A stretch of 64,000 bases of DNA from Oculina patagonica (taxonomy: Eukaryota): contig NC_135766.1 in the NCBI RefSeq assembly GCF_052425735.1, positions 24,118,001 through 24,182,000 of the forward strand, written 5' to 3'. Positions 1 through 64,000 of this stretch are shown piece by piece. The translations under genes were made by a program, and so were the position numbers. The notes beneath the pieces were generated by a model that was not told where the DNA came from, did not search any database, and worked only from the letters and a program-made list of their open reading frames with translations. Numbering within the stretch: the first letter of the stretch is position 1; each line of letters begins with the position of its first letter.

Positions 1-69
1 GTTTCACAAATTATTCTTTTTAGCTCCAATTATGCCAAAAATTATGCTAGCACAATCTATAAAAGCCTA
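1..69. mobile_element. Right end of a hAT-like MITE (truncated by the window edge)
   Basis: Ends in AGCACAATCTATAAAAGCCTA, nearly the same terminus as the complete element at 5485-5993; the match to the right palindrome arm begins immediately after it. Confidence 0.6.
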
Positions 70-416
70 CTTGGAAACGCGCGTGGATGAAATCAAGTGT
101 ATTAAACTTTCGCGCGCGTAAAATAAGAAGACTTTTGGACATCCATGAAGCAACTGTGCTCAGCATATAATTGCGTCCAATAAAATTATCTAGAATCTTC
201 CACTATTCATCTCATTGCTCCTTCAGATGATATTCAACAAATATTCTTATCACCAAGCAAAACAATCTTGACGACAAATCGTTTTCTAAAAGCCTCAAAA
301 AGCGCAAAGTTATTTTAATCTTGCTATTTTCTCTTAGCGGTCAAAAAGAAAATTGCAGTTGTTTTACGCTTACTGAAAACCATTGCCATTGACTTCGTTC
401 TGTGTTGTGAACTCCC

Positions 417-1705
417 CCCGACGTTACTAATCGAACAGTTCGGTAATCGAACTTGATCGAACTGAATCGAACTTAATCGAACGATTCGGTTCGATTAGTT
501 CGATAATCGAACAGAATCGAACCCAAAACTTTGTGTGAGAGAGTTCGATTCCGTTCGATTTCCGAACTAATCGAACCAAATCGAACTTAATCGAACACAA
601 AAGACAAATCTTAAATTCACCCTCATACAACCAGATAATTGAACAGTCTGTCTAAGTAACAGTAATAAATGAATAAATTTTTTATTTATGGACTTTCGGC
701 AAAAAAACCCGAAACGCAAAGTTCAACAGACAATAGAAAATAAATCCTCCTTCACTCTAGTTCTATTTCATGTTATCAACCTATGGAGTCCCAAGTAGTC
801 TGCGTAGCTGGCGATTTCGTCGGAAAGCACGCGTGGGAGATTACTGCGAAGACTCGCCTTCTTTCACTTTGCCGATTGTTTCTAGCGACCTTGCCGCTCA
901 CTCGCTCCCCAACAAAACCGTCAGCTGCGCACACTATAACCCAAGCAAAATATTATAAACTGAAACAATGCTAAAAAACTGTTTTCAAGTTATTTGACAT
1001 AAGTTAACCTAACTGCAAAAAACCCGTCCTTGAAAGCGGAATTCGTTACTTAAGATTATGAGATCTAGATAACGTGCGATAAATGAAACCGCCATATTTG
1101 CAAGGAAAGCAATTAAAATTAGCAACAGAGTCGTTAACAGTATGGCAATCTCTAAAAAAAATTCAGCGATTTCAGCACATAAAAGGTCGCTCAACAGCTT
1201 AACACATGCAAAAAATCCTTCAATGAACTTAAACATGTTCACATCTACAGAGGTGGCTAGAAAAAACAATATAATGATCAATATCAATTCGGCCGAGAAA
1301 TAAAAATAAAGTGAAAGTTGCTGATTTTTGTTGTCCATCTTTTGTTTATTTGGTTGTACAAAATCGGGCTCCTGAAGACCACCTGCGTCAATTCAATTTA
1401 TTTCCTGTCGGCTCCGTCATTGCCAATATAATATCCAGATATATCTGTCACGTAGATATCCTCCGCTCGGCCTCGGTGCTAAAAACTGTTTGTGTTTAAG
1501 GCAAAATTTTCATCCATTTTCCATGATTTTCAAATCGAACCCAGTCGAACTTAATCGAGCCTAATCGAACTTAATCGAACGTTCGATTTAGTTCGATTAC
1601 TCAAAATTTTTTGTGAGAGTTCGATTCTGTTCGATTACCGAACTTAATAAATCGAGTAAGTTCGATTAATCGAACGTTCGATTTGGTTCGATTAGTAACG
1701 TCGGG
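417..1705. mobile_element. Non-autonomous TIR DNA transposon, 1289 bp, 6-bp TSD
   Basis: TIRs CCCGACGTTACTAATCGAAC / GTTCGATTAGTAACGTCGGG, subterminal ATCGAAC/GTTCGAT arrays, TSD ACTCCC (411-416, 1706-1711); empty site with a single copy in the right arm (16261-16266). Confidence 0.9.
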
Positions 1706-2294
1706 ACTCCCACGAATTATACTAAATTACCAGATCTTTACAAAGGTCGTACAAAAGGTCGTTTATTAATCTGAAATTTGATGAAGCATACGGTACTTGA
1801 CTATTCCTGATAAGCCAAAGGAAAGATTATCTCTTTATTTGTTTGCGCGAAAACGAAATTCGAAAATGATGATATGAAACGCACGCAAATTTAATAGTCA
1901 CATACATGTTCGATCTTGATTGCTATGTGAATATTCACACCTTGATAAGTACTTTGGGTTGTTAATTGCCCTGTATAAGCAAACACAAAAAGATCAACGG
2001 GATCAACGCCATGTTATTTTAATTAGCTGAGTCAATTCATCACTGAAAGTTAAAGTTTCTTTTGTGAGTTAGCACATGTGTTTATCAGCGCGCAAATGAA
2101 ATCAGTGGCCACTTCAACTAACAAATGATAAAAAGAAAAGATTTGAAATGGTACTCTCATTATGAAAATTATCTTAATGTATGGTCACGCTTATCAAACA
2201 GGCACTCCTAATTTTGTAAACTCGTACCCAAGCTATTCACATAATCATTCCTGAACACCTTTCTATTTTCTACTTCCAACCTGACTAAATTACG

Positions 2295-3701
2295 TTAAAC
2301 ATATGCAATCGTATCGCCATTTGTTTCTTGGTCAAGATTTAAAGTTATGTCAGCGGGTCTTTGTGTTGTAGTGTCTGAGTCGTCGTCGACATCTTCTTGC
2401 GTTTCAAGGCTCAGCAGAGAAGATTCAGAGTTCATTTTAAACATTTTCCCCTCGTAATAATCCTTAGCGGAAACCTGGGGGGTGGGAACTGGACGGGTGT
2501 CGTCGAAGACTGAAAAATCCACCCTGTACCTGCCCGACTTCCATCTACTCTCATCCGTAGTGCTTACAAACTCGTGACCCCAGAGGATTTCATCCGCAAT
2601 ATAAGACGTTTTGGCTTGAACAAGCATGCTAGTCGCTTCTACCGTTCCTTCAAGGACCACGACAATCTCGAAATCGCAGTTGAGAACATCTTTTGGGTGC
2701 ATTTCGAAGAGGGGGCTATTCTCGTCGATTACGTGAACTATTGTAAGCGGTAGAATCAGAAATAAAGTACTGTCTTCTAGCAAGTTTTCTTCGCAAGACC
2801 AGTCTATTCCGACGGGCAGTTTTTGTTGATAAAACGGAAGTTCGATCCCTTCTCGAGTTGTTCTTTTTCGAAAGAGGTGCACTCTAACGACAGCTTCTAA
2901 AATCTGACTCTTTCGGACGTCACCCACTCGAAACATGAGGCACATTTTGCCGTCACGCACTGCGACAACAGCGTTGCGAGAAAAAAGAATGGTTTCCGCG
3001 CGATTGCGCGGGCGAGAAAGCTTGGCGAAAATCAAACCCAGCATAAACGCGCCGATTATAAACCCAATAAGCGATTGTACATTGAGTAGAACGACGGCTT
3101 CGGGGCAGCTAGGGGTGATTTGTCGCCCACCGTAGCCAATAGTCGTTTGTGTCTCCAGAGAAAACAGGAACGCGCTTGTAAACGAGTCAACGTTATCGAC
3201 ACAGACATTATCGCCACGGAAGTATGTTATAAGCCACCAGAAAAATCCAAAGCCCAGCCAGCTGCCACAATACATAGTAATGTAGACAAAAGTAATCCAT
3301 CGCCATTTAGAGTCAATCATTGTCGTAAACAAATCGGAAATGTACATGCCATGTTTCTGCGGTACGTGTGACGCGACGACTTTCAACCCCCCATGTTTTC
3401 CTACGAGGCGGCGTTTCTTGACGTGTTTCGTCGACAGAACTCGCTTCATTCTGCTCTTTTTTCCCCTTGCCGCTCTTGTTTTGTTCTTTCGGGGATGACT
3501 GGTCCCATTTGGCTGTTGTATTTTCACTTCTTTTAGCTCGTACTTTTCGCCACCGCCTTCGCCGGAGTCGCCGTTCATGTTTGAGTAGTCGGACGATGAT
3601 GCCCCAGAGTCTGAATATTCGTCTTCGTCCCTCAGGCCCGCCTCTCGTCTTTGCCAGTGTCTTCTCACTTGGTTACTCGACCTGTCTGAGTAAGACGACA
3701 T
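2295..3701 (-). CDS. Inward-rectifier potassium channel (Kir/KCNJ family), copy A1, intronless CDS, 468 aa
   Basis: DLFTTMIDSKWRW slide helix, TM1, CVDNV..CP disulfide pair, ETQTTIGYGGR filter, RDGKMCLMFRVGD, EIVVVLEGTVEAT, SYIADEILWGHEF. First ATG at 3701 (the track starts at an upstream TTG). Confidence 0.95.
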   Translation of the reverse strand: MSSYSDRSSNQVRRHWQRREAGLRDEDEYSDSGASSSDYSNMNGDSGEGGGEKYELKEVKIQQPNGTSHPRKNKTRAARGKKSRMKRVLSTKHVKKRRLVGKHGGLKVVASHVPQKHGMYISDLFTTMIDSKWRWITFVYITMYCGSWLGFGFFWWLITYFRGDNVCVDNVDSFTSAFLFSLETQTTIGYGGRQITPSCPEAVVLLNVQSLIGFIIGAFMLGLIFAKLSRPRNRAETILFSRNAVVAVRDGKMCLMFRVGDVRKSQILEAVVRVHLFRKRTTREGIELPFYQQKLPVGIDWSCEENLLEDSTLFLILPLTIVHVIDENSPLFEMHPKDVLNCDFEIVVVLEGTVEATSMLVQAKTSYIADEILWGHEFVSTTDESRWKSGRYRVDFSVFDDTRPVPTPQVSAKDYYEGKMFKMNSESSLLSLETQEDVDDDSDTTTQRPADITLNLDQETNGDTIAYV

Positions 3702-5231
3702 CTTTAATAACTGACCGCTTGTTATGTACAAACTAAACGGTGAACGAAAGACGAATCAAATGAAACTCGAAAACTCCGCTTGAAAACACTTGTGACTTCC
3801 CGTCAGCTTGGCATAAACATGTGACATCGACAAAGGTCGACAAAACGAGACCTTCGCCTGCTGTGACGATATTTTGGTCAATATTTAAGCCAGTGTTAAA
3901 ATCCTATTTTTAACAGATAATTGTGAAAGTATGCAACTCGATCAAGACTAATATTTTATCAAATCTCTAGAGCAAGTGTGAAAAAAAGCTACCAAAAACC
4001 GCGACAAAAACGTGAAACATGGACCATTTTACAGCTATCATACCTGAAAAGTTTTGTTCTTCGTTGTCAGAAGTATACACAACGTTTAATTTTGTTTGTC
4101 AATATTCGCTGCAGTTCGTTCATCGCTATGCTCACTTGTTCATTGTGTTATTGTACTTAGGTTTGCCCGTGGGATTTTACTGAATACCGTGATTTATTTG
4201 CATTCTCTATAAATTTGTATACATTTGCATGTGGAGTGTTTTTTACCCCAACGTGACCTATTCACTTTCTGAGACAATGCGTTGTCACGTAGTCTCACCG
4301 TATATAAGACACAAGAGAAAAATAAACAGCACCACATAAAAGAACTGCTCGATAGCTCTTATTTTAAAAGTTATGTACTGGAACGTACTGACTCCAATTT
4401 TAACACTTTTGGAAGTAAGTGGGTGAGGAAATCGGTCTACACCGTACTTGTATCTGATAAAGTTTCGCCACCTTACAGACCGTAAAACAATTTCACTTTT
4501 TCACATGTTCACATTAGTATGAGAACGGACCAGAACGGAAAGTTTGTAATTAGATTTCTATTATTCATTTGCGCGGATAAAATTAGAAACGACGGGATTT
4601 TCAAAACTATGAAACTTTCAGATTTAGAAAAAGAAAATGAAGCGTCAGTTTTCCCGCCTTCTTGTAGAAAATAAAAAAGCCAAAAGAAGAGCAAGACGTT
4701 TACATGAAAATGTCAGGAAATAAATTGTATTGTTGTTCATATCGTAAGCAATCAGTAGAAGTGCCTAGTGATTGTACCGTCGATATAGTAAGCGGTTTTA
4801 TTTAGTAAAACTATTAATAACCACTAGTAATTCGTGAATTTGACAACCTCGTTTACAGGGCTTTTCCTTTGGTAATCTGGAACGCCCGTTCCAAATTACC
4901 AAGGAAAAAGCCCTGGGAACGAGGTTATTAGTACTTTTACTTAGCTTACAATATTTAACAGTACAATAACAATCATCAGTATTTTTACTGAAGCGCTTAG
5001 ATCATCAATCCAAAGAGCAAAAGGACGCAAATGTCATATGGCGAAAATGAAAAAATAATGACGGTAATTTTTTTTAAAGAACTTAACTTGATTTAAAAGA
5101 TTTTAAGTAGGCGCTACCCCATGCAGCAAACTAAGCAATGGCATCATTGCCATACAGTGTTGCAGTTTCCACGACTTATCAGTGTTGTTTTACAAAGCTA
5201 CACATCCCCGTTTTCGGCGTTACATAACAGT

Positions 5232-6435
5232 CATCCTCTTCCCCAGGGCCACGCGTAATTTTTTTAAATGACATGACGTAACGGTAAATAATATGATTTT
5301 TTTTGATTGGCTGATAAAAACTGCATGCGTAATTAGGTAAGAGAATTGAACCCCTTTATAATAAGTGATTCCACGACATAGCAGCTTCCATTTCGCGGGA
5401 GAAGATTGCCTGTTGCATCATCGTCCAAAAACCGCTGACTACATCGTGAATTGATCGCTTTGCAAGTTGTGAGAGCATCGCTACTAGGCATGAATAGATT
5501 GTGCTAGTAAATTCAGGAAAAGTTGCTTCACAATATACCTTAAAGTTGCTCTAAAGTTGCTCAAATATCAAAAAGTTGCCACCAAAATTTAGAAAAGTTG
5601 CTTGCTCTAGAGTCGTTTTGTTTTAGATAAATACTCAAAACGTGTTTGTTTGTTTGTTGCCATTTAAAAATTTTCATTAAATATTCTTACAATCATTAAA
5701 AGAGTCCAAAAAGCCATTGTTATATGAGAAATAGAAATACTTTGTTGTAATCAATATGCTCTTTAAACTCAACATAATTTCAATAATAGATAAAAAATAA
5801 AATAAAAAATAAAAAAAGATAAAAATCCCTCGAAATGAAACGACTTTTATGGTTTGGATCGGTTTTATATCAATTTGTTGCTCAAAAGTTGCCAAGGAAG
5901 GCAAAAGTTGCCCTAGGTTGCTGGTACTACAAAAAGTTGCTCAAGACGCTAAAAGTTGCTCAAACGTTGCTGAGCACAATCTATTTATGCCTAATCGCTA
6001 CTCGGTCCCAGACCTCGTTTCTTCCCCCCCCCCCTGGTGTAAGTTATCAACGACTTGAATTGCCAAAACCAGCGGGCAAAACACAAGGATAGTCGTTCTA
6101 CTCAACGACTACAGCAGGCAGGGCGGCTTCCTGTTCCATTTCTTGTTTCTTGATATCCTCCGACACTCCGACAGTTGTAGCAAGGATTGCTGTACAGCTC
6201 TTTCGAACGCCAAACTCAAATCTCGTATCTTCTTTCAAAATTCGCTTTCTTCTCGTCTCAGTGAGCCCCAGCCTTCCCCTTTCTTTTACTGAGCAGACAC
6301 AGACGAACATTTATGCAGTGGACATGCGCTACCGGATGTCGTGGATTTTACGACATCCGGTATTCAGTGTTACCAGAGCCCTCCGTTTCGCCGACCACGT
6401 GACCAAAAGAAACGGAGGCTCTGGAAACGAGAATG
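5232..6435. mobile_element. TIR element with 9-bp TSD (left-arm copy)
   Basis: Imperfect TIRs CATCCTCTTCCCCAGGGCC / GGCTCTGGAAACGAGAATG; flanks CATAACAGT (5223-5231) and CATGACAGT (6436-6444); mirror copy at 11582-12705. Confidence 0.65.
5485..5993. mobile_element. hAT-type MITE nested in the 9-bp-TSD element
   Basis: TIRs TAGGCATGAATAGATTGTGCT / AGCACAATCTATTTATGCCTA, perfect 8-bp TSD ATCGCTAC (5477-5484, 5994-6001), AAAGTTGC subterminal repeats. Confidence 0.9.
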
Positions 6436-6670
6436 CATGACAGTCGTCTCAGGTAATGTATACTGAACTTTGAGCAGCGTAGAGAGTTATTAGACAGACT
6501 TAAGTACTACTGAAATGAAGGCTGTACGCCACAGCACATATTCGTACACAAGCACATATGCTGTTGATCGTGCTTGTGCTTATGTTTCTGCTTATAGCCA
6601 GTGAAAACCAGCCTTAAAGTACTAAATCTAAAACGAGATCTAGAGTTATAAAAGTGAGTAGTTTTGTATT

Positions 6671-6914
6671 AGGGGTATCAAATGGTCTTTGCGAGCATTT
6701 GGGAGCATGCGAGCACAGCGTTTTTCTTTGCGAGCACGAGCATTGACAAAAATTAGCCTTGCGAGCAACGAGCACTTTTCAAAATCCTACCTCCACTAAA
6801 AACCGAGCATGCGAGCACTTGTAAAAATGTGCGAGCACGAGCAAACGAGCACCCACTAAAATTTTGCGAGCATTGCGAGCACTGCGACATTTTGAGGGAC
6901 CATTCTTGACTCCT
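6671..6914. mobile_element. MITE with GCGAGCA internal repeats, 6-bp TSD (mirror at ~11101-11345)
   Basis: Termini AGGGGTATCAAATGGTC / GACCATTCTTGACTCCT, TSD TGTATT (6665-6670, 6915-6920). Confidence 0.75.
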
Positions 6915-7153
6915 TGTATTTGGCGTGAATAAGCAAATTATTTTCTATTTTTCAATAGTTAGAGAAAAAGTAGCAGCATTCTGGCGTTTGCCGTTACTTG
7001 AACGTGGTGCTTTATCTCTCTATTGACACATGATCCTCACCGTGAGCGCACCAATTTAAGCAACTGGGGAAAAGAAGCCTGAAAAATTTCAAGGCTGCAA
7101 CGGGAAAACACTTGTTAGGGAATATTAAGCCATCTAACTCTTGTTAATTGATG

Positions 7154-7473
7154 CCCGGGGGGGGACTCCCATATTAAAGGGACGGGGATGCTCGTCGGAA
7201 ATTTTGAAAAGAACCCCTAAAAAGAGACCAATCTGTGCGTGGCTCAAGCTATTGTAGACCCCTAAAAGATACCAAAATTCTGAGAAAAAAACTTATATTG
7301 GTATATTTCTTCGTGTGTAACCCTAAACGAGACCCTGACGGCTAAAAATATTGTCATTTTCTTGCATTTTCCCCAGAACACCCTAAGCGAGACCCAAAGT
7401 CCGAAATTTATACCCCTAAGCGAGACGACGAGCATCCCCGTCACTCTCATATGGGAGTCCCCCCCCCCCCCGG
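7154..7473. mobile_element. MITE with poly-G/poly-C TIRs, 8-bp TSD
   Basis: TIRs CCCGGGGGGGGACTCCCATAT / ATATGGGAGTCCCCC..CCGG, TSD AATTGATG (7146-7153, 7474-7481). Confidence 0.9.
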
Positions 7474-8044
7474 AATTGATGTTTGTTAATTTTTTCATGG
7501 TTACGTGAAAAAGATAAGTCTGTACTGGAAGGATGGAGGATATTGCCTTGAAATAAATTTAGCATGGATTTGTGATTATGTTAGTATTCATAGAAGCGTT
7601 TGCTTTGTTCTGCGGAAAGCAAGATCGACTGAAAAAAAATTGAGGAAAGGAAATAAATGTAGCAAACACCGGATGTGTTAAGTTGGTAATGGAACCATGC
7701 CAAAATGAAAACAAAACATTCTTAAACAAAAAGTTCGATAAAACGGGAAAAGCACCTGCTAAATGAAGGAACAGGGCGGAAGTCACGAACGTTTCAAGAC
7801 TCGACTTTTTGCCTCTATGTTGTAACACTTTCGTTCGCAGCAGGAACAAATGTTTTCTTATTAACGTATCTTCCAAACGAAAAGATGCCATAGGAACAGC
7901 AGAGAGTTGTGAACAGGAAGGTATTGTAATTACGTACTCAATGCCAAATTCTCAGAACTTCCATTTAATACATTGAGTGTATGGAAATTAATAAAGAGAG
8001 GAACTGGCATTTTAACTTGTCGGAAGATGTTGCGTAGTCCTATA

Positions 8045-8912
8045 AAACCATCAATGGATCACTTAAATTAACAAACTATTTCATTAAACTCATCAAAACA
8101 AGTCTAAACATCAGTATTTCCCTAGCTATAACCTTTCAGAGCACGAGCTGTAAGGTTGCTGTGTTATTTACTTAAATATTTTCACCCTAAGGGACTTTCC
8201 TTTTAACTGTCGAAATAAATTAACCACCTGCAATATTTTCAGATGATATTGGTAATCGGCTTAGAGAGAACTAGGTGCTTTTGCGAAGTTTACAAAACTA
8301 TAAACATATTGGTATTAAAGTTTGTCAAAAAATTGTTACCTATTTTTTTTAAACTATCAATGGATCTCTTAACAAACTATTTCATCAAACCCAAACCCAA
8401 ACAAGTCTATATGTCAGTACTTCCTCTATAGCATTTCAGAGCGCGAGCTTTAAGGTTGCTGTGCTATTTACTTAAACATGTTCACCCTCAGGGGCTTTTC
8501 AGTATTCAACATTAGATTTGAAATTAATTAACAACATACAATGTTATCAGATGATATTGGTAATCGGCTTGGAGAGAAATAATGTAGGTGCTTTTGCTAA
8601 CTTTAAAGTTATATTGGTATTTAAAAATGTTGCCTTATTCTTTCAAACCATCAATAAATCTCTTAAATTAACAAACTGTTTCATCAAGCTTATCCAAACA
8701 AGTCGCAATATCAGTATTTCTTTAACCCTCAGAGCGTAAGCTTTAAGGTTGCTGTGTTATTTACTTAAAAGATTTCACCCTAAGGGGCTTTTATTCAACA
8801 ACAATTTTGAAATAAATTACTGAACCACATACAATATTTCCATGTGATATTGATAATAAGCTTGGGTAGAAATATTAAACGTAGGTGCTTTTGCGAACTT
8901 TACAAAACTATA
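8045..8912 (+). repeat. Three diverged tandem copies of a ~300-bp unit
   Basis: AAACCATCAATGGATC..TAAGGTTGCTGTG..GATATTGGTAATCGGCTT..TAGGTGCTTTTGC recurs at ~8045, ~8351 and ~8645; a single inverted copy lies at ~10015-10275. Confidence 0.8.
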
Positions 8913-9224
8913 TACAGAGTTGGGTAACAATAATTTAACTCGTATATATAAATAACTTTTATGACTCTATGTGACAATGTAGGAATTCAACTACTGACTT
9001 CGAAAAGCTCTTTCCAGAATAGACTTAATTTCAATACGTCATAATGTTGTCTATTATTATCATAATTGATCATGGGGTTCCATATTTGTTTTTACAGTGA
9101 AAGTTATTGAAGAATCACGAAATAAAACGTTATCTCAGTTTTTGTCTTTTAATAGTTTAAAAGAGAGGTTAGGGTAATTTGAATTTGTGTAAGCTTTGGG
9201 CCATCATTGATGACTAGCTGTCAC

Positions 9225-9420
9225 CCGTTACCTATCTTAGCTCTAACAGGATTTTTTCTAGAAAGCGCGCTAAGAACCACGCACGGGATCTGAACCCGTT
9301 TTGTCTTTGTTTTTCAACTGAAGACATTATTTTTTACTTCAAATAATCAAAACTACCCTCATGCCACACATTTAGCGCGCTTTCTAGAAAAAATCCTGTT
9401 AGAGCTAAGATAGGTAACGG
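9225..9420. repeat. Perfect 49-bp inverted repeat (foldback/MITE) in the palindrome spacer
   Basis: 9225-9273 is the exact reverse complement of 9372-9420. Confidence 0.9.
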
Positions 9421-9451
9421 TATCCTTTCTTTTCACTCAAATAGACCTCAG

Positions 9452-9720
9452 ACAATCTTTGACAAAAGTAGTTGACACATTAACTTCGCTCTGCGGTTTT
9501 TATGACAAATTTAACACTAGTTTTTAAATTTCATGACTGTCTGTTGTTTCTCCCCCCATCCAATGTTGTAAAATGGTAGCAAAGGACTTCTGGAAACAAA
9601 CTACAACATTGATTGGGGGGAAGGGGGTTGGAAAGGTGGGGCAAAAGGATGGAATTGGTCCATATAACAAAAAATAAGGGCGTAAATTAACAATGGGTCA
9701 ACACTTTTGTCAATGATTGT
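9452..9720. mobile_element. MITE in the palindrome spacer
   Basis: TIRs ACAATCTTTGACAAAAGTAGTTGAC / GTCAACACTTTTGTCAATGATTGT; internal CCCCCCATCCAATGTTGTA / TACAACATTGATTGGGGGG inverted pair; no clear TSD. Confidence 0.65.
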
Positions 9721-11581
9721 AGTCATCAATGATGGCCCAAAGCTTTATATATTACACTATGAAATTCAAATTACCCTAACCTCTCTTTTAAACTATTAAA
9801 TGACAAGAAACCGTGAGATAACGTTTTATTTCGTGATTCTTAGCTTTCTCTGGAAAAACAAATATGGAACTCCATTATCAATTATGATAATGATGGACAA
9901 CATTATCACGTATTGAAATAAACACTATATTCTGGAAAGACATTTTCGAAGTCAGTAGTTGAATTCCTACACTGTCGCATGGTAGCCTGTGTTGAGTCAT
10001 AAAAGATATTTATATAGTTTTGTAAAGTTCGCAAATTAAAGCACCTACAGTGTTTCTCTCCAAGCCGATTACATATACCAATATCATCTGAAAATATTGG
10101 AGGCGGTTAATTTAAGGCGAGAGTTGAATGAAAGCCCCTTAGGGTGAAAATGTTTTTAACACAGCAACCTTAAAAGCTTACGCACTGAAGGGTTGAAGAA
10201 ATACCGACATTTAGACTTGTTTCGATGAGTTTGATGAAGTGGTTTGTTAATTTAAGTGATCCATTGATGGTTTTAAAGGTCTACGCGACATCTTCCGACA
10301 AATTAAAATACCAGTTCGTCTTTTTATTTATTTCCATACACTCAATGTAATGGTGGTTCTGAGAATTTGGCACTGAATACGTAATTACAATATCTTCCTG
10401 TTTACAACTCTCTTCCGTTCTTATGACATCCTTTCGTTTGGAAGATACGTTAATGATAAAACATTTGCTCCTGCTGCGAATAAAAGTGTTACAACATAAA
10501 CGCAAAAACTAGTCGAGTCTTGAAGCGTTCGTGACTTTCGCCCTATTACGTGTTCCTTCATTTAGCAGGTGCTTTTCCCGTTTTATCGAACTTTTTGTTT
10601 AAGGTCGTTTTTGTTTTCATTTTGGCATGGTTCCATTACCAACTTAACACATCCGGTGTTTGCTACATTTATTTCCTTTCCTCAATTTTTTTTCAGTCGA
10701 TCTTGCTTTCCGCAGAACAAAGCAAACGCTTCTATGAATACTAACATAATCACAAATCCATGCTAAATTTATTTCAAGGCAATATCCTCCATCCTTCCAG
10801 TACAGACTTATCTTTTTCACGTAACCATGAAAAAATTAACAAACATCAATTCCGGGCCCGGGCATCAATTAACAAGAGTTAGATGGCTTAATATTCCCTA
10901 ACAAGTGTTTTCCCGTTGCAGCCTTGAAATTTTTCAGGCTTCTTTTCCCCAGTTGCTTAAATTGGTGCGCTCACGGTGAGGATCATGTGTCAATAGAGAG
11001 ATAAAGCACCACGTTCAAGTAACGGCAAACGCCAGAATGCTGCTACTTTTTCTCTTACTATTGAAAAATAGAAAATAATTTGCTTATTCACACCAAATAC
11101 AAGGAGTCAAGAATGGTCCCTCAAAATGTCGCAGTGCTCGCAATGCTCGCAAAATTTTAGTGGGTGCTCGTTTGCTCGTGCTCGCACATTTTTACAAGTG
11201 CTCGCATGCTCGGTTTTTAGTGGAGGTAGGATTTTGAAAAGTGCTCGTTGCTCGCAAGGCTAATTTTTGTCAATGCTCGTGCTCGCAAAGAAAAACGCTG
11301 TGCTCGCATGCTCCCAAATGCTCGCAAAGACCATTTGATACCCCTAATACAAAACTACTCACTTTTATAACTCTAGATCTCGTTTTAGATTTAGTACTTT
11401 TAAGGCTGGTTTTCACTGGCTATAAGCAGAAACATAAGCACAAGCACGATTAACAGCATATGTGCTTGTGTACGAATATGTGCTGTGGCGTACAGCCTTC
11501 ATTTCAGTAGTACTTAAGTTTGTCTAATAACTCTCTACGCTGCTCAAAGCTCAGTATACATTACCTGAGACGACTGTCATG

Positions 11582-12705
11582 CATTCTCGTTTCCAGAGCC
11601 TCCGTTTCTTTTGGTCACGTGGTCGGCGAAACGGAGGGCTCTGGTAACACTGACTACCGGATGTCGTAAAATCCACGACATCCGGTAGCGCATGTCCACT
11701 GCATAAATGTTCGTCTGTGTCTGCTCAGTAAAAGAAAGGGGAAGGCTGGGGCTGACTGAGACGAGAAGAAAGCGAATTTTGAAAGAAGATACGAGATTTG
11801 AGTTTGGCGTTCGAAAGAGCTGTACAGCAATCCTTGCTACAACTGTCGGAGGATATCAAGAAACAAGAAATGGAACAGGAAGCCGCCCTGCCTGCTGTAG
11901 TCGTTGAGTAGAACGACTATCCTTGTGTTTTGCCCGCTGGTTTTGGCAATTCAAGTCGTTGATAACTTATATTACACAATTCGATTCGTTTGGAACTCAT
12001 TGAATTGCATGGCTGATAGATGTGTTCTTGTTGTGTCGTCTCTACACGAAATATTATCTGACGGCAGATAGAAAAGTTCATGTAGAATCCAGAGGAATTG
12101 GAGTTATAGTCGCGCTGTTATAGTGTTTAAACATGGAGTCGAGGATATCATCAGCTGATAACATTCCGACGGTTGATGATACTGTGAAATTTATTTTTGG
12201 CCATGCGGAGGTATTGCAGAAATTCAGAACTAAAAAAGCCGCTGATCGACGAGGTACCATTCTATTGAGCAGCGGTAAGAAATATCACATTGAATTTCAA
12301 AATCTTCATGTAATTCATGAACTCCATTTTGTGTGTATATCTTGTATAAGCTAAGTTGATAGTGCAAATGTTTGCAATATTTTTAATGCAATAAAAAGTA
12401 CAACCGAGTTACACCTTACAAGTGATGTATTTGTCATTCGTTCATAGACAAAGGTCTGCTTCGTGAATACGTTATTCCAACAAACTCCCAGTGTTATTCG
12501 GTCTTTTTCCGGTATCATTTTTTTTCGCTCCGCTTCATCTTCAATTGTTTCGATGACCGGAAGTATAACCAAAATTGCGTAGAAGCGTTTCGTTTTTTAC
12601 CCAATTACGCATGCAGTTTTTATCAGCCAATCAAAAAAAATCATATTATTTACCGTTACGTCATGTCATTTAAAAAAATTAGGCGTGGCCCTGGGGAAGA
12701 GGATG
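11582..12705. mobile_element. TIR element with 9-bp TSD (right-arm copy, different interior)
   Basis: Flanks ACTGTCATG (11573-11581) / ACTGTTATG (12706-12714); ends mirror 5232-6435. Confidence 0.65.
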
Positions 12706-13042
12706 ACTGTTATGTAACGCCGAAAACGGGGATGTGTAGCTTTGTAAAACAACACTGATAAGTCGTGGAAACTGCAACACTGTATGGCAATGATGCCATT
12801 GCTTAGTTTGCTGCATGGGGTAGCGCCTACTTAAAATCTTTTAAATCAAGTTAAGTTCTTGAAAAAAAATTACCGTCAATATTTTTTCATTTTCGCCATA
12901 TGACATTTGCGTCCTTTTGCTCTTTGGATTGATGATCTAAGCGCTTCAGTAAAAATACTGATGATTGTTATTGTACTGTTAAATATTGTAAGCTAAGTAA
13001 AAGTACTAATAGCCAGTGACTCAAGACTATGAGTCAAATTCA

Positions 13043-13126
13043 CAACCTCGTTCCCAGGGCTTTTTCCTTGGTAATTTGGAACGGGCGTTCCAGTTTACCA
13101 AAGGAAAAGCCCTGTAAACGAGGTTG
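13043..13126. mobile_element. 84-bp hairpin MITE, 9-bp TSD (mirror at ~4844-4926)
   Basis: CAACCTCGTTCCCAGGGC..GCCCTGTAAACGAGGTTG flanked by TCAAATTCA twice; same terminal family as 21408-24881. Confidence 0.85.
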
Positions 13127-14267
13127 TCAAATTCACGAATTACTAGTGGTTATTAATAGTTTTACTAAATAAAACCGCTTACTATATCGACGGTACAATC
13201 ACTAGGCACTTCTACTGATTCCTTACGATATGAACAACAATACAATTTATTTCCTGACATTTTCATGTAAACGTCTTGCTCTTCTTTTGGCTTTTTTAAT
13301 TTCTACAAGAAGGCGGGAAAACTGACGCTTCATTTTCTTTTTCTAAATCTGAAAGTTTCATAGTTTTGAAAATCCCGTCGTTTCTAATTTTATCCGCGCA
13401 AATGAATAATAGAAATCTAATTACAAACTTTCCGTTCTGGTCCGTTCTCATACTAATGTGAACATGTGAAAAAGTGAAATTGTTTTACGGTCTGTAAGGT
13501 GGCGAAACTTTATCAGATACAAGTACGGTGTAGACCGATTTCCTCACCCACTTACTTCCAAAAGTGTTAAAATTGGAGTCAATACGTTCCAGTACATAAC
13601 TTTTAAAATAAGAGCTATCGAGCAGTTCTTTTATGTGGTGCTGTTTATTTTTCTCTTGTGTCTTATATACGGTGAGACTACGTGACAACGCATTGTCTCA
13701 GAAAGTGAAAAGGTCACGTTGGGGTAAAAAACACTCCACATGCAAATGTATACAAATTTATAGCGAATGCAAATAAATCACGGTATTCAGTAAAATCCCA
13801 CGGGCAAACCTAAGTACAATAACACAATGAACAAGTGAGCATAGCGATGAACGAACTGCAGCGAATATTGACAAACAAAATTAAACGTTGTGTATACTTC
13901 TGACAACGAAGAACAAAACTTTTCAGGTATGATAGCTGTAAAATGGTCCATGTTTCACGTTTTTGTCGCGGTTTTTGGTAGCTTTTTTTCACACTTGCTC
14001 TAGAGATTTGATAAAATATTAGTCTTGATCGAGTTGCATACTTTCACAATTATCTGTTAAAAATGGATTTTAACACTGGCTTAAATATTGACCAAAATAT
14101 CGTCACAGCAGGCGAAGGTCTCGTTTTGTCGACCTTTGTCGATGTCACATGTTTATGCGAAGCTGACGGGAAGTCACAAGTGTTTTCAAGCGGAGTTTTC
14201 GAGTTTCATTTGATTCGTCTTTCGTTCACCGTTTAGTTTGTACATAACAAGCGGTCAGTTATTAAAG

Positions 14268-15674
14268 ATGTCGTCTTACTCAGACAGGTCGAGTAACCAA
14301 GTGAGAAGGCACTGGCAAAGACGAGAGGCGGACTTGAGGGACGAAGACGAATATTCAGACTCCAAGGCATCATCGTCCGACTACTCAAACATGAACGGTG
14401 ACTCCGGCGAAGGCGGTGGCGAAAAGTACGAGCTAAAAGAAGTGAAAATACAACAGCCAAATGGGACCAGTCATCCCCGAAAGAGCAAAACAAGAGCGGC
14501 AAGGGGAAAAAAGAGCAGAATGAAGCGAGTTCTGTCGACGAAACACGTCAAGAAACGCCGTCTCGTAGGAAAACATGGGGGGTTGAAAGTCGTCGCGTCA
14601 CACGTACCTCAAAAACATGGCATGTATATTTCCGATTTGTTTACGACAATGATTGACTCTAAATGGCGATGGATTACTTTTGTCTACATTTCTATGTATT
14701 GTGGCAGCTGGCTGGGGTTCGGATTTTTCTGGTGGCTTATAACATACTTCCGTGGCGATAATGTCTGCGTCGATAACGTTGACTCGTTTACAAGCGCGTT
14801 CCTGTTTTCTCTGGAGACACAAACGACTATTGGCTACGGTGGGCGACAAATCACCCCTAGCTGCCCCGAAGCCGTTGTTCTACTGAATGCACAATCGCTT
14901 ATTGGGTTTATTATCGGCGCGTTTATGCTGGGTTTGATTTTCGCCAAGCTTTCTCGCCCGCGCAATCGCGCGGAAACCATTCTGTTTTCTCGCAACGCTG
15001 TTGTCGCAGTGCGTGACGGCAAAATGTGCCTCATGTTTCGAGTGGGTGACGTCCGAAAGAGTCAGATTTTAGAAGCTGTCGTTAGAGTGCACCTCTTTCG
15101 AAAAAGAACAACTCGAGAAGGGATCGAACTTCCGTTTTATCAACAAAAACTGCCCGTCGGAATAGACTGGTCTTGCGAAGAAAACTTGTTAGAAGACAGT
15201 ACCTTATTTCTCATTCTCCCGCTCACTATAGTTCACGTAATCGACGAGAATAGCCCCCTCTTCGAAATGCACCCGAAAGACGTCCTCAACTGCGACTTCG
15301 AGATTGTCGTGGTCCTTGAAGGGACGGTAGAAGCGACTAGCATGCTTGTTCAAGCCAAAACGTCTTATATTGCGGATGAAATCCTCTGGGGTCACGAGTT
15401 TGTAAGCACTACGGATGAGAGTAGATGGAAGTCGGGGAGGTACAGGGTGGATTTTTCAGTCTTCGACGACACCCGTCCAGTTCCCACCCCCCAGGTTTCC
15501 GCTAAGGATTATTACGAGGGGAAAATGTTTAAAATGAACTCTGAATCTTCTCTGCTGAGCCTTGAAACGCAAGAAGATGTCGACGACGACTCAGACACTA
15601 CAACACAAAGACCAGCTGACATAACTTTCAATCTTGACCAAGAAACAAATGGCGATACGATTGCATATGTTTAA
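14268..15674 (+). CDS. Inward-rectifier potassium channel (Kir/KCNJ family), copy A2, intronless CDS, 468 aa
   Basis: Same motifs as copy A1; 6 amino-acid differences; ATG at 14268. Confidence 0.95.
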   Translation: MSSYSDRSSNQVRRHWQRREADLRDEDEYSDSKASSSDYSNMNGDSGEGGGEKYELKEVKIQQPNGTSHPRKSKTRAARGKKSRMKRVLSTKHVKKRRLVGKHGGLKVVASHVPQKHGMYISDLFTTMIDSKWRWITFVYISMYCGSWLGFGFFWWLITYFRGDNVCVDNVDSFTSAFLFSLETQTTIGYGGRQITPSCPEAVVLLNAQSLIGFIIGAFMLGLIFAKLSRPRNRAETILFSRNAVVAVRDGKMCLMFRVGDVRKSQILEAVVRVHLFRKRTTREGIELPFYQQKLPVGIDWSCEENLLEDSTLFLILPLTIVHVIDENSPLFEMHPKDVLNCDFEIVVVLEGTVEATSMLVQAKTSYIADEILWGHEFVSTTDESRWKSGRYRVDFSVFDDTRPVPTPQVSAKDYYEGKMFKMNSESSLLSLETQEDVDDDSDTTTQRPADITFNLDQETNGDTIAYV

Positions 15675-17716
15675 CGTAATTTAGTCAGGTTTAAAAACAG
15701 TAGTAAAAACAAAGAAGGTGTTTGGGAATGATAATGTGAATAGCTTACGAGTTTACAAAATTAGGAGTGCGTGTTTGATAAGCGTGACCAGTTAAGATAA
15801 TTTTCATAATGAGAGTACCATTTCAAATCTTTTCTTTTTATCATTTGTTAGTTGAAGTGGCCACTGATTTCATTTGCGCGCTGATAAACACATGTGCTAA
15901 CTCACAAAAGAAACTTTAACTTTCAGTGATGAATTGACTCAGCTAATTAAAATAACATGGCGTTGAACCCGTTGATCTTTTTTTGTTTGTTTATACAGGG
16001 CAATTAACAACCCAAAGTACTTATCAAGGTGTGAATATTCACATAGCAATCAAGATCGAACATGTATGTGACTATTAAATTTGCGTGCGTTTCATATCAT
16101 CATTTTCGAATTTCGTTTTCGCGCAAACAAATAAAGAGATAATCTTTCCTTTGGCTTATCAGTATAGTCAAGTACCGTGTATGCTTCATCAAATTTCAGG
16201 TTAATAAACGACCTTTTGTACGACCTTTCGTAAAGATCTGGTAATAATAGTGTAATTTGTGGGAGTTCACAACACAGAACGAAGTCGATGGCAATGAAAA
16301 CAACTACAATTTTCTTTTTGACCGCTAAGAGAAAATAACTAGATTAAAATAACTTGGTGCTTTTTGAGGCCTTTTAGAAAATGATTTGTCGTCAAGATTG
16401 TTTTGCTTGGTGATAAGAATATTTGTTGAATATCATTTGAAGGAGCAATGAAATGCAAAATGTAAGATTCTAGATAATATTTTTATTGGACGCAATGATT
16501 TGCTGAACACAGTTGCTTCACGGGTGTCCAAAAGTCTTCCAATTTTACGCGCGCGAAAATTATATTCGATTCCATCCACGCGCGTTTCCAAGTGTGGTAT
16601 GTTGCGAAGTTTGTAGGTAAACAGAAAGAATTAAGATTGTTTTGTTTAGCTTGATGTTACTGATAAGTTTAAATCCCTGAAGCAAGTCAATTCAAGTGCC
16701 TTGTTTGTATGTTGTGCATCTAAAAACCTCTCTCTGTTTTATAAACACGATGTTATTTTCGTTCTCGTTCGCAACGATCGAAATCAAGTATGAAAACCAG
16801 GCGAAAACGAAACACAGCTCTGTGAAACTGAAAATTTGTGACTTATGCAAGAATAAAATAAGGATAGACGAAATGATATTTCAGCTCTGTTCACTGAAAT
16901 GGTTTTCACCGAGCTCCTTTATATTTGAGTGAAATATTTTTCTCACACGTACAGAAATATATTTGTAAGATCAGAAGTTTGATCCGAAAAGTTGAAATAA
17001 ATTAAAAGTTATTTTTTGAGAAAGTCGCGAAACGCTTTTATTCGGATTGATGTGAACCTTGCCAGACGCCTGTCTGGCTGGCTGGTGGGGCCTAGCTTGA
17101 AAAAGGAGGCGTGGCTCATTTAAACCCGAAGAGGGGGTATAACAAAACAATAGGCTTTTCGAGCCTGGTTAAGTTCGAGGCATTCGGTTAGTTAGGGTGC
17201 AGCGCGAAAAATGGGATTAGTGCAGGAAACGGCGAGAAAAAAATGGCGAGGAGCTGCGTAGGTCTCCCTTATTTTTCGCTCACCGTTTTTCGTGCTGCTT
17301 CCCAACTGACCAAACGTCTGGAACAGGCTACAAAATAACGGTAGACGTTATTTGTCGTAACGCAACGCTTCTCGCAGTTCTCACCACTGGGGAGTACTGT
17401 AAGCGTTGCGTGACAAACCAAATGAAGGCTGAGAAGGAAGAAAGGAACCGAAGGGGCTAAAAACAGCGCTTCCACATAGTGGCTAATATGGTGGCGTATC
17501 AGTTCAGTCTAGTTCAATCCTTGGTTCGGGGGGAGAGAAGGAAATAGGGTGATAAAAGTAAAATTTAGGAAAAATTAGGTAAAATCTCCTTTAATACTTG
17601 GTACCCAGGCTTAGCCATGCGGTCAACGTAACGCGCAGAGAAACTGGGCACAAGTCAGAAGAGCGTGACCTCTCTTTTGTCACAGCCGTCACAGAGGATA
17701 AAAACATTGGTCAAAT

Positions 17717-19453
17717 ATGGCATCTGACAACTCGAGTATTGATCGCGATGCCGACACAAGTGATGCAAATGATGCAGATGAATCATTTGTAAGAATAGAA
17801 CCATTCTCTTCGGATAATATGGTCAGCATGCGCTCATCAAAGCGTCAAGGAAATCAAGCGGCATTTTCCCTTCAGCCGCCATGTTCTGAATCACCAACCT
17901 TCGATCAGCACACTCGATGGCCTGTTCGCGATCGTTCCAGGAAGAGGCGTTTAGTCAGTAAATACGGATCGCTTAAAGTGTCAGCTAGGAATGTACCACG
18001 GAAAACGAAGCTTTACTTCGCTGATATTTTCACTACTATGATCGACCTTCGCTGGCCTTGGGTGATCTTGATATTTTGTGGCTCGTATGTACTGTCGTGG
18101 GTCGTGTTTGGTTTGTTGTGGTGGCTTCTGGTTGCAGTGCGAGGACCTTCTGTTTGTGCCACGGAGGTAAATCAAAACAAATTACAGGTTTACTTTCTGT
18201 AATTTTTACTGACATATTCTGAATACATGGCAGTGTGTTCTGAAAGGGGGCGTTGTTGTGTGTTTCAGTATGGTAATATGAAACCACATGCGGGCAGGGG
18301 GGGGGGGGGGGGGGGTCACCTCATATAGCACTGGTCACAGTACTATATCTTTATTTTGTGCCAAGAAAAAATTGCCCAGTTCACATGTAATTGTTGAAAA
18401 TTATGAAAGGAACTCCTAAACGACGCCAGAGTAACAATTTGTTGGCACGACTCGACTTTGTGTACACCTAAAAGGTACCTATTCAAAAATGACAAAAAGT
18501 TCCTCTGAATTTTTTTTGGCCAAAAATCCTTTCTAATGGTACTAGGATAATTGTAATTGTTTTCATTAAGTTTTATTAAACAATTAAACTACTAAATGTA
18601 TGTTTAATTAAACAGTTATATGTAGATATTCAGTCATAGTAAACTCAACCCTATCTTTATTTGCATGATATGATAGCATATTATTTATAATATTTTTTTC
18701 CAGGTTGACGATTGGGTATCTGCATTTCTGTTTTCAATCGAAACCGAGCAAACCATTGGTTATGGAAGCAGAGCAATAACAAACAAATGTCCAGAGGCTG
18801 CAATCATATTGCAAGTACAATCTCTAATTGGATTAATTTTGGATGCTTTTATGCTTGGTTTGACGTTTGCTAAGCTTTCACAGCCTCGAGAACGCATGAA
18901 GACTGTGATGTTTTCAGAGTATGCAGTCATTGCACCTAGAGACGGAAAAATGTGTCTGATGTTTCGAGTTGGAGACATTCGGAAGAGTCAAATTGTTGAC
19001 GCTTCGATACGGATGCAGCTTTTTAGGAAGTGGAAAACCATGGAAGGAAGAGACATCCCTTTCTATCAGGAGGATCTCAAAGTGTGTTATGACTGGCGGA
19101 ATCCAGACAATGACTTCAGAAATGAGCTATTTCTTCTGTTACCCATGGTGATAATCCATGTGATAGATGAAAAAAGTCCTTTTTATGAAATGTCTCCTGA
19201 TAAACTTAGAGAATCAGACTTTGAAGTTGTTGCAGTTTTGGATGGAATCGTCGAACACACAGGAATGAACACACAGCCCAAGACATCATATACAAGTGAC
19301 GAAATCTTATGGGGCTATGACTTTGTGGATGTCATCGACAGAAAGTTTCTTGAGAATGGCAAATATTTTGTGGATTTTTCAAAGTTTAACGAGATCGTTA
19401 ATGTGGAGGTACCACAATGCTCTCCAAAAGAGTTTTATCAGATGCAGCATTAA
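17717..19453 (+). CDS. Kir channel B, join(17717..18166,18704..19453), 399 aa
   Basis: Exon 1 ADIFTTMIDLRWPW..CATE then GTAAAT; acceptor TTTTTCCAG; exon 2 VDDWVSAFLFSIETEQTIGYGSR..RDGKMCLMFRVGD..EILWGYDF; phase-0 intron keeps the frame. Confidence 0.93.
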
Positions 19454-20348
19454 TATTATGTAGCTATATATCAAACACAAGGGAGAGTGTTTCATCAGTA
19501 AAGAGTTGAAAATACAATGCACAGTGGTGTGTTTTTGACAAACTTTCAGGTGTATGAAAATATCATTTTGATGACACTCTTTGAAATGTTTGATGTTATT
19601 TCGGAATTGGAAGTAAACCTGATATGTAAACCAAGTAATAAAATTGTAAAAATCTTATGCTAATAAGAACAGATTTCCAAACCACCTTTACAATTTTCTT
19701 TGTTTTTACTTGACGAATTATTAATGAGTTTAAGAAGACAAAGACTAATACCCCATTCACAACATCATGTTTAAAAGCTGTTTTAATAATTAAACATGCT
19801 TAATGGTGTTTGTCAGCTTTAAATTTAGCCCAATGAAAGCACAAGTTAGAGCTTCTTAAAGATGAATTCCAGTCCTTACTGCGCAATCTCGGCTGCAATG
19901 TTTATGTGAGCCCACACGAAGGGAATGTTTACAAGCAAAACTAAAAATTCCACGACAAACTTACCTTTTTCTTCATTATTAACGCCAGATATCCTTGCAG
20001 AACAAATAATAACGAGTAGAAGAACCTTGACGCTATTTCAAACCGACGTTTTAGCTCATCGGAACTTCTTGAACGAAACGAACTGTAATGGCGGACTAAA
20101 AAACGTCATGTATGCTGTCACCGAAGTGTAACGTTTCAACGAATTCAAAACAAAAACGTAAACAAACCCCGAGTCTGCGCAGTACGGACTGGAAATCATC
20201 TTTAACGAACGTGTATTTCCTGCATTTTGTGAACATTTGTGATCAAAACGTTTTTGGTTTTTAATTTCCCAAACAAAAGGCCATCACCAACAAGCCTTAA
20301 CCACAGCTATTTTTTAGTAAAACCTCTCCTTACTGACACCCCTATAAT

Positions 20349-20552
20349 ATGGGTGGTGAATGGTCCTTCAAAAAAAGGTGAGTCTTGCAGAATTTTAGTC
20401 AAATTTCAGGGGTCTCATCGTCTTGAATTTTTCTTTGATGCCTTCTCAGAGTCTTGATTTCTTTTGCAAGGCTATAAAAAGGTCTCGGGCTCGCAGAAAA
20501 GATATCAGTCTCGCTGTCCCGCAAAGTCTCGCATTTACCACTCAACACCACT
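20349..20552. mobile_element. MITE, 6-bp TSD (same family as 45824-46016)
   Basis: GGTGAATGGTCCTTCAAAAAA..GTCTCGCATTTACCACTCAACACC shared with 45824; TSD TATAAT. Confidence 0.7.
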
Positions 20553-21407
20553 TATAATACAGACACGCCCCAAATCAAACAGTTCACCTGGTTCCAGAAA
20601 GAGACAAATATTCATATAAACTCTACCTCGTAATAAGGTTGAGGGGGGGGGGCAGGAGGATAGGAGCCAGAGAGAAAAGGGAAGGGAGGTGGAGAAGTTG
20701 GGAAGCCGGATTCCCAAGGTGGTGGGAACCAAAAAAAATCCGCAAAATAAATGATGAGACAAAGAGGAGGGAACCACTACGGAAAGGGACAGGAGGAAGG
20801 GAAGTTGGGCAAAAGGTACGAGAAGCAGAGTAAGAGGTACAGGAAGTGGGAGGTAAGCAGACCCCTTGTCCCCCAATCTTGTCCTCGGGGCTCTTTTCCC
20901 TTCAGAGCAGGAGAGGGGGTTCCCCACCCTCTTCCGCTCTGAAGAGAAAAGAGCCCATACCAAGGGACGAGGTTGCTGCCCCCCCCCCTCCCACACACAC
21001 CCTTCCAAGGACACCATGCTTTCCTGTCCCTTTGGTGTAAAGTCAAGTGGATTCAAGTCATTAGAAGGCTTTACCTTCAGAGGGGGGGGGGGTGCATTCC
21101 GAATTTTCATTGTAAATTTACCCCAGGGAGGGGGGAGATTACCCCCATGCACTCAAATCTTCTCAAAACAAAAACCTAACTCACTCTCGTCCCCAGAGCC
21201 GCTTGTGCCTCTTAGCTGGCTGAGCCTGGGGCACGAGGAACAAGTGGCTCTGGAGACACATGATTAAATTGGCCAGATTTTTAACAGAGATTTTAAATAT
21301 AACCAATCAAATCAACCGCTTTAAAATCCCTTTGTTGTAGGAGATTTTAAAACGGCTGATATGATTGGTTAGATATCTGGCCAATCAAATCTGTAGCGGC
21401 TCTGGGG

Positions 21408-24400
21408 CAACCTCGTCCCCAGGGCCTTCTCGGTAAATGGCAGTCGTTACGAGATGACCCTGGCCAAGGCTGATATGACGGCATCGCAGAGTGGTCTATT
21501 CTAACCTCAATCCTGATTGGTTCATGTAATCCAAAACAAATATGGCGGAGGGGTCGATTTTTCTTGGAATTTAAGCCATTTACAGCTGGAAAGGTAAGTC
21601 TTTTCCAATATATTTATAATTCTCAAGATTCAAATAATTCGGTAGAAGTAGAAGCGTTAAATTCACTTCATTGCGAACTTTTCGCTTTGCTGTTTTGACT
21701 GTTTTATAACTTAATATTCCTGCCGAAAGTAGAACCTAGTACTGTCGGAAAGTAACATTCAAGATGAAAGAGTCATTTCGACACCGGGCTGCAGCTATGT
21801 AGACCTATGTACGAGATGCAAATCTAAAACGTAAAGGAATTTCTGCCCGTCGTAGACATAGTTGGACCCTAAAGTGCTCGTGTTCTTTTTCGGAGGAAAT
21901 TCGATTTCAATTTGTCGCGTTCGAACACATATCATCACCCATTCACTGTCTGCATTCTTCCGAATATGATATTGGTGCTTTCTAAGGGTCTGTTTTCATT
22001 ATGAATTTATTTATACCACTCCTTTTTTGTAGGTCCTTATACAAGTGGTGGACGTGTTTTAAATCATGCTCAAGTAGTGCTGGAGAAAATAGGTGACCAA
22101 AGGAGATAAATTAAGCGTGTTAATAAGAGATCTATTAAAATATTAATTAATTAATGTGAAGGATAAAAAAACTTTGGTCAATTTAATTTCTTTAAAAAAT
22201 TAAAGTTGTATCGTGTACTGTTCTCACAATATGTTGTCTCAGACTTCCTTGCTTTCCCTTTTACAGTTACCTCATGATCAGTAAAGGCTGATTGCAAACA
22301 TGACAGACAGAGTATATTGAAATTTAAAAACAATTTGTAACAAAATATTTCTGATGAAACTTGAGGTATTTGAAAATGTGATCAAACACTTAAATGAGAC
22401 TAAAAAAGAGAACAATCAGGAAAATAAAACTACAAAATATGTTCTTTGTGAGGTCATTTACCTATCTCACTGTCATAGTTTTGATTTGTCTTAAGGTTCT
22501 CTAAATGGATATTTTATAAGGAAAACCTTATCAGTGTACTGTTTTAACGTGGCTCATTGCACATCAAAACCTGAAAGCATTGTACTGTGGAAATGTTTGG
22601 GAAGTCATGTGTCACTTGGATGATGAAGCCCAGCCCTGTTTGCCCCAGCAGGGGTACTTAGGGTTTCAAGTGACGGGGATGATAGAAGGATTTTTTTGGG
22701 TTTGACAGTTTCGGTTCCGGGATTTTTTTGGGTAGGAAAATTTGTAAGTATTTTTTTTTAATAAAAATAAGGGAATTTTTGGGTATTAAATACAAACTAA
22801 AGATGTGTGGTAGTGCTTTGGCTGCATAGTTCTGCAAATAAAGTACAAACTAAAGTACTTTTCTGTTGATTTTTGGGGGTTAATTTTTGGTCCAGGGATT
22901 TTTTTGGGCTTCTGTGGGAAGCCCTAGGGATTTTTTTGGGTCTTGATTTTTGCCCTCATTCGATCATCCCCGTCACTTGAAATCCTGAGTACCCCCTGGG
23001 CTGTTTGCAGCCTTTAAAGCCTATGCTAGATAAGATGCAAAACATTTCTTCCTTTCACAAGATTTGCTATTTTCCAAAAACTTTGCTGTGGCAGTGCATT
23101 GCTTTAACAGTTCATGCTTTTTTTAATTTCAAGTATTATTTTCTAATCTTTTTCATGCCAGCAATAGCTACTTAAGGCCAAAATGGCTCTGATTTCTTTA
23201 CCCTATCCCAGACAAAATTGGTTAAAACCCCTCCTCCACATACAGCAATAGGCGCCTATGTAGAGCTTCAAATTAGATATTATGTACCACCTTCACTCTC
23301 TTGTGATAAAACAGGCAGCATTTTTTTGAAACTAACAGAACATGATCATCATAAAATTAATATTTACAAGGCTGAAAGGTGATTAAAGTCCACAGATGCC
23401 ATCTACGCAAAAATCCATTTCACTCTCTTGAGTGATTAATTATTTGCACAGCACAATCTTTTTACAAGTATGGGATCACTGGAGGCCAAATGATCCAACA
23501 ATGGCATTCAGAACTAACAAGTCTATTCTTATGTTTTAGAGCTCTTTTCATGGGGATAAACAGTGTCTGTGTGGACAGTCTCACAAATTTTAAAGATGAC
23601 TGTTTTGAGTCAAAACAATTTTTTTGCTCCTGTTTAAAGAGTGTAGCTGGGGGTTGAGGCATGGGGCGCCCTTGACATCCCTCTGTGAGACAATTTAAGA
23701 AGCGAGCGTAAATTGTTTTTAGGTATTTTAAAACAGGAATTTTCTACACAATGCCATTTTGGAATTTATGACATCAATGTATTGCCCATTTGTTTCACGC
23801 AAAGAATGCATGCTTCCTAACAATACAGTGGAAACACACTGATGTCAAAAAGTCCAAAATGGCAACATGTGGGAAATGTAAAAGTGATCATCTTTTAGCA
23901 TTTTGTATTCTGATAAAATGTTAAATCATCCTTCTCCTGTAAAATTTGTGATTTAGACATCATTTCAAGCAACACACTGAACACTAACTAGCCTGCCATA
24001 TGTGGTCACAGGTGTAATCCCAAGTTCTACACCCTGTTTAAGTCTATTATGTGCATAACTATGTGCATAACATCTTTGAAACGAAAGTGTCAATATTTTA
24101 AACTGCTGTGGTAAAAAAGTTAAAACTAATTCCAGAAGATTACAGTTATGTGGGTTCACCTGTTTTGATGTACAAAATAGCCACTCAAGTGGATGTAAAT
24201 ATCTCAAAATTTCAGTTAGAACTTCACCTCATGTAAAAGTTTGTAAAACAAAGTGAAATTGGCCTCAACTAAGGTAAGCTTCAAACATGTATAAATTTGA
24301 GTTTAAGCTTTCAGGGGGAGCGATTGCAGAATACCCGGTCACTTCATTTACATGTGTCCGAATGCTTTAAAGAATGAGGCATAACACAACAGGCACTTTG

Positions 24401-24881
24401 TTATTCAATGAGATGCAAAAGAGTGGCCGGGTATATGGCCATAATATGGATATGGATATTTCATAATTTCAGTTACAACTTCACCTTATGTAAAAGTTTG
24501 TAGAACAGAGTGAACTTGGTCATATAAAAGCGAAAATGTATGAGTTTAGTTAAAGCTTTTAGGGTCAAGGTTATGTGTATCACTGTAATAAGTTAGAATG
24601 AATTATAAAGCACATTTTGAAATCCCTGAAATAATATCTATGCTTTACGAAGTAATCACTGCCTCCTGCATGAAGTTTACGCCCTCAAACGCCGTCGAAG
24701 AGTCAATTCGAATTCAAACTGGACCGCCATTTTGTTTTGGCTTCTCTGAAAAGTCACGTGACAAAAATCTCCAAGATTTTTGGAGATTTTGTACCACGTG
24801 ACCCAGCCTTTGCCAGGGTCTTCTCTCGACGAGCCGCCATTTTGAAAACTCGTCGCCGAGAAGGCCCTGGGGACGAGGTTG
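21408..24881. mobile_element. 3.47-kb non-autonomous TIR transposon with 9-bp TSD, nested in a related MITE (21182-24899)
   Basis: 26-bp perfect TIR CAACCTCGTCCCCAGGGCCTTCTCGG, TSD GCTCTGGGG (21399-21407, 24882-24890); no transposase ORF seen. Confidence 0.88.
22644..23000. mobile_element. MITE, 8-bp TSD, nested
   Basis: TIRs CCCAG..GGGGTACT..TTTCAAGTGACGGGGATGAT / ATCATCCCCGTCACTTGAAA..AGTACCCCCTGGG; TSD CTGTTTGC. Confidence 0.85.
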
Positions 24882-25044
24882 GCTCTGGGGAGGAGAATGC
24901 CTCGATTTCAGGATGACACTCGACCCATGCCGTCGCAAATAAAACTTGTTCCAGGCCTTCGCAGTAAATTGCTATTTGGCTCGAACATTTGGCTCTTCTT
25001 GGCAGCAACAATGGTAAAAGGATGCAGTCTTGAGTATTAAAGAC

Positions 25045-28000
25045 ATGAATTCTGCAACTTCAAGCGAGCGCCTTGTGAATTCCAAGTTCGCAAGTTACCA
25101 TTCAGACGAGGAAGCAGAGTCTTCGACAGCAGTCAATGTCGGAACTCGTGTGGTTTCTGAGGAAACTGCCGGGTCTTGGCTGGTGGACTCGGCAACTCTT
25201 CGTGCTGAAACCAAAAGCGAAATTCCGGAAGGTTTCAAGAAACGACGTCGTTTGATTAAAAAGTCTGGCGAGCTCAAAGTTCTAGCCAAGAATGTTCCTC
25301 GCAAGACTAGACTGTACCTTGCGGATATATTCACGACCATGATAGATCTACGCTGGAAATGGGTTATACTCATATTTTGCGCCTCCTACATTATGGCATG
25401 GACGCTGTTTGGTTTTATTTGGTGGCTTATAGCTTATCTGAGGGGCTCAACAGTTTGCGTTTGGAAGGTATGGTTATTATCATTACTGAGAAAAGGCCTT
25501 GGCTACCCCAATCCCTCCACCACCAGCCTCCCCCCCCCCCCTCCCCCCACATACACATACAGGGCTTGTTTTCATCCAAGGAAACTCACTACCCCAAGAA
25601 AGCATTGCAGAACTGTTTTATATAATCCCTTTTTCATGCCTGTATACCTTGCACTGAAAATGTTTTCCTTACTCTCCTCTAGACTAAGATAAGAGCACTT
25701 GGCTGCACCCTCCCTCCCCCTTTCCCATGCCCTCCCATATTACCCTTTTGTGGAAGAGGGAGCAAGGATGGTGCTGTGGTGAGAGCGCTTGCCTCTCACC
25801 AGTGTGGCCCGGGTTTAATTCCAGACCCAGCATCATATGTGGGTTGAGTTTGTTGTTGGTTCTCTTCCTTAATTGCTCCGAGGGTTTTTCTCCTTCCACA
25901 AAAACTAACACTGCTAAATTCCGTTTCGATCTGAAATCAGTGGGATTGGAAAAGCCACTATGTGGAAGATGCCACTGTAAATTACCATTATTATTATTAC
26001 ATACACACAAACAAAAGGGTTGTGTGTTTACAAAGGAAATAAAAAAGGCCTCAAGAAAGCATGGGGGCACCTGTTAATAACTTGCAGAGGTGACTTGGAA
26101 CACTATGTGAAAGATTGGTAAAGATTTGTCACTAATTTCTGAAATTTCTGAAGATGTTTGGAGCACCATAATGTATCTGCATAATTTTTCTGAAGACTGC
26201 TAAAAACACTCCACTCCTTTCTAAGGTAAAGGTTAAGCCTGCTATTGAGCCAGGTGGCTCATCAGGCCAGAGCTTATCCCAGTTTCTGTAGCATTAGGTG
26301 GCTAGGAGTATTTCTACTCCCCACTGGTTGGGATGCTAGTCCATCGCAGGGTTACCCTCCAGCAGTAAATTCGCCAGTACCCATTTATACGCCTGGATGG
26401 AGAGAGGCACTATGAGACTAAAGTGTCTTGCCTAAGAACACAACGCAGTGCACCGGCCAGGTCTCGAACCCAGATTGCTCAATCTGGAGCCTGGCGTACT
26501 AACCATTAGGTCACCGCACCTTCAAAATACTTTCTAATAACCGTTACAACTACTTTCTTAAGGTTATTATAATTTACAAATTTGTCTGAAAGTTGTTTGA
26601 TAATTTTGCCAGACCAGTGTGCAGAAGGTCATAGTTTCAACTCGTGTTTGAAGAGCTTGAAATTTTTTTCTAATTAGGAAGGGTCACTGGGTTATTAACA
26701 AAAACAAAAGGTTGAATTTTATTCATTGTTGCCATAAAATGATTTATAATAAAGATAAGATGTTCTACATGACACGAGCATGGGACAAAGAAAAATTCTG
26801 AGTCCCCGACGGGAATCGAACCCATGGCCTCCCAGATACCGGTTGGGCGCTCTAACCAACTGAGCTACGTGAGACTCGTTATGATCGAAAAATTGTCCGG
26901 ACTTCATGTCCAACCACACTTGGGATTTTGTCAGACATGAGAAAACTTTGGTCGGCCAATGTCCGATGACCGACTGTTATTTGCAGCCCTGTGCGCAGTG
27001 CCTCTCTCCACCCAAGTGTATAAATGGGTACCGGCAATAAAATGCTGGGAGGGTACCCTGCGATTGACTAGCAGCCCATTCAGGGGGGAGTAGAAATATT
27101 CCTAGTCGTTCAAGCTACTGAAACCAGGATAAGGTCTGGCCTAGTGGGCCACTAGGCTTGAATACAGATTTTTTCCTACAAATGAATACAACATGTATGC
27201 ATGTTCTACAGCCAAGTGTGCAACAGCTTTCTAGCCTTCTGATTGACAGTACAGTTGAATCTTGATAACTCAAACCTTTAAGGGATAACCAAATCAAAAA
27301 AGTTTTAAGTTTGTTAGTTTGAAATATCGAGGGTAAAGTAAAAAAATAACCTGAAAGGGAATTTAAGAAGGTTTGAGTTAGTGGAAGGCTTAGGCTTTCG
27401 GGGGTTTGAGTCAACTTGATTCCACTGGATTCTTTATGGCATAAGGACAAAACCTGTACAACCCATTCCAAGCCAAAAACAATGCCATAAAATACCAGTT
27501 ATAAGCCTCCTGATAATAAGCCCATTATTGCTATATTAAAAATATTCTGGCTTTAACCTCCCTGACATAAGCCCTCCTCCATGCATACTTCAAGTTTGCT
27601 AGTAGAGTGCAGATCAAAACGTTTATCTCATCAGAGCTTTGAATTCATTTCTTGTCAACACATTTTTATGCTGCTTAAAAGCCCTTCCCCCTCCCTCCCC
27701 CCAGAAATTAAACTACCCCAATTATAATTTTGTTAAAAACCTCTTATGAATGTCAGTGGTTTCATTAAGTGCCAGACACCGGGCAAATTGACCGGCTTTT
27801 AGCATGACGTTGCCTGGTGGTTTTCAACCCTGGGCTTTCAACACAATTTTAATCATAAAGAATATATGCATCCATATGCCTGGGTGCCAAATTTTGATGC
27901 CCTCCTGGAATGTATAAGCCCAGCATTATTTTAATAACCAGCATTTTACAGTATCTCTATTTCAGAGTGACCAGTCATTTAGCTTATGCAGTTTTTCCTA

Positions 28001-29463
28001 CAACACAACCAGATTCATGTACAGACTCAGTACTTGTTTCATGTTCGCATGGGTTAACAAGTTCACTAAGTTATATCCTGGTAATCGCATTGATATTCTG
28101 TAGGGTTTGTGTGCTTGCAGGCTCTTTTTCTCTCCACTGGCTGGTTGTTATGTGGTTAATTCAGAGGAGATTTTTTATTTGAGCTGTTGTTACATCAAGC
28201 TTCCCTTGCGAATTGTAGCCATTATGTAGGTCGTCACGCGATGCTTCTTCGAAAGAAGCGATTGTGTCAAGTTGTGTAGCGCAACGCATCTCACCACGGC
28301 GCGAAAGTTTCGTGACTCTAGTCGCGCATGACTCATCGCGCGCGACTCATGTTGCGTGACTCAAATCGCGCGATTGGCGTGACTACCCAAGTAGCAGCTA
28401 TGAGAGACTATTCTCACCAAGTGACATACAGATGACCTAGCTCCACAGAGTTCCTTATCAGTTGCGCGCGAAAAACCCATAAACAAGCAAAAGCCAATCA
28501 GTGACACTACACGGTTCTCGCGTGTAGCGCGCGTGTAGCGCGTGTGTAGCGCGTGAAGAGACAGCCTGCTTTCTTAGACTAGCGGTATAAGCGAAACGGC
28601 CTCTCCTATACGAATTTACTTTTTGAGAGAGAAAGGAACAGATAATAATCTAGTATTCCTTACATTGAAAAAGACTTTGCCTTTTATTCGTCTTACAGGT
28701 TAACAACTGGACATCTGCATTCCTTTTTTCTGTGGAAACTCAGGAAACCATTGGCTATGGCCAGAAAGCAATAACGACTAAATGCCCTGAGGCCGTCATA
28801 GCCCTGCAGCTTCAGTCGCTCGTGGGGTTACTTATCGATGCCTTCATGCTGGGTCTAACATTTGCCAAACTATCAAGACCTCGAGAGCGCATGAGGACGG
28901 TGATGTTCTCAGATTACGCGGTTATAGCGCCAAGAGATGGGAAAATGTGCCTGATGTTTAGAGTAGGAGACGTGAGAAAGAGCCAAATAGTCGACGCATC
29001 TGTGCGCATTCAACTCTTTAGAACGTGGACTACTAAAGAAGGTAAAGAAATCCCCTTTTACCAAGAAGACCTTAAGGTGTGTTACGACTGGCGTTACCCT
29101 GACAACGACTTCAGGAACCAACTCTTCTTGCTGTTGCCCATGGTGATAATTCACGTGATCGACGAGAATAGCCCCTTTTATGACGTCACACCGCAGACAC
29201 TGCAAGAGTCAGAATTTGAAATTGTGGTGGTGCTTGATGGCGTGGTGGAAGCGACAGGTTTAAACACACAACCCAGATCTTCCTACTTAAATAGCGAAAT
29301 TTTGTGGGGTTATGATTTCTGTAACACTCTGGAGAAATCTCAGTTCAGTGAAAATGGTTTCTTCAATGCTGATTTCTCCAGGTTTAATGACTTGCATGTT
29401 GTGGATACGCCAAGGTGTTCACCAAGAGAGTATTACACACGACAACAGCAAGCACAAACCTAG
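25045..29463 (+). CDS. Kir channel C, join(25045..25467,28699..29463), 395 aa
   Basis: Exon 1 ADIFTTMIDLRWKW..CVWK then GTATGG; acceptor TCTTACAG; exon 2 VNNWTSAFLFSVETQETIGYGQK..; intron at the same position and phase as in Kir B. Confidence 0.93.
25757..25992 (+). mobile_element. tRNA-derived SINE (second copy ~52360-52510)
   Basis: GGAGCAAGGATGGTGCTGTGGTGAGAGC A-box-like head, GGGTTGAGTTTGTTGTTGGTTCT core, (ATT)n tail. Confidence 0.6.
26225..26520 (-). mobile_element. tRNA-derived SINE; family also at ~26995-27160, 33463-33705, 46909-47280, 53870-54070, 56895-57050
   Basis: Minus-strand head with CCTAATGGTTAG and GGTTCGAGACC boxes; shared core GGGATGCTAGTCCATCGCAGGGTTACCC and GTGTCTTGCCCAAGAACAC. 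Confidence 0.75.
26761..26880 (-). mobile_element. tRNA-like SINE head
   Basis: Minus strand GTAGCTCAGTTGGTTAGAGC (A box) and GGTTCGATTCCCG (B box); no proper acceptor stem. Confidence 0.7.
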
Positions 29464-29585
29464 AAATTTAAAGACTTTTTGATTTTCTTTTTGTCGTCGT
29501 AGTAAGCTAAACCTTGAGAGAGAACTAGGTTCCTTTCAGTCTGTCAAAATCGTTATGAGCCCGCGGTCATCGTGAATCTCATACA

Positions 29586-29655
29586 GTTGCTAGGCAACGT
29601 GAAGAACTTACATGACGTCATGACTTTCCGATTGGTCTCGCTATGTTTTGATTGG
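29586..29655 (+). promoter_or_regulatory. Candidate promoter: RFX X-box, CRE and two inverted CCAAT boxes
   Basis: GTTGCTAGGCAAC 29586-29598, TGACGTCA 29613-29620, ATTGG 29631 and 29651. Confidence 0.5.
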
Positions 29656-31304
29656 ATGTCTTCGAAAGATCTGAAAGATTCTCCGCAATTTCCCGACAAA
29701 GGCACTTGCTCTGCAAAATAATGAGCAAAGATTTGAGTGTAAGCTACTTTATTTTAAATTTGTCACTGTGGTATGCACATTTGTATTAGTTTAACGACGC
29801 TTATCGTTCCGTACAGTGAATGTGTTTTGTTTTAAAATGGCAAAGACCAGAGTTACATCGCGTTAGCTAAGCTATTCACTAAGAACATTTCATTTCTTGT
29901 CTTCATTCAGTGGTCGTTCAAAGGTTTACGAAAAGTGCCAGATTCACAGAACAGCGAAGATTTATGCGTGGTCTGCAAAAAGGTCAAAAGCAGGAGGGCA
30001 AAATGTAGCAAACGCTCCTTCCCTTTTATACCATGGGCCGTCCGCTTTTTTCTCCGTTTACCGTCGTCCAAATGACCCATATTTTGGCGTTTTCCAATAA
30101 ATAAAAGCCTCATGGATGCTGGCAGATCGCAAAAAAGCGTTGGTGGTTCATCTCTTTTTTGCTTTTCTCAGTTGATAAACATCGATTTTTTCCTCCTCCA
30201 TTGCTGATTTTGTAACCATGTTTCGTAATTTCCAGCCTCCATTGTGATGATGCTTGCGAACCGGGCCTCCTATTCCAATAAAATGCCCCTTATTTTTGAC
30301 ATATTTTTCAGGATTTTTTTAAAATGTGACCGACCGACCCAAAATTAGGAAACGCGTTCGACGGTTAACGGAGAAAAAAGGGGGATGACCATGCTGTTCC
30401 GTACATTTGAGTAACACATTTCAGCTTTTTTGATTTTTTATAAAATCGCCATTACACGACAATAATAGTTTTTTTTTTCAGTTATTTTTGATATTGGAAT
30501 TTATGGCCATTGAAAATATATATTGGCCTTCATATATTATGAAGGTTGTTCTTATCCGTGTCAGTTTTCCACAGTCTTAACTATTCTTCCCTTCTGGTTT
30601 ATATTACGTTTTTTTGTTTTTGTAACCATAGTAAACTAGAATTGTGAAGCTTCCTAAACCTTCCTTCCTTCAATTTGAAGGTATCTGGTAAGCCGCGAAA
30701 AATTACTAATACTTGTCATACAGTAGCCTCTTTAAACTAGTAGGCATTTGTAAATACATTGTGAACCAGACTCATTTTGGAAATGTTGGAAATAGATAGT
30801 TATAATACTTTATTTATTAAAACAAATATGAAACAACTGCAGAGGAAAAATAATCGAACTTAAAGCTAAGATTGTGAAATGAGAATGAGAAAATGAAAAG
30901 TTGAATTAAAATATCTTCTGTTTTGACTTCAGTGTTGTTAGATCTATTCAACACAAGGCAGGAGAGACTCGCATGTCTGTGTCTTGAAAGAAGTTAGAAA
31001 TTCAATACCCCCTCCCTCCCCACTCCTCTTCCCGGTGATGTTGTCAAGATGACTTATAACATTTATAGCGGTGGCTCAGTGACAGTTTCAATAGCGAAGC
31101 GCGCGAGGTCTAAAAATAAAATGCAAATGATTACCGTAGAATTCCGGTTATAAGCCCTGGGCTTATACAACTTCGTAAGGGGTTTTCGGTGGGCTTATAA
31201 ACGGAGGGGCTTATATCCGGGAGGGCTTATAAGCGGAAGGAAAAAAAAAACGTTTCAAAACGAGCCACGGGAGTGTTGATGACAATACGTTTTTAAGTTA
31301 AAAA

Positions 31305-32904
31305 GTTACGACTGGCGTTACCCTGACAACGACTTCAGGAACCAACTCTTCTTGCTGTTGCCCATGGTGATAATTCACGTGATCGACGAGAATAGCCCCT
31401 TTTATGACGTCACACCGCAGACACTGCAAGAGTCAGAATTTGAAATTGTGGTGGTGCTTGATGGCGTGGTGGAAGCGACAGGTTTAAACACACAACCCAG
31501 ATCTTCCTACTTAAATAGTGAAATTTTGTGGGGTTATGATTTCTGTAACACTCTGGAGAAATCTCAGTTCAGTGAAAATGGTTTCTTCAATGCTGATTTC
31601 TCCAGGTTTAATGACTTGCATGTTGTGGATACGCCAAGGTGTTCACCAAGAGAGTATTACACACGACAACAGCAAGCACAAACCTAGAAATTTAAAGACT
31701 TTTTGATTTTCTTTTTGTCGTCGTAGTAAGCTAAACCTTGAGAGAGAACTAGGTTCCTTTCAGTCTGTCAAAATCGTTATGAGCCCGCGGTCATCGTGAA
31801 TCTCATACAGTTGCTAGGCAACGTGAAGAACTTACATGACGTCATGACTTTCCGATTGGTCTCGCTATGTTTTGTTTGGATGTCTTCGAAAGATCTGAAA
31901 GATTCTCCGCAATTTCCCGACAAAGGCACTTGCTCTGCAAAATAATGAGCAAAGATTTGAGTGTAAGCTACTTTATTTTAAATTTGTCACTGTGGTATGC
32001 ACATTTGTATTAGTTTAACGACGCTTATCGTTCCGTACAGTGAATGTGTTTTGTTTTAAAATGGCAAAGACCAGAGTTACATCGCGTTAGCTAAGCTATT
32101 CACTAAGAACATTTCATTTCTTGTCTTCATTCAGTGGTCGTTCAAAGGTTTACGAAAAGTGCCAGATTCACAGAACAGCGAAGATTTATGCGTGGTCTGC
32201 AAAAAGGTCAAAAGCAGGAGGGCAAAATGTAGCAAACGCTCCTTCCCTTTTATACCATGGGCCGTCCGCTTTTTTCTCCGTTTACCGTCGTCCAAATGAC
32301 CCATATTTTGGCGTTTTCCAATAAATAAAAGCCTCATGGATGCTGGCAGATCGCAAAAAAGCGTTGGTGGTTCATCTCTTTTTTGCTTTTCTCAGTTGAT
32401 AAACATCGATTTTTTCCTCCTCCATTGCTGATTTTGTAACCATGTTTCGTAATTTCCAGCCTCCATTGTGATGATGCTTGCGAACCGGGCCTCCTATTCC
32501 AATAAAATGCCCCTTATTTTTGACATATTTTTCAGGATTTTTTTAAAATGTGACCGACCGACCCAAAATTAGGAAACGCGTTCGACGGTTAACGGAGAAA
32601 AAAGGGGGATGACCATGCTGTTCCGTACATTTGAGTAACACATTTCAGCTTTTTTGATTTTTTATAAAATCGCCATTACACGACAATAATAGTTTTTTTT
32701 TTCAGTTATTTTTGATATTGGAATTTATGGCCATTGAAAATATATATTGGCCTTCATATATTATGAAGGTTGTTCTTATCCGTGTCAGTTTTCCACAGTC
32801 TTAACTATTCTTCCCTTCTGGTTTATATTACGTTTTTTTGTTTTTGTAACCATAGTAAACTAGAATTGTGAAGCTTCCTAAACCTTCCTTCCTTCAATTT
32901 GAAG
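31305..32904 (+). pseudogene. Near-identical direct duplicate of 29081-30680 (3' half of Kir C exon 2 plus downstream DNA); possible assembly artefact
   Basis: Constant offset of 2224 bp, only ~2 SNPs seen, no pore or TM region, runs into the N-gap. Confidence 0.85.
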
Positions 32905-33404
32905 NNNNNNNNNNNNNNNNNNNNNNNNNNNNNNNNNNNNNNNNNNNNNNNNNNNNNNNNNNNNNNNNNNNNNNNNNNNNNNNNNNNNNNNNNNNNNNNN
33001 NNNNNNNNNNNNNNNNNNNNNNNNNNNNNNNNNNNNNNNNNNNNNNNNNNNNNNNNNNNNNNNNNNNNNNNNNNNNNNNNNNNNNNNNNNNNNNNNNNNN
33101 NNNNNNNNNNNNNNNNNNNNNNNNNNNNNNNNNNNNNNNNNNNNNNNNNNNNNNNNNNNNNNNNNNNNNNNNNNNNNNNNNNNNNNNNNNNNNNNNNNNN
33201 NNNNNNNNNNNNNNNNNNNNNNNNNNNNNNNNNNNNNNNNNNNNNNNNNNNNNNNNNNNNNNNNNNNNNNNNNNNNNNNNNNNNNNNNNNNNNNNNNNNN
33301 NNNNNNNNNNNNNNNNNNNNNNNNNNNNNNNNNNNNNNNNNNNNNNNNNNNNNNNNNNNNNNNNNNNNNNNNNNNNNNNNNNNNNNNNNNNNNNNNNNNN
33401 NNNN
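32905..33404. other. Assembly gap (500 N)
   Basis: Run of N. Confidence 1.
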
Positions 33405-33753
33405 TCCGCCTTTTAGCCACTTGGTAAAATATTAAAATAAATTATAAAATTATTAAGAGAAGCCTTGAGCCAAGTGACCCATACTGCCGGAGCTTATCTA
33501 CTCCCCCTGGATGGGATGCTAGTCCATTGCAGAGTACCCCCCAGCATTATTTTGTCGGTAGCCATTTATGTAACTGGGTGGAGAGAGGCGCTATGAGGGT
33601 CAAGTGTCTTGCCCAAGAACACAACACAGTCACCCCAACCGGGACTCAAACCCAGACCATTCAATCCGAAGTCCAGCATGTTAACCATTAAGCCACCATG
33701 CCTCCCAAAAATATTGAATAGTCAGCTTATATCCTTGCTATTCATGACTGTAG

Positions 33754-34978
33754 GGATGCAAAGGACACCTAATTGACAGCATCATCAATTTCCGTGACAA
33801 TCTTGAGGAAGAGATTTTTAGTACTGCTCAGGAGCATGCTGCCAGATGTGACCTGATGCTGTGTCTGGGTACGACAATGACTGTCAGTCCTGCTAATGAA
33901 CTAGTGGAGATGGGTAAACAGCCCCTGAGAATTGTGGTTTGCAATAGGTGAGATCATTTGGATTAACCACTGAATATGAACTAGTTTGTTAATTGAAGCC
34001 TTCTGGGAAAGAAAGGGCCTGTTTGTGTGAAGAAAAGTTGTTCATTCTAGAAGGGCAACCCTCATCCCATGAGCAATCTATTGACAAGCATTTTATGAGA
34101 ACGAGGACTAGCCAAAAATAGACCCTCCCAGTTTCATACATGCCCTGTATGTTCAAAATTGTCCCTGGTATTCAAGTCAAAATGGCCAAGTGTTTACATT
34201 GAAAACAAAAATAATGGCTAACCCTCCAGGGTCACCCTATCTTCAAAGTGAGTGTCCTTCCCTGCCCCAAGACAGCTTTGCTATTTTTTCATATACCGGT
34301 AAACAGTTGGCAGCTATTTATAAAGAAACGCATGAAAAGCTCTCTCACCCGTGGAGGCTCAGTATGGAAGGTAATCTTTCTACCAAAGACAACTTTCCTC
34401 CATAAAAACAGGCCCTGACCCCTAAAATCTGAAATGCAAAAAGCCCTCTCATAACACATTAGGATACAGGTTGCATTTGTTGACACCATGAATTTTTACA
34501 CCAACTTTAAATGAGCAGAAGTGTACTTTTTTACTGTGGCTCTTGGAGCATGTTGCTTAGCGAATTCAGTGCTTTCAATAAGTACAGACAGCCAATGAAA
34601 AGCAATGGCTGCTTAACTTCACTCTACTTCCCTTAGAGAAGTTGGCTAACTTTTACCTTACACTGAAGTAATTAAGATTGTTTCAAATAGTTACTCGACT
34701 CAAACCAGCTGCCTACTTCAAATTATTTTTATTGCCTGTGAATTAATGAGTAAAATGCAACATTGCATTCATTTTGCAGGCAAAAAACAGACGTGGACAA
34801 ACTGTGTGTTACTCAGGATGCAAGAGGGAAACAGCTAGGGTCCAGGGTGTTTGGAGACTGTGACAATCTCATGTCACAGGTAATGCGGCATTTGATGAGC
34901 CATGATGCCTTGCAGGAGTGGGAGAAAGAACGAACTGTCCGGATGAGGGAATACGACCAACGGAGGACAAAGAGCTAA
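33754..34978 (+). CDS. 3' exons of a class IV (SIRT6/SIRT7-like) sirtuin, join(33754..33947,34780..34978); 5' part missing
   Basis: GCKGHLIDSIINFRDNL..CDLMLCLGTTMTVSPANEL..IVVCNRQKTDVDK..VFGDCDNLMSQVMRHL matches the Sir2 C-terminal Rossmann half; canonical splice sites, phase-2 junction in frame. Confidence 0.8.
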
Positions 34979-36431
34979 TCGTTAAATTAGAATTCGGACC
35001 AAAAATCTAGTTTATTTATTATTTAGCATCAGTGCTGAGTGTAGCTTACTTTTAAATACATAACTTTCTTGTTTTTATATATAATATATTTAACCTAGTC
35101 ATGCTAAACCACAATAAATTATTACAATTATTATTGCAGTGCAAGAAATAGCATCATTAAAGCCATATTACACACTAGCACCATACTGCACAGTAGTACA
35201 GCCGTTTCCCTGCACCATTAGGGAAGCATTTTTGTTTATTTGGGAGTTGTTTTCAGGGGGGTTTTTATAGGGGGGTCCTGAATATAACTGGTGCTGACAT
35301 GGATGGCCTGATTAACCAAACTACTGATTCTCTGTATAAAGTGGGAGTGCATACACATTTCAAACTGACTTTTGTATTTTGGCAGTTTGAAACAAACATT
35401 GATGTCATAAACACTATCAGTCTGATCGCTACTCCATTTTATCATTAAAACTTGCAGTAATGTATGTCTATAAACATTATAATGTTGTACATAGTATAGA
35501 TATTTCAGTGTACATGTATGTTATCAATAAAAGATTGAAACTTTTATACCGGTAATTATTCACTTTGTCTTTAAAGATAGTGATTATATGATTCCTGTCC
35601 CTAAAATTTGGGTTGTAAATTACAATATTTTTATGTTAATAAGTTAATACTTTGATCCTACTACCTATCATACAAACCTCTAAACATTTTTCAGTTCAAT
35701 CCTAAGTCAGATTCTTCTTACCAAGTTACAGTGTCATTATAGTTCTATGATATCACCAAATGAACTCTGAAGATGTTTCATCAAGATGATACCCTCTTGT
35801 GGATAAATGCCTTTATTACATCAGCTGTTGGCTTAACAACGTATAGATATTAACTTTACTGTGCCTTTCAATTACACGCAAACTTTGAAGTTCAAAACCA
35901 AAGACTGAGGTTTTTTGCTGCTGTCAATCATAATTAGGATGGTAAGAAATAAATAATTTAAGGTCAGGAACAAAGAAACTGCATCGAAATCTACCAATCA
36001 CAACTGACCGACGTGACTGGTTGAAGTGAGCTTCTGTTTCCAGAGAAGTCTGCTACAGAAGATTACCGATGGCAGCAAAAAACAGGGACTGTACCTTTTT
36101 TCACAAACAATTTTCCAGGACTCGGATTGATTTTTCCTAGACTCCAAAATTCACATTAACCCTTTCAATCCCAAGATCTCAATATTATTTTTCCTTACTG
36201 TCTGCCTTACATTTCTTATGCTAGTTCTGAGAATTCTGGTGTTACTTGAGTTTAACAAATTTCCAGAACTTTCCAGGACCGGTAGTCTTTTTCCAGGACT
36301 TTCCAGTCCTCAGGAAAGTGCCACGATAAAATTCCAGAACTTTCCAGGACCCGTACGAACCCTGAAAAATGCAACCATCAATTGGGAAGGGCTTGCATAT
36401 TATTAAATTGTGCAGTAAACACACATTGATT

Positions 36432-39400
36432 TTATAGCTGAGAGGGCATGCTTGTTGGTGCTGAAAGTGGTTTGTCCTCCCAAAGGATTTTTCCATCACA
36501 TGCGCAGAATTTCTTGGTGTTCTGGAAAAGACCAGCTGATCTGGCGATTATTCCACATGTTAAGCTGTGAAAAATTGGAGTGAAAAGTCATTAGCATACA
36601 CAAAAATCCTCTTCACTTCAAACTTCCATGTTTAGCTCAGCCAGGAGGGTTGTGAGGTACTGCAAGAGTAACATGTCTTGCCAAAGAACACAACATGACT
36701 TAACCTGGCTCTGTGGACCATTTGATCCAGAGTCCAGCACAATAACCATTAAGCCACCATGTCTCCTATTCCGACCTATTGGCAATCTGACACAAATTCC
36801 AAATTCTACAGAGTAATGTCGTTAATATACATCTTTCTTACCCGGGGCCTGAATTTCCTGTTATTTTCGACAATTCATTGTTGCCACGCCCTAGATCATC
36901 TTCTCCATGGTGTACAACAAGAGATCGACCAATCACATCCCAAACCTAGCAAAGATACAGTTTATCTCCTTAATGTCAACATACAAATTCACCTAACTAG
37001 TCTCCATACATTTTCTTTAGTATTAGTTTAGAGAACTGCAATACTATAAAGCTCCCATGAGGCTGAATAAAGATGCAAATTATTTCATTAAAAAAAAAAG
37101 GTGTCATATAAGTTTAATAAAATTAATAAAATAATCTTCACAAAAAAGTAACTAATGAATAGAAAATGTGGTGGGCAGATAACTCAAAAAAAATATTACC
37201 AACCTCAATATATTGTAAAAGTCAGTTATAAATACTAGAAATATTTGTACTCCCCCACCCCACCCCCAGATGGGATGCTGGTACCCACCCTCCACCCTAG
37301 TTTATTCTCACAGTGTTCTCTCCATCGAAGTGTCTTGCCCAAGATCACAAGAACATAAAGAACATTCTTCACATTATTAGTCAGAAATGGACTACCGTAT
37401 TTATTCGATTAAGTGCCCAACCTCGAATAAGCACCCACCTCAAATAAGCGCCCACCCTGTAGGTAAGAAAAGTTAATAAGCGCCCAGCCTTGAATAAGCG
37501 CCTACCGCCACCCCTCTATAATGAGGGCACAAGAGGAATTTTGATTATTGTTGAAGTTGAGATTAAAATTGACTAGGTACTACTAAGAGACTATCCCGAA
37601 GACCGAGTTTCTTTTAGTTTTTTTACTGAAACTTTCAACGAACATTTAAAATTAAGCTTGAGTACACCTTCACTTTAGTTATTATACATTGTTTTCTTGC
37701 AAAATAAACGTACTACTTACTAAAAATGGTGAAAATTTAATAAGCGCTCAGCCTCGAATAAGCGCCCACCCTCAAGGTCCAAAAATTTAATAAGCGCCCA
37801 GGGCGCTTAATCGAATAAATACGGTATTTCTTAAACAATTAAGCAATAGCCATTTAGTACCTTCACATTTTCATCTTCTAATCGGAACGAAGCCCTGCCA
37901 TTCTTGTCTGCTAGTATGTTACCAAGGTCACCAATATGCTGTAAGTGAGAATGAGTGAGAGAAGGAAATTAATTAAATGGCAAGCATATTTTAGCTCTTC
38001 AAAAAAGATATAATTATAAAATCAAAGATCTCTTTGAGATATCGACTTTTTTGCATGAAGTTAGTATGAGTAGAAGGTTTATCCTGGGCATTGTTGTTCG
38101 AACATATCATGGAAGAATTCAAACGTCTTTCAGTTCAAGCATTTTTTTATTTTCGTGGAGGAAATGCTGTATTTGTCAGTCGCGTTGGCTGGGCGATTTG
38201 CGACTCATATACTTTGGCTTGGTTAAAAATGGTAAACTTTGACGCTTGCCTTTAATCGAAATAGTTGTTTCCTTTCGAGTTAGAAAGATTTCTACTCGGC
38301 TTAATGCAGGGTTCCCGATAAAGGTTACGCATGACAGAGTTACCTTTTGTCTCGTCACGTAATCTTAACCCCACATTGAGAAGTAAATTTTCGTTTGGAT
38401 ATTACCAAAAGCCGCTTCTCCTCGCGTTATTCTTTACCTTACGGCTACACATGCCATTTCTAACGACTACATTTCCAGTAAAACAGTTGCTGTTTTTTTT
38501 TCTAATTTTGATGATTTAACTTCTGAACAGAAGCAAAAACTTTTAGTGTTTACTGCTTCCACCGGAAGTAATTTCACAACAGGTTACAAAAAAACTTGTA
38601 AATATCACTTCACACCTGCATTGAATGTTGCAATTCTAAATTGCGCAACTCAGCAGAAATAATCAATTGTCACGAAATGAGTTCCCTTTGGTTAACTATT
38701 TGCAACGTTTTAGTGTGTGAAAGACTTGTACCAGTACAAATTTGCGTTGTTAATCGTTTTAGGTTAAATTAATATTAGCGCCTAAAGACTTGTACTAGTA
38801 CAAATTGTGTTCTTAATCGTTTTAAACTTTGCTGCCTTCGAGCGCTGAACCCCTCACATTCTTAATTGGTTATGTCACATACGATTTGGGCTACTCACGT
38901 TTTTAATTGTTATATAACGTTTGTAAATTTGACAAGTCACGTTTTTTCTACAAGAACAGAAGCGCTGAAGCACAACTATAGAGTGACACTCACGCACTTT
39001 GATCACCCACAGTGGAAAGTATTCCCTTGAGAAATTAAAACAGTCCCTTGAGAGTTAACAAAAATGTGGTTCGAGATTACCCAACTTAACCGCTATTCTC
39101 CTTCCTCAGTTAGACTTAGCCCTCCATTAGTAAAGACAAATTGATTTTAATACGTTCACTCGAGAAAATTATAATGCCTGACTTTAAACAAGCGAAAAAT
39201 GGAATTTCTGGTGATTGAGTGAATACGAATTAGCAGGAAATTGAATATTTCTGCAGCACAAGAGCGACAGGCCCTGGGCCTGAGTGCAGTAGCATCGTGG
39301 GTAATGGTGTGTGAATATTTAAGCTTGGAATTGCACATGGGCAAACATTCTAGCCCGATACCACTCGATAGAATTTTAAATTTGTTTTTTAAATGTTTAT

Positions 39401-42400
39401 AGCCTTGTAGAATGGGCTGTGAGAGCTTGAGCCTGGTTTCTACCCAGATTATCTGTCTTTTTTCCCCCACGGGGTTTTTTACGGCAGGTTTTTTCAAGCC
39501 ACTGTTCTAACCACAATGTTTTGTAAGTGGTTGCTCAGCTCTCATTATTTGTTTTGCTGTAATGCACTGTGATAGTGATTACTGGATGAAGTAGAGTTAT
39601 ATTGTTTACTTTACATGGCTGTATGTAGTGTAGTGTCGTTTTTTTTTATATACTGTATTCTGGTGCTTGCCCGAAAACATGCAAAATAAACCTAATGGCT
39701 CATATGTGTGCTGTCTGTTGTAAAGTGAGCTGAAATACATACTCTCTCACTGTCCTCTGGTGCTCCATGCCTACAATTTCTGGGATTGTAATGATCACCA
39801 GTGCTGACATTTAAGAAATTAAAATCAATTCATAGCTGATTAGTAAATTTAATAAATAAAATATTATATCTCTTATATCTTTATTTGTTAAATATTGCAG
39901 ACTATTTTGTACCAGGAGGAAATTGTTTAAAAAAGATTAATTATTGAGAACAAAGGATGGTGATACTTTTTAAAAAAATACCTAACATTTGAGTAACCAG
40001 ACAATAAATAATCTACAGCAAAGTGTGGACCTCTTAGAAAACTGTCATTTTTGTCCATACATTTTCACGACAACAAGTCGTCAAGTATAAGTTTTAGCTA
40101 AATAGTCAGTGACTATTAATGATAATGTTGTCATAATGTTCGCTAAAAAGGTAAAAATATTATTTACAAGGCTAAAAAAGGTTATAAAATTTTAAAAAGG
40201 AACCGAACATTTTCGACTTGTTGTCATCATCAGGGTTAAAAGCCGTCCGTGATTAACATCGTTTTTTTACTCAAGTTATTCCCGAAGGGAACAACTGCGC
40301 AACATAGCAATTAACTTGTTTGTTCAAAGTTGGGTTCTTTTGTTGGATAATTAGTCCCTTGATGATCTTTCTCTTAAAGTAGGAGGTATAATATTTTTTT
40401 ATTAATGATAATGTTTTGTACTTCTTTCACCTCACGCATCCCTGTGAAAGATCTCCTAACTCATGAATGTTGAGCCCATGAAGTCCAGGAGTAAGTCCAT
40501 CAATTGTACCATCAATTACACACAGATCCTCAGATACCTAAAAATAACAGAACCAACAGTAATCAATAATAAAGTATTATTTCGTTTGTCTCACGACGTA
40601 GTCACGTGTGATGGAGATCGCGACGTTTCGACTGCATACTGCTAGTCTTCATCAGGCGATAAGGTCAACTGGTTGTGCGTTAGCTTATAAAGCACACGGC
40701 TGCGCTGTGATTGGTTGGTTTTCAACAGCTGTTTTCTAGCTAACGCACAACCAGTCGACCTTATCGCCTGATGAAGACTAGCAGTATGCAGTCGAAACGT
40801 CGCGATCTCCATCACACGTGACTACATCGTGAGACAAACGAAATAATACTTTATTATTGTACTCTACCACGATGAATAACCACAACATTTTTTACGACAA
40901 CAGTAATCAGTAGTAAAAATAATTTTCACTGACCATTATTAATTAGTTGAGTCCTGATTTTTTAAACCCTTGGTTTATCGAAACTCCCTATTTTTCGAAA
41001 CAATTTTAATTTCCTTTGGATAGTACCTCTGTAAATAATATTTACCCTCGATTTCTTGAACCTCCCAATTTCTCAAAGCAATTTTCATTTCCCTTGGAGG
41101 TTCGAGAAATCTGGAATCAACTGTAATAGCCCTTATGCATGTTTACGTCAGACTGGCTAGTTTCACCACCAAGCCTCGCTTTCGAAGTGCAAACTTGTAA
41201 ATTTAAACGTGAACAAATTCCCAAGGCAGCAAAGATAAAAAGAATACCCACGAGAAAACTGCATGATGGTCGCAGAGGGTTGAGAATAATTCGCGCAAAC
41301 GAGGCTTGGTGGTGAATTTTGAGCTAATGACGTTATCATGCATAAGGCCTATTAAAATACTCAAGCGCATTTTACTGATTAATTTTCACTTATTTTTACA
41401 AAGTGTAAAAATGTCATCTGTAAAATCGTTGAATAAATTTATTTCTTTTGCAGAACATGATTTTCACTGGCCAGAGTAATATATTAATCATATTTATCAG
41501 CCAGAAAAACTTTTGATCAAAACCTGCAGCAATAATTTCTACAATTATTGTAGAATAAAATGCCCCAGAAGATGACAATGACAAAACTTTTACAATTTCC
41601 ATGAATAAATGTTAAACATCCTGACTGTTCTAGCAGTGTAGCAGCTCCCATCAGCTTGTAAATTCTACTGGTCCTCTAGTGTAGCAGTTGCTATTGTTTT
41701 GGGAGCTAGCGGCATTGTTCCTGTTGTTTGTCTCCCTGTTTTCTCTAAGGGTAACAAGCCATTTATGTGAGACCTCGTGAGAGCTGCTATCTGACCCAAC
41801 TTTTCCCTGTGTGGCCATTAAATTTTTATTTTCTTCTATATTGAACTCTGTTTGTGAACTGACTAATAATGATGATGACAGTATGGTGTTTGCACCAACA
41901 TTTACATAATTATACCTGAACAAATCTGGTAACACCAAGAATGCTTCCACTACGCATCTCAACCACAGCAGCTCCTAAATGCTTGGGTTGTGTACCTACA
42001 TCATCAAAAATTAATTTCTTGTTACTTCATCAATATGTTGTCAAGCAGATAGTGATGAGAATAACAAAATAAATCAACTCGAAGAAATTCATTAACTGGC
42101 CCATTTTTGTCACTTAATTTGAGCCAGATTTTCACAATGGATCCATTGAGATTCCATAGTATGTTGTCACAAGTGTGATTACAACTTTGAACTGGTTATT
42201 TACCTGCGGCACCAAGTCCACGTAATATGGCCATTTTTCCTGAGTTTTCTATCAGCTTCTGGACTTGCCCTGTTGATAGTGTTGTCTCTACAATGACTTG
42301 TTCTGTATTCAGATCCACTGTGAATGACTTAACCCCTAGTGAAGAATGTGCTAACATCAGCTGTATACATTTAGTCTAAAGCTAACGTGTTGTTCCAGAA

Positions 42401-44178
42401 AATATCCATGTACCCCTAAAGGAAGGTTTTTGGTTTGAGCCTGTGTCAGGGATCGGGGCCTCTGGGCTAATCTGAAAGCCTGCCAAAAGACAATCCAATC
42501 TGTTTGGCTGTTGAAAACTTGATCGTTTCACCACAATCTCTGGTGCACACACACAATCACAGGGTTGGAAACTAAAATTTCGGAGCACTCGCCATCTGGG
42601 CGAGTGACCTTCAAATTGCACTCGCCCAGATCAGTTTTCACTCGCCCAGGATCCTAAAGAGAAAATTTAGCCCCCCTCCGCCCACTTATAAAATGTACAA
42701 CTTAAATTTTTAATCATGTTCTATCACGCTTTGCTACCGTGGTGGTCGATCGCGATACAGACTGAAATTTATTTCTTCGACGAAAAATCGACAAAAATTG
42801 ACCTTACTCCACGATAAAAACACGAGCACACTTACTTCAAAAGTTGAAATGCAGTTTTATTTGATACGTATTCCTAAATTCCTGTAGTTTGTGTTGAAAC
42901 TGTACAGAAACAGAGGCGGGAAAATAGCCATCTTGCCTTGTTTCGCGGCTCGGTGGATGAGTCAGTTTATTTATGACCAGAGGTATTACTTTCTACAAGC
43001 ACGTCCATCATGTAATAATCACCAAACAGAAGCCATTTTTGAATGTTTACGAACGCAAACACAACCTTGTCTGCCTTGTTGGAGATTTCAAAATGTTGGA
43101 AAGCTATCGGCTTGTAGATAGTGTAGATTATTTTAAAGTGGAAAGTAAAAGGTAACCCTTATTTTGAATAATTTATTGAAAATCATACTCGCCAAAACGG
43201 GCGAGTGATCTGTGATTTGTACTCGCCCGACTGTTTTCACACTCGCCTGGGCGAGTGGGCGAGCGCTAATTTCCAACCCTGCAATCAAATGGGAACCAGG
43301 ATTTCTTGGTACCGGTTTTGGATTATCCCAGAGCCCCTGAGTTTCCCGACTGCTGGTCAAGTGGAAACAGGCTCTTTGAATGAGATTGGTGTAATTAATA
43401 TTCATACCTACCGAGCTTGTACAAACTTGAATGCCAACAGTTGATAGTATACGAATATCTCAACCAATCAGATTGTTGCATTTGTAGTAGAATACTAGTA
43501 GAATTCTACTAATAATAATAACTAGTTATTTTCCCTATTCATTAATAGTAATCAGGCATACCCTCTGCTCCATCAAGTGAATTGTGAATTGCATCTACAC
43601 ATTTCTCACACGTCATCTGTACAGCGAACTCCATCTTAACACAAACCACACATGACTATTACATTTACTTGATATTTTCTTATTGGTTAAATTTCTGTTT
43701 CCTCTAAACTTTGTTTGGTAAGTGATATATTAAAATCAGAAGCATATCAGTAAAATTGCATCTGCTTCCCCTTGTTGTTGATACCCCTCCCACCCCCTCC
43801 CCTCCCCTCTGCCAAACACATGCACTGTGGCATATATGTCTTGGTGCCGAAAATACAAGGGGATTGCATGTAATCTTCACCCCCTGGTATTCAAAAATTT
43901 GTTAGAGGTTCGAAGGGTTGGGTATAGAGAATTCCTAAGACTACTTTGGGGTTTATGGGGGAATTTTAAAAATCTTAAAATCTGGGTCCTACCCTTGGGA
44001 AAATATAAAATCTAAAACAAAATTATGCGTTGGATAACTACGATGAAATAATAATTGTTTTAAAATACTTTTAAATCAAATAAAACAGAAATAAACGCCT
44101 TTAAAACCAGCTCAAAATTCAGGGAAAGGAGAAAACTTGACTCACCTTCGTGGTCGTGGGGTTCACATTGGACGCCAT
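36432..44178 (-). CDS. CCS: Copper chaperone for superoxide dismutase, 9 exons, 266 aa: 44146-44178, 43562-43634, 42204-42335, 41916-41995, 40431-40537, 39743-39803, 37861-37938, 36842-36945, 36432-36564
   Basis: Spliced product: [12 protein letters not shown] (MxCxxC domain I); [46 protein letters not shown] (SOD-like domain II); [22 protein letters not shown] (CxC domain III). All introns GT-AG; 801 nt total, in frame. Confidence 0.96.
37395..37824. mobile_element. Tc1/mariner-pogo-type MITE (TA TSD)
   Basis: TA-CCGTATTTATTCGATTAAG..CTTAATCGAATAAATACGG-TA, with AATAAGCGCCC subterminal repeats. Confidence 0.85.
40201..40237 (-). ncRNA. Minimal type I hammerhead ribozyme motif (Penelope-like remnant)
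   Basis: Minus strand AACC-CUGAUGA-U-GAC-AACAA-GUC-GAAA-AUG-UUC-GGUU. Confidence 0.55.
40617..40660 (-). ncRNA. Minimal type I hammerhead ribozyme (sense to the CCS pre-mRNA)
   Basis: AUCGC-CUGAUGA-A-GAC-(12 nt)-GUC-GAAAC-GUC-GCGAU. Confidence 0.7.
40763..40806 (+). ncRNA. Minimal type I hammerhead ribozyme (mirror copy)
   Basis: ATCGC-CTGATGA-A-GAC..GTC-GAAAC-GTC-GCGAT; predicted cleavage after C40801. Confidence 0.7.
42560..43281. mobile_element. hAT-like non-autonomous element, 6-bp TSD
   Basis: TIRs CAGGGTTGGAAA / TTTCCAACCCTG, ACTCGCC subterminal repeats, TSD CAATCA. Confidence 0.8.
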
Positions 44179-44263
44179 TTTGAAATAGCTAAAACAGAGC
44201 AAGCCTGGGTCGAGTGTATCGCCGTGGAGACGAGGCTGCTTACAAAGCCCGGGAAAAAAGAAC

Positions 44264-47200
44264 ATGGCGGAGGAAATGGCGAAGGAAGACGCGAAAATTC
44301 AGCCCTTGGTAATATTTTACGACAGTGAAGCCGCTAACGGGAATGTGTACCGTGGAGACATTATCGAAATTGCTGCCAAGTGCCACCCTGATGTAGTGAA
44401 AGGCTCGTTTCAATCTCTGATTAATACCAAACAGCCACTTTGTGCGTTCGGTAAGTGAAGCTCTTGCGTCACAAGCTAGCGCAAAAATCTACCCAGTCAG
44501 CAAATATTTGTGACCTTTTTGACACCGCCGATATTTTTCAAGAAAGGAAGTTTCGTTTTTCTTTGACTTTTTTAACCAGCTTTGTAGAAACAGGAGAAAG
44601 TTTAATACGATAAAGAGTAAACAAAGAATGGGTTTTCGATGTAGCTTTGCATAAGACCGCATTGTTGATGGCGCGTCCGAAGAAATATGCGAGGTATCAC
44701 GAACGCTGAATTATCTTCTTTTAACTCGGTTTTGTCACAAAATACCGATGCTAAATGAGCTCTGACTAGTTTTAGTGTGTAATGTACCGGGAAAGGATTC
44801 GAAAGCAATTTTATTTTTTCATAAATTCTTTCTTGGAGATTATCCCAAATTAAACGCGTGGCGTTTGTATGATGGTATTTCCGGCATGTCGGTAACGCCA
44901 TGCAGAAACACAAGCTTCGTTATGTATTCATGAGGAGTAAAGCGTCCTTTCAGTTTGCGAGAATTGTGGAGATAATGCATTTATGCGTCGCATCGTCTTC
45001 TTGGCTTTTCTCCTTAAATCACTTGATGAAATAATTGTGTTACTTTCAGAAGATGATATTGTTGAAACTGTTGAAAGTACAGTATAATGTGATTTTGAGA
45101 ACAAAGGCGAATATAAATAAGTAAGAATAACTGTAAATTTATTCAATTAATTTCGCCGAAACTTCCTGTTATTTTTATTTAATTCAAGGCAAATGCCACC
45201 TGCAATTCAAATTCAAATTCAATCAATTTATTAATTGAATTGAAGAAAAAAATGTTATTTCCATGTTGAAATTGTGTATATTCTAAGGGAACTTCCTGAG
45301 AAAGTATTTAAAGAATATATTACCTGTAGATTATTCTTCAGACAGTGAAATTGTTGGCAAAGTCTCAATAAAAAAATTACAATCCATAATTATTGGCAGC
45401 AGTATCACAAAAAGTCATCTTATGTGTGTTTCCATTTTAAGTTGATGGCATACATTGTATTTTTTTGACTTGGATAAAATTTAGTATATAGTATCTAGTT
45501 TCCCTGTTATATTGAATAGGGTTTAAAATAATTTCACTTGACATTCAATTTTACTTGTTTATATAATGTCAGATGCCAATACAAAATAAGCCCTTAATTA
45601 ATTTGCGTCATGTCCTTTATTGATTTAGTTACAGATTATTCAAGTTCTCAATTAAATATTATTTTATAAAATCCCACGAGCCAAAAGATTATCACAGTGC
45701 TCAGCTAGTGGACTATTCCCAAGTACTGAACTGATAGAATGACTAGACCTTATTGATATCAAAACTACTGGATATTGTTCTTGACTGATATTGATAGATC
45801 AATTAGATTTCCACAATCAATTTAGGGGTGATGAATGGTCCTTCAAAAAATTCGTGTCTTGCAAAGTTTTAGCCAAATTTCAGGGGTCTCGTCATCTCGA
45901 ATTTTTCTTTGACATCTTCTCGGAGTCTCTATTTCTTTTGCAAGGCTAAAAAGGTCTCGGGCTCGCAGAAAAGATATCAGTCTCGCAAAGTCTCGCATTT
46001 ACCATTCAACACCCCTCAATTTCTAGCAATTTTTTTAAGTCAGCCTACACTGTAGTCACCTCATGCAATGGAAATCACAGCTCAGCTCTGGACTAGTAGA
46101 CCACTTACGATTAAGAAAACATATAAACTTTTTATGTAACTGTTTGTGCTATTTTTATGCAACTTTTAGCTACCAGAGAATGTGAAATATCAGAGCAAGA
46201 CCTCAAAAACAAGCCATGCTTTAAAGAGATTCTGATGAAGTTTGTCTCATGGATAGATGACATGGTTAAGCTAGCAAAGAAAAGACATGGGACACCATTC
46301 TTGCCAGGTAAGGGGGTACAGTTAAGGTAAAATATAAAGCTTATTCTGGTTTCAATAGCATATAGGCATATTTCTACTCCTAATAATAATATAATAATAA
46401 TAAGGTTTTTTGGGCGCATTTAAAAAAACTCAATGCGCTTACATTTCTCTATTAAAAAATTAGCTAAAACTAAATAGTATAACGCTATAATTTTTCTAAG
46501 ACACTAAAAAATAAAATAAGTGAAACAACTAATCAAAGGAAAAAAATTAAGGTTACATAAAAACTAGGTTAGCCAATAAAAATAGATCAACAATAAAATT
46601 TCCGAAACAAAAATGTTTTAAGTGCAAATTTAAAAGTCGAAAGAGATGGTGCATTTTTGAGAGAGTCCGGTAGGCTGTTCCATAGTATAGGTGCAGAGAA
46701 AGAGAAGGCACGTTCACCGTATGTCACAAGGTTCACAGTAGGGACAGTAAAAAGTAGTTTAGAAGATGAGCGTAAGTTCCGTTGTGGCCGATATTGTTGT
46801 AGGAGGGGAGACAAGTAGGCCGGGCAGAGTCCATGAATAATTTTAAAAGTGATGAGTAGAAGTTTAAATATAACACGTGATTACATACTCCTCCCTGGGA
46901 TTAGATCAGGAGGCGTGGTGGCATAATGGTTAGTGTGCCAGACTCCTGTTTAAGCGGTCCGGGTTCGAGTCCTGGCCGGGGTCACTGTGTTGTGTGTAAA
47001 TGGGTACCGGCGAAATACCTGTAATGCTAGGGGGGGGGGGGGGTTACCCTGCGATGGACTAGCATCCCATCCAGGGAGAATTAGAAATTTTCCTTGCCGC
47101 TTAACGCTATCAAAACTGTGATAAGCTCCGACAATATGGGTCACTTGGCTTGAGGCTTCCCCTGGATTGGATGCTAGTCCATCACAGGGTTACCCAGCAA

Positions 47201-47781
47201 TAAATTTGCTGGCACCTATTTATACACCTGGGTGGGGAGAGGTACGAAAAGAGTGTCTTGCCCAAGAACACATGGACAGATTTCCTGTCTGATAATAAAA
47301 AAAAACTTGACTTCTGTTAATGAACACTTTAAGTTAAAGATTATAACATTACTTGACACTTTGGTGGAAACTTTTTCAGCAAGAACAAAGTCAACTCAAA
47401 GGCGAACAAAACCACTTACAGGAAGAGGAAGAAAAAAAAAACAATGAAAAAAAGAAAAAAAAAGCCTGAAGTGGTATAGTTTTCTCTAACCCCAGAGTTC
47501 TCTAAAGTTTGTTTTCTACATGAACCTCAGAGTAAAAGGGGATGTTAGCTTTCATCTTCAAAATATTAATTTAATATATTATTAATATTGAGACTGAGTT
47601 TTGGGGATTTGACTACAATAACGTATTATTTTAATTTTGTTTCTCAGTATTGTGTGCACACTATGGCTATCAATTTGACTTCTTGATCTTGCTGAGCAAC
47701 ATGGAGAGATCTGGACTGAATCACTCCATCCTGACGCAGCACAATATTCACTTTGCAGACAGTTTGTTGTTCTGTAGTGAG
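44264..47781 (+). CDS. DEDD/DnaQ-like 3'-5' exonuclease-domain protein, join(44264..44450,46170..46307,47648..47781); 3' end not found (probably in or beyond the gap)
   Basis: ExoI LVIFYDSEA..DIIEIAA, L..KP.FKEIL..FVSWI helix, ExoII VLCAHYGYQFDFLIL, FADSL; splice phases 1,1,0 consistent. Confidence 0.78.
45824..46016. mobile_element. MITE with AGGGG..CCCCT termini, 6-bp TSD
   Basis: AGGGGTGATGAATGGT / ACCATTCAACACCCCT; TSD CAATTT. Confidence 0.85.
46382..46885 (-). mobile_element. 5'-truncated L2/CR1-group LINE 3' end
   Basis: ORF2 C-terminus ..PAYLSPLL..RNLRSS..GERAFSFSAPILWNSLP..FKFALKTFLF, 3' UTR, (TAT)n tail, candidate TSD TACTCCT. Confidence 0.85.
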
Positions 47782-48675
47782 GTTGGTAGTTTTCAGTTGT
47801 CAAACAAACGCATACAAGTCATGTACAATGTAATTTCTTCTGTATTGTATAACAAGTACAGTAGAATCCCGATTTCTCAAATCTCCAGGGGAAAGAAGAG
47901 TTGCTTTGAGAAGTCGGGAGGTTGGAGAAAACAGGGGTAAAATTACAGAGAAGGTCAATCCAAGGGAAAAGAAAATTGTGACCTCACACGAGAAAACATA
48001 CACTAACAAATTTTCGTTTAACCTCTAGAAGCGTTTATTATCCGGTTATATTCTGTTTAAACGCTTCATTAAACTCCTCACCAATAGATGAGTGTGGGGA
48101 TGGTGCCTGAGACTATGTGGGAGCCGCCATAAAGCGTGAATGGTAACCATGACAATCCTGGGAGCGGCAACCACCAAACACATTCACACTGAGAGAGGAA
48201 ACTCAGTGGAAGGCAAAAACTAAGTTCTTACCAGTACTTACCTATGGGAAAGGGTGGGTGGGAACAAAATGGCGAAAAAGGTGAAACTTGCTCCAAAGGC
48301 AACGCGAGCGAAATGGCTTGACCTTCACAGGAGAGCTGTAAATTTACTGAAACCCCTGAATAAACCCTGAGGCCACCCCAACTTCAGGGGAGCAGCTGCT
48401 GGCCAGCAAAGATTGTCTCGAGTTTAACCTTGCCTAAATTTCAGTTAGCCACATTTAAACTCATCACCAATAGATGAGTGTGGGGATGGTACCTAACTAT
48501 GTGGGAGCCACTAGCAAGCGTGAATGGTAACCATGACAACCCTGGGAGCGGCAACCACCAAAATCTGACTCCAAGGTGCTTGGAGAACAACGGGCCCGCT
48601 CACAGGAGTGTCAAGGGACCGAGTTCCACCAGAGTATTCAAGCACACAAGTTCTGGTGCTAGTTCAAGCACCAAA

Positions 48676-49175
48676 NNNNNNNNNNNNNNNNNNNNNNNNN
48701 NNNNNNNNNNNNNNNNNNNNNNNNNNNNNNNNNNNNNNNNNNNNNNNNNNNNNNNNNNNNNNNNNNNNNNNNNNNNNNNNNNNNNNNNNNNNNNNNNNNN
48801 NNNNNNNNNNNNNNNNNNNNNNNNNNNNNNNNNNNNNNNNNNNNNNNNNNNNNNNNNNNNNNNNNNNNNNNNNNNNNNNNNNNNNNNNNNNNNNNNNNNN
48901 NNNNNNNNNNNNNNNNNNNNNNNNNNNNNNNNNNNNNNNNNNNNNNNNNNNNNNNNNNNNNNNNNNNNNNNNNNNNNNNNNNNNNNNNNNNNNNNNNNNN
49001 NNNNNNNNNNNNNNNNNNNNNNNNNNNNNNNNNNNNNNNNNNNNNNNNNNNNNNNNNNNNNNNNNNNNNNNNNNNNNNNNNNNNNNNNNNNNNNNNNNNN
49101 NNNNNNNNNNNNNNNNNNNNNNNNNNNNNNNNNNNNNNNNNNNNNNNNNNNNNNNNNNNNNNNNNNNNNNNNNNN
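48676..49175. other. Assembly gap (500 N)
   Basis: Run of N. Confidence 1.
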
Positions 49176-49364
49176 GGATAATTCCACCCTACCCCCGCAA
49201 AGTACTATCGGAGAACTATTTCCAGGTTCTCTCGGTTCATAAAAAACTAGGCGCCAGGTCGCTGGCGTTCGCCGTTCAAAGAGGAAATTGCCAGAGTTGG
49301 ATCTTTGTTTATCGAAGAAGCCTGCTATTAACATAACATGGAAACGGGCTGACTTCTCAAGAAA

Positions 49365-52300
49365 ATGTCTCATTCAGCACAGGCTAACGGGGATTCATTG
49401 CCTCGGTGTCTTTCCGATACAAGGCTGGACGAAGCGTTTAGCGCTCACGGCCAGAGCGGCCATCGCTTCAGCCGAAAATCATTTACTCGACCAACCTACT
49501 GTCATCACTGCACGGACATGCTTTGGGGTTTGACACATCAAGGATTGATTTGTGAAGGTGAGAAAGCTTCAGATAATGTGTCATTTTGTTAAATATGGGG
49601 GATAATTTGCGGAGTTAAACCGTTGGGTTTTAAGTCGGGAAATATCATTTGATGTCAGACCGAAGAGTGACGCCGCTCCAATATGACATTTGATGTCAGA
49701 CCTATAAACATACACGCATGATTTTAAAGTCAGGTTTATAAATCGCTCAATATATATTTATACAATGTACAGCTTACTTTTACAGTTAGCTAGTTTAATT
49801 TTTAAGATGGTTCTGTGTTGTCCCTCGCATGTTTAGATTAGAAATTAAGATAGATCGATCATTTGTTAATAATTTTTGAACGTCCATATCCTGAGAAGAA
49901 GTACTTCATTGTACATCTTAATTAAGGATTTTATTTGTATACTTCGCAAATGCTAAAGCAAATGTTAAAAGGTTTTGAAATTGTTTTATCAAAGTATCGT
50001 TTATTCATCGCTATCTGTCTTCGAACCAATTCAAAGCACGGATAAAAGGTTAATAAATGCCTAAGTTTATACTTTCTAGTTCTTGCAAGTCGCGTATAAA
50101 TTACAGCTTAGTTTAATTTCCGATCGACTACGTATTTTAAAATGTGCATTGCCACTGCAAATTCTTGACGTAATGGAGTTTTCTAGCGTTAGCACACAAT
50201 ACGTACTGTTGTAGATTATGTGAATTTGGCTTCTGTTGACTCACAGAAACACAATAAATGACTTCATCACTCCCACAGAGACAGGGGAGTGTTTACGTCA
50301 TACCGTATGCAAATAATCTAATATTATGTTCCTATAAGGAAAACCTGATTTCCTTGAGGAAAGGATTCACTGTAAAATAAAGGGAAGGGTTTCAGCTTGC
50401 AATGACTTTTGGACTGGGGATAATTTGCTGAATTATGTCATCTGTCTAATGAATTGCGTGACGTAACTATTTAATTGTTGCAAAATCCAAACAATGTTAC
50501 TTTTGCAAGTTTCAATTCACATCGATGCTATTATTTTGATGGCAGTTCACTCATCTGTGAGTGAAGGGGCTGCAGTTGTCATCAAAACAATTTTTGTATA
50601 ATCATAACAAGATAATGAGATGATGTAAAATTTATATTTAGAGAAGGCATATTTTTTAGTAGTCAACAAGTTTTTACAAATTATTAATCAATCAAAATTG
50701 ATTGCTCTCTCTATATAAAATATAATTAATCACTCTTTGAATTTGCAGATGTCAAATAAAAAAAATTGTGTTATGCACTGCATAGAATACTAATTTTATT
50801 ATAAGGAAATGAAGGGCGTTTCGACCACCGTTTTTGGCCAACCATACAATTTCATTGTGTCACTGGGTATTTATACCATGTAAGCTCTATATAATAATTA
50901 AAAGAGGTGGCAGTCAGTACAGTGGTGAAGTTAAACTGCAGATGTTGTATTGTCGTTGTAAACTTCAGCAAACTGATCTTGTGTTGTCACATTTCAGTTT
51001 GTAATTTTGTGAGTCATGAGCGATGTATGCAGCTTGTAGTGTCTCCTTGCATTTCTATTGCAACATCTTTAGTGAAGGTGAGTTAAAAGTTCTTTGTTAC
51101 ATTTCAAATGTGTTCTAATTTGACTTTGGAAAAATGGTCTCTGGTTTATGCTAAAACAATAATTAGATGACTCCCTCGCAGTTTCTGTCAACTTTTAATA
51201 GTTGACTCAGAGCTTTGCCCCTCATCAACTATCAGCTGATAAAAATCTCAAGCTTGTGGTCTAAGGACCTGATTACATGGCGAATTTCAGCCCGGTTTTC
51301 CGGGTTGAGATTCTGAGATTTCAGCTCTGCTTCCAAAACAAATCTCTCAAAAGACATTTGCGAATACATGAAGATAGTTTCATCCTGGGCCGAATTATAT
51401 ACAGCCCGGACTGAAATTAAAAGTGTTCAACCCGGGCTGAAATTGGCCATGTAATAGCAACAAAATTCCACCCCAGCAGACCAGACTGAAATTGGTCATG
51501 TAATCTGGCCCTAATTGGCATTTAATATAGGTGCCATGGACTAGCATTCCCTCCAGGCAAAGTTTAACATTCCTAGTTGTTGTGCTGAAGGGTTTATTTA
51601 CAGATTTTAATCTCACTTAGGATTTTTAAGTCAGAGCACAAAATTTTAAGCTGTCATGGTATTTATAAAGGGTTGCATGTGCAAAAATAAAAAGTACAGA
51701 ATTACTAACTGTTTCAGTGCTCTAGACCAATCAGGAAAGAAAAATTGCACCTCTTTAGCGGTCAAAAATGCTTGAGTCTTGTCCAGATCAGTCTACATAC
51801 ATACATACATACATACATCATTTATGTGTTTACGCAGGTCGGAATAAAGGCAGCATAAGCTGATGTGGACCTGCGGTTAATTAAAATTTACAAAATTGAT
51901 ATGAAGAAAAAATCTTAAAATCTTAAACCTAATAAGCCTAATAATGACAAAAAAAAACATATAAAAAGTTAAAAATATGGTTAGGGATTTAAATATTCAA
52001 ATTTTTTGACTGGTGAGCATCCCTGTCCCCCACCCCGGGATTGATAGTAATGCATCGTCATGAAAAGTTATTGAGAAACCCTGTTAGTTTTACTTCTCTT
52101 ATAACACAATGGATTCCAGCATTCTTGTACCTAGCCAATTTTCGGATCAGATCAGAACATTTCTCTCTTCTGTTTTTATAACAGGAACCAGTGGCACATA
52201 GTTGGAGTGGTCCGTCTTTCTTTCGGAGAAGATTCTGTTGCGTTTGTAGGAAAAGACTTGATGAACATGTAGCATTCCGATGTCAAGGTAGACTGAAATC

Positions 52301-52659
52301 AATGTTTTTTAAAATTTAAAATCAAGCTTTTATTTTTGCAGGAGGGTGGGGACAACCTAGGGGAGCAGGGGTGGTGCAGTGGTGAGAGCACTCACATCCC
52401 ACACATGTGGCTGGGTCCAAACCTTGCACCTACCTTTAGGGTTGAGTTTGTTGTTGGTTCTTGTCCTTGGGTTTTTTTCCCAGACGAGTTCTCTGGTTTT
52501 CTTTCCCCTGTAATCTGATTGGAAATACACAGCCTGACAAGCTTCTAACTAGCTTACAACCATTTAATAAAGGTAAAGGTTTTTGAGCTCATTTAGTCTG
52601 AAAATTGGTCATGGACTTTGTTATAATAATATCCTGGTCTAAAGGACCATATTAGAATA

Positions 52660-52720
<61 letters not shown>

Positions 52721-55271
52721 TATAATTGATATTACATTACAAGGTTTCAAAGGGTGCTAAACTACTGCAGAAAAGGACATGGTACCCAATATTTTAACTT
52801 CTAAAATAAAAGAGTCAGGATTTGAAATAACTGGGCAGTGCACCCCCACTGAAAATTACAAGGAGTATTCTCTGGGATGTTTATACCTAGTAATATAATA
52901 AATTTCTGTTTTAGGGAATTGAGATTGTACTTTTTTCTTTTGCAGTTTGTGACTACTTTGCTCATGAAGAATGTAGGGAGTTTAGTGTTAGTGACTGTAA
53001 GAAGTGTGCTTCATATGCGCCATACATGCAAAAGGTACATCTATTAACCCTAGCCCATCTATTGACCCCCCCCCTCCTGCCTAGATGGTACATCCTGACA
53101 ATTTATGAGCTTGAAAACTTAAGGTACAAGCCAAGTGTTCTTTACGCTTTCAGGATCATTCATCATTTATCAAACACCTTCACTTTTATTGACACCTCAA
53201 AACACTAGAAAGTCAACTTCCTTGAATTTCTTTTACCGGTATATGAACCTAAATAATTTATCGAACTGAACTAAGCTCCCCCTCTCTATGAGCCCCCATC
53301 TCTCTGAGTCTATTACATCCTCCTTAAAAGGTCTCAAATGTCTCTTCTCCCCCTTCCGGGTTATTAAGAACTTAAATGGTATTTTGGTTTTGGTGGATCT
53401 TCAAGCAACTAATAGTTCTAACTTACAGTTTATTTATACTACAGGTGTATTATTTTATTAGGCCTATAATAATTATATTAAAATGCGTTAATTTATTATT
53501 ATATTAATAGTAATAATTGCTTCTATTGATAGCAGCAATCAGCTCGGCAAGCTCATCATTGGAGGGAAGGAAATTTATCACCCGGTGCAAAGTGTGCGCA
53601 CTGTAAACGAACATGTGGTAGCATGGAGTGTCCAGCGAGCGTCAAATGTAGCTGGTGTGGACAGTCAGTGAGTAACTTGCTTATTTTATCATGACAAAAT
53701 GCATTTGATGTATCTTGTTGCACCTAGTTTTAACTTGGCTGCAACTTAACAATTACTGTAATCAAGATACAAGATGACTTCTTTGTTTATTTGAACCTTG
53801 AATTATCCAAACTCTGATTTTCTTGACTTGTTGATTAGGTTAAGTTGACTTCAATCGTAGTGGCCCACCAGGCTAATGTTCTCTAATCTCCAATTTCAGT
53901 AAGCATGCATAAAGTGTCTAGTCCTGAGTATTGAGTATTCTTTGCCTCCTTTGATGGGATGCTAGTCCTTTTGTATTGGCACCAATTTTAATATACACCT
54001 GGGTGAAGAGAGGCACCTGGACAAATTGATCCAGAGTCCACTGCACTATAACCACATATAGGCAGCACCACACCTTCCATAGGCAGACTTGTTCTGTGTG
54101 TTCTTAACTCTGGATACTTTCAATTCTGTTCATAACTTTATACATTTTACAGATTTAACAGATCTTATTGTTATAATAATTTGAGTCATTTTTCTGATGC
54201 ACAAAATTAGCGTTTTCTAGGGTGAAAAACACCTAAGATTTGGACAGTTTTTGGAACGACAAACTTGAATGAAGCACCTTTAATTTTCATGCTCCTGTTA
54301 GTAATGACTTGCCCTTCTGTGATCAAGTTGATCAAGAGCTGATAGAAAGGCTGTGATTTTAATTCTTAAGTTGTTGAGCACTTGCACTGCTTTGTTCTTA
54401 ACAGGCTCACAGCTCTTGTCATTATATGTTACCCAGAGAATGTGGATTTGGTTATCTTCACAAGCTTGTGTTACCTCCGTATGCTGTATCAATGCCAAAC
54501 ATCGCCTTGTGGAGTTCATGTTCACAAAGCAGACGTGCATCTACTAGTATAAGTGGTGAGCTTAGAGCTGATATTATTGATAATAATTATCAATTAAAAA
54601 TATTTTATATTATTATTGTTAGAAATTTGCAATTATTAACTATAAAGCAGACAGTGGAACTATGAACCTCAACACAAAATTTATAAAGTGGTGGTGAAGG
54701 TTCTAAAACTACACCAAATGCTTACAGTGAATTTTAAATTCAGCCCAGTTATAATATGTATGTGAACTGTTTGGAGAGTCTCAGGGCCTGTGTAGCTTCC
54801 TGTATTACATGAAGTAATGCTGAAGCCTTAGATAACAATCTTATTAGTTGCTAGAAGTTCAACACGAGGTAGCAGAGGGGAGGCAAAGATCAACATTGCT
54901 GACCTTGCGAACACTTTTGTCTTGGGTTGTTCAAATTTTATTATACATGTAAACTTGTTAGTTCCCAAGCATGATACTGACCGACTGACTGTGTCCCCAC
55001 CTGATAACCTTCCTACTTGATAGACAGGAAAGCTGTGCTGATGCATACGCATGGAGGATTATGTATTAACAGCTTTTCCTAACTAACTCACTAACTGACT
55101 GACTGAGTGACTGACTGACAGACCGACAGACCGACCGACCGACCCACCAATTGACTGACCAACTGACTGACCGACCCACTGACAGACGAACAGAATGACT
55201 GACTGACTGACTGGCTGGCTGGCTGGCTGGCTGGCACACTGACTGACTGACTGACTGACTAACTGATTGAG

Positions 55272-55304
<33 letters not shown>

Positions 55305-58300
55305 AACAGGCAGGCAGGCCTGAAGACAGACAAACAGACAGACAGAATGACTGACTGACTAAGAAACAGACAGACAGACAGGCAGGCAGGCCTGTAGACA
55401 GACAGACAGAAGGACTGACTGACTGACTGAAAGGCAGACAGACAGACAAACAGACAGACTGACTGACTGACTGANNNNNNNNNNNNNNNNNNNNNNNNNN
55501 NNNNNNNNNNNNNNNNNNNNNNNNNNNNNNNNNNNNNNNNNNNNNNNNNNNNNNNNNNNNNNNNNNNNNNNNNNNNNNNNNNNNNNNNNNNNNNNNNNNN
55601 NNNNNNNNNNNNNNNNNNNNNNNNNNNNNNNNNNNNNNNNNNNNNNNNNNNNNNNNNNNNNNNNNNNNNNNNNNNNTGCTTANNNNNNNNNNNNNNNNNN
55701 NNNNNNNNNNNNNNNNNNNNNNNNNNNNNNNNNNNNNNNNNNNNNNNNNNNNNNNNNNNNNNNNNNNNNNNNNNNNNNNNNNNNNNNNNNNNNNNNNNNN
55801 NNNNNNNNNNNNNNNNNNNNNNNNNNTGACAGACTGACTCAAGTCCAAGGTACTAAGGCCATTGGACACTGAAACATCATTAGTATCACAATAATCTTCA
55901 TCTAGACTCTAAGATTTTGATGTAAAATTGTTGATGTTCTGCATAGCTACCAGTTGTGTGTGAGAAATTATTTTCAGTGATACCAAATGTCTGCATAAGG
56001 TTACAGACCTAGATCTGACAAGCAGATGTTGATATTTTTGACAGGAACTGCAGATGACGATGACGGAATAGTCTCAGATGAACCACTACAAAACGATGAC
56101 ATCAGTTCATCCCCCGATCCAGGTACACTCTTTTTCGTAAATTAATCCTGAAGTCTGAGATGAGCACTTCCATCTTGTTTCTCTTTGTTGGACAAATACA
56201 CTAATCATGAACAACTTCCAATACTTGAAAATTGATCACAACAAAATAATTTAAAATTTGTTTTATTTTTTTGGTAAACCTTTTTTCCTTTTTTTCAATT
56301 TAGCCATTAAATTTCCACTTTAAGTGTGATGCTAATGTGATGATCAATAATTTATGTTAATTTTTTTTCAGATGAAACATATTTAAAAATTTATGATGGT
56401 GAAGTAGCAGATCCAAAGCTTTGTAAAAATGTTGCGATTCCTAGGACAGCTCAAGCCAGCAATGTTCTGGTGAGTTTTAATAATTAATGGAGGTTTAAAC
56501 CGCCACCTGTGATCATAGGGGTCGCATGCGCCTTGAAAGTCCTTGAATCTCAAAATAAAAATTCAAGGCCTTGTAAGTCCTTGAAATTGGTTTTCAGTCC
56601 TTGAAAGTCCTTGATTTTTTTATTGAACGTCAAAAGGCTTCAAGGCAATGAGAAGACCGCAAAATAAGCCGTTTTTTTTTTCTTCAGCAAGCACAACAAC
56701 GGTTGATTTGGGGTGAATTTCATGAAAAAAGTCCTTGAAATTTCCAAGAAGGGTCCTGGAAAGTCCTTGAAAAGTCCTTGAATTTTTGGCCTAAAAAAAG
56801 TGTACGAACCCTGTTTGGTGACTATATTGGCTACTGTGTTGCACAAAATACAGGGCTTAAAATTTCAAGCTTTATCGCACCTTTTTTTTCTTTACAGTGC
56901 CTCTCTATACCAGTTAGGTGTAAGACTGGGTTCCAGTGAATTATAAGTGCTAGGGGTAACCCATTCAAGTGGTAATAGAAATAGTCCTTGTCATGCCATG
57001 CTTTAGAAACCAGGGATCAGCACCCATGTGATGAACCCCTAGGCTCGAACACAGCCTTTATTTTATCCAGTGGTTGTAATGCAAAACCAAAGCAAATGCG
57101 AATTATTTTCACAAATCAATCTGTAATTTGATCTGTATATTTAAATTTGGCACTTATTTTTATTTTTTTTGTAAATTATTAATTGCCAGGAGGAAGCTCT
57201 GAAGAAATTTCATATCACAGATGATCCCAGTAATTACTACCTTGCAAGAGCTGTCGATGAAGGTCAGATGACATAGTATTAACATCTTATTTCTCCTTAC
57301 AATATCAATTCTATGTCAACAGACAAGTAATGAGAATTAAGAAACTCATCAGCAAGGGGATACTGTTAGAAATGTGTCCTGTGATATGCCTGAAAACGCT
57401 ATTAATAACTACCTGGCAAAACAACAGCTTTACACTTGCCACAGGTCAGGAAATGGTCAGGGAAAAATAAAATTCTTCAAGGTCACGGAAGAGTCAGGGA
57501 ATTTGACATTTTGAAGAAAAGTTTGGGAAAATTGAAAGATAACACTGCTGATTTCATACGTCAATTAATGGCTGGAAGAAACATTTCAGGTCAATGTGAT
57601 CTCAGTGATATGTTTTTTCTTGGAAGTGTGGCCGGGGGCTGCTACTATATCTGACATTTTGAATTTATTGGGTCAGGGAAGTTTTATTTTTGTTGAGATC
57701 TCTGCAGCAGAGGTTGCAAGCTCTAGAAATGCTGCCATATTCATCTGACACTGATGTAGTTGTTTGCTCTGCCATCTAGTGAATTATGGCATATGTTAAA
57801 GAGATCAGTAATGAGAATTGTTGATCAACATTGTTTTTCCCTTACAGAGAATGAACGTGCACTTGATCCTGAAGAAAAACCTCACCAATTTACAGAAAAC
57901 AATTCATCAAAACCATTGATCTTCCTCAGAATGAAGGTAAATTGTGTTGTTCTAGAAAGCAAAATTAATGCATCTTGATGCTATCACAGAAAATAATTTG
58001 CTTACTGCTATGTGTTCATGCTTTTAATTCTCATTTTCAGAGTGCTGATAGACGAAAAGGATATATTAGAGTTTACCCTGGAATGATAAAGTAAGTGCAA
58101 TCAAACATTTTTTTAATCCTTTAGTGAATTCATATGATTCATCTTAAGGTCGTGACTGGTCCCCTTGTGTAAACCCTTCAAGGGACTTTCTGTCACAGCA
58201 TTGTGTGCTGACATCAAAATTTAATTTAATTGTCATTTTGAAACAGCGTGTCTTCGACCTTCAAGACAATTCCAGTGACAGCAGTCACAACTGTTAAAGA

Positions 58301-61300
58301 TGTCATTCAGATTGCTTTAGAAAAATTTGGACTTAAGGTTTGTATATCTTAATATGTATTTACAGTGCGACTACTGTTACCGGGGTAAGTCATACAAAAT
58401 TGATTAATCAGATTACAGGACACAAACAATGAATTTAAAGTAAAGTTGTGTCTTGAACTTTGTTTTCTGTCCTGCTTGTGATTGATTCAATCGTCTTTAG
58501 TTGTATTTTATTGTTTGCGTCTTGTAACCTGATTGATTACATTTTGTTTTAGTGACCCCGGTAATAGAAGTCGCACTGTAATGCTTCTTGTCCATACCTC
58601 ATTAAAATGATAATGATAATGCATTTATATAGCCCATTTTTCATATGTATATGTTCAAATGCGCTTTACACGTACTGTAATTTACTACACAATTGTAAAG
58701 GCCAGACCACAACACCAGGAGTTTTGTGCTCTACTCATTGCGAATAGTGTGTGGGTTCTTTAACATCCCCTGTTATAAGACTGAAGATACAGGAGACGGG
58801 ACCTACAGTTTATCATCCTTTTCCGAGAAGACTACAATGTCTAACCATTTGCAGATGAAATTACAAAGGCAGCACATTCTCCTCAGTTATTTTAAGACCC
58901 TGTGTGTTGGTCCGGTCTGGGGTTCGAACCCACGACCTCCCGCACAGCAGTCCGGCGCTCTACCAATTGAGCTAACCAGGCGGCGGCTGAGCTAACCAGG
59001 CCCCTCCTCTCTCTCTCTTTTTCCCTTTCGTCATCCTACTTTGACTGACCTCCACCATCCCTCCCTTAATTCATCCCTCCATTGTATACTCCTATCTGTT
59101 CTCCCTCTTATATTTTCACCCTTCCTCCCTTTGCCCTTACTCCTTAAACTTCTTTCCTTTTTTTCTCCCTCCTATCTTCCCGCCCTCAGACCCTCACTTC
59201 CTTTCCCTCTCCCTATCCTGTCCTTCCTCTCTTCATCCTATTCTCCCTTCTTTCATCCTATCTTCTCTCTCCCCCCTTCCAGGACCTGAACAATCGATGG
59301 AATCGATAATCGATGGCAATCGATAACAATCGATGACAATCGATATCAATTAATCGATTGATATTGATAATCGATGAACAATCGATCGCTAAAGTTTTTG
59401 TGATTATCGATTGTCATCGATTATCAATTTCATCGATAATCGATGACAATCGATCAATTAACTAACATCGATTTTCATCGATTATCAATATCATCGATTA
59501 CCAATTCAATCGATCATTTAACTGCCATCGTTTTTCATTTGACTAGTATTTGTTAAATACGTTCACTTTAAAACACACGGTCTCTCTTGTATGTTATATT
59601 TTATTAGCAACAACAATGATAACCTTTCCAAAAAATGTCAATACAACGAGAAACTTACTAACTTAACAGTAATAAGGCAATAATTATTTAAAACAAACGT
59701 TTTGAGCTTAAGTCTTATTCGCTTTTAGGTCTGGTTTGCTTTCGAACCAACTCCTGGCAAAGTAAATAGAAATCGCAACTCCCGACCTCGCTGTCTAAGT
59801 ACAATTAATTTTTCTAAAACTCTGTCTTGTAGTCCAAAACATCATCTCGCCCTCTCCTCGTAGGCGCGCACGATCGATTGTTTTCGATCATGTCATCGAT
59901 TGTTCAGGTCCTGCCCCTTCCTTCCACTCCCCATCCTTATCCTCCTCCCCTCCCCATCCCATTGTGCTTCCCTCCCTCCATTGCATCATCTCTCACCTCT
60001 CCCTCCCACTGTCCATCCCATCCTCCCTCCACTCCTTCCCCCTTTAGAACCTCTATTCTTCTGCTGCTGCCTCCTATCCTCCCTCCCTCCCTTGCTCCCC
60101 CTTCCCTCCCCATCCTATTATTCTTTCCTCCCTCCATTGTATAATCTCTCACCTCTCCCTCTCACTGTCCGTCCCATCCTCCCTCCACTCCTTCCCCCTC
60201 TAGGACCTCTATTCTTCTGCTGCTGCCTCCTATCCTCCCTCCCTCCCTTGCTCCCCCTTCCCTCCCCATCCTATCTTTCTAGCTTCCCTCCCTCCATTGC
60301 ATCATCTCTCACCTCTCCCTCCCACTGTCCATCCCATCCTCCCTCCACTCCTTAACCCTTTAGAACCTCTATTCTTCTGCTGCTGCCTCCTATCCTCCCT
60401 CCCTCCCTTGCTCCCCCTTCCCTCCCCATCCTATTATTCTTTCCCTCCCTCCATTGTATAATCTCTCACCTCTCCCTCCCACTGTCCATCCGATCCTCCC
60501 TCTGCTCCTTTCCCCTTTAGAACCTCTATTCTTCTGCTGCTGCCTCCTATCCTCCCTCCCTCCCTTGCTCCCCCTCCCCTCCCCATCCTATCTTTCTAGC
60601 TTCCCTCCCTCCATTGTATAATCTCTCACCTCTCCCTCCCACTGTCCATTCCATCCTCCCTCCACTCCTTCCCCCTCTAGGACCTCTATTCTTCTGCTGC
60701 TGCCTCCTATCCTCCCTCCCTCCCTTGCTTCCCCTTCCCTCCCCATCCTATCTTTCTAGCTTCCCTCCCTCCATTGCATCATCTCTCACCTCTCCCTCCC
60801 ACTGTCCGTCCCATCCTCCCTCCACTCCTTCCCCCTCTAGGACCTCTATTCTTCTGCTGCTGCCTCCTATCCTCACTCCCTCCCTTGCTCCCCCTTCCCT
60901 CCCCATCCTATCTTTCTAGCTTCCCTCCCTCCATTGTATAATCTCTCACCTCTCCCTCCCACTGTCCATCCCATCCTCCCTCCACTCCTTCCCCCTCTAG
61001 GACCTCTATTCTTCTGCTGCTGCCTCCTATCCTCCCTCCCTCCCTTGCTCCCCCTCCCCTCCCCATCCTATCTTTCTAGCTTCCCTCCCTCCATTGCATC
61101 ATCTCTCACCTCTCCCTCCCACTGTCCATCCCATCCTCCCTCTGCTCCTTCCCCCTTTAGAACCTCTATTCTTCTGCTGCTGCCTCCTATCCTCCCTCCC
61201 TCCCTTGCTCCCCCTTCCCTCCCCATCCTATTATTCTTTCCTCCCTCCATTGTATAATCTCTCACCTCTCCCTCCCACTGTCCATCCGATCCTCCCTCTG

Positions 61301-63009
61301 CTCCTTTCCCCTTTAGAACCTCTATTCTTCTGCTGCTGCCTCCTATCCTCCCTCCCTCCCTTGCTCCCCCTCCCCTCCCCATCCTATCTTTCTAGCTTCC
61401 CTCCCTCCATTGTATAATCTCTCACCTCTCCCTCCCACTGTCCATTCCATCCTCCCTCCACTCCTTCCCCCTCTAGGACCTCTATTCTTCTGCTGCTGCC
61501 TCCTATCCTCCCTCCCTCCCTTGCTCCCCCTTCCCTCCCCATCCTATCTTTCTAGCTTCATTCCCTCCATTGCATCATCTCTCACCTCTCCCTCCCACTG
61601 TCCGTCCCATCCTCCCTCCACTCCTTCCCCCTCTAGGACCTCTATTCTTCTGCTGCTGCCTCCTATCTTTCCTCCCCCTCCCTTGCTCCCCCTTCCCTCC
61701 CCATCCTATCTTTCTAGCTTCCCTCCCTCCATTGTATAATCTCTCACCTCTCCCTCCCACTGTCCATCCCATCCTCCCTCCACTCCTTCCCCCTCTAGGA
61801 CCTCTATTCTTCTGCTGCTGCCTCCTATCCTCCCTCCCTCCCTTGCTCCCCCTCCCCTCCCCATCCTATCTTTCTAGCTTCCCTCTCTCCATTGCATCAT
61901 CTCTCACCTCTCCCTCCCACTGTCCATCCCATCCTCCCTCTGCTCCTTCCCCCTTTAGAACCTCTATTCTTCTGCTGCTGCCTCCTATCCTCCCTCCCTC
62001 CCTTGCTCCCCCTTCCCTCCCCATCCTATTATTCTTTCCTCCCTCCATTGCATAATCTCTCACCTCTCCCTCCCACTGTCCATCCCATCCTCCCTCTGCT
62101 CCTTCCCCCTTTAGAACCTCTATTCTTCTGCTGTTGCCTTCTATCCTCCCCCTCCCTCCCCATCCTATCTTTCTAGCTTCCCTCCCTCCATTGCATCATC
62201 TCTCACCTCTCCCTCCCACTGTCCGTCCCATCCTCCCTCCACTCCTTCCCCCTCTAGGACCTCTATTCTTCTGCTGCTGCCTCCTATCCTCCCTCCCTCC
62301 CTTGCTCCCCCTTCCCTCCCCATCCTATCTTTCTAGCTTCCCTCCCTCCATTGCATCATCTCTCACCTCTCCCTCCCACTGTCCATCCCATCCTCCCTCC
62401 ACTCCTTCCCCCTTTAGAACCTCTATTTTTCTGCTGCTGCCTCCTATCCTTCCTCCCTCCCTTGCTTCCCCTTCCCTCCCCATCCTATAGTTCTTCTCTC
62501 CCTCCATTGTATAATCTCTCACCTCTCCCTCCCACTGTCCATCCCATCCTCCCTCTGCTCCTTCCCCCTCTAGGACCTCTATTCTTCTGCTGCTGCCTCC
62601 TATCCTCCCTCCCTCCCTTGCTCCCCCTCCCCTCCCCATCCTATCTTTCTAGCTTCCCTCCCTCCATTGTATAATCTCTCATCTCTCCCTCCCACTGTCC
62701 GTCCCATCCTGCCTCCACTCCTTCCCCCTCTAGGACCTCTATTCTTCTGCTGCTGCTGCCTCTGAAGTTCCCCCCACCCTCCGTTCCCTCTTTATACTTG
62801 TCCCACCCCCATCCTATCTTCCTTTCCTCCCTCGCTTACTCTCTCCCTTTCTCCATCTTTTCACCCAACCACCCTCTCAAGGTAGATTATAACCACATTA
62901 CAGCAACACATGCAGTGATTTATTGCCTTTGTTATGATTCATTTCTTTTTTTAACAGGGTGCAAATCCAGATAACTTCTCTTTGACAGAAGTGCACTTAA
63001 ATCAGGGAG
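49365..63009 (+). CDS. DGKQ: Diacylglycerol kinase theta-like, 5' portion (continues beyond the window). Exons 49365-49557, 50998-51077, 52185-52287, 52946-53034, 53533-53667, 54405-54555, 56045-56122, 56372-56469, 57190-57262, 57848-57936, 58041-58090, 58247-58337, 62958-63009
   Basis: Three tandem C1 domains (HRFSRKSFTRPTYCHHC..VCNFVSHERC; PVAHSW..FCCVCRK; HHWREGNLSPGAKC..CSWCG..ECGFG..LVLPP), then LKIYDG and IRVYPG Ras-association-like domains: the type V DGK architecture. All junction phases consistent. Confidence 0.92.
52660..52719 (+). repeat. (ATT)n microsatellite
   Basis: ~20 ATT units. Confidence 0.95.
55080..55838 (+). repeat. Compound (GACT/GACA/GGCT/GGCA)n tetranucleotide repeat interrupted by N-gaps (55475-55676, 55683-55826)
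   Basis: Seen directly. Confidence 0.9.
56517..56813. mobile_element. MITE with AAGTCCTTGAA repeats
   Basis: Ends TGTACGAACCCTG; related terminus at ~36350-36364. Confidence 0.6.
58363..58578. mobile_element. TA-flanked MITE
   Basis: TA-CAGTGCGACT..TTACCGGGGT / ACCCCGGTAA..AGTCGCACTG-TA. Confidence 0.8.
58605..58984 (-). mobile_element. tRNA-derived SINE
   Basis: Minus head CCGCCTGGTTAGCTCAATTGGTAGAGCG..GGTTCGAACCCC, body, (ATC/ATT) tail. Confidence 0.75.
59280..59913. mobile_element. MITE with ATCGAT arrays, 7-bp TSD
   Basis: TIRs CAGGACCTGAACAATCGATG / CATCGATTGTTCAGGTCCTG; TSD CCCCTTC. Confidence 0.85.
59914..62762 (+). repeat. Polypyrimidine minisatellite, 156-160-bp unit, ~18 copies, in a DGKQ intron
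   Basis: Unit ..CCATTG(TATAAT/CATCAT)CTCTCACC..CTATTCTTCTGCTGCTGCCTCC.. recurs every ~160 bp. Confidence 0.97.
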
Positions 63010-64000
63010 GTAAGATGTGATAAACCTTGGATCAATGCAAATAATACCTTTTACAAGCATACATAAATGCTAATTTTCTGTGAAGTACAAAATAATTAGA
63101 AGTATGTGCAGTGTTTTCAATAAGGCAGGTGAAAAGAGCCAGCATTGTGGCTCTACTTTGCTAAGAGAAGTTGGCTAAGTACTATTTTCCAAAATTGAAG
63201 TAATTAGAAAGTTTCTTTAAATTATTTGATTACTTTACTCAAATAAGTTTATCCTTATTCTCTGAGTTTTATTGTTAGATATGCTCACTTCTTCAGGAGT
63301 GGTCAAGGGGTGCATGCTAAGGCAGCAAAGCTATAGACCATGTATCATGATTATATCATTTAAAAGACATTTATGTCACTAATGAACTTTTGTAACCTTA
63401 TAATGCTAACCAAAATTCTTCAGTCTTAATTTTGCATTGAGCTTTACCAGAAACTTATTCAAATTCTAATTATCTAGACTAGTTAAATTGGTTTGCATAA
63501 CAATATTTAGATGTGCATGTTTTAAATAGTCTCTAAAATTGATAATTCATTGCTTGTTCCTACAGTTATGAAATCAATGAGTAAAACTTGCAATAAACCT
63601 TCAAAAGATAGGAATGTCGGTAAGACCTGATAAAGTTAAACTAAGTCAAACTAAACTTCAGTTCATCATAAAATAATAAAATAATAAATTTGCAATAAAG
63701 TGGTGCAAGAAAAAAGATACTTTTCTGAGCACAAACTTGAAAATCCGATCCCGTGTTACAAGAACTAACAATTATTAAAGTTTGAATGGAAACATGAAAT
63801 ATATTTTGCACACAGGCAAACTGGTACCTTGCAATAAATTGGAAATAAAATAAAAATTGGTGTATAAGAGTTAGGAACATGCATGGATTATTTGCATGAA
63901 TTTTGGTAAAAAAAAGGACTTGTATTAATTAAATAAATAAAAAATTCTAAAACTAACTTTCACTTGAAGATATTGAATACAAATGTAGGAACTGTTCAGT

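Follow-up and report, generated by a model that had tools for sequence, protein, structure and literature searches.

Genes and overall structure of the locus

The window, a stretch of 64,000 nt from the stony coral Oculina patagonica (contig NC_135766.1, positions 24,118,001–24,182,000), contains two segments that, by inverted blastn searches and MAFFT alignment, are inverted copies of each other. The left arm occupies 1–9216 inside the window and runs on past the window start to about position -21995 (G000:C9:24096006). The right arm occupies 9720–30683, and its terminal ~1.6 kb occurs again at 31305–32904, up to an N gap, which places the right-hand end of the palindrome at 30683/32904. The left arm measures ~31 kb (insertions included) and the right arm ~21–23 kb, lengths that exceed the 8–10 kb used to define a large palindrome, and the structure fills almost exactly one ~55-kb contig between two 500-N gaps. 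We consider it probable that the structure is a genuine palindrome of ~55 kb, an inverted duplication with three potassium channel genes per arm, which is apparently autosomal, and that the stretch covered by the preliminary description represents its inner third. The preliminary description had taken 70–410 to be the diverged outer end of the arms. This segment is indeed diverged (7.6%), but the arms extend well past it on the coordinates given above, and the size of the structure had thus been underestimated.

Each arm encodes three inward-rectifier K+ channel genes, Kir1, Kir2 and Kir3, which form mirrored paralogue pairs that continue beyond the window. Kir1 is an intronless open reading frame of 468 aa from its ATG, with the left copy at 2295–3701 on the minus strand and the right copy at 14268–15674 on the plus strand. 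The two differ at 35 nt and at six amino acids, including T152S in TM1 and V218A in TM2. Both translations match PF01007 (IRK; E 6e-45) and PF17655 (IRK_C; E 2e-58) and contain a TIGYG selectivity filter, a combination that identifies them as Kir channels. The right copies of the other two genes, both on the plus strand and both consisting of two exons, lie at 17717–19453 (Kir2; open reading frame, domain and protein searches) and 25030–29463 (Kir3; protein search). Between the arms, exon 2 of Kir2 is identical over 645 nt, the exon 1 reading frame has 6 differences in 486 nt, and exon 2 of Kir3 has a single difference in 732 nt. A DNA search of the whole assembly found the two arms only, with no third Kir1 copy or haplotig, and the next Kir paralogues found by protein search are at most 56% identical in protein. 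In a relative at 78% amino acid identity, the order Kir1-Kir2-Kir3 is kept, with no mirrored Kir1 copy in the 17.4 kb upstream.

Divergence between the arms is strongly heterogeneous

The arms were aligned piecewise and each block was scored as mismatch over aligned columns. Over all aligned columns the mismatch is 2.4% (97.6% identity), but individual blocks range from 0.2% to 15% with sharp edges, some being 99.3–99.8% identical and others 85–89%. Such unevenness greatly exceeds what chance would produce (fixed 100-nt windows give an index of dispersion of 9.2, and blocks defined post hoc give G=693 with df 16), in agreement with the earlier claim that identity is non-uniform along the arms.

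The heavy divergence that had been reported beside the spacer is borne out by the piecewise alignment (11.4–15.9% mismatch). The inner left arm, 7768–9129, is old and rearranged (11–19% mismatch by blastn and alignment, with many indels), and its partner in the right arm is 9822–10556. Left 7768–8309 differs from right 10556–10006 by 11.4% plus indels, and left 8939–9216 from right 10005–9720 by 11.5%; left 8640–9216 taken whole reaches 15.9%. Right 10006–10278 matches three left-arm stretches in blastn, and Tandem Repeats Finder reported no tandem array in the inner arms. A further old patch, with 7.6–13.6% mismatch, covers the Kir1–Kir2 intergenic DNA at 16261–17626. The old patches all lie at one level (JC 0.11–0.15), which fits the expectation from one original duplication.

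The near-identical, non-coding middle that had also been described consists of three blocks with only 0.6–1.0% divergence: 3702–5340 (0.67% against right 12597–14267), 6040–7159 (0.63% against right 10857–11969) and 7469–7767 (1.0% against right 10557–10856), the edge from recent to old DNA lying at about 7768 in the left arm. For the 1.1 kb that precedes the ATG, about 8 differences had been estimated by eye; our count is 6 mismatches and 1 indel. That these blocks might be a transposon was considered and rejected, as 3780–5340 and 6040–7159 are found genome-wide in the two arms only.

The Kir1 coding sequence is, as suggested earlier, more diverged than this upstream DNA (35 differences in 1437 nt, 2.4%), with 28 of the differences synonymous. 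Clustering of these changes within the coding sequence had been over-read: although the densest cluster (cds 952–1086) holds 11 synonymous changes in 45 codons and a post-hoc scan gives p=0.004, the max-chi-square comparison with the between-species pattern gives p=0.32. Purifying selection on both reading frames is well supported. The two Kir1 copies differ by dS 0.095 and dN 0.0064 (omega 0.07), and the non-synonymous deficit is evident on each branch separately (p~3e-6 each).

Relative ages of the blocks

For the colinear DNA, relative ages were obtained from a three-way comparison of the left arm, the right arm and a single, collapsed contig (L031) of a sister lineage, from which Kir1 is separated by dS 0.21. 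Expressed as a fraction of the species split, the arm split is ~0.06 for the upstream DNA, 0.42 for the Kir1 coding sequence, 0.36 for its 3' flank and ~1.0 for the intergenic patch 16257–17065. In this last patch the tree is a star, with 37 changes private to the left arm, 42 to the right arm and 37 to the sister lineage. The ages differ significantly along the region (chi2=74.9, p=4e-16; max-chi-square permutation p<=5e-4), and the ratio of arm difference to species difference changes 37-fold, from 0.06 to 2.2. Thus, judged against the relic at ~1.0, the arms are upstream of Kir1 more alike within the genome than their age allows, as is expected under concerted evolution.

That the mosaic could instead follow from a single recent duplication and local differences in mutation rate or constraint, such as methylated CpG in gene bodies or conserved regulatory DNA upstream, is extremely improbable: the coding sequence is more GC-rich (47% vs 36%) and synonymous sites evolve ~1.5–2 times faster between species than flanking non-coding DNA, but the upstream block, at 0.5% between the arms, differs by 9% from the sister lineage and hence is unconstrained, so that neither constraint nor a low mutation rate can explain the arm identity, the 37-fold change in ratio is far too large, and the Kir2 and Kir3 coding pairs are almost identical, which indicates that coding sequence is not in itself prone to hypermutation. 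The idea that the coding divergence stems from CpG or gene-body hypermutation was likewise rejected, since only 8 of the 35 differences are in CpG context and the outgroup calibration rejects rate effects.

Arm-specific transposons

Colinearity is interrupted by four insertions, each present in one arm only. The element at 417–1705, in the left arm, has TIRs and at least 20 genomic copies that are 100% identical over 869 bp; it is young and currently active, is missing from both the right arm and the sister-lineage contig, and breaks the left arm near 70–410. Two further left-arm insertions are a transposon at 5485–5993 (at least 868 candidate copies, one of them 100% identical) and a 309-bp MITE with 41-bp TIRs at 7160–7468 (more than 2000 candidate copies, best 99%). 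The right arm carries a transposon of another family at 11972–12596 (at least 135 candidates, best 96%). A homology gap at 5341–6039 arises because a different transposon sits in each arm; the possibility that 5341–6039 and 11970–12596 are diverged or inverted homologues was discarded, as they have no similarity on either strand and represent two unrelated transposons.

The centre of the palindrome

Mirror symmetry of the arms is exact up to the final base at 9216|9720, and a spacer of 503 bp (9217–9719) lies between them. The spacer begins with an 8-bp filler (9217–9224), followed by 9225–9273, a perfect 49-bp inverted copy of 9372–9420. The sequence from 9266 to 9720 belongs to a 1.63-kb tandem-repeat family, of which it is a fragment; the read depth of 1e3–1e4 shows a high-copy repeat. 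The bases 9266–9273 both start this fragment and are complementary to 9372–9379. At the junction, TTAGCGCGCTAA is self-complementary. The spacer also includes a 98-bp loop without self-complementarity. We infer that the spacer arose by break and repair; in appearance it is captured filler DNA that includes a snap-back copy of 49 bp. A simple insertion model predicted the rest of the 1.63-kb repeat unit at the outer flank of the left arm, where no match was found. Another reading of the centre, in which the arms extend to 9273/9372 around the 98-bp loop and the left arm has lost 299 bp, fits almost as well.

Proposed history of the palindrome

The division into blocks, their relative ages, the signal of selection and the identity of the transposons follow directly from the alignments and searches above, and we infer gene conversion to be the process behind the mosaic. 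In the history that we consider probable, one old inverted duplication was later overwritten by kilobase-scale conversion between the arms at different times, consistent with the earlier proposal of patchy conversion tracts: the colinear DNA falls into three age classes, the old patches having the single level of divergence noted above. The Kir1-Kir2-Kir3 cluster would have been duplicated once, in inverted orientation, at about the time the lineage split from the sister lineage. Unconverted relics (11–15%) would survive in the inner arms beside the spacer, in the Kir1–Kir2 intergenic DNA and in smaller patches. Conversion at about 0.4 of the palindrome age may have covered the Kir1 coding sequence and its 3' flank, and very recent conversion (0.2–0.7%) may have reached 3.7 kb of DNA upstream of Kir1 as well as the greater part of the gene bodies of Kir2 and Kir3. 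Young arm-specific transposons would then have broken colinearity at the four sites described above. The edge of the newest tract falls between 14159 and 14309, no more than about 110 nt from the Kir1 ATG, and we propose that it is only this closeness to the start codon that makes Kir1 look more diverged than its promoter.

Three other explanations have to be weighed against this history. First, the arms may be two haplotypes of a single-copy Kir cluster that were joined head-to-head at a repeat, the mosaic then reflecting variation in allelic coalescence time; we regard this as improbable. Confinement of the palindrome to one ~55-kb contig bounded by N gaps would fit such a misjoin, and no read or independent short-read contig bridges the centre (9100–9720). 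The latter is explained by the high-copy repeat, and the inverted junction consequently rests on the assembly. Among contigs from public reads, sample X1 has only the R type of Kir1, samples X8 and X9 only the L type (a single type at 10–12 of the 12 arm-differing sites in the 5' coding sequence for each of the three) and sample X2 both, a distribution resembling homozygotes and a heterozygote. Synonymous-rich differences and arm-specific transposons are equally compatible with alleles. However, five separate patches are 11–15% diverged, and those that can be compared with the outgroup are as far apart as either is from the sister lineage. Normal coral heterozygosity is far lower than this. 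Moreover, contigs specific to each inner arm are present in Oculina-like runs from four studies (X9 being thin over the left inner arm), so that an allelic reading requires heterozygosity for one and the same pair of ancient haplotypes in every sample. The mirror-exact junction also argues against a misjoin: the 98-bp loop is not self-complementary and hence offers no overlap that could mislead an assembler. The assembly, as noted, lacks a further Kir1 copy or haplotig. In these respects the locus differs from a false duplication, for which divergence in the allelic range and absence of one copy from some individuals are expected. Logan contig depths, which are unreliable as a measure, lack the 2:1 ratio expected for collapsed arms, and no independent contigs matching the small inner-arm open reading frames are on record.

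Second, conversion may be real while selection maintains the coding divergence of Kir1, homogenising conversions being purged as a result of functional divergence between the copies, as the six amino acid differences could indicate. Of the three gene pairs, Kir1 alone has a coding sequence clearly older than the promoter block that flanks it, and the end of the recent tract near the ATG would be in keeping with this idea. We nevertheless give it little weight, as little as the misjoin: the 3' flank is as old as the coding sequence (0.36 vs 0.42), so that a single neutral tract accounts for the two of them, omega for the pair of copies equals that between species (0.06–0.08) with no amino acid excess, and other samples appear to hold a single Kir1 type.

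Third, the diverged patches may be imports into one arm of a young palindrome, with a third Kir paralogue as the donor in ectopic conversion, or by introgression. The dense synonymous cluster in Kir1 is what such an import might produce, but we consider this origin very improbable. A third donor copy was sought and rejected, since the genome holds only two copies at the DNA level and the remaining paralogues are too distant in protein sequence. Furthermore, left-derived and right-derived states are intermixed along the coding sequence (L 13, R 19), the cluster included, rather than concentrated on one arm, and the old intergenic patch is balanced in its private changes.

Comparison with known palindromes

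Gene-bearing palindromes with arm-to-arm conversion are a textbook feature of mammalian sex chromosomes; to our knowledge, large conversion-homogenised gene palindromes have hardly been described in early-branching animals. The locus would be a non-mammalian example. Like the palindromes of the human Y (P1–P8) and of the primate and mouse X, it combines inverted arms of tens of kilobases, a short spacer, paired protein-coding genes and concerted evolution of the arms. In primate X palindromes rearrangement is concentrated at the centre of symmetry (PMC8327919), and structural change is concentrated there in the coral as well. Unlike the primate X palindromes, for which arm-to-arm identity above 99% is an annotation criterion (PMC8327919), the coral arms fall short of this value overall and vary widely by block. 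In the coral, a cnidarian, nothing points to sex linkage of the locus, and patchy conversion has allowed relics of full age to persist. Its arms carry an ion-channel cluster rather than testis-expressed gene families, and no orthologous palindrome was found in the relative within the 17.4 kb covered upstream.

The alternation of kilobase-scale near-identity with older DNA, and coding sequences under purifying selection, are shared with interlocus gene conversion in young tandem or inverted duplicates (GENECONV-type tracts). In many described cases coding regions are the most homogenised, whereas in the coral homogenisation has gone furthest in non-coding DNA and one coding sequence is older than its promoter. 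Fold-back or hairpin inverted duplications and centre-break revision of palindromes are known from yeast, mouse transgenes and human rearrangements. The coral palindrome may have a comparable origin: its arms meet mirror-exact at a single point, and the junction, with its filler and snap-back copy, looks like the break-repair type at a palindrome tip. It differs in that the left-arm outer flank lacks the remainder of the repeat unit.

One locus thus keeps full-age relics, intermediate and very recent tracts and dated transposon insertions side by side. Since conversion is incomplete, the length and limits of the tracts, and the part that a diverged centre plays in stabilising the palindrome, are directly readable. 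For coral genomics the locus calls for caution, as Kir1 copy number, apparent heterozygosity and dN/dS would be misread if the palindrome were collapsed or taken for haplotypes.

A more speculative extension, which we think rather unlikely, is that the arms are still converting each other's Kir1 coding sequence, with differences between Oculina lineages or individuals. The palindrome would then be a two-slot store of channel alleles, in which either selection maintains two distinct Kir1 proteins within some populations or one of them is fixed again and again through drift and conversion. Read in this way, Kir1 seems to be R-type in both arms of one sample and L-type in both arms of two others, while the assembled individual keeps the two types.

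Three potassium channel genes in each arm of a palindrome

The stretch under study lies within a much larger inverted repeat. Once 30 kb upstream of the window had been fetched (negative positions lie left of its start), inverted homology was found to give a left arm spanning -21995 to 9216 and a right arm spanning 9720 to 30683, which together almost wholly occupy the interval between two gaps of 500 N each (-22994..-22495 and 32905..33404). Protein searches of the whole assembly (529 Mb covered) revealed mirrored pairs of Kir paralogue exons reaching far beyond the left window edge; each arm holds three genes, namely Kir1, Kir2 and Kir3, the last two with two exons each. The arm does not end at 70-410, as the preliminary description had proposed: a 1289-bp TIR element (417-1705) interrupts the left arm there.

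Kir1 is an intronless ORF in both arms (left copy 2295-3701, minus strand; right copy 14268-15674, plus strand), identified as an inward-rectifier K+ channel because it combines the Pfam domains IRK and IRK_C with a TIGYG filter. Its closest named homologues are anthozoan.

Further interruptions are also arm-specific transposons. The homology gap between 5341-6039 and 11970-12596 reflects two unrelated elements, one per arm, at 5485-5993 (at least 868 candidate copies, one 100% identical) and at 11972-12596 (at least 135 candidates, best 96%). A 309-bp MITE at 7160-7468, present in the left arm only, breaks the near-identity that had been described for 6040-7790 and that holds for the flanking blocks. 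The right arm and a sister-lineage contig both lack the TIR element; at least 20 copies of it, spread over many chromosomes, are 100% identical over 869 bp (417-1285 here), and the family is apparently still active. The Kir2-Kir3 interval shows no homology between arms (10.5 kb at -16200..-5661 versus 3.5 kb at 21369-24880), and this DNA is probably arm-specific transposon cargo.

Mosaic divergence and its calibration

Piecewise MAFFT alignment confirmed that arm divergence is a mosaic, with block mismatch fractions of 0.20-13.6%. In right-arm coordinates, the inner arm is strongly diverged (9720-10005, 11.5%; 10006-10556, 11.4%), followed by near-identical DNA (10557-10856, 1.0%; 10857-11969, 0.63%) that continues upstream of Kir1 (12597-14267, 0.67%). 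Mismatch is 2.5% in the Kir1 CDS (14268-15674), 10% at 15675-15790, 1.9% at 15791-16266, 7.6% at 16261-16593, 13.6% at 16612-17039 and 13.1% at 17040-17626. Farther out lie 17627-21368 (0.59%), 24881-25237 (3.5%), 25238-26442 (0.42%), 26443-26942 (2.2%), 26943-29941 (0.20%) and 29942-30683 (2.6%). The index of dispersion, computed over fixed 100-nt windows, is 9.2: 79 of 168 windows lack any mismatch, while 21 have eight or more. Unlike the Kir1 pair, the Kir2 and Kir3 pairs hardly differ between arms (Kir2 exon 1 ORF, 6/486 nt; Kir2 exon 2, 0/645; Kir3 exon 2, 1/732). The near-identical stretches exist as the two arm copies only.

As an outgroup we used sister-lineage Logan contigs (L031-L036), reached via a 90% protein cluster, which are 94% identical in the Kir1 CDS and follow the right arm colinearly from 13530 to 17065. 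Relative ages were derived, under a clock assumption, from counts in a three-way alignment of both arms with this single outgroup sequence, and stretch by stretch they range from 0.06 to ~1.0 of the species split. Within the limits of one outgroup sequence, this is the comparison that the preliminary description had called for. In the upstream DNA the arms differ at 4 positions and the outgroup alone at 66, which dates the arm split to 0.06 of the species split; the corresponding values are 33, 54 and 0.42 for the CDS, 17, 32 and 0.36 for the 3' flank (15675-16256), and 82, 37 and ~1.0 for 16257-17065, where 37 left-private and 42 right-private changes form a star tree. These stretches are heterogeneous (chi2=74.9, p=4e-16), upstream DNA and CDS differ (Fisher p=1e-6), and a max-chi-square breakpoint falls at ~16190-16200 (permutation p<=5e-4). 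Constraint or slow mutation does not explain the 0.5% divergence between arms upstream, since the same block differs by 9% from the sister lineage.

The age differences thus support the earlier reading of an old inverted duplication with patchy homogenisation. Divergence of the relic patches (inner arms, Kir1-Kir2 intergenic DNA and smaller stretches) clusters at JC 0.11-0.15, consistent with a single founding event. In a more distant relative (78% amino acid identity) the gene order Kir1-Kir2-Kir3 is the same, and the 17.4 kb upstream contain no mirrored Kir; therefore, the palindrome postdates the split from that relative. Gene-bearing palindromes with arm-to-arm conversion are of a known kind, of which the data support this one as a new, non-mammalian example; unusually, conversion is incomplete here, and the promoter of one gene is younger than its CDS. 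Overall, the preliminary observation stands, corrected for the arm end, the transposon gaps and clustering within the CDS.

Selection on the Kir1 coding sequence

Of 1437 positions, 35 differ between left and right Kir1 (23 transitions; 8 in CpG context), 28 changes being synonymous and 7, in six codons, non-synonymous (Nei-Gojobori dS 0.095, dN 0.0064, omega 0.07). After polarisation with three outgroups, which left three sites not polarisable, the derived changes (synonymous/non-synonymous) are 11/2 in the left copy and 14/5 in the right copy. As non-synonymous changes are far below the neutral expectation on each branch (binomial p~3e-6 each), purifying selection on both ORFs, as had been suggested, is supported. 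The clustering of synonymous changes noted by eye is only suggestive: a scan gave p=0.004 with a window chosen post hoc, but a max-chi-square test of the arm differences against the distribution of between-species substitutions gave p=0.32. Derived states alternate between the left and right copies along the CDS, which argues against a foreign tract imported into one arm.

In a further Logan contig (L037, SRR28110921), left-type and right-type Kir1 states alternate (15 left, 19 right, 1 neither); either two paralogues were collapsed into one consensus, or the copy is truly recombinant.

The centre of the palindrome

Arm homology stops mirror-exact at 9216 and 9720. The 503-bp spacer has three parts: 8 bp of filler, 49 bp (9225-9273) that repeat 9372-9420 perfectly in inverted orientation, and a fragment of 455 bp (9266-9720) from a 1.63-kb unit found elsewhere in long tandem arrays. 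We favour a reading in which a spacer-less palindrome would have broken at its tip and been repaired by DNA capture and snap-back copying, because the fragment end coincides with the arm boundary. Less favoured is that the arms reach 9273 and 9372 around a 98-bp loop and that the left arm lost 299 bp. Both readings leave an asymmetric centre flanked by old, rearranged inner arms, which matches the instability reported at the centre of symmetry of primate X palindromes (PMC8327919).

Similarity between the arms rises again, to ~96%, over the ~85 bp nearest the spacer (9130-9216 / 9720-9821); both this pair and the inverted 49-bp sequences (100%) are much more similar than the adjoining DNA, which is 11-19% diverged. 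The array on C12 (26561156-26602427) comprises at least 25 copies of the 1.63-kb unit and ends ~5 kb from another Kir paralogue (C12:26607725-26608843); C6, C8 and C9 (17.02 Mb) carry arrays as well.

Assembly artefact or true palindrome

The main rival explanation, that two haplotypes were assembled as arms, we consider improbable. In its favour, the whole structure lies on one contig between N gaps, its repetitive centre is bridged by no short-read contig, and contig depths, an unreliable measure, show no 2:1 pattern. At the 12 arm-differing Kir1 sites in 14309-14627, moreover, public run X1 is right-type at 10 and runs X8 and X9 are left-type at all 12, X2 being the sole run with both types (at 14309-14365). 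Against it, the two arms in the relic patches are, where an outgroup is available, as far apart as either is from the sister lineage, left- and right-specific inner-arm contigs occur in runs of four studies (with thin coverage of the left inner arm in X9), the arms mirror each other exactly at the junction although its loop is not self-complementary, and the assembly contains no further Kir1 copy. If the palindrome is real, the samples with a single Kir1 type would hint at lineage-specific conversion of the Kir1 CDS, a speculative reading of low probability.

Additional repeats

A tandem duplicate of the right arm's outermost ~1.6 kb (29081-30683) occupies 31305-32904 and adjoins the N gap at 32905; this second copy includes a truncated Kir3 exon 2 (ORF 31352-31687, identical C-terminal 111 aa). 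Within a near-identical block, 11100-11299 holds a short repeat of very high copy number (word depth 7e4 to 3.6e5 in 4/4 runs). Two tRNA-like sequences lie on the minus strand, at 58909-58981 (Rfam tRNA, 39 bits; no definite anticodon by ARAGORN) and at 26800-26875 (40 bits; ARAGORN Thr-GGT). The latter, which may be a tRNA-derived SINE, sits in the right-arm Kir3 intron, so that a mirror copy is probable.
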